Assembly: GCA_965645245.1 (NCBI GenBank)
Contig: OZ287081.1
Span: forward strand, 806,001 to 870,000
Length of the DNA stretch: 64,000 bases
Direction: 5' to 3'
Source of the DNA: Massalongia carnosa
Lineage: Eukaryota
Both the position numbers and the translations under genes were made by a program. This document shows, piece by piece, positions 1 to 64,000 of the stretch. How positions within the stretch are numbered: position 1 is the first letter of the stretch; every line of letters begins with the position of its first letter. The notes beneath the pieces were generated by a model. That model was not told where the DNA came from and searched no databases. It saw only the letters and a list, made by a program, of their open reading frames with translations.

Positions 1-1
1 C

Positions 2-1336
2 CAAACGCAAGCTAGGAATGCACAAAGTTTCAAAGGTAAAAAAAACACACGTGGAGAATGTCGCCTCGAGGCCTCGACCAGGAAGTCTTGCTCTGAATAT
101 ATCAGAAAAAGTGTTGGTTTCGCAAGCCCTAGTCTTTTGCAATCATCTCTTCGAAAACAAGGGTCTCGGAAAACTGTCCGTCATATTCTCGTCCTATATT
201 TTGCATTCATCGTTTCCTTCTTTCTCACCTACCGTCTTCCTATTACAGGCAGCATTTACTTCTTTAAAGCGCCTTCTTCTCCAAGATCCAATTTCAGTTT
301 CACTCAACCTACGTTCAATGATATCCTCAACTGTACCCACACGAAGTTTCTCAAGGTGGTTAATTTGGCGTACCCTTTATTATTCGTTCCCGATTCACTG
401 GTGAATATAGACAGTGCTATTCTCGACATTGACCTGAGTATCGGATTTTCAAACTCGTCTGAACGCCTCAAACTGGACCATTGTCTCCACAACTACCATA
501 CGGCTACTTCATCTGTGCGAGGTACTCTAGCAACTTTCTCCATAGGACTCAATTCAGCGCTGTATTGGATGCTTTATAGTACCAACAAAACCATTACAGA
601 TCTCAGCACAGTTACCACTAAGGCTTCGAAATGGAGGATAGTCAACTCGAGTTCGTTTCCCGAAAATTGGCTCACGCATGATCTTACCCATAGCTACTCC
701 ATTATCCATCAGATTATGATCTTTCTTGTTCCTTTCGTCCTCCACCCTTTCATTCCCTTTCACATTCCCTACTCTCAGCCGCCTCCAGTTATTAGCGCCA
801 AGTCCTTTACAGCTTTTCAGTTCAGGGAGAACTGGAAACGTGTCGATTTGACGCTCTCCACAGTCCCTACTCTGATTCGCAAGGCTGGCAATCTACATAC
901 TCATTTCCAAGATCTTCAACCTCACCTCAAGGAAGTTTTTATTAATATCCTGCACTATCATTACCAGGACTTGATAGTGCGCAGCGACTCCGAGGCACGA
1001 GGCCGGCCGTGGACAAAATTTTGGATCGATTATAGTAGGAAGAAGACACAGACGTTACACTATTCGATTAGCGCGGCGAAAGTGTTACTAGAAGCTGATC
1101 GAGAGCTGAAAGAGTGGGTAGAACATATCGAGAAGGTGTTTTTGGCATTGAAAGAGGTACAATCAGACTGGAAGGAAATTGACGAGGCAACGAATATTTG
1201 GATCTCACCCGGCGGAGGCAAAGAGAAAGAGTGGAGATCAGATATGCCAATGGCGCACTATGTGGAGGGCCTGAAGTTGGCCATGGAGGAGTTGGCATTT
1301 CTGCAGGCAACTTGGTCGACACCAGCCGTCCAATGA
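2..1336 (+). CDS. Hypothetical protein, 5'-truncated by the window edge, with a predicted TM segment and a helical C-terminus
   Basis: The frame of ORF 137..1336 stays open back to base 2. It has a hydrophobic stretch (ILVLYFAFIVSFFLTY) but no family motif I recognise. Confidence 0.5.
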   Translation, partial: QTQARNAQSFKGKKNTRGECRLEASTRKSCSEYIRKSVGFASPSLLQSSLRKQGSRKTVRHILVLYFAFIVSFFLTYRLPITGSIYFFKAPSSPRSNFSFTQPTFNDILNCTHTKFLKVVNLAYPLLFVPDSLVNIDSAILDIDLSIGFSNSSERLKLDHCLHNYHTATSSVRGTLATFSIGLNSALYWMLYSTNKTITDLSTVTTKASKWRIVNSSSFPENWLTHDLTHSYSIIHQIMIFLVPFVLHPFIPFHIPYSQPPPVISAKSFTAFQFRENWKRVDLTLSTVPTLIRKAGNLHTHFQDLQPHLKEVFINILHYHYQDLIVRSDSEARGRPWTKFWIDYSRKKTQTLHYSISAAKVLLEADRELKEWVEHIEKVFLALKEVQSDWKEIDEATNIWISPGGGKEKEWRSDMPMAHYVEGLKLAMEELAFLQATWSTPAVQ

Positions 1337-4300
1337 AAGACTGCCTGTCTTGGAAAAATGGATAATGAGAGGAGCTGACATGTGTCATGTCTCGCAGCAT
1401 TGTAACTCAAGTGCTCCTGAATTATCCATGGCTTCCCAGCGTCATTTGCCGCAGTGAGAAATATATTCCCCAAGCTATGCTGTACGAGGCGCAATTTTAC
1501 TGTGACACTCACTAGGCGGGATCTTGACACCACACCACTATCAAGGACTTATGTTCAGAAAAGCCTCATCAATAGATATAAGTATTTAGAGGACGAGTAA
1601 CACTTCTCTGAGGCTTTTTGCCCTGATGATCAGTTGAGATGATTTACGTCTTGACCAGATGAGGTGAAATGAATGGCATTGATCTATAGATGATTTTCTA
1701 GCTAGGTATGCCGCCAGGGGATAGATCAAGAGATGTCTCCGAAGGAAGAAAGAATGTGGGGGATGAAGAATTTTTACCTGTGCCGCGGTGGCAATGTCAT
1801 GTGACGGGCATGTGACGGGCCCGTTGACCAATGTTGGTTAATGCCAGTATAGCTGACATTTGACAACTTCTTTTGCAGCCCCCATCATTGTATATTTCGC
1901 TATTTCTCCATCGCTGAACGATCTACCTACCTATCATTGCTTTTTCCTTGCAGGATCTGATTATGTTATTCTGGAATTTTCCTAAGAGAGAAAAGCTTTA
2001 CAAAACTTTATTCTTGATAACTTTAACTTTAAGTCGTGTTAAGGGCATATCACTGTTGAGGATTCCAGCGCTAGCCATAACAGTCTTTCTTAGACAAAAC
2101 CGTCATTACTACTGATGTCCAGACAGTTGTTATAAAAACTACGGTCTATCTGTTTCTCGGTGGTTGTGTTTACCTTTTCTGCGAGAATCGTTTTCGTCAA
2201 TCTCCTTAGCTTATGCTTCCTCTGAATTTATTCGCTGCAGAGCTTCGTCCTTCGAGTAGAGATTTTGCATTGTCCTTCAAACCCTTGTCTTTCGATGTTG
2301 GTTTTACTGATTAGTATAAGCTCGATGATCGGATTCTCTGCCCTGACGATTTACTATCATGTTTAGAAAAGTTTTTTGTTTTTACATCAGCATTTAACGT
2401 TATAATGCGGCCCTTATGTTACAGAAAATTGCTTATATATTATATTCACTTTTTTCATAATCAATCGCAGAGAGTTGAACAGAATTTATAGCCATTTTTT
2501 CTCAGGATTCATTTACCCAGGGTCACAATAGAAACAAATTCTTCATTTCCACAAATTATCTATTCTTTATACAAGATATAAAAGCCGGCTTTGAAACTGA
2601 AGGTTTGAGAACGCTCGATTAAACGGTTCGTTTTACCTTATGACGTGCAAGGTATTGCATTCCTCCTGCTCGATTTTATCGATTTAATGAATCGACTATT
2701 TGACAGTTTATATGTGTCTCTCCAACTTCAATTCACCAAGATATGCATATATTTGAGATCTCATTATCTCGTCCCTCATCGAGCCGAAGGCTACGCTTAT
2801 TACCAGTCTTATACTAGAAAATCCGAAAGGGTTAAATTTGCACTATCTCCTACAGTGCTCTGTCTAGAACCGTTCCTCATGAGTTGTGGCGAAAAATAGC
2901 CATCTCTTGGAGCAATGATATGTCTATACCGAGAAACTAAAACTTAAGCCTCGACACTTCCAAAGAGTACAAAAGTGATAAAGCTACCTTTGCCGGAGCC
3001 AAACACTACGTCAACATTGCCACGCTGGCATCCAGAACCGCTAAACATCTCCTTTAGCACCCTCAAAAGCATAGCATCCTACCTTGACACTTGTCTAAAT
3101 GCTACTATATGTCTATCGCCAGTATATATATCACGTCAGTTGATCGTTCCTCGAGGTTTTTAGATGATGAGAGTTCTTCTGCGAGTTCGTCGATTCCTCG
3201 CAAATCTTCAACTCCTTCGCTTGTGTGAATTCTTGATTCTTTTGTTTGCACGCGGTGTATCAAACGATTGATTACGCATGAACAACAATGTGTTTGTAAT
3301 CACAATATTTACCTCAAGTGTGACTATTGCGCACAGCAGGAAAAGTCGTATATATCAATAAGTTAAGATTTATCGTTGTTATGACGAAATTGTGGGATAA
3401 TGGTAAATCTTCGATCGCTTTCATCGATTTACGATGAGAAGTTTGAACATGATAGACACTATAAACCTCTCAAATTTCTGTTTAGGAACCTGGAAACGGC
3501 ATCGCTCCCTCTACGCTGATATTCCGAGAATTATATTACTAGGATGACAAGAGTGGCTTCGCCCCTATACCTAGAAGGGCATACTATGGCCTTGTACGCA
3601 TACATGAAAGGCCACCAACACCACGTCCGGACTACGGAAGAAGGTAGTCTATACCTAGGACCATATTGTAAAGATACAGCCCCCAGAGCTTGGCGAGACT
3701 AACCCGAGGCCTTGCCTGCGGGAATCTCCAGCTGCACCATTCTCTCTTCGATATCACAATTAGCAACCTAGATGAAGCGCCGTGAGCGCTCAAACTAAAT
3801 TGATACCGCCGATGAAGTGTGCGGCGACTTTAATCGCATCAAAAGTAAAATTTGCCTTTGGCTTGCAACAACAGCACTATTCTATAACGTGCATTCCGCC
3901 TACGCAGGCGTTCTGGTAAGTACGAAAGGGGGAACAGTGACCGTATCGTTCACCCCTCAGATCGAAGAGCATCCTAAGTTAAAGCGAACTCTGCAAATTA
4001 CCCGACCAGTCTAACGCCATGCCAAGGCTCTCAAGCCCTGGAAACAAGAACCGGCCACAATCCCCATCCTAAGAGGGGGCCAGGTAGGAAGCACAGACAT
4101 GGACCTTGTCAAACTTCTGCTGAACATGGCGTTTTGATACATTATTTCTCGTTTGTGTCAAATTGAAGTGGAATCAACAACTCCCGCGCAACCGATAATG
4201 AAGTTTCTCATGAGCAGCTCCTTCTACTAGCAGCACTCAGAAGGTAGAATACTCTTAGATAGCGGATCGGGCCTTGGGGAACAGAAAAAATGGCCTTCTA

Positions 4301-6254
4301 TTTACGAGCAGGGGAACAGTCAGGATGAATTCCAGTTCTGGACTTTCCAGAGCTGGTGGAAGCCGGATTGCGGGGAATACATGTATGATCTCGGGGTTGT
4401 GGAGAACGGTGAAGTCACGGGTTCAAGGGTTGATGAGCCATAGGTTTGGGTTCGGGTAAGGGAGATAGATGATGGTGGAGAAGGGTGGAGCAGGGGTGTT
4501 GGCTTTCATTCACTGGGCGAATTTTGCCTCTGAGAGGATGGATGTTAGTTAGTTTGGGTGTTTGGGTGGGGGGCGTAATGATTAGTTGGGCGATGAGGGT
4601 GGGGGATGCTTTAGCAGAGGGGGGAAAAGGCGCAGTATTGTGTTGGCAGGACATGTTTTACTTTCGGATTCTCTATTTCTCTGTTGATGTTGACGTTGAC
4701 GAGTTGAGGTGGGAGGAATGAAATAGGGGGAGGGAAATAGGGAGTTATGAATAAAATAGAGAGTAGGAGAGGCGGGATGACAGAAATATCAGAATCCACA
4801 AGAGGAATAAAAAATACGACAATAGTAAACGAGAAGTCTTAAAGTCTAGAAACATAGAGAGCTAGAGACATCGAGACATCGAGACATCAAGGAAAGAGAA
4901 ACCCTTTCCCAAACCACTTCCAAACCCCCCAGATCCAGCTCCGTCATCCTTTCCACTCCCCAACCAAATCATTTAGCATCCCCGAATTAAGCCCCCCTCT
5001 CCACTCTCCTTCATAGCCCGTGCCTGACAGCGATGTAAATGCGGACTTGAACTCGTATCCTGCAGGTCTGTACCACACACGTGTTGGAACGCTGGCGGAA
5101 ATAGGTGGTCAAATCTAACGAAGGAGCATGTCGAGAATGAGATTCCGGTTATCATATATGGATTGAGATCTTGTTTCTCCTCTGAGACATATGCTATTGC
5201 GGCTTACTCGCAGTGGGTTCTTTTGGTTGATACTCTCGATAGCAATTTTAAGCAAGAAGCTTCAGTCCGCGAAGTTGCTGTGTCCGCGTGCGCCTAGTTG
5301 AAATCTTGAAAGTCCTCGATATTTTACTCATTAATCATTTTCCAGCCAGCTCATTTAATTTTGTCAGATGCATGCACGAACTTATGAAGATTTGTTCGGT
5401 TGATACAGGGCTCGACGGAGGCGAATAGAGTTTCGATTTCGATTCTTCGAGATGGGTCTTGGTTCATGAAACTTTTTCATTGGAGGGAGATCACTATGTC
5501 TTTTGGTAAAAGCATAGAGTTTGATCCCAATTGAAAGAGTATTATTCAGTCCGAAAATCATCGTTTTCTACCTAATTGATCGTATCGTGTCTGTCATATC
5601 ACGGCTCCAAAGCGACTCAATACTCAAGATCCTATATCCATGGGGTATGAAGCGTTGATATTCGCCTTCGCATCTGTGAAAACTTTTATGGCAAACTTAA
5701 TATATGAAATTAAAGAAGAAATACCCGCGCCTTACTACTTCTTCCAAAGTACCTGCTGTACAGGAAGCGGATTGGCAGATAGTCTTCCCAAGCAGGGCGT
5801 AAATCAAAAATCTCTGACCTTTGTGAAGGGGTCATGCAGCTTAAGACATCAAGCTTCGGTAAAATAAACATCAGAAAGCAAACGCATCTGTCCCATGATT
5901 TTTGAAAATCCATGGGAGCAAATCCATGCAGTTGCTAACCTTAACCAGGAACCCAAGAGAGCTTTTCGGATATCTTCACCACTTATTTCTTTCCCTCTCC
6001 TTCTCCTCTTCACCTTGCTGATGAAACCGGCGCTGAAGCTGAACACATCGTTTGGCTTACCAGGACTACTTTAACATTGCCCATTGAACTCGAGAATTGT
6101 AACTAGCCGATACTCTCGAAGAAAGAATCCATCGCCATTGTGAGTATCGAGTTTAGAAATGAATATTAAAAGATTAAGATTGAAGGGAACCTGAAAAAAG
6201 AATAATAATTTCTTTCACGTGCACATGCACATGCACATGCACGTGCACGTTATA

Positions 6255-6315
6255 CTCGTATTCACCCCCATTTGCAACACACCCCCATTTGCAACACGCT
6301 AGTTAGTAAGCACCC
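6255..6315 (+). repeat. Left terminal inverted repeat of the transposon
   Basis: CTCGTATTCACCCCCATTTGCAACACACCCCCATTTGCAACACGCTAGTTAGTAAGCACCC, containing two internal direct repeats of CCCCCATTTGCAACAC. Confidence 0.95.
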
Positions 6316-6804
6316 CACCAAAATCCGAAAAACCTTTACCTTTCAGCTTCGCATGCCACCAAAATTGCTAGTAATTGCAAGCCAACTGATGAAGTCGGTT
6401 CGGAATAATCTGAACATTTATTGACCTTAAATATAACCCAATGGCTGCATCAAAAGAACTGGAATTGACCTTTGTATGTACGTTTAAACCTCATCTTTTC
6501 ACTCCCACTTTCCAGCTGTCTGACAGCAGCAGACTGTCCTAATAACTTTCCCTTGACCAATCGATGTCCTCTAATCAACGAGGTCTTCCAGTTTGAGCTT
6601 CGAAAAAGCGATACTGTTGATCAAGAAGGCGTTGCTTGTGTTGGATCGGAGGGAATTTTTAGGATAGGTCCTGAAGTCCCATCAACATCATTTGACAGAT
6701 AAACTCAGGGCAAATGAACTTGTGAAAGGACTATTTATACGTACAGAGACTTTTTATTGGCTAGGAGGAGGAGGATCATGCGTACGAGGCGAGTTTCTAG
6801 TTCT

Positions 6805-8649
6805 TTAATCAAGCCTTTGCGACGGCTTTATTGTCCTACCACTTCGACTGATGCGCATTTCTTTCATTCTATTCGCCTCCGGCCCAATCATGAAAGTCTT
6901 TTTTGGCAATGAATTTCCTCTTGATCGCTTCTTGATAGGACTGGGCGAGAGAAGTATGATTGAACCCGAAGGCGGAGGAAGCATCGGAGGCCTTTGAAGA
7001 GCTTTCTTGATGGGACTGCGTTGTTTTGACTCCATGAATAAATCGGGACTGAGTTTGTTGAAAGATTTCACCAAAAGATTGAACTCTTTGGTCATTTGTT
7101 TATCAATCTTTTCCTTTTCTTTGCTAGCTAGCTTTTGCTCTCGTTCCTCGAGAACCTCCGAATTCATGATTCTAGCAGTACCATAATGTCCCTTCGCTCG
7201 ATTTGCTCTTTCGTGTTTACGACGAGCAGCTACAAGAAGTTCTTCGTTTGTAATCCTGAGAAGATGACTGCTTGCCAACGCGGATTTGCAGGCCTTTCCA
7301 AGCTTGTCGAGAATCAATTGATTTGAGTCATTGTCAGTCAATTGCTCCATCAAAGTATTGACTTGATCAGCATTTGCTGGAGTAAATGCCACTGAAACAG
7401 AGACATCATTTGAACTCGTGACTGTCATTTTCGGAGGCGTAGAAGGATGAGGTGGACTAGGAAGTTTTTGAAGAACTATAGCAGGATTGAATGGAAACAA
7501 CCCACTTTTGGACCAGGCATGCTGAATATTTTGAGTGGACAAAGCTCTGTTTCGAGCCTTTTGATAAAGAAGCAGAAAGTCTGCTTTATCAATTGAATAA
7601 CCAACTCCTAGTCTAGTATACTTCTCCAGTTCCACCCGATAGGCTGTAGACAATGGATGAAAAACACCAACGTCTAAAGGCTGAAGCATGTCCGTTGAAT
7701 GAGAAGGAAGACATAAAAGAATGATGTCTTTTTCCTTACAAAACTGAATCGCTTCTGAAGTAAGATGAGAAGCATGTCCATCGAGAATAAGAAGACGATA
7801 GCGACCTTTTAAACGGCTTCGTGTTTCCGGTTCAAAACACTGCTTTAACCAATCCAGACCGATTTCATTGTTTGTCCATCCATTCTCACTCAGAGCAATG
7901 TGACCACCTTCTTTGATAAATGAACGGCAGGCCTTTTGCTGTTGTTTACCTTTGAAAATAACCCATGGTTTAAGAACCGCTCCATCAGCAGATACACATT
8001 CGATCAGAGAAACCCATTCTCTATTACCGCATTGAGTCAATAATGCTGGTCGATCATGCTTAGAGCAAATTACTCTGAGCTTGCCCACTAGTCCCATAGC
8101 AAATCCTTTTTCATCCATATTGTAGCAGTCCTCCTCATTGAATTTGTATTGATTAAAATTCTTTGCGTACAGCTGAAACCATTGATTGAGCATTTCCGCA
8201 TTATGCATTAAAGCTCTTTCCTTGTCCAATGCCTGACAAAACACAGTATCCAACTCTTTATGACGGGATAAAAATTTGCTCACCCAATTGATACCCAAAT
8301 CGTTGCGATCGTCTCGCTTTATCAGCATTTCTAACGCCATAAAGCGAAGTTGTGTTACACGAGGAGGCCAGCCCCATGCCTCCATTTGTATTGTCCAGTC
8401 CACGAGAGCGGATTCCTCCTCCGGAAGTAATCGCTGCTGCAATAGAGCAGCTTCTTTATGAGTTTTCGTTTCTGCAAGTCGTCTAGTAAGGGTGGAATGA
8501 ATGATACCATGCTTACGGGCGATTTTTCGAACGGATGGCTTGTCTTCGAAAGCTTTGGGACCGGCTTCCCAGTCATTAAATGACTCTCTATAAGCAGCAA
8601 TAGCAAGCTGAATGCGCTCCTCTTTGGGCAGTTCGTCTGCTGAGTTCAT
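6805..8649 (-). CDS. Fot1/pogo DDE transposase (HTH_psq/CENP-B-like HTH plus DDE_1), 614 aa
   Basis: Uninterrupted ORF with SVRKIARKHGIIHSTL (HTH), GINWVSKFLSRH, and catalytic motifs YNMDEKGF, LILDGHASH and LQPLDVGVF. Confidence 0.95.
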   Translation of the reverse strand: MNSADELPKEERIQLAIAAYRESFNDWEAGPKAFEDKPSVRKIARKHGIIHSTLTRRLAETKTHKEAALLQQRLLPEEESALVDWTIQMEAWGWPPRVTQLRFMALEMLIKRDDRNDLGINWVSKFLSRHKELDTVFCQALDKERALMHNAEMLNQWFQLYAKNFNQYKFNEEDCYNMDEKGFAMGLVGKLRVICSKHDRPALLTQCGNREWVSLIECVSADGAVLKPWVIFKGKQQQKACRSFIKEGGHIALSENGWTNNEIGLDWLKQCFEPETRSRLKGRYRLLILDGHASHLTSEAIQFCKEKDIILLCLPSHSTDMLQPLDVGVFHPLSTAYRVELEKYTRLGVGYSIDKADFLLLYQKARNRALSTQNIQHAWSKSGLFPFNPAIVLQKLPSPPHPSTPPKMTVTSSNDVSVSVAFTPANADQVNTLMEQLTDNDSNQLILDKLGKACKSALASSHLLRITNEELLVAARRKHERANRAKGHYGTARIMNSEVLEEREQKLASKEKEKIDKQMTKEFNLLVKSFNKLSPDLFMESKQRSPIKKALQRPPMLPPPSGSIILLSPSPIKKRSRGNSLPKKTFMIGPEANRMKEMRISRSGRTIKPSQRLD

Positions 8650-9226
8650 AATGAATTAATTGAGTTGTGTCATGGACAAGGTGCAGATAGGGAGATATGC
8701 AAGAGTTACTATTAGAAAGCTAGGTCTAGGGATAGTATACAAGACGTCCGACGAAGAGCTCCAAACACCTGAGAAACCACATAGGTTTTATAGCCATGGC
8801 TTCCAACTCCCCTATTCTTGACTTGCCCTCATCTCTGTTCGTTCTAATTTCCTAACCATGATCGCTTTGACCTGTTCCGCCTTTCTCCATGCCGAAGCAA
8901 TCTCTCTCTGCTGGGCAATCCCAGTCGTAGGCTTGGATAGTGGAGACGTTGAGATTGGATTCGGGATGTAGGAGTTTGGGAGTGCACTGAAGGCAGCGGA
9001 AGAAGGTCTGAACACATGGGGTGAGGTTTTCAGGATAGTTCGGAATAACGAGCCACGGTTCTATTCAACATGCAGGGCAGGTTTCACGGCAAGATAGCCT
9101 GTTAAATACTAACCCGATCAGGAAACGTGGGAGGGTGCGAGGTAATTCCATGACAAGTTGACAATGCAGATAGAAGAGGGAGAAATGAAAAAAATTTGAT
9201 ATACCGGAGTTAGCGGACTTTAATGC

Positions 9227-9287
9227 GGGTGCTTACTAACTAGCGTGTTGCAAATGGGAGTGTGTTGCAAATGGGGGTGAATACGAG
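9227..9287 (-). repeat. Right terminal inverted repeat of the transposon
   Basis: Reverse complement of 6255-6315 with one substitution (GGGAG versus GGGGG). Confidence 0.95.
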
Positions 9288-9355
9288 TACATACGACAAC
9301 CCATTTCCTCCACCAAAGAAAGACACACTCCCATTCCCCCGAAATTTCAATAGCC

Positions 9356-10117
9356 ATGGCAGCCCAAGCGCCCATTCATCGCACTCGCGAAAAACCCACC
9401 GGCGACGAAGAAGCCACCACACAACTCAAGCTTGGCGAATTCCAAAATGTGCCTACGCTCACGCTGTCCGAGGCACGGCTACTGATCAACGCGGTAATGG
9501 ATCACCGGAAACAGCAGCGGAAGGTGGACGAGACGGAGTGAGTTTTTGTGTTTTTCTTTCCGCCGTGGAGAAGTGGACTAGGAGGAGGAGATGGGATGAC
9601 GGACGCAGTTGCGAAATGGAAGGAACTGGGATCGCACTCGAGTGAAGCTTGCTTCGAAGATCGAAGGCGTGCTTGTAAGACGATAGGCTCACACACTCTC
9701 GACGCAGAACCCTTATCAAAACTCAAGACTACCTCGACGTCTTCGCGCGCTTCAAGCAAAAGGAAAACATCGAAGCTGTGGAGCGCATGTTAACGTCCAA
9801 GACCGAACTAGAGCTTTTCGAAAGGTCGCAGTTAGGTTCGTTTCTCTCTCTTTCTTCTCACTCCACTCCTTTCTCACATACGCTTTGCGATCATCGTTCC
9901 CCTTCGATTCCTTTCCGAGTGGTTTTCTCGCCCCAGACACGGGGCTTCCCCTTTCTAAACCATCCCCACTAACCCGCCCCACCCACCAGGTTCTCTCTGC
10001 TGCGAATCCGCCGAAGAAGCCAAAACCCTCATCCCCAGCCTCGCCCACAAAATCTCCGATGTCGATCTGCAGGAGCTACTGGACGACATCACCAAGCTGC
10101 GCAATTTCGTCGAGTAA
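9356..10117 (+). CDS. RPB4: RNA polymerase II subunit Rpb4 (exons 9356-9537, 9708-9835, 9990-10117)
   Basis: Spliced translation: GDEEATTQLKLGEFQNVPTLTLSEARLLI...KTQDYLDVFARFK...FERSQLGSLCCESAEEAKTLIPSL...LLDDITKLRNF, with GT-AG introns. Confidence 0.93.
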
Positions 10118-11564
10118 CAAGGCCATCTAGATCTCTAGCGCGCGGGGAGCATGTTTGGAAAGGGAAATAGAAAAATAACAATAAAAATAGCCCTCACGGG
10201 AGGCTTGAATCTGGGTTTAAAGGGGCGTTTTGTGCGTTTGGGGTCGGAAGCCGTTCTGCGTTGGTCGGAGTTGATGGGGTCAGATTGGGCCAAGTCCAAC
10301 TTGTGGGATTTGGGATAAATACGCGGAAGGTTCACGGTGATCAGAGAGAGATAGGAGGATTCTAAGGGATTGTTGTAACTATCACACACCACGAGGGACC
10401 AAGACAAGTCTTCCTTTTTTTTAAAAAAAATAAATATAAAAATAAAACCCCCTTCCCCCCCCTCCCCCCCGCCTCCTCTTTCGTTCATTAACTCTTCACA
10501 GAGCCGACTATTCCTTTTAATTCACACTTACTTCCATTCAAAACCTCTTCCCCTCCTCCCCGCAAAAAGCGAGACTCCCTACAACTACGGTTACTCGGTC
10601 TCATCCCGTCATCGTCGTCTATTGACGCCTAGTTATCCCCCTATCCTCCCAAGAACCAAATCCCCGCTCCCTCTTTCTTTCCGCCTCCTTATCTCTCCAT
10701 CTCTTATCTTATCCCCTGTTTTTTTATTATCTATTCGTTCATGCCTTTCATGCCTTCATCTATATCCACCCGGCTACTCTCCCCTGTTATTTAACTACAT
10801 ATGTACCTCCCTTCGCCGTCTACATGCTGTTATCTACTCACCTACCTACCCACCCATCCATCCCCCCTTTCCGGGAGAAAAATAAATAAACAAATTAATT
10901 AATTAATTAATTAATAGATAAAAATATAACTACTCTTAACCTTTTGCCCACCACTCACACCCAACACCCCCGCCCGCTAACGTCTTGCTCACGACCTCTT
11001 CTCTCGTCTTTTGCTTTCTGGTTTTGTATTTCCGATTTTCCTTTGGGGGGAGTGTGTCTCGGTATCTCTCGCTTTGTGGGTTTCTTTTCATTCATTCAGA
11101 TCAATATTCATACCCACATCTCGTTCTTGATGGCATCGTGTTGTCTATTTGTTTTATCTTCATGTTTTTTTCTCTTCTCACTGTTGTTTTGTTTTCAATT
11201 TTTTCGGATTTGAAGTTTTAATGTTCATATTTAAATTGGAATGAATGAATGATTGCCCGATACATACTCTACAAACATATCCAGGCCACGCCACGAGACT
11301 GGGAAGTCTGGAACTGATGGATTTGCTGAAAATAGACTACAACCGCGAACACCTGTATAAAGAAAATGCTTTAATACATCCGTTTATTTCTATACATCTA
11401 GCTGAAGGAAGCGAATCCACATATGGGAATCCCATCTATTTGATGCTCTGAATTTGTAATAATCCATCCCAGATGTCGAAGTCTGAGGCTTGCCTCTTTC
11501 TTTCAACAACACCTTTCTCGTTGTAACAAATCATCACCATGCATATATACCTCATCCCCTCCGG

Positions 11565-12675
11565 TCATCTCCCCACTCTAACCCCACCGCCTTTCCCCTC
11601 CCTCTGCATAAAGCTCTGCCGAAAGCTGTCCTCGGCGCCTCTGGCCCAACGCGGATCGGCCGGCGCCTGATGCGCCAGACTCCAGTCTCGTATGCGGTTG
11701 AAGACGCGGCAGGTATGGGTGATCTCGAGATGGGGAAGGGGAATGTCGCGCGGGGCCATCCAACGCCAGTAGACGGTGGCGATGTCACCGTGGCACATGA
11801 CGGATTGGCGGAGGGCGTCGATACAGTGGTCTGGTGGGAAATTAGCGTGGTGGGTGAGACAGGGATGCAATTGTGTTTTGAGTTGTGGGAAGAGAGGGGG
11901 GGGGCAAATGAAAACGTGGAGTTGGATTCGTCGTCGACGCACCGAAATGTTTCGCATCTGTACTTGTATAATTTCTTCCTCCCCTTCCGCGCGGAGAGCC
12001 GTCGTCCAACCAGTAGTCCTCGAAAAAATCCCAGTAGCGTTCGGGGAAGAATGCCTTACGAATGGCGTTCAGGCAGTGCAATTGGTGGAACACGTCGAGT
12101 TCGACGACGTACTGATCTTCGGTCCCGGGGATGAGTTCGGTGGCGTTGGGAAGTTGGCGGGCGGCGGAGTAGGGGATTTGGGAGATGCCGACTTGAATTG
12201 GATAGGTTTGATGAGCAGCTGATAGGTGAGGGGTGGAGGGACTCACACTGGAAGAGATCCTCCCATAATGCATCGGTTTCGTCGGTGGGGATCCCTGCGT
12301 TGGGGGACTCGTCTGGTTGCCCCATATATGGACCTTTGGTTTTGAAATTCTCATCAAAGACGCGGGTTTCGTATTCAATGACGTCCTGGGCGGGAGCTAC
12401 GGGTTTGGGATGTGAGATAAAGTGGGCCTGCGCTTCGGGCTTGGATGAATACTCATACAATATATTCCCTGGCTTGGATCTGTGCATGCATGCGGACGGG
12501 TGTAGAGAGTGAGAACGGCAACTATCAATGCAGAGATGACAGTATAGAGGAATAACAAGTGAGCCATTGCTTGAAGATCTCGTCGACGAACACTGGATGT
12601 GTGCTGGCTGGGCGTGGGAAGCAGAAGCTCTTCGGGGTCCTCCACCGTCCCGACGTCTTTTTCGTCCAGATCCAT
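11565..12675 (-). CDS. UstYa-like / DUF3328 oxidase (exons 12675-12459, 12396-12247, 12191-11943, 11830-11565)
   Basis: N-terminal TM helix, YSPAQDVIEYE, and two HxxHC motifs: LDVFHQLHCLNAIRK, and KHFDHCIDALRQSVMCHGD (formed across an intron). C-terminal HTCRVFNRIRDW. Confidence 0.92.
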
Positions 12676-24701: not shown

Positions 24702-26405
24702 ATGTCGAACCAAGCCATTCTACGTATTACGCGAGTAAGTTTAGCGAACCACCATACGGTGCGGCTTGTCTCTGATGGTTGTGTAGGAGCTGGCAGAGAT
24801 ACAGAAGAATTCAGACCTGTGTGCGTTGGCTCACCTTCTTTGCTGCTGCAAAGCTGATTTTCGCCGAAGCAATCGCCGTAGTCTGTCGCGACGTGGATGT
24901 TCGAAATGTGAAAGCTTTGATCATCGGCCCACCAGACACGCCCTACGAATTTGGTTTCTTCGAGGTACGTGGAGGGGTATGAGTTCTATAGAGGCTGGAC
25001 CGTTAACGGCTGCGCGATAGTTTGACGTCAACTTTCCTAAAGGTGATAAAGACGCCTTTACAGACGGAAAGAGGGTCTCATTGACTCGATTAGAGTATCC
25101 TGCTAGCGCCCCAGCAGTCAGTGCACTGACTACCAACGGGGGAAGGTGTCGATTCAACCCAAACATCTATGCCGGAGGTAAAGTCTGTCTGTAAGCTCGT
25201 TCTTCGTCGTCAGTAACATTGATGCTACAAATGCTAAGTAAATCATCAGGTCAATTCTAGGGTAATCTCAATCGTCATGTGTTTGAAATCCCTCAACTAA
25301 ATACCCTATCAGCACGTGGAGAGGCGAACGGGGGGAGGAATGGTCGTCCGCGCAAGGGCTCGAGTCAATCTTGATATCAATCCAAAGCTTAATGTCCTCT
25401 AACCCATACGAGAATGAGCCTGGTTTTGAGAATGCAAATTCCACCGAAGACAAAAGGAATATTGCTGACTACATTGCCAAGGTACTTTGCGCTGACATTC
25501 ATATATTTTACCTGCTAACAAATCCATTCTAGATCAGGCACGAGACCTTGAGGATCTCAATTATCCAACGATTGGAAGACTTTCTAGGCATTCACTCAGA
25601 TGGCAGCGTTGATGACCTTCCTCCCCTTGATGGTCCTCCTCGAACTGAGTTTGATGAAGAACTTGAGTTTTTGGAAGCACCTTTTGAGCCTTTTAAAGAC
25701 CTATGCAAGCGCCGTTTTCTATGGTATTACGACTCGTATATGGCCTCAATCAATAAAGCTGAGAAGACTGTCAAGGAAAATGAGGCGTTCGTGACTATGC
25801 CCTTCGAAGGTGGAGGCAATACGATGGCAGGCAAATATAACTACGCGGAACTGAGGCGCAGACTCAGCCTGATCTACACCGTTCTAAATCGAGAAACTCA
25901 TCACTGGATCAACGAAGGACTGATGCAACTCCAAAAAGAAACTAGCCTTGCGTCAAGTTTGGAACGACAGTTCAAGCATGTTGTGGAGGTCTATAAGAAA
26001 AACGACATGGTGACTCTGGACATCGCCCTTCACGACAACAACCCCTTTGTTTGGCTGCTCACCTATTTCGGCCGGCCAATGACCCATCTTGACGGTGGCA
26101 TGTTCCGTATTAGAATGTCTATAAGCCCACGATTTCCCGACGAACAACCGCGTGTTATTTTCGAGACAAGCATGTTTCACCACCGCATCTCTAAAGGCGG
26201 CGTTCTGTGCTACTTCCCGAAACGTCCTGATAATGTGAAATCACACGTTGAGGCCATCATCGAAGCTCTCGAAGATCCCGAGCCCCCGTATGATCCACGC
26301 ACCCTCGTGAACCCCGAGGCGTCAAAGCTGTTCTGGGGATCGGTAGATGACAAGAAACTTTACCACCGCCAGTTGCGCCGAGCGGTTCAGAGAAGCGCCG
26401 ACTAG
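24702..26405 (+). CDS. Ubiquitin-conjugating enzyme, UBE2Z-like, with a second C-terminal UBC-like domain; about 8 exons including micro-exons
   Basis: Spliced translation: [85 protein letters not shown]. Last exon has GRPMTHLDGGMF..FPDEQPRV..FHHRI. Confidence 0.88.
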
Positions 26406-28001
26406 CAGCGTCACCGACCTTGCGTGAGTTGATGGATATCTGGTATCTCCCAAGGTTTACTTTCAGTGCTTTTCGGTTCTCATTCTGGCGTTCAGAGTAT
26501 TTCGGTGGCGCGGCGGAATACCCCGTTTGGTGGTCTCCGTATGGATCGAGGGCGTTGGAACAGGTTATCAGAATCTGTATGGAAGCATTGCAGGAGAATC
26601 GCAGAGTAGAAGGAAGGTCACCGAGATAATGATCGTTCATGGCCACGACCATATTGAAACCCCTGTTACCCAACTATTTTAGGCGCTTTTGTTCCTCCAC
26701 CCTCCGGCCGCTTATACCATAAGCCCGGCGAATACATGACCGACGCTGGGTCAATTTCCCAAAGGGTCTTTTTACTAGGAACGGGGTGGGATTTACTGCG
26801 TGCCATCTGTGCTTTATTACAGTGCCTGTTTTCGCATGTAAGACCGTCATGCCGTGCGATGGCGATTTTAAATTTTAAATTTTAAAAAAACTCCGATAAT
26901 CAGGTATCTCCATATCATCTTCGTTGCAAGCATTCCCAATCTTATGGAAGACGTCCATTCTGTGATACATCTTACAGGAGATTAGGGCGTGCCGAGCACC
27001 TTGTCGATCTAACCCTATCCAGAGGTACACCTATGTATGCCCTTGATGCTTTTTGACAATCCACCCTGCAGCGCATTACTCTCTGTACAGAGGCAGGGAA
27101 AGAAAGTATAGATGTTGCAAGCATTGACACCATGGGCAACCCACACACAAGATCCCCGGAATGCTTCACACCGGTAGTCACTTCAGCATGATTATCGTCC
27201 GACCATATCCGACCGACCGTCATGCCGGGATTTTTGAGTCGAGTCACTCGCTCTCGTTCTTTGCCCGGTCGCAGTTTGATGTTCGGAAGGCGATGATGGA
27301 GATAGGTAGATAGGTCGATAGGTCGATAGGTCGATATGAAGGCAGCGTGGCGTAGCGAATGAGGGACCCGTAAATCCGTAGCAGCTGCAACATGAGTTTG
27401 GTTTTTTTCGGATCGCTGCGTAACGCTAGTTGAGATTTTACCCCCCGGGCTCTGTACGCCCATTCTCTCTCCGCTCTTATTATGTAACGTTGCACGAGTG
27501 GAGAAGCTAAAGGAAAGTAATTCGTATTTTAATCTCTAACTACATACGGACGGTACGGTATGTCTCCTTCGTACAGGGGGTTAATCGCACCTGCTCTACC
27601 GATACTTCATCTTGACTTCGCTCATTCATACAGAAACATCCCGAGCCTCAGAATAGATCCACATGAGACCAGCTCATCCACCAGTTGGAGGAAAAAATAA
27701 CCCACAACCTTTCCACCCGTTGAACCGCTCGATTTGTATCTAGTCGCGTTTACCACTAATCAGCAAGCGTTGGGCCCCCGTCCCGAATCGTCACCGCATC
27801 CGCAACCTGGCTTCTCCATCCACAACCCAGGTGTCGACTGGATCGCAACGTCGGCGACGAGCCTCATCGGCGGCTAAAGGCAATCCAACGTTGAATTTAC
27901 ACGACCCACACTCATCGAAGAACCTTCCAGGAGCCTCGTCGGGGCTCCCGGCGAACGGCTTTGCTCAGCCGTTGCCCACAATTCCTGGCACGCCATCATT
28001 T

Positions 28002-29517
28002 ATGTCTCTATCGCGATCGCCCTCCCCCAGACGAGGTGGAGGATGGTCAACCCCTGGTTTGACAATCCAATATGATAGCGTCAGCGGGAGGGCCAGCCCC
28101 AGGCCGGGCTACGCAGAATTCCCTTTCAACGCAGGAGCAAGCAACGACAGTGTGACTTGGGCTTCCGCAAAAGCAAGAAGTGAAGAAGTTAATGGATATC
28201 CGTCGTTCTCAACGCAGAACAATGGTTTCTTCTCCAGGCATGCAAGGCAACTCTCAAGAAGTTTGCCCACTTTCAATCTAAGGGGCCGGAAAGATTACGC
28301 GGAGAAGGAAAAGCTTGGGAGAGGAAGATGGGCTTCCCATCGTGGAGGCAGAATTGTGCCATTTGTTGGGAGAACGATTTGGCGGATGAGGTTACGAATA
28401 ATGCTTGCGTTTGCCCTTGTGACGGCGGTCGTTCTGTTCTATATTACTCGTAAGTGCTATCTGCCGTGATACTCCGGCTGAGACTGATCGTGGCCGCAGC
28501 TATGCATCGTGTATATCGAAGATCCGCAATGCTCGGCGGCGGAAGTAAGTTTGTATTGATTTTAGCCGCAAATCAAGGTGGTGGGGTGATGGAATGGAAG
28601 GGGCCTCGAGAATGGGCTATTGAGAGAGACAGCGTGAAGAACAAGAAGAATTATGCGAAAAAATGGGGGTACGATTTGGAGATTGTGGATATGAGCACAA
28701 AGAAGCGATATGCTCACGAATGGCGGGAAAGTTGGGAGAAAGTTGACACCATTCGGAACTGCCTAAGAAAGTATCCGAAGGCGGAGTGGTAAGTGAACCG
28801 TTCTCCCTTCCCGAGCGGCTTTGCTAACACCAATCCATCAGGTTTTGGTGGCTTGACCTTAACACGTTTATCATGGAACCTTCTTACTCGCTACAAAGCC
28901 ATGTTTTCAACCAGCTCGCCAGCAACACTTACCGCGACATTAACGTCTACAATCCACTGAATATCTCCCACCCCTTCACCGCCCCTCACCTTGACCCCGA
29001 CGCCCGTTCAGCCGTTGGCGATGGGAAGACAGAATCCATCGATCTCATCATCCCCCAGGATTGCGCTGGATTCAACCTTGGGTCCTTTCTTATTCGACGA
29101 AGCGCTTGGACCGACCGCTTGCTCGATATATGGTGGGACCCTGTTGGTTACGAGCAGAAGCACATGGAATGGGAGCACAAGGAACAGGATGCCTTTGAGC
29201 ATCTATACATTAACCAGCCCTGGATCAGGCCGCATACCGCGTTCATTCCCCAGCGAAAGATCAACAGCTTCCCCACCGGGGCGTGCGGCGAGAATGGAAT
29301 CGATTCGAGGATTCACTATCAGGAGAGGGACCGTGACTTTTTGGTCAACATGGCCGGGTGTGAATGGGGCCGAGATTGCTGGGGAGAGATGTACAACTTC
29401 CGGGAGCTGAGCAACAAGCTTAACCGAACGCCTTGGGAGAAATTCAAGGAGGGGTTAAGTGCGCGATACAAGGCTTTGAAGGCTACGAGCAAGGAGGAGA
29501 AGAAGGAGGGATCGTAA
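28002..29517 (+). CDS. MNN10: Golgi alpha-1,6-mannosyltransferase subunit, GT34 family (3 exons)
   Basis: Type II TM helix, ILAANQGGGVMEWK, YAHEWRESWEKVD, WFWWLDLNT, QDCAGFNLGSF, HMEWEHKEQDA, FLVNMAGCEWGRDCW. The start may lie further upstream (see findings). Confidence 0.88.
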
Positions 29518-31008
29518 TGGACGTGCAAGCTCACGCTTACGACTCGGTGCGAAGCTGGATTTCCCAACGGCGAAAAGCGCCGCCGGATCCTGGCCATCTC
29601 AAGGATACCGGCTTTTTTATCAGGGGAGACCTTGGAAGGGGCGGAAACCGCCATCTATTAACGTCACATCATCTCTTGGTTGTTTCGTGTTGGTTTGTTT
29701 GGTTGTGTGCATTCGATTCTATTGTATTCCAGATACCTGGATCAGGCGCCTATTGCAAATTTTAGATTTTGGAGTGTGTTTTATCGTTACAAGGTCTAGG
29801 AGGAAGTAGCAGGTAGGGTACTCGGTATGTTTTGTTAGGTATAGCAGCTTTGGAGGCACAAAGGCTTGATGCCTTGAGTGAGAAGCACCGGGCAGGGTGC
29901 TGTTCATGTTCTTTCCGTGCAGTGTATTTCTGGGGGAGAGGAGGTATATCACATATCTCAATTGATCACATCTGGTTTCGGCTCGGTAGGTGCTTTGTAC
30001 TCTATATTGCTATTATGTACGTAACCACTCCATACTCAGTTGGCAAGTGTAGGTAGAGTCTCGATGACTCACAGGTTGTTATACGAGTACTTATTTATCT
30101 ACTCTGTACCTATAAATAAGGAAAACAAACCGGAGTCGGAAGCAGGTTAATCCAGCCTGGCCTGCGCAACCCTAAGCGCCACCATTTCGGCATCCTCTCA
30201 CATGACACCGTGACTGTATCGCGTCTGAGTTGGTCTGATTGGCGATCAGCGATGCAGGGGCCTAGCAGAGTCAATTTCTTGCGTCACCCACTCATCGTGT
30301 TTCCACTAGAAACCCCAACTTCAGCGGCTAAGCTGCAAAGTGGTAGCAACCTGTTCGAGATCTCCAGCCTCTAGCCAATCACAATGCTTCTGCTCATCAT
30401 TGATGAGAGAGGCTCTGGGCGCCTTTGGCAAAAGCACCCACAGGCGAAGAAGCCAAAACAACCTCATTGGAAGGTCGCTGATTTGTTAATAATGCCGAGC
30501 CCGCGGAACTGCGAGTCATGTTGGATTCAGTGGATTCGAGGGAGATAAAGGAATTTGCCCATGAGTGGCTAACGAACTCGACGCTGTGTTTGGGTGCCTG
30601 GCTGCTTGAATTTGTCTCATCCAGCTTGAAGCTGATCGATGTCATTGTTTGGGACCTACCCTCCTGCATTTCATACTTGGATTTTTGCTGACAATCTTCG
30701 ATCCATCCTATTGTTGTGTTCTCGTCAATATAAACGTTGCTGCATCAGACAATAGGATCTCGTTGACATTTCATCAATAGCCGCCAACTCGTTTATGACA
30801 ATAGGAGTGACAATAGGAGTGTTTCCAAGCCAGCAATAAACGTGCTTCATCCAAACTAAACTTGTTCACGAGTATCTAGCTTCACTCCATAGAAAATAAC
30901 CATCCTCATGGACATTTTGAAAGTGAGCTAGCTCTGAAGACTCATAGGTCTGCTATCGAAACTGCTAATGACGATGAACTAGGAGTTACTCCAAATACTT
31001 TAATAGAT

Positions 31009-34000
31009 ATGACTTCAAAAGTCGAACCAGTGGAGAAGGCTCGACCTCATATATTCCCTTTATCCCAGCCTAATCCTCCTATGCCTTTCTCATCGCCTAT
31101 GGGTGAAGAAATACTTCCCCCCACTTCACCAAATCTTCTGCAAAGCCCGATACGAAGTCGACGGAAGAACATCAGAGGTGAAACAGGGCAGGAAAACACT
31201 CCGCCGCGGAATCGCAGGTTCTCGGTCCAAAAGCCTCCAAAGCGGGATTCTGCGTGGAAGGAAGAAAAGGGACAAAATAAATCTCGATGGCCTGGATTAA
31301 ACGTCGTCACCAATTTCTCGAAACCTCCGATCCTTGCTCACCGAGCTGCCGAAGCTGATCTGAGAAATCATGTGCGGAGAAAAGAGCCCAAGCCGTCAAA
31401 TCCTCGGCTGGAATCCGTAACATTATCTAAGACGAAGGCACTTGAAGACTTGAAGACGCATAAGCGCAACAGAAGCTCAGGAGAGCAAATCATGAAGTCA
31501 GAAGGGGAACTGAAGTTTCGTGTGGAACGCGACAAGGCGAGGGAGAAAGACTTGCCTGCCGGACTGGGATTGGAGCCGTTCGTGGATTCTCTTGACTCGA
31601 GTTCTCATCTGTTCGTGGATGGTAAAAGTCGAGTGCATAGCCTGAGACGTTCCTCTACCAAAATTACCGAATTATCCCCATCCGATGCGCCAATTATGAT
31701 TGGGATTTCGATACCTTCAGCGAAGCTTGCGGAGCATTCGATAAGCCCAGATGCTGGGCCTGTTGGCTTAAGCGCTCATCGATACCCCTCCGAGCGGGAC
31801 GCTCCGGGAACGCCGACCATTATCGTGACCCCCGCAAAAGATGGAGAGCCCTGGTCGAGCGATTCATACCAAGTTCGGCGGGCTGCAGTGTCAAGTATCT
31901 ATTCGCAAGCATTCCAGCACGGTCGGGGCGTGGCTCAACCACGGGATATCCCCCCATTACCTGTGCCTTCGCAAACGTCCTTTCCATCTAAATACAATCC
32001 TCCGATAAATCCATTTGATGATGAGACTGGCAACGTATCACCTTCAAGGATAGTGTCATCTTGCACTGTTTTCGACGAAGATGAAATTCGAGGCAGACCT
32101 GATTCCGGGGAGTCTCAGCTGAGAATTCTCAAAAGAACAAGCACGGATACAATAGCAACACGACATCGGTCTGAAGGATGGTGGAATCACATACTATCCC
32201 CCTTTGCTACACGGGCAAATACGATGATGCTCAAAGTCGGTACGTCGGAAGCAGGTAGCCCGGTACCTGCATTACCGACTCCTACGACAGGAGGATTACT
32301 CCACCGTGGCCTTGTCGTGAAAGAGGCCAACCGAGACTCTCCCTCTCCAATGTCAGATCCTGAAGAGAGGGTGAATCACCATTCCAGCATCTGGACTGAT
32401 ATCAGCAAACTGGAAGTCGAGGGCCGAGATATTCACCGTGCCTATAAACAAATCTCTAGTCCGCGCACACCTGGGTCAGATCACACGGGAGAGGTAGGAA
32501 AAGTAAGTGCCTTGAATACTCCCCTACCTTTCGAGGGGTTTGGAGCAGCCGCAGAATATTATAATGCTTGCTGGCATGATCAAAATAGCCCAACTCCTTA
32601 TTTCAAGTGTCAGAACCATTCCTGCGGGCCATCAACCACCGATCAACGCATCATCCTTGAGGCTGAGGATGATGGGGACAGCTTTAAAGGGATAGTAGAA
32701 GATCCGGCTGCAAAACGTGATCTCTCAGAGCCCGAGCAAAATGCCGAAGCGCATGGGTTCCACCAGGCACCTGCAAATCGATTCTCTGCTGCTTTTAGTC
32801 AGGCAGCTCAATCAAGACCAAAGACAAGGCCTTTGAGTGACGTGACTGATATTGAAGATCTTGACGCTACTCCAGAAGTCCACGAAGCTCACATGGCGCC
32901 TATTGTTCGCGTAGGTGCGCCAATTCCCGCTGCTCAACCACCTGCATCAGATGCTGCCCCCCGGGCTCAGTTGCCAGATGCTACGATAGTAAACCCACCG
33001 AAGGCAGAGGAGATTTCACCTTCACAAATCTTATCGAAGCAGCTCCCAGCATACTCGCCTTCTGGCTCGCAGAAACCGCCAAAACGATCCGTTGCCGTAA
33101 TGCATCCAGCAGAGCGCTCATTGACCCCGGAGCAACCGAACGCTGAAATCTCTTCACTCTTCAAGCCACCGGTAGAAGACGGCCCCCAGCAGGAGAAGGT
33201 ACCTGTGGTCGATGCTACCCGCGAGGACCAAACACAACGTCCGCAAAACACCTATATTATTAACCATTATTATGATGACTCCAACGGAAGGGTGCAACGC
33301 GAAGAGGTTGCCTTGGCAGACTTCGAACCCCCACCACGAGCCGAGCGCTCCACGAAAGGCATTTCTCGTACGAAACGAGAGAAGGATAACTATCATCACC
33401 GAGAGCAGAAGCCAAGAAAGGGCTTAAGATATGGCAATTGCTTCAAGCGGGAGAAACCAATGACCAAGAAGAAGAAAGGATTGCTTCTCGGTGTCGCGAT
33501 CAGTCTACTCATTCTAATCATTCTCATCCTCGCTCTTACCATGACTTTGACCCGCAAAGGAGATCAGATGCTTGTTCAGACGCAGTGGCTCAACATCACG
33601 GGATTTCCTCCCATACCAACTGGCATCTCGACTATCATCCAGCCAGATGCGGTACAAGAGAGCTCTGCATGCGTGCAACCTGCGACTGTCTGGAGCTGTG
33701 CAGTGCCAAAGGAAGAGCAGCAATCGGTAGCTCCAAACGATCCAGACCAACCCAATTTCCGGGTGGAGATCAGATTTCGCAACGGCACGTCTGCAAACGG
33801 TACTGCATCTAGCGCTACGAGATTAATCAAGAGGTCTCTGACGCCGAACAACCCCGCTTCTGCTGGCAATTTTGTTCGCCGTCACATTATACAAATCCGA
33901 GACTCCTTCAGCAATTCTCTTTTCTCTCCTTCTCCTTCCCCGCCGAGCGAGGAAGATCAAGTCTTCCTTGGCAACACCACCGACAAAAACGCACTTCCTT

Positions 34001-34803
34001 TTGATGGCGAAACCACTCCCTTCTTCATGAGCTTCCTCTCCTCTTCTAAAATACCCTCAGCTCAACGACTAATGAAGCGCGTTGACAAGAACACCTCGGA
34101 TCCTTTCCCAGACCTCACCAAAGCCATTCCTCCCCCTGAAACCAATCCTGACGGCACCGCCGCTTCCGCCAATCTCCTTCCGTTTCCCGCAGCTCAACCT
34201 CTGCGCCTCTATGACCGTGGTCTCACGACCGAACACTATGGATTTTACACCTACTACGACCGCTCCATTTTTCTAAAATCCACCGCTCTCCTTAACGATT
34301 CGTCTCCCTCCGTCGGTGATATTCCAGACGATCAAGAAGGTGGTGCGCTGGAGGCTGCTGCTGCTGTTCGCTGTACGTGGGCGCAAACTCGCTTTCTAGT
34401 ACAGATTTGGACCAACCAGGGCGCTGCCGCCCTTTTAGGTAACTCGACAGCCGCCAAGTTCAAGCAGCAGCAGCAGTCGAAGAATCTCACCGAGTCTTCC
34501 GCCAACGACTTCTCTCGTCCGGGATCCTTCCCGTACCCAGTCACCATTACGCTCGATAGGCACGGGGGCGATGTCAGTAAGAAACTTATTTATTGCTACG
34601 GACTCGACAATCGGGAACATATCCTTCCCGAGCGGAAGAAGGTGCAGCTTGAGGATCGCGGGGCAGGCGGGGCCTTGGTCAATCCGGCGCAAGGCCCATT
34701 TGCAACGACGAAAGTTGGGAAGAATGATGGGGGACCGGGAGGAGTAGATGGGGGGAGTGGGGGTTGCGGATGTCGGTGGAAGAATTTTGAAGGGGGCGTG
34801 TAG
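31009..34803 (+). CDS. Large type II single-pass membrane protein, 1264 aa, function unknown
   Basis: Intronless ORF with a long disordered N-terminus, KKKK followed by the TM helix LLLGVAISLLILIILILAL, and a Cys- and N-sequon-containing C-terminal domain ending GGCGCRWKNF. Confidence 0.82.
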   Translation: MTSKVEPVEKARPHIFPLSQPNPPMPFSSPMGEEILPPTSPNLLQSPIRSRRKNIRGETGQENTPPRNRRFSVQKPPKRDSAWKEEKGQNKSRWPGLNVVTNFSKPPILAHRAAEADLRNHVRRKEPKPSNPRLESVTLSKTKALEDLKTHKRNRSSGEQIMKSEGELKFRVERDKAREKDLPAGLGLEPFVDSLDSSSHLFVDGKSRVHSLRRSSTKITELSPSDAPIMIGISIPSAKLAEHSISPDAGPVGLSAHRYPSERDAPGTPTIIVTPAKDGEPWSSDSYQVRRAAVSSIYSQAFQHGRGVAQPRDIPPLPVPSQTSFPSKYNPPINPFDDETGNVSPSRIVSSCTVFDEDEIRGRPDSGESQLRILKRTSTDTIATRHRSEGWWNHILSPFATRANTMMLKVGTSEAGSPVPALPTPTTGGLLHRGLVVKEANRDSPSPMSDPEERVNHHSSIWTDISKLEVEGRDIHRAYKQISSPRTPGSDHTGEVGKVSALNTPLPFEGFGAAAEYYNACWHDQNSPTPYFKCQNHSCGPSTTDQRIILEAEDDGDSFKGIVEDPAAKRDLSEPEQNAEAHGFHQAPANRFSAAFSQAAQSRPKTRPLSDVTDIEDLDATPEVHEAHMAPIVRVGAPIPAAQPPASDAAPRAQLPDATIVNPPKAEEISPSQILSKQLPAYSPSGSQKPPKRSVAVMHPAERSLTPEQPNAEISSLFKPPVEDGPQQEKVPVVDATREDQTQRPQNTYIINHYYDDSNGRVQREEVALADFEPPPRAERSTKGISRTKREKDNYHHREQKPRKGLRYGNCFKREKPMTKKKKGLLLGVAISLLILIILILALTMTLTRKGDQMLVQTQWLNITGFPPIPTGISTIIQPDAVQESSACVQPATVWSCAVPKEEQQSVAPNDPDQPNFRVEIRFRNGTSANGTASSATRLIKRSLTPNNPASAGNFVRRHIIQIRDSFSNSLFSPSPSPPSEEDQVFLGNTTDKNALPFDGETTPFFMSFLSSSKIPSAQRLMKRVDKNTSDPFPDLTKAIPPPETNPDGTAASANLLPFPAAQPLRLYDRGLTTEHYGFYTYYDRSIFLKSTALLNDSSPSVGDIPDDQEGGALEAAAAVRCTWAQTRFLVQIWTNQGAAALLGNSTAAKFKQQQQSKNLTESSANDFSRPGSFPYPVTITLDRHGGDVSKKLIYCYGLDNREHILPERKKVQLEDRGAGGALVNPAQGPFATTKVGKNDGGPGGVDGGSGGCGCRWKNFEGGV

Positions 34804-36766
34804 AGCTGGGTTGGTTCTGGTTTGGGGGATATCTTTTGAGCGGATTGGACGAATTGGAAACGATCGAGGTGCATTGGATTCGATTGGCCTTTTTAGGTCC
34901 GCAAGAGTCGGCTCACGGCAAAGTATGCAATTGATGATTAGCGTGACGTGGCGATTTGATTTCTCTCGGCCTCGAGAGCTCCTTGAGGGTCTCTTTCTTT
35001 CCTAAAAGAACCATAAAAGCAAACTTGGGATGACTTTAATATATATACACCTACATAGATGGACCACTTACGAAAGTAGAAAAGTAAATAAAACAAAACA
35101 AAACAAAACAAGAGCCGTTCACCCCTCCCTCTAACTACACATTTCCCACACACATATTCCCCTTTTTTGTCTTTCCTTTTCTTTCCCCCCTCTTCTCCTT
35201 CCCGATCTCCCCTAAATTCGTCGCTTCTTGGGTGTTTTCGTCGTCGTCGTCGTTGCTTTCTTTTCTTCCTTCTCTCCTCCCTTCCCCTGTTATGTATTTA
35301 TGTGTGTATTTATTTAGTTGGTTGGCTGGTTGCTTGCTTGCTTTCATGTTGCTTTGCTTTTCCTTGTCTTTGTTTTCGCTTCCGGTTTCTTGTTCTTTGA
35401 TTAGTTGATTGATTGATTGCTTGGTTTCGTTGGTTGACCTTTTTATCCCTTCTCTTTTGTCGTTGATTGGGGGGGTTTTTTTCGTTGTGTATCGAGTGCT
35501 ATTGTTATTATTTTCATTATCATTATTGTTATTGCTGTTGCTGTTACAGTTACTGTCATTGCTATCGATGGGGGTTGGAGAGGGGATCGTGTCGCATCTT
35601 GGGAAAATGAAAAATGAAAAACTTTTATGGACGGAATTTTGGCCAAGTTGGCTTTTAAAGCCTCGAGCAGAGAACGGTGCTGCTGCTGCTGTTGAAGAAG
35701 CTGATGATCATAATATCGAGTTTAGGAATGATGATGCTACCGAAAATCTTCAAGAGAAAGTTGCTTTTTTCGGCCTTCTTGTCTTCTGATGAATCTTGTG
35801 CCATCATGCGAGCATGCTTGCTTACTGCCAGCTTTTTACAAGTGAGAAAGTTCAACGGAAATATGCTATTCTCCAACAGCTTTATAAATCTTTCGGCGAG
35901 CTCATCTTTTTCTAGATATCAAGGCATAAATTATTAAATTGCCGATATTACCCATCCAAAGATGCTGAATAGAAGAGAAAAGACAGAAGGCACAGGTAGG
36001 TGTATCATCCGACTGATACGTCATAAGTATTCTTTCGGTTCTCAAGTGATGATGTTGGAAGCCCGGCCGGTAGGAAGGGTGAGTGATGTCTTGCTCCTGA
36101 GCCCTGGGGTTGCTGGAGTAGAGGGCTATGCTTTGAGAGCGGAAACAATTGTATTATGGCGTTCATAGTCTGTTACTAAGGTAGAAGAAACTAGGTAAAT
36201 CATACCTAGGTAGCCGCAACATCGACGAGGCAACCGCCTGGCCTTTTCTTAACGTTTTTTTGTTGGGCAGCTTGGAACGGTTGATACTGGTAGTCTAACA
36301 TCTTCCTTCCTTTCTCCCCTCTTTTTGAAGTTAGCATTGATAAGTACAACAATGGTTAGTATGATGATTGGCATACAAATACTCGGCCAGCCTGTTGGTA
36401 TGTACTTACTAATGTTGAACTACTGCAGACAAGGTAACAACGTTGCTCCTATCATAGATCATCGAAATATATTTGGAGGCTGCACTGAAATGGTGGCTGT
36501 CGGACAAAAGTTTGCAGCCTGCAAGGCTACAGCACTATTGTGCCCTGGCTTCCAAGCACTGCAGGGCTCAGCATGCAAGCAAGCGACTGACATCGTTCTA
36601 CGTGTCCAAGCCCACCTTATCTGGCATGCACAACTATTCCACTCGTCAGAATGTTATATCTACCGAGAATTCCCAAGTCAGTCGGTTAAATTCCGAACGT
36701 AAGGTACAATAAGCACCAGCCTCTTCCTCCAAATCGGCAAAAAAAGTCTCAAAAAGTGAACCAGCA

Positions 36767-37309
36767 ATGGCGCCTTTGCCTACGGTGCAAGGCTCCGATC
36801 AACCGGTGTTGGTACGGCAGATTTTGTCGAAACGGTATCTAGTCAACAAGAATGATCTGCAGGTATTCCTCGAGACCAAATTCCCAGGGAGGAGGGATTT
36901 CGAGATCAGCGTCTGTGAATCCCACTCTTGCTTTGAATTAGAGAGTTTTATCTTTTTGCCTCCACTGAAAGCTGACCAACATGTCTAGACCAAGAACGGG
37001 AGATGGATTTTCATGGTCCCCAAAAAGCTTTCCGCTGCTGATATTAGGTAGATGCTCCTCTGGTTTTCGATATTTATCATAGGTACTCGCTTTCATGCTA
37101 GCAAAAATATGCTGACTCTATGGATGAACTGCAGGTGTCTAATCGCAGAAATTCAAGCAAGAACCGATCGTGAAAGAGCCGACCGTGCTACGAGCCTAAT
37201 TGGCTTGGCGGGCGTTGCCACTGTTGCGAGGGTTGGCGATGATTCACACTATGAGGCTGATTTGGCAAGGCTGGAACGACGGGGGTGGGTGGACGAAAAG
37301 CTGCAGTGA
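36767..37309 (+). CDS. Small hypothetical protein, 125 aa (exons 36767-36910, 36989-37047, 37135-37309)
   Basis: Two GT-AG introns with GCTGAC branch sites give an open frame: ..RQILSKRYLVNKNDLQVFLETKFPGRRDFEISTKNGRWIFMVPKKLSAADIR.. Confidence 0.65.
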
Positions 37310-37573
37310 AAGGACCCGCAAGTATTGGTGGTCTGCACAAGAAAGACATCCCAAGTGTAATTGGTAAACGGTAGGATTGTGCATGAACACTGCGTGATTG
37401 GTGTTGGAAGCTGCAGGCGTTCAGGAACGCCATTTATCCAGATAAGGAGCCTGGCCAAGGGCTTTCTTAGTCAGAATCAGCCACAAAGTGATCAACCTTG
37501 CATTGAATAGCCTTCCATAATCACCTTTCTTATATCAGGATTCGTGGAAAGACCCCACAGTTGAAAGAGTATC

Positions 37574-39397
37574 ATGATCGTTATGCAAACTTGTTTCTCC
37601 AAATTAAACAGAATTTTGAGTATGAGCATCAACCACAACACTGCTATTCCATTGTCGCCGCTAGCCCCTATTCACTCAGAGCCTCCAGCATACGCTGGTT
37701 GGCGCACGTATCCTGTCAGCGTTCACAGCTTCAATCCTCTAACTACCCCTGCCCAAACGTATTGCGATCGGTTACACAAACTAAGCTCAACTTTATTTTC
37801 TGATGCTATCAAGTTGTATATTATTGATATTGATAGTAGTGGTGGTGAGTTTGCGTATTGACCAGCTTTGGGATTATTCATCTTAGACAAACTGACAGTC
37901 TAAACCCAGGAGCGCCGAAATGCAAAACAAGGCTTTGCGAACGGAATGCAGAAGTAGAATCGATATTGCAGCAGAAAAATGAAGAGCTTCCAAGGGTTAG
38001 GATAATGTGAGCTACGAAAGGCGTGTCCCTGAGACACACTAACTCATGATTGTACCAAGATCATTACACTCGCCAAACACTGCTCTTCCGTTACGAATCA
38101 CCGAATCGCTGATGCGGAAAATTCTTATGCGATATCGAGTTAACCCAGGATTTCTTCCGGTTCTTTTCTCGTTTGGGGATGAACCGCACCTCGCCGAAAC
38201 GGGTGCCAGCAACGTTGCGAGCTCTAAACTTGCCGATTCGAACAGTAAGGTTTTTGGACCTTCGAGTTTCATGCCAGTATTGAAAAAATTCAGGTGTCTT
38301 TTATCAAACTCGGTATGCCGAAGAAAACCAAAGGTCAACCGAAAATCCTTGGTCTATCCGGCAAATGGGCGTTTACCATTATCACGCGTTGGATAAGAAA
38401 TTCGATCTCTTTATACTGATTCATCCTCTGGACGGTAGCCCGGTTGAGAGAAAGCTGCAAGAGCTTGCCAGATCTGATCTGCATGCCACGGCTCTGCTAA
38501 GCACCATTTACGATGACCCATGGAAGCTACATGTTTTACCTTTTGCCTCCTATCTGGGAAATTGGCGCTGGTATTTCAGGTATTTGGGGGCAGATTTTCA
38601 AGAAAGGGTTTTAAAGTTCTCTTCGCTACCCAAAGACTCTTAGCTAATGGATCCAAAGAACGATGAAGCCTTAACTCTTGACCTCAAAACAACAGCTGCT
38701 GTTAGCTTGAGTTTTGACAAAGTGCAGAGTCTTCGGGATCTACATGATGTAGTCCTCTCTCTGAGCGCCTTCTGTGGGAGTAGTCTGAACGTCTTAAAGA
38801 TGCTGGATAACATCCAGGAGGCGGATCTCCAGGGTGAGTATTCATTGAGCTCCTACTATGTGCAACTGTGTGAATACGAGGAAAGTCTCTCGGTTCTCGG
38901 TAATAGAATACGCGGCGCTATCGAGCTTGTAAGCGTAAAACTCTCCAGCCACTCTCCAGCAATCACCTAATTTTGCTACAGCTTGCATATGCGTTGGACT
39001 TGCAGAACCAGGAGACAGCTGCAAGAATCAACGATCGAATTTCCGAACTCACAGAAGAAACAACTGACCATAGTGCCACTGTCACATGGATTACAATTCT
39101 AACGCTGATTTATCTTCCAGCCAGTTTTGTTTCGGTGAGTACAGCACGCTCAAAGCCTGATCTTTGGTCTCATGATACCAATAGGCTTTATACGGCATGA
39201 ACTTCTTCCTCTTCAATCCGCAGACAAAGAAGATAGCAATCGCAAATGACTTCTGGATATACGTAGCGACATGGCTACCGCTGACACTATTGACATTCGT
39301 AGGTTATAGAATGATGGTCCTCCGGCACAGACCGCGTAAAGAGGAGGGATGGCACTGGCTGAAGCTAAATAAGTTCCGAAACTTAAGTCCTCCGTGA
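37574..39397 (+). CDS. Divergent CorA-like (2-TM-GMN) membrane protein, about 7 exons; start at 37574 or 37622
   Basis: Spliced translation includes PLRITESLMRKIL..PGFLPVLFSFG, PWSIRQMGVYH and a long helical stalk. It ends ITILTLIYLPASFVS-ALYGMNFF..FWIYVATWLPLTLLT, with GMN at 39194-39202. Confidence 0.82.
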
Positions 39398-39522
39398 TTA
39401 AAAGTCTGGAGTTGATATAGCGAATCGAATGGAAACTGGCGTTAGATTTATCTTGCCGCAGTCTTTCTGGTTCTACCATATCTCCTCTATACATGTCGAA
39501 AGTTGTCAATGATTTATAAGGA

Positions 39523-42517
39523 TTATCTATAGTTGATGATCTTTCCTTTGATTGTACAGATTATAATCCGTAATGAGTTCTCCCTGAAAACAGATACTAC
39601 TTTTGCTTGGTCGTCGATATTGCCACTCTGATTCGATACCCTAGAGCGTGGCCCAATGCAACGGGTACCATCTGGCCGTGTAGTCAGGGGATACTCGCTG
39701 ACTTTATGTCCCCATTGGAGCTTTTTATTTTCAATACAAATTAGGGTAGAATCTTGAGAAACACAAGCAGTCCTTACGCTTTCTGTCCTGTAATTCTGGC
39801 GATGCCGTATAGTTTGGGTTGGTGTATTGGAGGGCTGCACGATGAATGTCCCCCCATGAGGATCACGTAGGACACAAGCAGGTTCGGATCCATATGGCCA
39901 CATCGTGAATTTCGTTGAAGCTGTGGGTAACTTGGGTATTTGAGTATTTTGCGTTATAGATCTTCATACGTTAACTTACTTTTTCATAGTATCCCTTCCC
40001 TCCTGAAGATGGCGGTAATTCCTTTACGTCCCAAAAATAGGATTGATCGGCAGATCTGCCAATAGCCCATACGCAAAGCCATTGACCGCTCGCACCAAAG
40101 GCAGCTTGGTTGATCGTGTTAGATGCATCGATATCCAATGGATACAGTTTCTCATCCCTGCTTGGTAATTTCTTTGAGTATATTCCCGAAGTACAAGGAG
40201 TTGAGACTCATACTTACAGATGGTGCGAGAGTATAATCTGTTTGCCACACACATAGGCAACGACTCCCAGACTAGACACAATCACGTTGGACACGTGTAA
40301 GCCATGATCAAACGACGGTATCCTGATGATTCGTGCGGTATTTCGGAGATCATATATTCCAATCTATATCGCGTTAATCATGGAAGATATCCAGTTGGGT
40401 TTCATTCACAGGACTTGAGATGCTAGGTGGCTTACCGACTTCTGAGCCGAAGATGGGGGCAAGCCGTACACTGCCAAGAACGGAAAGGCGAGGCAGATCT
40501 TTGTCCACGTGCTTTCCGATGGCAGCGGAACAGGAATGGGCCCCTGGTTGTTGGAAATGGGATGCACATCAACACGGTCTGTATAGAGCAAGGCAATGTA
40601 CTCTCCATTTGCTGAGAGGTCCACACTCCTTATTCTCCCCTGGAAAGGTAATGTTAGCCCCATTGAAGGAATAGGGCTTGAAGCACTCGAATGAGGAGTG
40701 CCTGATGCGACCGAAGGTATAGAGAAAATCGAACCCGTGCTGGCAGAATTTCTGCGTTCATCGTCGGGGTTCGATAGAGCCTCGATCGAAGGATGAATGA
40801 TACGGCCGTTAGAAGCTGGCGGCGGTAATACTACGATGTCGTTGACCGGGCTATTACTACCGGGCTCAGACGCAATATTATATAATAGCGTATGCACTTT
40901 TTCCATGAAGCCTCTGGCCCCTAATCGATGGGCCGGATCGATAACCAGGACCTCTCGGAGCATTTCACCACACTGTCGAACCCACGGAAATGTTGGATTG
41001 GACGAAAGCGAATCAAGCCAAGCAAGAATCGTTCCTTTGAGCTCGGTATTAGAACTGTCCCTGATGGTCGGTATCGATAAACCGTCCTTAGTCTTGTAGA
41101 AAAAGTCATCTCCTCCATGAAATCTTTCGTCTCGAAACATTTTAAGTGCATGCTTGCCTTCAAGAACCGTTCCTTCTAGCGCGAATTTCAACACATCGGC
41201 GAGAATACAGGCGAAAGACCAAATGTCGCACTTACGACCATCAACCCTAGGATTATCGATCTCTGGAGGTTGGTACGGTCCATGACCTCGATCGATGCGG
41301 TCTTGACGGGCATTGGATGTAAGTCTGTGCCCAACATCGCGGATTGACCGGATATTCGACGCCAGTCGGTCTGTGCGCTGGTCCAAAATAGATATTCCAA
41401 AATCCGATATCATCCATTTCCCAACGGGCGACCCTGAACCCCGCGTCACTAGAATATTTTCCGGTTTGAGATCCATGTGTGCGCAATAAATGTCTAGTGA
41501 TCCCTGTATGTGAAGGTCTTCGTGGAGCCACACGAGCGCAGACGCAATATTTAACAGCTCCTTGAACAACGCGCCTTGTAATATTGAAGGCGTCAAGCTC
41601 GGAAACTCCCTATCGAAATCATAAACCATGACTTCCTCTCGAGTGTAATCTTGCGCCTCGAAGCCGCAGCGTAGAAAAACTTCGAGGTCACGAAGTTCGG
41701 CTAAAGGAAGTAGAATCATGAAATCATCCCCATGGACGATTGACGCTATATGTAGCATTATGGACCTTTTCCCCTGGCCAATATCTGCTTTCAGATATTC
41801 AAGGTTTCGAAGCTCCATGTGGAAGTCTTCCCTGCTTCTGTCATTCCTATACTTCTTACACGCCACAGCTTTGGCCTGCGAGTGACATCAATACATTGTC
41901 TGAGCATCTAATAGCAATAATATACCTACCTCACTGTTTTTTGTTCGATTATCCGTATGAAACAAATACTCTGGAGCAATGATGACTTTGGAGACAACCC
42001 CAAAACCGCCACTTCCAATTTCTAGGGAATCTTCGATGAAAGGAAGACGTTCTTTGGATCTTAGCTGCTGAATATACCTCGTATCGTGCTCTTCAATGAT
42101 GACTGGGATGAAAGCGTACTGCATTTGTGAAAACAAATGTGCAGAGCGACGGAGAAATCCCAATTGGGTTTCGGATAATGGCAAGCTTGCATCATTTCGA
42201 TCTTGGTCCGGCCGCATGAAAAAATATGGTCTAAATAGCAATTCTAGATCCGTCCAATCTATGCAGATCAGGATCGACAGGACTTTGAGGTACTCGGCTC
42301 GTATCTTCTGTCGTTCATCCTCCCACCAGCGTTGGCTCGGAAAGATATCTCTAAGATTATAGAACTCCCAAACAGTCCGTAGTTCGCGGTCGCATATAAA
42401 GATTTTAGATGAATCATCCTGTCGATGCATCCTTTGAAGTATGGCCATTTGGATTTGCGCAAGCGGATCAAGGTTTTCGACTCCATGAGACGGGTTTCGT
42501 AAACCGTCGGGTGGCAT
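39523..42517 (-). CDS. Ser/Thr protein kinase with an N-terminal helical extension and a C-terminal beta-rich (WD40-like) region, about 5 exons
   Basis: GSGGFGVV, AVACK, HMDLKPENIL, ISDFG, YQPPE and DIWSFACI motifs. Downstream exons read SVDLSANGEYIALL, IGIYDL and AAFGASGQWLCVW..YFWDV. Confidence 0.85.
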
Positions 42518-43422
42518 ACTCAATAGTTAGCGGAAGGGATTGTAGGTAGCCTGTGCCAAATTCCCAACGGTTCTCTAGCATGTCACCAAGAATCCCTCTT
42601 CGCCTGAATTGACAGTGATGTATACAGAGATAGGCGGCTACGTACACCATCCCACTTCATCAGGCTGAAGGTGGCTTACGGTCAAGCAGCCCAGTTCTGA
42701 CCCTTGGAGTTCGCTTATACTCGCGGAAAGACGAAAAATGATGACTTCGATTACCACAAGCTTTGTACATGGTATAGCCTAATTTGCTCGTCTTCTTTGC
42801 ATAGTAAAATGTCATTCGGGCGAGTGAAAATCACAGGGAAACTTTTGGCGATTTGCTTTAGGGGTTTGGAGTACAGGGTGCCTATCATAACGTCGGTATA
42901 CTTATCTACCAACAACCGAATCTAACTAAATCTGTTGATGCTGCCTTTGAGGTTTTATCAGCCTAGAGGCGTTGTCAAGTAAAATGGAAGGATTGAGGAT
43001 TCGTCACCGATCACACCACTCATTGCCTGTCTTTCGGTTCTACAGTAACCAGATGTGAAAGCGCCATCTAATATTTTTTCTTCGCATTTGGTGCACCTGG
43101 TGGTTGCACAATCAAGGGTGCCTGAGGGTTTGCAAGGCATAGGCTGTGCTGTCGAGAGACCTATCACTTTCAAGCCTTAGCTCCCCCTTACCCTTCGTTT
43201 TCCTTGTCTAGGACAGTCGGAGCATGGAGAGGCTTCATGTTTGTATATCAAACGTTGTATTGCTGTGAGGCTGTGATATTCTCGACATAACGATGAGTCT
43301 CCGGTGTTTTCTTTACAAGACTTTGTTGTCTACATTCCTCTCACTCAACTTCCAGTGAAACAACCCTCATACATTCCAACTATTTCTAAATGCTACATAA
43401 TTATTCAAAGTAAACCTTTTCA

Positions 43423-45569
43423 ATGGCAGAACTAGAGGCTGAGCTGAGGTACGCACTGTTTCTCGATTCTGATAAACAAGCAAGTTAATAGATGTTTAGA
43501 CCGGAGCTATACGGATGGCAGATATTTGTCTGGTTAGCCATGCTCCCTTGGACCAATTTACTCATTTCCCCACAGACGATTACGGTCAGCGCGGTAATCG
43601 GTATCACTATATTCTACAGCGATGGGGAGGCCCTCGAAGTTGCTGGGCCTGGAGGAACCTTGTTGGCTTTCGTTATAATTGGCATAATTTCGATCTGCGT
43701 CCTCGAAGGAGTCAGTGAGATGGTACAAATGTTTCCTGCTCCCAATGCTATAATGGAGTACATCAGAGCCTTTGTGGATCCAGATTTGGCCTGGGTAATG
43801 GGAGTAGCCTACTGGTAAGCAAACTCCAGAGTTTAAAAGACTTATACTTAAGATCTCGTTCCTAAAGGTACACTTTTTCCTCTACATTTGCTATCCTCAT
43901 TATTGCAGCCGCAGAATTTTCAAGTTTCTGGCATCTAGCACAGGTTTGGCAAACAATAGGGTTCTATGGTTTTGCCCCGGTGGTGATGCTGTTCATTAAC
44001 TTTGCAGGAGTAAAGGTAAGCTACAGCTTTTCCGAAAGACGGCGAAATTGCTCCTAAGGATAGATTCGAGTATTTTGGTTACGTCGAGACGGTCGGCGGA
44101 ATCCTCAAGATCTTCATGGTCATTGGCGGTGGCATATACATGTATATTATTCATGGGAAAGGTCTGTCTTCAACGCAGTTTATTTTTCCGACTTACTGAC
44201 CACTACAGAGGAGACCGGTTCCACCTGTAAATCTTACATACAACCAGACCAGATTTATAATATGGTTTATGAACGTTGTTGACCATGTGCGACAGACATT
44301 AACAAGGGTTTTACCAATAACCCACGCTTTGCAAAAAATAAAAAAATTGCCGGATGGTAAGAGAACTCTAAACGTGCCTTAAAGTATTGGTTGACAGTCA
44401 TATTTTAGCTACGTGATTCCAATCGTGGCCTATGGTTTTATTTCATTGGAATCTATTGCAGTGACTGCATTTGAAGCACGGGATCTAAACTCTTTACGTA
44501 AATCTTCTCAACTCGTAGCATACTTCATATTTGGGTTGTATGTATTCATTCTTGTTGGCGAGCTGATGAACGTGGATTGGACAAACCGTGCGCTTCCCCA
44601 AATCTATGGAGGTATCGATGCGGATTATACTGGAGTACGCACCGAACCTTCGCGTTCTCAGGCAATTGTGATTATAGCTGCCCTTCGGGCGGGTTCACCG
44701 AAGATTTCTGGTCTCTTAAACGGTTGCATGATTTTCTCCGCTCTCAGCGCTTCTAACACCGCGTTATATATTGCATCGCGGAGCTTGTACGGCATGACTC
44801 GCACAATCAGTCCATGGAGATGGTTTGCGTGGCTAAGAGAACTGGGCACTGTCTGGCACAGGACTGGCGTACCCATGTGGGCTTTACTAGTCTCCGCTCT
44901 AGCTTTCGTATGGTTGCCCTTTCTAGAGTTACAAGGAGGACATAATATAGCAACTGTATGCTACCTTGTATATTTGATTTATCATGCCGCTAATTTTGCG
45001 ATAGTGGATTGAGATTATGAGCATATCATCTAGTGTGAGCTGTTTGCTTGTTTGGGCTTCATTGTGTTTAGCATTTATCCGCTACCATGCGTGGTCAGTC
45101 AATCGACGCCCAGTTGTATGTTGCTTGAGCTGACAATATTTGGGCGGTTAAAGGCTCAAGAAGCACAGGGATGCAATAGCGGTATCGTATCCTGAACATA
45201 ATCGATGGGCCAAGACTAGTCAAGCATCCACATTCCTGGCAGGGTTGCAACCGGCTCTTGCATGGCTCGGCTTCATCGCTTGCCTCGTGATAGTCTTCGT
45301 GTTCACGACGGCAACTTGGTGGAGTACCCGTCCCATGTTTACCAAGATTGCAACCGCGTACGGATCTGTAAGTACCACCCTTGTTCTTGAGGGTACCAGA
45401 GTCCTGATGAAAACGATGACCATAACAGCCTGTCGTTCTCACAGTATTCTTTATCCTGCTTAAGCTTATCACAAGAAGACTTCCGGTCAGGCTTGATGAT
45501 GACTCTGCGGCTCTATTCAGCACCCTTGAACATTTGAGGTATCTTAAACCTGAACGGCGGACTACATAA
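43423..45569 (+). CDS. Divergent APC-superfamily (yeast amino acid transporter-like) permease, multi-exon
   Basis: ITVSAVIGITIF..GEALEVAGPGGTLLAF..SEM..FP..FVDPDLAWVMGVAYWY, FGYVETVGGILK, SALSASNTALYIASRSLYGM, GVPMWALLVS and LQPALAW. Confidence 0.85.
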
Positions 45570-46139
45570 AATACGACGTAGCAGGGCATTCCAGATTGCA
45601 GGGTTCTAATGATTTCAGTTCTACGGGGTGGCAGCCCTCATTTCTCCCCCCCAGGTTCTTCGGCTCTATGTGCTAATAATCTGTTGTTATTCTGGTCTGT
45701 ATATAAATGTAGATCAGCACAACCAATTTCCACATCCCTTAGCATCCTGATCATGCAGGACACATGCATCATAGCATATTCATTTACTTACCCCGATATA
45801 ACTTGCTCGCCTTTAAGGTTAAGTATCTTTAGTTGATTCATATATATCGATTTTTCTATCTTCTTCTTGTTTCTAGTCTATCTTCCATGTTGCTTTTAGG
45901 GACCGCCGTCTTCAAGTTTGTGTTCACGTCGATCCTACTTATATACCGAGAAAAAAATTCTGCAGGATTTATTCTTTGCTAACGGCGGTTTTGTTAGACT
46001 GTTCAAAAAGCCGAGGAACCCCGAAAGGGCACAACCTTGGAAAATGGAAATCATGAGTCTGAAGGCAGATATCAGGAATTGTTCATTCTAGTCTCTAGTG
46101 GGATCAGACTCCTCTGGCCTATTATGTCCTTGGTCAAAG

Positions 46140-46203
46140 CGTTACCATTACATCTAGGGAATTGATCGTTACCATTACATCTAGGGAATTGATCGTTACC
46201 ATT
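46140..46203 (+). repeat. Perfect 27-bp tandem duplication (about 2.4 copies)
   Basis: CGTTACCATTACATCTAGGGAATTGAT twice, then CGTTACCATT. Confidence 0.9.
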
Positions 46204-47687
46204 CGATGGCTCAGCGGCCACACGATTCTTTGGAACTGAGGATTTTGAGCCCAGCCAAGTTTGCAGTTTCCAGAGAGATCGTCCGAAGATTGTACTGTAA
46301 GCTATCATCTTCAAGTTTGGTTTTCCTGAAAGAAGAGAGCATGGGCGAGTGGTCAGGATGGGGTAGAAAGATACTGTCAAGCGTGTGATAGTGAACCCAG
46401 TATCTAAATCACTCGAGAATTATGCATCCAATGGAGTTCATGCCTTTTCTTTCAGATCTTTCTAATATCTCAGCCTTGATTGCGTCAATTCTCTATTTTC
46501 CAAGATTGGTCACAATCCTGCGATGGGCCCTTCCAGAGACGATGATATAATGCCGCATAGATTATTTTAACATCACCAAAAAAAGTGCTAAAATAAAGCC
46601 GATTTCATCGCCTCCGTGATGAGATACAATGACGAGGAATGCACGACTATGGAATAGACTGCGACCGTTTTCGCTTTATCCGCACTTGCCGAAGCAGAAA
46701 AAACGGCTGCGGCCCTGGCTGGAATAATCAGTTATCGAGTTAAAAAGCAAGTTGATCATAAAAGCCCGTCCTACGCGTGCCAATGAATCTCAATTGATCA
46801 ACGACAGTCTTGTAAAATGCCATATTTAAACGCCGTCATCGACAACGGGCTCCGAATACGTTCACCCATGCTGACCTGATCGTCCGCGTAATTTCCACCT
46901 ACGGGAAGATGGTTTGAGGATATTGGCCTCTATGGGGCGACTATGTGCTCCTTATCAAATACGACCCCAAAAGGCGAGCACTGACAAGTTTCATAGATCA
47001 ACATCCAATTCGCCCGTTGGAGTAAGTGCCTACCATTCGTCCGCCCACTTCCACCTTCCGGAACCCGTTGCCTCGGAGCATCGGCTCTACGCCCAAGTCA
47101 CAATCTTTGCAGACGACGCTTGAACACGCACGCAGCCCTTTAAAATTGGGCTACATAACTACATTGGTTGTAGCGGACCGGAGTTGGGGGGCCAGAACTG
47201 CTCATCTTTCCCGCACAAGACCTAAACCGAGGTATTGCCAATAAGATGGAGCACGTTTAGGTAGTATTCTGTAGTTGCTTTGCTTCCAAAGTTAAAGGAC
47301 GTTGCTTTGTAAAGAAGAATATGATGAATAATACCTCGGTAAGTACCTTAGGCTGGTATCTGCAGTACGGCGGTATCAACTACAAACGACAGGCATCTTT
47401 CAGAGAACCTCTACTTTATACATCGCTCGAACCTTCATGAAGAATAATTGGCTGGCTTCAAGAGTCACATGATATCAATAACCGACCTAAATTGAATCAT
47501 AACTACAACACTTGGTAGATCCGTTTGGGATCATCCATGCAATATAGAACTCACAGCAAGCTTAATTGCTGATGAACTGTTCCTTGTCCTTCGAAGTACT
47601 CCATAACGTTAGGCGAAGTTGTTTGTCTTATTTACAGAGTAGTCATCTTCATGTCGAATCGCCTGCGGTTGTTTAAACAAATCTATC

Positions 47688-49180
47688 ATGCCTTATACAT
47701 TTCTGCTTCCTACTACCTCTGATATCTCCTACTCCAAGATTTTCCACAGCACTACTCATCCGTCCTTGCCCTCGAGTGCAACAACTCATCGACTTGTCTT
47801 GCGAAACGTATTGAAGAAGCATAAACGTCTTCCAGGTCATTCGCAATCATCCGATCTTGCTAATATCGTGTCCGCCCTTGAAGCGTATATCCCATACCTG
47901 TTCGCTCTCGACACTGGCCTTAGTGGCAAAGAGGTCAATAGAGAGGAGATAGATATAGCCCTAGTAGCAGAAGTCGAAGTTGAATGGCGCACATCCCTCG
48001 CGGCCACGATTCCGGGGCGCGAAGCCCGACGTGTTAAGGGAAAAGGGCTAGACTACGAGATATGTTTTACACTCACCACGCTGGCTTATGTCTCCACACT
48101 ACTTGCACAATCCCAGCTTCGTGGATTGTACACCTCCACAACCCCCACATGGGAGCAGCGTGCTGGAATAATCACAAAAGCAACCAAATATCTTTTGCAA
48201 GCTGGTTCCATTCATACTTATCTCAAAATGCGCATCAATGAAACAAATGTGCCTTCGGGGGCTCTTGAGACGAGTCCCTCGGCGCAAGATGCGCTTGCTG
48301 AACTAGCCTTGGCGGAAGCTACGCTTCTTGCGGTCCTCAAGGATGATCCATACCCTGCTGCGGTGGCGCAAGATCGTAACAAGAATGACAGTGAATGGAA
48401 ATTCAAAGCTCCGGAACTCCCAAAAGTCCGTGCGCATCTTTTCGCAAGGCTATGCTTCGCTGCAGCCGAACATGCCGGAAAAGCCGAGGCGATGCTTAAC
48501 AGCTCAGATAGTGATAAAATAATCCGAGTTGATGATGCGCTGCTAAAGTATATTGGCGACCTGAGGAGAACGTCCAAGGCGAAGGCTTGCAGGCTTTTTG
48601 GGATCGATGCCGAGCTAGAGGGCGAAACTGGCCAGGCAATCTCATGGCTTCTTGCAGGTAAGAAGGAGCTTGGATATTTTGGCACGCTTGAAGGGGGATC
48701 CAAATTGAAAGGGCTGGTAAAGCTCAAACGAGATTGGACGGAACATAGAGAGGATAAAAAAATCGAAAAAGGCGGCGAATGGGGCAGTGATGCTGGACGG
48801 TTGGAGGAAGCAAGGATTGTAGAGATGCTCGATAAGAAATGGAATAAAATGAATGACACGGTGAGATTTCAGAACTTCAGGATCGTAAAGCGTCGTCCTG
48901 ATCGCACTGGCAGATCAACACCCAAATCATCCCTCCATCTGAAATGATGCTTGCTAAAGCACCTGCTGGGCGAGACATTCATACGATAAATTCTTTCGTA
49001 CCTGGGAGCCTTGATGAGGACATTTTGTCCCACATGCGGGCCCCGCCGGACGAAGAAGACGCTAACAAATCAGCGGGCGGTGATGACAGTAGCAGCGAAG
49101 GTGAACGCGATGGGAAAAGCGCTCTCCCCAGGTCGTTTCCCGGAAGAGCTGTCATAAGCCCGTCGGGAGAATTCTACTAA
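47688..49180 (+). CDS. palC: pH-response regulator PalC, Bro1 domain (intron 48861-48912)
   Basis: MPYTFLLPTTS..THPSLP..YIPYLFAL..LLAVLKDDPY..KAPELPKVRAHLFARLC..GEWGSDAGRLEEARIV..KMNDTINTQ, ending FY. Confidence 0.92.
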
Positions 49181-49386
49181 TGAAGTCTCCAAGCAGTTGC
49201 GATCACTCTCCTAGACAATGATTTGAATTCTCCATGTTGTCGGACGGATATCCTGATGGTAGAGTTGATGTAGAACTTAGGGGATATTGTGCCGGTAAAC
49301 ATATTCCCTTGAACGCCATGTACATGTATAAACTCAGCCCCTGAAGTACAGAGCCATTTATCCTTATTTCTTCCCCCAAGTCCCTC

Positions 49387-49822
49387 TCAACCACCCTGCT
49401 CATCCCCCGGCAGAGAATTCTGCTGTTGAAATAGATACCCCCTAATCCGACTTTCCTTCAACGCCTCAAAGTACCGTTCTACCATCGCACACCCAAAGGA
49501 ATTAGCCTTTACCATGCTCCACTCCCTTCCTCCTCTCCCCAACCTCTCTCCAAAAATCTCTCCTTAAAAATTCTCACAAGAGAACTACCACCTTACCTCT
49601 GAGCCTCCCACATTTCTCCAAATGCCCCACACCTTCCCGTACATAACATCGGCCAAGCTCCTCTCGCACTAGCCGCGCCATCATACTCTTGACCCATTGC
49701 TCGCGGATAACGGCGTCTTGCGCGGCTTTCAGACGGGGGGTATCGGAATAGTCGACGCCGGAGAAGGAAGGCGGGACGGTGGGTTTGCGGGCAAGGAAGA
49801 GGGCGGATTCAGGAGTGGGCAT
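49387..49822 (-). CDS. Mitochondrial complex I 12-kDa subunit, NDUFB10 family (exons 49822-49597, 49478-49387)
   Basis: MPTPESALFLARKPTVPPSF..AQDAVIREQWVKSMMARLVREELGRCYVREGVGHLEKCGRLRERYFEAL. Confidence 0.9.
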
Positions 49823-50681
49823 TTTGGTGATTTGATATGCGCATTGGTGGAGGGAAGGCTTGTGGGAAGTGCACAATTGGAGGGGGATATAATAGTGGTA
49901 GATGCGCTGTTTCCGCGGCTTTCGGTTGACGAGTATCGTATTTTTGATATGAAATAAGGTACGGAATAGTTACCAGTTTAAATTACCATGATACGCTTTC
50001 GCTCAAAAAAAAGGATTGCATGCAGCAATCACCAATCCTGCTTGATTGACATCGGTTGCGTCCATCGTCCATCAATTGGCATTCGGACTTCTCTTCGTTC
50101 GGACGTTTCGCAGGGCCAACTTGGAATTCTGAGATATTGGGGTTAGAGAATGAAGAGTTCTGTTGTTGTCGCCGCGCTCAATCAAGATCGAATACAGCAT
50201 TCAACTTTCGTCCTTCTTTCCATTCAATCAGCAATTTGAAAACTATAGCAGCCCTAGTCAGCAGTCACAAAGCTTTTCTGGCAAGTTTTTGACGGAAACG
50301 GCATTTCTATCCGTTGCTTTAGCCTCATAATTCCCTGCTTAGGAGAGGTACTGTACAAAACTATCTAGTCCATTTGAGGATCGTGATGATTTGATCTCAT
50401 GGTTGACTTTTGTTCTCGTAAATCTGTTCTTCTCCTGGATTTTAGAGTACCTTGTGTGTCCTGAAACGAATCGGGATCAATTGGAGAACCACTATATTCC
50501 AATCATTAGCTTTATAACCCAAGACCGGGGCGCTACATTCTCAGCTGAGAAATATCCAAGGACATCTCCTCAGCTTGAGCAATCACTCTCAACTCTGCGG
50601 AGAGTTTGGGGTCTTGTTCCATCGGAACTGTTTTTCTCACTTCAAAGTTCAATACATTACCATTGTCATCCGCACTGCGCC

Positions 50682-52859
50682 ATGTCGTCTGACCGCGTAG
50701 ATTGTTATTGCAGGAAGTGCAATCTTTTTATCTGCTCCTACCAGAATGCATGGCTGCAAATATCAAATACCCACTCTACATATGAGGTTTCCAGCCTATA
50801 TTCGCAAAACGGCCTCAAAGCTATCGGGGAGGTTCGCCACGGGGCAATGGACTCGGGTCTAGAGGGATGCTCGCTTCAGTCATTACGTTGTGATGTCTGC
50901 AACACAGTTTTGGGGCTGAAATGCATCCGGGCTCCGGAAGGAAAGGAATTTTACAAGTACGTTTAGGTCTCATGTTCCCGTTCAATCTTTCACTCTTTTT
51001 GTGGTTTATTCCTCGTACTTTGAAAGGGGCAGTGTTATCTTCAATAGAGATGACAGCTACTACCACCACTGATTTTTATAACGCCACGGAAGCGATAAGA
51101 CCTTCTACTCTGTTTTAATTCTCAAGTACTTGTAGTTCTATTTGAGGACTAATCATTGAGAAATTACAGAGGCCGCAGCGTCCTCAAGCTTGCAAAAATG
51201 GCCCTGATCTCTCCAGCTACCCAAAAGTCCGTGGAAGCCATCTATACGCGAAGAGCAGAATTTCCTTTACCTGCCGGAGAATCCTCGATTACTAAAACGC
51301 TTCCCAATCGCAAAGCTACTCTTAAATCTTCATCAGCTAGTATCGCATCCAGCGACCCCAGGCATGTTGAGCCAGCGCCTACAGGAATCATGCCCTTCGA
51401 GAAGGAGGAAAGGAATGACATTAATCGGCTATATACCATGTTAGATGACCTCCAAGACGAGGTGACTTCGATGAGAAAGGTCCTTGATATTAGTACAAGG
51501 CCTGAGCCATCTAGCGGAGACCCAAATTTAAGAGCCACCGTGGAATTTGAAGAGGAGCTTGATCTTCTTGCAGACACGGTATCGCAGATCAATGATCGAG
51601 TCGACGAGATTGATACACTTAAGTTGGAGGTAAGTGTCTTGAAGCGGCGTCTACAACATTTAGAGGAAGATAGCATATCTACACAATCTACTCATACTAT
51701 TACTGGTCTGACGCAAGACGCTGCGCAACCTTTGAAAGTCGCCAAACCAAATGGCTCGGGGGCGCGCCAGCCAAGTCCGGTTGGGCACACTGCGGCCCTT
51801 GTTCCTGAACTGTCTAATGCGCCGGAACTACCAAAGACTGAAACGGCCCAAGAATCATCTACTAGGACAGCGGATACTGTCCCAAGCCCATGTATCGCTA
51901 ACAGTATGGAAAGGGTGAGAGAGTCTTCGGTAGGACGGGAGGATGAATACGCCTCGCAAGCTGTTCCCTCCAAGGCGCGATCTGGGATCTCATTGAAAAC
52001 ACTGAATACATCTGCTGATAAGCAAGAACCCCAGCAGAAGACTGCAACGAAAGCAAACCAAAGCCGTACAGTCATTTCGTTGCGCCTTACCTCATCTAAA
52101 ATGCCCGCCTTGCCCAGCATAAACACGTCGTCCTCCAGCTCCCGAATTTCTTCCCTCTCCGTCGACAGTCCAACGTTTCCCAAAACCCCTCCTACCGCAA
52201 ATCTGAGGTGTCAACCTCAATCGGCAACGTCCCTGAACAGCCATAAAATCATCCCTGGATCTGACCCTGAGGACGAGGACTATGATCCCCGCTCCCTCCC
52301 CAAGCCTAGAGCCGCACAGTCTCGGGGTATTCCTCGAACCCGCGGCTCTAGCCGTCGCCGTCGCAGTGCTCCAGGCATACCACTTTCGCTTCCCGAGTGG
52401 GAGCAACACGGCTGGCCTGGCGCTGCTTCGAAAGATCTTGCATCCGCAGGTCCGATGAGTGCCCGCGGGAGAGGACTTTTACGAAGAGGTATCGGTGGCA
52501 GGGCACCGGGCAGAGCCCCAGAGCCAAGACCTCACCGCTCACCCGCTGGCCTGGAGCAGGAGGCGCCACGCTCGGGCGAGGAAAGCTCCGATGCCGAGGG
52601 CTTGTCACGCCACCGCCGGGTCGACGAGCATGGCAACCGGTTACGGGCGAACGGCTTGCCGGACAAACGTTTCTTAAAACGCAACCGCGACGACGAGGGG
52701 ATCCTGCTAACGTCCAAAGGCACCCCTGACGGCCGCAGCGTGAAGCGCCCGAGGGACGAACATGGGTTTTTGATTCGCGCAAACGGGCAGAGGGATGGCC
52801 GGTCGGCGATTAGGGGGAGGAGGAGGGGGGGAGGGGAGGGCCGGGCGCGTGAACGCTAG
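50682..52859 (+). CDS. Hypothetical protein with an N-terminal Yippee/Mis18-like Zn-binding domain, coiled coil, disordered region and C-terminal repeats (intron 50957-51168)
   Basis: Paired CxxC motifs (CRKC..LEGC..LRCDVCNTVLGLKC), then the heptad region LLADTVSQINDRVDEIDTLKLEVSVLKRRLQHLEE. Confidence 0.7.
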
Positions 52860-52874
52860 GGTTGGGGAAGGGGA

Positions 52875-52875
<1 letters not shown>

Positions 52876-52904
<29 letters not shown>
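52876..52904 (+). repeat. (TG)n microsatellite
   Basis: About 14 perfect TG units just 3' of the stop codon. Confidence 0.95.
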
Positions 52905-52906
<2 letters not shown>

Positions 52907-53413
52907 TGTGTATGCCTGTGTATTTGGTACGAACGGTGGATAGGAGGCGGGACATTGGGAGGACGAGGCTGGTATGAGTGGGGGAGGGTGGTTTTTTTTT
53001 TTGATTTGTTTTATTTTATCATACTTACCTTTCCAATGGGCTACATATCATCCGCAACTAATTACGTACCGACGGCCATAACAGAACCCGGCCAGACGGG
53101 ATGGATGGTCATTCAACTCTTTTCCTCTCATGTCACTGGCTGGCTTGATTACCTATTGGGGGGGGGGGGGGGGGGTTTGGCTTGTTGGAGCGAATGGATT
53201 TAATCAAAGAGAAAAACTTAATCATGCTTGCGAGCCAAGTTCTTGTTATTGGTGTTGGTGTTGTTTTTTTGGGGGGTGGAAGAAGAGGAGTTCTGGTCGC
53301 GGTGTCTGGATATATGCCTAGCTTGGTACAATGTGCAGCCACGGAGGGAGCGCTAAAATTTCGCAGCTCTTGACAGGAGAGAAACCTACTTAAGTGAAAA
53401 AAATCAATCAGTC

Positions 53414-54902
53414 TCACCCAGTCCTCCTCACTTCCAAAATCACCCTCCCGACCCCTCCCCGGCTCTCCCACACCACATCCGCTACCCCGCCCCTCGCGCT
53501 GACAGCTGCTAGAAACTCCTGCACGCCGCCCCCAACGCCGAAATAAACCCTTTTCGCCGCGACCAAAGCCGTCGCCCTGCCGCCGCTTGCTTCTGCCGCT
53601 TCAAGGAGGCCGAAGAGCGTGGATGTGAAGCGTTGCAGGGAGGTGGGGGAATAGATGGTCTCGCTCGCTAATATGAGTGTTTCGGGCCGACTGTGGGTGG
53701 TTGGGTCGTGAAAAAAGGAAGGAGGGAGGAATGAAGCCGCCTGAGAGCTGATAAGGTTGGTGAACTCAGGGCCCCAAGCACCGGAGATGGCGGCGATGTG
53801 GATATTGCGGCGGGAAATGTCGGCTGAAAAACTGGATAGCGTGGACGGCGAAAGTTCTAGGTCGGACGAGCTCCTAGGTGCTGTCGGAGAAGGAGAAATT
53901 TTCGAGCAGATCCGGTGTAGGCTGTGGGTGAGTAGGAGGTTGGGGATCGTAGAGAGGTAAAGCACAGAGACGTTGTAATCCGCTAGCGTAAGATGTATCG
54001 GGGAGAGGACGCTGTCTGATGTAGAGCGAATAAGGAGGAGCTGCAGAAGCGTTGAGGTTGGCATAGCAGTGCCAGCGCCTAGCTACGAATGGGGATAAGT
54101 GTGTTAGTTTGTTCCACGCTCCTTTACCGGAGGGAATTGAGTTCGAACGCGAGGCCACTGATGAGAAAATGTACGGAACCAAGATCACCTACTTCAACGA
54201 CATGCAACCCTCCTGCCCCAAGCTTTGCCTGCACCCCTTCCCATCGCGCTGCAAGATACTCTGCCAAATCAACAGCGCATTCCCAAGTCTTAAACCCACC
54301 CTCGTATACGCCGGGCGTGATATCGCCATCTGCTGAAAGTCTGGTCATTGCAGCAGATGGGGACTCCTCATTGTCCCCAGCAAAGCAATCTTCTGCCATG
54401 AGCTGTGCGCGGATATCAAACAGCTCGCGGCGTGGGAGACGAATGGTATTTGCTCCATTTCCGGAATTAATATCAAGGGTGCTATAGGAAATGATGGAGG
54501 GAAGAGATAAGAGCTACTGTGAGGGAAGTGTTAGAGAGAGGAGACATGGCTGATAGTGATTCACGCAACGAGATAAGCCAGAAGGAGAAGACACCGATGA
54601 CTTCAATTTGATCCTCCTGACCAGCTCAATAAACCACTCCATCACCCACAAACACCCCCAAAAAATGTCGCAGAAAGAGCTACGGAAAAAAAACCCATAT
54701 TTCAAATGCCGTTCTCTTGTTTTAATCATCAGAGAAGAAACGTCAATCATACCATTTCTTGCAAAGAATGCAATCGAGGCTCCTGAGGCTCGGGTCCTGC
54801 TCCATGCCCTTGAGAGTCTGTGCAAACATCGAAGTTCGCATCGAAATTCGCATCGATATCGATATCATCGTCGTGGAAATCGAAGGTGAAGGATGAAGAC
54901 AT
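53414..54902 (-). CDS. HPM1: Histidine protein methyltransferase (Hpm1/METTL18-like), about 3 exons
   Basis: MSSSFTFDFHDDDID, RLPRRELFDIRAQLMAED, GVYEGGFKTWECAVDLA, VVELGAGTAMP, LADYNVSVL, LILASETIYSP and AAKRVYFGVGGG. Confidence 0.87.
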
Positions 54903-56565
54903 CTTGACTAGACGGGATTGAACGATGTTTGTTCTCATGTCGTCTACTCGTAGAAGTGCTCGGTTTCTTTGGTACAAGGTAACTACGCTAACCCAAAGAA
55001 GAAGAAAACCGAGCACTTCTGGGCTCATTCAGAAGGTTATAGAGTAACGTAACGTTAGCTGAGATAGCGTTAGATTACACATGGTAATTACTGGTTGCAA
55101 AGTTCAGCAAACATTTGATTAATACTTCTATCTTGCCTCAGTACCTCAGACGTGTTGTGGCACAGCCTTCGCCTGCACTAACCTCTTTCGGTTAGCTCGG
55201 CGCTAACTTATTTAGCCTATGTGCCTAACCCTTTAAAGTTAGGCTTTGCTTGCTAAGTTCGCTGGCCGCCCGAAGCATGCGTAGTAAGCTAAATAGAATC
55301 TTATCCTAAAACAGTTAAACTTTTAACTAAATGGACTTAGCTTCTGACTAATTATATACTAATCTGAAAAGGCTTAGCTGTGGCGAGGGCAAGGCAGGTC
55401 TGAGGTACTGAGGCAACTTCTATCAGTCAATGCAACTAATCTTTGCTGGGCACGATTGAGAGTTTGAATTTGTATGCCAAAGAGTGGTGGTAGCGTTAAC
55501 AGCTTGAAAGCAGAAAGGAAGCAAACCCGAATCAAACTTGAACTATAGCCATTTGCGGTCATCCCGCTCCAGACGTCTATTTGGTTGCCGTAGCGTACTT
55601 TCATTTTCCTACCAAGAGTACGCTATTAACCAGGCACGAGCAAAGCCTAAGGTATTTGAATCTTGATGCCACCATAAGTGAAGTAAGCCTCAATTAAATA
55701 TAGAAAGTCCATCTAATCGCGGAGCCCGAAAGCGGAAGGGAGGCGGAGTTTTCAGAATTTAGACAGTATAAAAAATAGACCGGCAGTAGGCTTTTAAACG
55801 CCCCAGCAGCAATGCTGGGTTGTAGATTGCAAGGATACTCAAGCGTTCCGACATGTTTGGCTGAATTTTGGAGCGCCTCAGGTAAGTATTAGTCTTGATA
55901 TTCAAGGGGATCTCTGAAGCATCAAAGGAAGACCAGTAGGACTGGGAGTGATCATGAGCAGTATTCTCGGCGGCTTCTATAGCAGGTAATTCAGCCGACT
56001 CTGCTCTATAGCCAGCCTGAGGGTAGTTAATGGGTGCCAGTCCGATATGACGTCGATTTCAACCGTAGATAAGGCATATATTCACAAAAGATGGAATTGA
56101 AACATGTACTATTCTTCAGCAATCCCGACGGTCTAGCCATACATTTTGGAGACTAAGACGAATATGTATAAGGGACCAAAACACGACACGAGAGAAATGA
56201 GAAGTTGCAGTCAATGAGATTCAACTAGTATACTTGATATCGTTGCCGCCGCCCGCAACTACTACTTCGAATTTTGCTTCCAAAGTATTGGTCGAATAGG
56301 CTGTGTTTCTGAAGTGGCTTTCTTGCTCCGTGCGATTAACTATGAAGACAAAAGCCGAGCACTGAGAAATGAGAAGCCTTTATGTTGGTGATGGAAAAAG
56401 AGGAGTGACAAGGGCTTGATTTTGTTTACATTGTGTAATAAGATGCCACCTAGTGCAAAAGTCAGCCAAAGCAAACTTGATCAATCTTAAGAGTGTAGTG
56501 GACAATCAACGTTTAAATTATGTGCAACGGCTTTTCTCGAAGATGACCAATCCAATGATCATGCA

Positions 56566-57451
56566 TCACCACCACTGCGTGGGGCCAAGTGCGGACTGCA
56601 TCATTGATGCCTTTTACTATAAGTACAGGTTTAGTACATATACCATGGTGGCTTACAGTGATGCTGTAAGGGCTTTTACGCTCCACCGTAGATAGATGCT
56701 GTCGCTCCGAGGGAGAGAGAGGAGAGGCATCGTGCCAGCTCTCTTGTTCTACACGAACGCGTACCCATTCGTGTTTATCGTAAAAATACTCCTGGCCTTC
56801 GTTGGGCCATACCCAGCACTGCTCCTGAACATTAAAGAAGCTACCAGGAAACATGAGATGCGGAGGAACGATGATGTCGTCAAAGAAGTCGAGGCCAACT
56901 GCGGTCACAGTTTAGAATTCCCATTGCCTAATCCAAGTGGTCGTTTGAGGACCCACTTTTCATGCCAAACTCCGTGGCGCTGCTAATTCGTCCTAGAATG
57001 ATCTCTCCTTTGAACGGTCGAAATACAATGATTCGGAACTCAACTGTGAGTTATCGGTCAAACGAACTTCAAATCCGAGAGTCATGGCATTGCCCTTAGA
57101 AAGGGGGTTTCTGACCATTGACGTTAACAATACCAGTGCCATGACCAATAAGACCATCGGATGCTTTAAGAATATCATAGACAACAATGCAGAGCCCGAT
57201 CTTTTGAATTACCTAGCCACTGCATAAGCCTGCTGTTGGCTGACCGATGAAGTCAACACACCCTATTAGCATATTTCGCGTTGATATTATCCTCAATGCT
57301 TTCTGCACTAGGTTTTTGGAAATCCTCTGGCGAAATCTGAACTAGATCGGAGATGGTAGTCTAAATGACTCAGCTCAAGCCTGTAGGTCAAGATTGGAGG
57401 AAGATTTCTACTATTGTGGGAGAGGTTTAGCAAACATACCAGAATAAACAT
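56566..57451 (-). CDS. RPC25: RNA polymerase III subunit C25 (Rpc8), multi-exon
   Basis: MFIL, IEDNINAKYANR, IGLCIVVYDILKASDGLIGHGTG, FRPFKGEI, LDFFDDIIVP, VRVRVEQESWHD and GLGPTQWW. Confidence 0.9.
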
Positions 57452-57669
57452 TGAAATCTCATTGAGTTTTGCGGACATCAAAGATTTCAAAGTTTCTTGA
57501 ACCTTTGCTAGCGACTTATCTTATCTTATCTTACCTGTTCTTATTTAGTTTAACCGTACAGAAGTTTCTCTTCGTCTATTGTAAATGGCGAATAATACAG
57601 TGGATGAAAGCTTGAATGTGGGAGCCCTATAGTTACTAGTATTTATTACGTCAAGAGTCTTTCATGACG

Positions 57670-59770
57670 CTACTTTATCGTGACCGTTTCGTTCCTACAG
57701 CCTTCGAAATACTTTTCCATAGCCTCTTGGGACTCAAACTCCATCAATCCAAGCCGTATATACTCTTGGCCAGGTTGACGTTCAAGTAACAACGCACAAA
57801 TGTCAGTAATCAGAAGGCAGCATGCCGGACGCAGTACCTTGTTCACACCTTCCTGATCACGTCCCATGTAGAAGGTCACTGGTTCAACGGTATTTGGCTT
57901 GCCAGACTCATCATCGCACTCAAAGTACACGGTTTCTTCTGCCACATCCACCTTGGCAAGCGCTTCAACATCGCCTTCTGGTCCGGTGACCTGCTCGGCA
58001 CCATCCCAATCGATTTCTTTCATTAGACCACTAATTCTAATGGTACCGCTCTTGACTTTACCATACGGTGCCAAATCAGAGATCGGTAAGACCTCACACT
58101 TGAGAATCCTAGTACTTTTTGCCATTTCACTATCGATGATCTGCCCGTCAGGAAGCCAGAACGTCTCGCCATTGAGGGCGGCCCATGACCACGTCGGAGC
58201 GCGATATTCTGGAGGTCTGCAAATCCTGGGTTCTCCCACCTGCCAGGCTAGACCCTTTTGCAGCTGGGACTTCCACAACCCAGCGCAAAATGTGTCACCC
58301 AGAGCTTGCTGGAATTTGGTAGCTATGCCCGAGAGCGCAGGCAGTTTATCCGTGTGCTCCGTAAGCTTCCGCCCTGCATATTCTTCCACTATCTCAACCC
58401 AGTTACCCCAAAGTAGACTATCGTTAGTCTCTTTGCCCAAGCCTACACTAGTACCCATGATTCCTGATACCAACCGCTCTACGCCTCTCTTGTCAAAGCG
58501 GTTTATATCACCTCCATCACAATACTGCGCACTTTGGCAATGCCAGAACATCTGCCGCGAACCATAAGTGAGTACACGTGGGGAGAGGAGCCGCTCCTGT
58601 AGAGCCCATGCACGCTTGTTGAGAGGTTCTGTAGTAGGATAGTAGAGTCTAGATTCCTTCAAAAAAATACTACCCATAACGCCATCTAGACAAGGAAAAA
58701 TGATTTGTGAGATCATGACAGGGGCCAACCATGGATCCGGATTGGAGCGAACTTCTAGGAATCCGTCGCCACAGGCTCGGGCACTAGCAGCACAAATGGT
58801 TACATGGGCATTTTGATAGATCGAACTCATCTTGGCAATCTCCAGATCTTTGTCCACTGAAGAATCCTGGAAAATGCAAAGTGCGTCAATCCAGATAAAG
58901 CGTAGACCAAGCATTCGGGTGGATTTAATGGCATCTTGAATGGTCCGAGGTAATGTGGAAATTTCAATGCCTTGAGCCATACTCTTTGCAGTGCTCATAG
59001 TTAGCATCACTGGTTGTGGTCCGCCCCAACAGTAGCTCAGCGCTGCGTAGCGATCCTGAAGTCCATGGGAAACATATAGTCTGGGAGACTTAGAACTGTC
59101 CTTGTAGCCAACCTCAATTACGCGTGTTGGTAAAGTGGCCACGTCTTGATTTGGACAGCCAGTATGCAAACGTAAACAGTCATCGATCCATTGGTTAGCT
59201 AGCTCATAGCTGGTAGGCGACGCCACAGTTGGGTTAATTGGTCTTGTGCTCACATATGCTGCAGCAGGATCCTCTTATATGAAGTCACTCACAGGTAGAA
59301 CATAAATGATTTCTGTGATGCGTACCGAAGTAGAAAACTCGAAGAAACTTACCAGAAATTGCATACACTTCGAATTCAACGTCAAAGTTATATCTATTCG
59401 CAGCTGACCAAGCAGCAACTCGAACTGACTCTATATCATGTTGGGTTCCTCCAGGACGGAGCGTCGCCTGTACGTTCCATATCAACATCCTATCGAGTTT
59501 TGTTAAGACACTATCAGGCTGAGATTTTGGCGTCGTTGTCTCCAAGACTCGAAACGCTTCCACTTCTTGAAAGTTTCCACGATTAGCCATCTCAAGAAAG
59601 GCCACGCAAATGGAGCACTTTTGATCAACAGAGGATCGAAAGTTGCCTATACTTCTAGACAACGTAATCCCATCCTCTGACAATATTCCATCAAGGGTGG
59701 AGCAATCAGAAATCATGTTCCTGCAGAACTCGCATGTAAAAGCTGGCCGAGCAATATCTAGACTCTCCAT
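57670..59770 (-). CDS. HET-domain (heterokaryon incompatibility family) protein (intron 59352-59274)
   Basis: LPTRVIEV, YAALSYCWG, LPRTIQDAI, FIWIDALCIFQD, MSSIYQNAHVTICA, RAWALQERLLSPR, DKLPALSGIA and YRAPTWSWAA. Confidence 0.92.
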
Positions 59771-60153
59771 CCTCTTGGCATCCTCTATTCAACAAATATC
59801 GGAGTAAAGCGTTGTTCAGGTCCATCTTTTCATTTTCAGAAGGGCCAGCTCAAAAGCTAGTTAAGACTGTGGCTGGCCTTTGCAACATGCATAGCACACT
59901 TTATCCCTGATTTCTTGCATGCGCAATCCTAGCAGGTATGAAGTCATTATGGGAAATCCGGAAGCAGAAGGGGGCGGCGTATGTAAGCAAGGGAGACGCC
60001 GATTGCGCTTAACTAGCGATTTGTAGATTCCAAGGCTTCAGCCGCGCCTTCACACAGATTGATTGGGTGTCGCTGTCATTCTCTGCTCTGCCCTTTCATG
60101 ATCTCGATGTTATATTCAACTCGCCCAAGACAAAGAGATGTTGCGTTCGAAGC

Positions 60154-62748
60154 ATGGATACTCATCGATTTGTCTTTCCGCCTCCACCTCCTCCACCTCC
60201 GCTAGCAAGTCCGAACTACGCAAACCCCAACAATCGAGTGAACGGGCATAATTATGGCCACAATAACAGAGGGAACAGAGGGAGTCGTGGGTCTCGAGGA
60301 CGAGGAAACGATAATTTAAGGCGAGGGCCAAGAGGTGGAAATCCCGGAGCTTCCAGTGATAGCCGTTACGCTCCCAGTAATGACAATCATTTTCCACCTC
60401 GAGATGGATTTCAACCTCACTCGAACAGTTCTAGTAGCGGCTATCCCTTACCCGAATATCCCCCTGTTCAGCATCCTCAATACCCAGGGAGCGCTGTTAA
60501 TAACTATAGTCATTCAATCGCAGCATACCCTACCACCCCAGCTGCCCCATTCCCGCCCAACACCCATTACCACGATAACTCCCAGAGAAATGCCCAATTC
60601 TACAATGGACAGCCACAGAGCCTACCCTACGCATACAACCAACCCAATCAAAACTCATCGTACTATCCCAACGAGCGTCAACATTATGCACCCAGATCTG
60701 AGAATGCGAGTCATCCCGTGGTTATGGGTCCTCCGATACGTATTGGGTTCGATCATGGCTATCCTGGAGGGCAACAGCAAGTGCAATCTCAGACTCAAAC
60801 ATTTCAACAGCACATGCCAAGCCGATCAACTCAGTTCCCACAGGATATACGTCCCCAGATGATGGCATCATTTCTTCCAAATTCACCAATTGTTGTCAGT
60901 TCAACTCGCCATGACTCTCCCAACCAGTTTTCAGATCACCGCAGTCGCGGGCAGAGGCGACACCACGATGGACCTAGGGGTTCCCAATCATTCAAGGCAA
61001 AACCTCAAGCAGCACCAGCCGTTCCGAGCTTCGGGAATCCGCTTCCTGTCAAGCCACCGGCTCCCCAGGAGCACGGGCGGAAGCCTAAGAAGAAGAAGCG
61101 ACGGCACAACCAGCTTGGGCTAACCCCCAAAACACAAGAGCATGAATCTAGCGAAGAAGACGAAAACGATGCAGATGAGGAAGCTAAGCTGGCTGTTGTT
61201 ACCGGTCTCCCTAGCTCGAAGTGTGAACAGTAAGATTTTCAAGTCTGCTAGATGAGTGATTAGTAGCTGATTTTGATCGTAAGGTTACAATTCACTTATC
61301 GAGGTCAGACCTCAACCTTGCAAACTTCATCCGACATTGCAGCATGGATTGCAGAACGCAAGAAGCGCTTTCCAACAGCAGCAAGGATCAAGGAGCGCGA
61401 AGAAATGCAACGTCAAGCACGCGAAACGCAACAAGCCGCAAGGCAGACAGCGAAAGAGCTTAAAGTGAAGCAAGCAATGGGGGCCCAGGAGAACCAGAAA
61501 GTAGATTTCAAGGAAAGAAAGCGCGTAGAGCCTAGCGGGTCTGCAAGTAGATCGAGCAAAAAGGACAAAAAACGGGAGAGCAAAGAAGCGCGAAAAGAAA
61601 CCGCTTCCGAGTCCCTTGATGCAGCTGCGAAGGCCAAATTAAAGGTGGAGAAACTTCGAAAACGGCTGGAGAAGGAGGAGAGACGGGCTGCTAAGGCGGA
61701 AGCGAAAGCGTCAAGAATAGCAGTAGAAGAGACTACAGAGAAGAAGGACCATTCAGCTCTGGAAGGATCTCCCATCGTCAAGAAGAGAAAACGGTCAGAC
61801 AGCGCTGCAAGCGTCGAGTCGATAAGAACCGTTGAAACTCAGAAGATTAAGCTTGAGGTTGAGCCTCCGCAAGAGCCTCTAACAGCGGTGGGACCACAAT
61901 CGCGCTTCCTCCCAATCAAGAACGAAGAGGCTAAAGCACAAGATGGACAATCTGAGTTGATCGTTGTAGAGGAAAAGTCTCTTGCAGCATCGACTACGGT
62001 ACCTAACCCATTGACGCCAACCTCACAACCTTCCACATCAGCAGAGGATGAACTTGAAGTAGGAGGTAATCCCGTTGATCCTTCAGCCTCACATTTAGAG
62101 AACCCATCCAACGCCGCCCTGCTAAGCGATCCGCCGCCCGCTAATGTTATCGACATTCAAGAAACATTTTACTCGTCCAATATATCGGTGTCATCGCTAT
62201 CTGCCTCCTCCATGTCGTTTTCCACGGATCCTGAAGACGATTCCACCTCGTCCGAAGGCTCATCCTCATCCTCATCCTCATCCTCTTCCTCCTCCACCCC
62301 CGAGTCTCGCTCAACCCAACATGCTCAGCCGGATGCAGCCCCTTCACTCAATCTCCGAAAAACTAGAACTATATGCCGTAATTTTCTTCATAACGGCCGC
62401 TGCCCGAAAGGGAATCGGTGCCGTTTTCGACACGAGCTTCCGGAAAGGGGAAGCCGTGCTGAGAAGAAGAGACCGGCAAAACGCGAGGGAAAGAGGCAGA
62501 GGATCGGTTTGTTTCAGAGAGTGAGTGTTTCAAGGCTTGGCCCCCTTTCGTATCGTACGAGTGTTGCCGAAGGCTAACCGTCCGCGTAGCTTATGGAGCA
62601 GGAGAAGCAGAAGGAGGAGGAGGAGGAGGAGGAGGCAACGCAGATGGAACAGCAAGGTCCCGAAATGGTCTCAGCGACCATGCCACTGGCTGAACATGGC
62701 GCTCTGGTGGAGACGGTTAAGGAGGGAAAGGATGATACCCCAGCATGA
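60154..62748 (+). CDS. Rsa1/NUFIP1-domain protein with a C-terminal CCCH zinc finger (box C/D snoRNP assembly factor-like), 3 exons
   Basis: IAAWIAERKKRFPT, RRHNQLGLTP and CRNFLHNGRCPKGNRCRFRH. Confidence 0.8.
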
Positions 62749-63054
62749 CGGATTGATGGCGATGGTGGCTACCTATGCTCGTGGACCTCGGTGGCAGCCT
62801 AGACTCCACAATGGCACTTCACGATTGCTTCATATACGGTTCATCTAACAGGATATACCTAGATGCTTTACATAGAACAGCGAGACAACATGGGGTGTAT
62901 GGCTAGGGGGGGAGTTTCCCACGAGGTATTAGTCGCTTTACCGAAACATTCCTATACTTTTCTCGCAGCACACGAGGTGGTCGTTGCTGCAAGACAGGTT
63001 TTATTTTTATAAACAATTGAGGTAACCTTTCGTTGCATGCGGACATTGAGCGTG

Positions 63055-63173
63055 ATTGCGCCATCGTTTGGGGATCCGGGTATTGGATCCTGATTCGATC
63101 ACGTGGATGTAATTTACAGCGAGTACGGCGTAGTTATGGCGTCATGTAACAGATCCCTGTACGATGACGCCAC
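63055..63173. promoter_or_regulatory. Cluster of candidate sulfur-regulator sites upstream of cystathionine gamma-lyase
   Basis: ATGGCGTCAT (63136-63145) is an exact match to the CYS-3/MetR consensus ATGRYRYCAT. One-mismatch sites are ATTGCGCCAT (63055) and ATGACGCCAC (63164). TCACGTG lies at 63099-63105. Confidence 0.6.
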
Positions 63174-63561
63174 ACATAAAGAGCATCTTAGTAAGCTTCA
63201 GATACTCCCCGTTGCGATGGATTTGGAATCAACTTGCGCCTTCAACTTCGATATAAATTCCCTTGTTCTTCCTTTTGTTCTTCACATGCTGCAATTCTTC
63301 ACATGTTACGGATTTGATCATAATAGCATTATATCGTGCTAGAATGACGAAATAAATACTTTCAAAAGAACTCGTTCATTTTCTCATCCTTTCTTCGTCC
63401 TCTCTTTGTCCTATCTCTCTGCATCAGTTCTAGCTTGCTTATATTTGCTTGACAGAACTATTAATTAGTCTATTGGCCAGGGTTGGCCCCAAAAGTACCC
63501 AACTAAGCTTATGCATTCAACTCTGCCTCTTAGAATTCACGAAATAAACCACCAGCCAGTC

Positions 63562-64000: not shown

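Follow-up and report, generated by a model that had tools for sequence, protein, structure and literature searches.

A conserved cluster of genes for a small basic protein, a CorA-like protein, a Ser/Thr kinase and a permease in filamentous fungi

Four intact genes at the locus

The window, i.e. the whole analysed stretch of 64,000 nucleotides from the lichen-forming fungus Massalongia carnosa, contains four intact, intron-rich genes between positions 36767 and 45569. The first two, both on the + strand, code for a small protein and a CorA-fold protein; they are followed by the genes of a Ser/Thr kinase (-) and of a YAT-like permease (+). The features are as follows.

36767..37309, + strand: small gene; three exons (36767-36910, 36989-37047, and one that closes with the stop at 37309)
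37622..39397, + strand: CorA-like gene, 484 aa, 7 exons without internal stop (37622-37844, 37910-38006, 38060-38244, 38294-38607, 38659-38928, 38982-39134, 39185-39397)
39398..39522: convergent spacer of 125 bp between the stops of the CorA-like and the kinase gene, from the gene models
42517..39523, - strand: Ser/Thr kinase gene, 920 aa, 5 exons without internal stop (42517-41930, 41875-40436, 40363-40218, 40160-39980, 39930-39523)
42518..43491: divergent spacer of 974 bp between the start codons of the kinase and the permease gene, from the gene models
43492..45569, + strand: gene of a divergent amino-acid permease of the APC superfamily with 8 exons or more, stop at 45567-45569

Positions and strands of all four genes agree with a preliminary description of this DNA, and the gene models return the same 125 bp between the CorA-like and kinase stops. 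The divergent region between kinase and permease, previously put at about 900 bp, is present with start codons 974 bp apart. The "gene-poor spacers" around the genes were overstated. The flanks (34801-36766, low-complexity in part with a GC of 0.40, and 45570-47642) measure about 2.0 kb per side and gene density beyond them is ordinary. Open reading frames found there within the window include RhoGAP-LIM, UBC, GT34, BRO1-like, Rpc25, HET and NUFIP1. The GC3 of the four genes is in line with that of the neighbouring genes, and a search for repeats flanking the unit found none.

The CorA-like protein

The gene model was based on the full-length homologues P0123, P0126 and P0127. The CorA-like protein falls into the fungal PF26616 group ("CorA-like transporter domain", precomputed Pfam call in 5/5 exon homologues) and lies outside Alr1, Mnr2 and Mrs2, which are the housekeeping lines of the CorA type. 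On the level of predicted structure the CorA fold is confirmed: the model of P0123 (pLDDT 83) matches Thermotoga maritima CorA over ~410 columns with a Foldseek E of 1e-9, and its VIA Z values are 18.5 for TmCorA, 17.2 for MjCorA, 14.9-15.5 for ZntB and 11.1-12.1 for Mrs2. Over its whole length the chain has the fold of the CorA/ZntB/Mrs2 (2-TM-GMN) proteins: a cytosolic alpha/beta domain leads into a long stalk helix, and a pair of membrane helices forms the C-terminus. As in these proteins, the first helix of the pair ends with GMN. The window retains the motif; in the alignment G and N occur in 30/30 and M in 25/30 non-gap rows.

In contrast to this structural likeness, sequence identity to CorA/ZntB/Mrs2 is only 9-16% and the Pfam CorA score is 21.3 bits, below the cut-off of 27. 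The cytosolic domain has invariant motifs specific to the family. A further difference is that the gene, coding for a predicted ion channel, is genetically tied to a kinase.

The kinase

Four parts make up the kinase: an N-domain specific to the family (~190 aa), the kinase domain itself, a linker rich in Ser and Pro and, at the C-terminus, a conserved domain of ~330 aa. The kinase domain is recognised by Pfam Pkinase with 39 bits (cut-off 31.7). The window and all of 19 metagenome loci (see below) retain the catalytic loop H-x-D-x-K-x-x-N, DF(G/N) and (A/P)PE, and the catalytic residues are invariant in 32/32 aligned proteins. The N-domain was found in 340 representative clusters at E<=1e-3. 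Among 27 long members a kinase domain follows the N-domain in 22, and a fusion to NACHT or NB-ARC was never seen. For the C-terminal domain no Pfam match was obtained at E<=5 in 8/8 full-length relatives, and no relative of solved structure was better than E 1e-4 for the kinase. In run X4 a second, diverged haplotype was observed only in the 5' half of the kinase gene (3-10% vs 0.5% background).

Scoring against the PADLOC defence library covered kinases of this family, and the best model for all 18 of those tested is mad6, the putative kinase component of MADS, matched at profile positions ~55-340 with 54-91 bits. It exceeds the Pkinase score (39-64 bits) in each of the 15 kinases with a recorded Pfam score (18 in the set). 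MADS is described as a bacterial, methylation-linked anti-phage system of 8 genes (10.1101/2023.03.30.534895). Its remaining parts, in contrast, are all absent from the four-gene unit.

The gene set recurs in unrelated surroundings

Scanning metagenomes with the kinase alignment yielded 84 pattern matches, 21 of them encoding relatives, in 19 loci; since the loci were found through the kinase, all locus counts are conditional on it. At least 2.6 kb past the kinase match are available in 8/19 loci, and six of these eight hold a convergent CorA-like gene 1.3-1.9 kb 3' of the kinase. Because L015 is the same as L016 (99.98% identity), this corresponds to 5/7 distinct loci. The tail-to-tail layout is seen in L008, L009, L014, L015/L016 and L018. 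A same-strand small gene 5' of the CorA-like gene was recognised in L009, L014, L016 (=L015) and L018, i.e. in 4/4 distinct loci with DNA upstream of the CorA-like gene, and an intron interrupts its conserved core at an identical position across loci. The core of the cluster is thus the small gene followed by the CorA-like gene, facing the kinase gene.

One end of this core is always flanked by a dedicated, divergently transcribed permease gene. In the window and L001 it adjoins the kinase gene, head-to-head in both, while L009, L014, L016 and L018 carry it next to the small gene. Hence the gene set survived rearrangement. The linkage is not universal: L002 gave no CorA-like match even at E<=10 in 10 kb downstream, which turn AT-rich, and in L017, where the permease is present, a search of 10 kb for a CorA-like gene was likewise negative at E<=10.

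The neighbours are unlike in every long locus. One is flanked by Cid1-PAP/GTPase and Gln synthetase, others by epimerase/DUF2196 and Bax inhibitor, by GH81/methyltransferase/GNAT/He_PIG or by PheRS/GRDP, and tblastx of the loci against the window revealed nothing shared beyond the four-gene unit. Kinase/CorA-like pair, small gene and permease recur in these unrelated surroundings at 27-50% pairwise protein identity.

The pair is also found in named genomes, two of them of lichen fungi. In these two, consecutive locus tags are carried by the CorA-like and kinase genes of Loekoesia (Q9225_004934, Q9225_004935) and by the kinase and CorA-like genes of Psora crenata (Q9163_001702, Q9163_001703). 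In Dothidotthia both lie on scaffolds of identical size (1,742,224), and further pairs are on contigs of equal size (P0123/P0081, 7708; their cluster members, 23295; P0125/P0075, 12663). The orthologous genes of Bacidia gigantensis are 110 locus tags apart (kinase KY384_004696, CorA-like KY384_004806). With the exception of Bacidia, homologues were not unlinked in most cases tested, and the co-inherited module suggested in the preliminary description is supported by the joint recurrence of pair, small gene and permease. The linkage of the four genes is not local chance. As filamentous fungi of distant relationship share it, the genes stand out as a working unit not described so far.

Transcripts or regulatory elements that overlap, or an ancestral synteny that decays slowly, might nevertheless keep the genes together without a shared biochemical function, while they act in separate pathways. 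The short convergent spacer (125 bp) and the divergent or bidirectional promoters would be hard to split undamaged, and Bacidia, L002 and L017 are cases in which the genes do occur separately. In the divergent kinase/permease spacer no k-mer common to the loci stood out, i.e. a shared promoter word was not found. We consider this explanation unlikely, however: all four genes persist while the flanks are unrelated in every locus, the permease switched ends yet remained in the cluster, and the four genes stay together across several classes, far beyond the surrounding synteny. Both of the unlinked Bacidia genes have long branches in the trees (1.17, 1.81), as expected if separation relaxes constraint, but poor gene models could have this effect, too. 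That the linkage of the four genes is conserved and selected is regarded as very likely.

The permease and the small protein

Pfam AA_permease matches two exons of the permease with 51.8 and 41.1 bits (cut-off 24.6). The best NCBIfam model is TIGR00913, the yeast amino-acid transporter type, on which the fragments reach 52-54 bits, far under the whole-protein cut-off. The exon junctions at 44110-44400 are ambiguous, with 51 open-frame two-intron solutions. The impression that none of the proteins is a canonical member of its family agrees with the scores of CorA-like protein, kinase and permease against Pfam, NCBIfam and solved structures.

The preliminary description had suggested a permease-like sensor and a kinase that control a CorA-like pore. 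In this wiring, the permease would be a non-transporting, Ssy1-like sensor (transceptor) for an amino acid or a related compound outside the cell, and the kinase, on its signal, would open or close the CorA-like pore. The permease shares the APC-permease fold with Ssy1. Moreover, it is divergent within its family, not only in its TIGR00913 score but also with 35-50% identity between loci (the close relatives L016/L018 aside), and it stays within the cluster, in three different positions, in 7/19 loci (L001, L009, L014, L015, L016, L017 and L018). The sensor Ssy1, in contrast, has a long N-terminal extension. In the window and four loci only ~25 residues precede the first conserved membrane segment of the permease, and a long signalling extension was not seen in the called exons. 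Furthermore, no other piece of the locus is as constrained as permease exon 1 (pN/pS 0.12, L016 vs L018), as one would expect for the core of a functional transporter. This wiring is therefore regarded as very improbable.

The third exon of the small gene has an ambiguous acceptor. Seven in-frame AG acceptors lead to proteins of 80-136 aa, all of them basic (pI 9.4-10.2), soluble and without a membrane segment. No relative was found in Pfam, PADLOC, PDB or Atlas.

Descent, selection and a possible role in cell death

In a careful tree of the CorA-like protein, Lecanoromycetes, Eurotiomycetes, Sordariomycetes and Pleosporales form groups with support values of 95/89 or higher, and linked members are on both sides of the midpoint root. 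The kinase tree, a quick search with 11/36 branches unresolved, gives the same groupings: (Psora, Letrouitia), (Loekoesia, Bacidia), (Dothidotthia, L008) and (L016, L018, L014). The two trees mirror each other as well as class taxonomy. The pairwise identities of three proteins rank alike. With apparently one copy per genome sampled, these trees fit old vertical descent rather than the patchy island considered before. All four genes are under purifying selection (raw pN/pS 0.12-0.45, L016 vs L018). In this comparison the kinase has ~0.3, with its C-terminal part also under purifying selection, the CorA-like gene 0.13-0.33 and the small gene 0.24 in exon 1 and 0.26 in exon 2.

These data bear on a possible function in regulated cell death, defence or stress suicide. 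Here, a sensor kinase would phosphorylate or gate the CorA-type pore and ion balance would collapse; the kinase C-terminal domain would be the sensing part, the small protein an inhibitor or adaptor and the permease an entry route or sensor. The higher score of the kinase on mad6 than on Pkinase fits a conflict role at least equally, and the diverged haplotype of run X4 would be in line with it. Prokaryotic defence also uses the CorA fold as effector, e.g. in type III CRISPR. The PADLOC CorA models, however, match weakly and only at the membrane end (E 1.6e-4 to 8.8e-4), and the unit is without CRISPR context. In Aspergillus nidulans, one protein joins WD, ankyrin and CorA-like domains (PMC5371717).

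The model would be analogous to prokaryotic conflict systems of kinase and membrane effector or to RIPK3-MLKL necroptosis, in which a kinase activates an executioner that forms a cation channel (PMC12881547). Kinase and cation-conducting membrane protein, the latter here predicted, are common to both. The kinase and pore families are unrelated, though, and here separate clustered genes are combined with a permease and a small protein. The same source describes fungal cell-death clusters of two to four conserved genes, pairing a putative regulator with a membrane-acting protein, such as NLR with a HeLo/HELL effector or gasdermin with a protease (PMC12881547). The four-gene unit resembles them in this layout but is vertically inherited and under purifying selection, neither patchy or expanded nor diversifying. 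NLR, HET, HeLo, gasdermin and protease domains were found neither in the unit nor fused to the kinase N-domain, which is joined almost only to kinases, and an amyloid-like shared motif was not found in the unit. Moreover, the GMN filter is intact, which points to a functional and selective channel. We thus judge a death module to be quite improbable, and the defence or allorecognition role proposed earlier is left without support.

Proposed function of the unit

Yeast Npr1, Hal4/Hal5 and Ptk2 are kinases that control plasma-membrane transporters. A Ser/Thr kinase regulating permeases or ion transport by phosphorylation is what we propose for the four-gene unit as well. The yeast kinases differ in that they belong to other families and, to our knowledge, their genes are not clustered with their targets, whereas the cluster kinase has N- and C-terminal domains of its own. 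A literature search found no published description of the four-gene unit, in keeping with the earlier remark that no functional description was known.

Taken together, our data suggest an ancient, vertically inherited and probably phosphorylation-controlled membrane-transport unit. Judging each step from family membership, we propose that the active Ser/Thr kinase would control membrane transport by phosphorylation via its own N- and C-terminal docking domains. Its targets would be the CorA-type divalent-cation channel with the intact GMN filter and/or the YAT-like permease, and the small basic soluble protein may be an accessory factor or a substrate. As a whole, the statement of an old, vertically inherited Pezizomycotina cluster of four genes in which the kinase controls membrane transport in this manner has, mechanism included, an even chance of being right. 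The unit would then serve ion or nutrient homeostasis or stress adaptation in these fungi rather than an arms race.

Gene models and layout of the cluster

Gene models were built with full-length homologues as guides and comprise the following four genes.

36767-37309, + strand: small gene; 3 exons, with an ambiguous acceptor of the last exon leading to a protein of 80-136 aa
37622-39397, + strand: CorA-like gene; 7 exons, 484 aa
42517-39523, - strand: kinase gene; 5 exons, 920 aa
43492-45569, + strand: permease gene; at least 8 exons, the junctions in 44110-44400 being ambiguous with open-frame solutions in existence

The resolved models contain no internal stops. Four genes with the stops of the CorA-like and the kinase gene only 125 bp apart and divergent starts of kinase and permease had been reported in the preliminary description, and this layout is confirmed, the gap between the two starts amounting to 974 bp. 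The gene-poor spacers mentioned there apply to flanks of ~2 kb on each side, but the remaining window is ordinarily gene-dense. The window is fungal DNA contained in sequencing runs designated as lichen metagenome, and the closest named relatives of the proteins encoded in it belong to lichen-forming Lecanoromycetes. Contigs of four sequencing runs were compared with the locus and indicate its presence as well as strain differences. RNA genes were not detected in 34000-48000 using Rfam at the gathering score, nor were tRNAs found across the window. In a search for shared promoter words, none of the top 8-mers was present in more than 4 of the 6-10 upstream regions, no more than expected.

Linkage in other fungi

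JGI metagenome contigs were scanned with a kinase-family alignment, resulting in 19 loci (18 of them distinct) which are ascertained via the kinase only. A convergent CorA-like gene is located 1.3-1.9 kb past the kinase match in six of the eight loci with at least 2.6 kb of sequence there (L008, L009, L014, L015, L016 and L018). A homologous permease is encoded in 7 of the 19 loci (L001, L009, L014, L015, L016, L017 and L018). Moreover, L009, L014, L016 and L018 harbor a short gene on the CorA-like strand within the 1.7-2.1 kb separating the CorA-like gene from the permease, exhibiting a conserved core and an intron position identical to that of the small gene in the window. Since homologues of the CorA-like, permease and small genes are found in kinase loci, all four genes of the cluster recur. 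Beyond the kinase of L002 and L017 a CorA-like gene was not found, even at E<=10. In L002 the region directly 3' of the kinase (~6000-13656) is AT-rich (GC 28-30%) for 8 kb and free of ORFs of at least 110 aa; this stretch at the expected position of the CorA-like gene looks RIP-degraded.

The order of the genes varies. In the window and L001 the permease neighbors the kinase. Its neighbor is the small gene in L009, L014, L016 and L018, and in L017 it has an upstream position in tandem. The genes around the cluster differ from one long locus to the next, and a tblastx comparison of the window with the loci revealed nothing in common outside the cluster genes. The gene set is rearranged yet kept together. 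That the four genes are merely neighbors, linked without any common function, is in our opinion unlikely.

Relatives of both the kinase and the CorA-like protein are listed for four named species. They are encoded by consecutive genes in Loekoesia sp. (Q9225_004934 and Q9225_004935) and in Psora crenata (Q9163_001702 and Q9163_001703). Dothidotthia symphoricarpi carries each of them on a scaffold of 1,742,224 bases, and in Bacidia gigantensis they share one scaffold at a distance of 110 locus tags. In three further cases a kinase and a CorA-like protein can be paired by contigs of matching length, which suggests but does not prove a common contig. Aspergillus section Nigri contains relatives of both proteins, Colletotrichum and Venturia contain CorA-like relatives. 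The co-occurrence elsewhere anticipated for a co-inherited module is borne out in most cases, by the recurrence of all four genes in the kinase-ascertained loci as well as by the consecutive CorA-like and kinase genes of two named species.

Descent and selection

In a careful maximum-likelihood analysis, 39 CorA-like sequences fall into groups of Lecanoromycetes, Eurotiomycetes, Sordariomycetes, Pleosporales and Venturia with high support, and kinase-linked members are found on either side of the midpoint root. A quick-search tree of 39 kinases contains the sister pairs of the CorA-like tree, including Bacidia with Loekoesia, and among five loci the three larger proteins agree in the ranking of their pairwise identities. 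Because Bacidia pairs with Loekoesia in the kinase tree, the Bacidia genes are orthologues that are truly separated. Bacidia gigantensis is the sole named genome with a separated pair, and its CorA-like protein and kinase (homologues P0131 and P0278) sit on unusually long branches (1.17 and 1.81), possibly because constraint was relaxed once the genes had become unlinked, or because the gene models are poor.

Raw pN/pS values were calculated between L016 and L018. They amount to ~0.3 for the kinase, 0.13-0.33 for the CorA-like gene, 0.12 for exon 1 of the permease and 0.24 and 0.26 for exons 1 and 2 of the small gene; non-coding or wrong-frame pieces of the same pair give 0.6-0.9. The picture that emerges is that of an old cluster, vertically inherited and under purifying selection. 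It is neither that of the patchy distribution considered in the preliminary description nor that of a rapidly evolving island, as the trees follow taxonomic groups and selection is purifying. The phylogenies are congruent, the CorA-like and the kinase tree giving the same sister pairs. Taken together, a selected, functional linkage of the four genes is very likely.

We also considered a mobile island, i.e. a transposon or Starship-type cargo, and rejected it. Neither an inverted repeat nor an informative direct repeat was found in 33000-49000, the GC3 of the cluster genes resembles that of neighboring genes rather than being deviant, and no transposase or recombinase is present at the edge. 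The single transposase ORF lies 28 kb from the cluster; it is an intact-looking 616-aa Tc5/pogo DDE transposase ORF (6808-8655, - strand).

The CorA-like protein

The fold was evaluated on the full-length homologue P0123 (488 residues, model pLDDT 83), which shares 52-57% identity with its counterpart in the window across the aligned exons. Foldseek matches the P0123 model to T. maritima CorA over ~410 columns (E 1e-9, probability 1.0). In VIA it reaches Z 18.5 with T. maritima CorA, 14.9-15.5 with ZntB and 11-12 with Mrs2, and Z 16.7 (rmsd 4.5, 253 residues) with the cytosolic domain of E. coli CorA. Two C-terminal membrane helices (398-421 and 441-465) are predicted by the structure model. 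The GMN motif ends the first of them in the window, L008, L009, L016 and L018. The CorA-like alignment shows G and N in each of its 30 non-gap rows, and M in 25 of these. The CorA-like gene of L014 (5203-6844, - strand) contains GME in place of GMN and represents a linked, otherwise conserved copy with an altered pore motif. The protein family hence displays the hallmarks of the CorA/MIT (2-TM-GMN) superfamily, C-terminal helices with GMN and, as modeled, a cytosolic alpha/beta domain with a stalk helix.

At the level of Pfam profiles the relationship is more distant. P0123 misses the gathering score of PF01544 with 21.3 bits vs a cut-off of 27, and the CorA-like exons of the window do not match this profile at all; PF01544 is listed for about half of the CorA-like homologues in precomputed Pfam. 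The 'CorA-like transporter domain' PF26616 is the precomputed Pfam call for 5 of 5 exon homologues and for 43 of 44 P0123 homologues. It is absent from the hmmscan output of the window exons and P0123, so that the assignment is that of the homologues' precomputed calls. We conclude that the CorA-like protein probably belongs to the fungal group named PF26616 in precomputed Pfam.

The kinase

The kinase consists of an N-domain, the kinase domain, a Ser/Pro-rich linker and a conserved C-terminal domain of ~330 residues. Its kinase domain scores 39 bits with the Pfam Pkinase model (cut-off 31.7), and the best hit among solved kinases is distant (E 1e-4). A Gly-rich loop and a Lys-containing strand (VAIK-type region) are seen in the 920-aa model. 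The Asp/Lys/Asn of the catalytic loop as well as the DFG and APE-type residues are kept in all 20 sequences (window and 19 loci), and an alignment of 32 proteins shows no variation at the catalytic residues. Judging from the conservation of these residues, the kinase is very probably active.

The N-domain (190 residues) precedes the kinase domain and is found in 340 representative clusters at E<=1e-3. Its Atlas neighbors are exclusively Ascomycota clusters without names, and no PDB match was obtained at E<=10. Among the 27 longest carriers of the N-domain, a kinase domain follows in 22, in one case accompanied by ankyrin repeats; a zinc finger is present in one carrier and an NLR domain in none. 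The C-terminal domain gave no Pfam match at E<=5 in any of eight full-length relatives, and the profile of the last exon found no match among PDB sequences. Self-comparison with hhalign indicates only a weak internal repeat (E 0.02); a propeller-like repeat is an unproven impression.

The PADLOC model mad6, a defence-kinase model of the bacterial MADS system, is the best-scoring model for 18 of 18 family kinases (54-91 bits), in a comparison that covers family kinases only. In all 15 of these with a Pfam score on record, mad6 scores above the same protein's Pkinase match. This resemblance speaks in favor of a cell-death or defence switch, as does the observation that death pathways in fungi habitually occur in small clusters (PMC12881547). 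We nevertheless regard such a switch as rather improbable. Spelled out, it would be an ancient kinase-gated pore system of filamentous ascomycetes for regulated death or dormancy. In it, a sensor kinase of bacterial, mad6-like type would perceive danger or stress with its unique C-terminal domain and gate the CorA-fold channel, flooding or draining divalent cations, and the small basic protein would act as a restraint. The parts of such a switch would be unlike those of any known eukaryotic death pathway.

The permease and the small protein

Pfam AA_permease scores above its cut-off on two exons of the permease. The best NCBIfam model is TIGR00913, matched by exon fragments only (52-75 bits vs a whole-protein cut-off of 578.7). 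Each of the three larger proteins falls into a known superfamily, CorA fold, protein kinase and APC permease, the last of these assignments being at Pfam level. Sensors of the Ssy1 type possess a long cytosolic N-terminal extension and have lost transport. In L015-L018 the permease has a conserved N-terminus from residue 3 of the first exon, and the membrane core begins at ~residue 25. Since a long extension is not seen in the exons modeled, the permease is probably not of the Ssy1 type. The wiring of the preliminary description, in which the permease would be the sensor acting with the kinase upstream of a CorA-like pore, is in our view improbable.

The small protein is basic and soluble. Relatives were found neither in Pfam nor in PADLOC, PDB profiles were matched at chance level (E>=0.3) and the top Atlas score of 0.79 is uninformative. 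Mimicry of the N-terminal helix pair of the CorA-like protein was considered and discarded (blastp-short E 2.0, hhalign probability 2.4%). A short or amyloid-like motif common to the small protein and the other three cluster proteins was not detected.

Surroundings and strain variation

Directly upstream of the cluster an uninterrupted 1307-aa ORF (30880-34800, + strand) is located which has no Pfam match at E<=1e-4. Two adjoining ORF pieces at 11845-12754 (- strand) match UstYa, a mycotoxin-biosynthesis protein. A 534-aa ORF with a heterokaryon incompatibility (HET) domain (57673-59274, - strand; E 5e-29) lies 12 kb from the cluster and outside the conserved set.

A second sample of the species (sequencing run X4) is ~99.5% identical elsewhere. 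Its contig depth, a weak measure, is ~54 in 41015-46423 vs ~28 in the flanks. Short contigs covering the 5' half of the kinase gene are 3-10% diverged and carry in-frame 9-nt deletions at 42209 and 42468; identical and diverged versions are both present. The diverged version might represent a second allele, a duplicated segment or a different genotype. A diverged haplotype limited to the 5' half of the kinase is a further point for the cell-death or defence switch. Two X4 contigs end at 46655/46656 with loose ends that are mutual reverse complements, and the sequence beyond is unmatched for at least 1 kb, which looks like an insertion with inverted-repeat ends absent from the window. A perfect 27-nt tandem repeat of 2.4 copies (46140-46203) has one unit fewer in X4.

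Comparison with known systems

Full-text literature searches retrieved no paper describing the cluster. The gene combination matches no described system found there, and its composition is undescribed. The string 'CorA' in PMC12881547 and PMC12258605 is due to the word 'coral', and preprint 10.1101/184242 does not mention the protein families of the cluster. In PMC5371717, WD, ankyrin and CorA-like domains are listed together for a single Aspergillus nidulans protein, AN6960. This protein combines repeat domains with a CorA-type membrane end and represents a separate family.

CorA effectors of type III CRISPR systems differ from the cluster, which is a eukaryotic locus without CRISPR-Cas context. 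Moreover, the PADLOC CorA match is restricted to the last 80-100 residues (E 1.6e-4 to 8.8e-4) instead of comprising the whole effector protein, and a CRISPR-type effector was rejected. A cluster of the NLR, HET, HeLo or gasdermin kind was rejected likewise, the four genes containing no NACHT, NB-ARC, HET, HeLo/HELL, gasdermin or protease domain. Death-cluster Pfam domains were found neither in the 144 locus ORFs within the cluster nor in the 27 long N-domain proteins. As the defining domains are absent, the cluster is not of the NLR, HeLo or gasdermin type. We rate it as a putative case of kinase-regulated membrane transport, or more broadly as a functional fungal gene cluster.

Proposed function and significance

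The data show that the four genes stay together, that the kinase has its catalytic residues and that the CorA-like protein has the fold and the filter. We propose, as the most economical reading, that the products act together as a phosphorylation-controlled transport unit. The kinase would find its partners via its private N- and C-terminal domains, and regulation would concern the CorA-type cation channel, the permease or both. The small protein might serve as an accessory factor or substrate. For this statement as a whole, mechanism included, we consider the chances of being right and wrong to be evenly balanced.

To our knowledge, deeply conserved non-metabolic gene clusters are rare in fungi. 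The cluster joins a fungus-specific, probably active kinase with two membrane transport proteins and a small protein without known relative, and it persists over several Pezizomycotina classes while its surroundings change. It provides a testable hypothesis for three large families without assigned function, namely the CorA-like proteins of PF26616, the kinases with the N-domain (340 representative clusters) and the small protein, and relatives in Aspergillus section Nigri, Colletotrichum and Venturia offer tractable species. Gating of a CorA-type channel by a kinase, if true, would add a novel type of regulation to this channel superfamily in eukaryotes.
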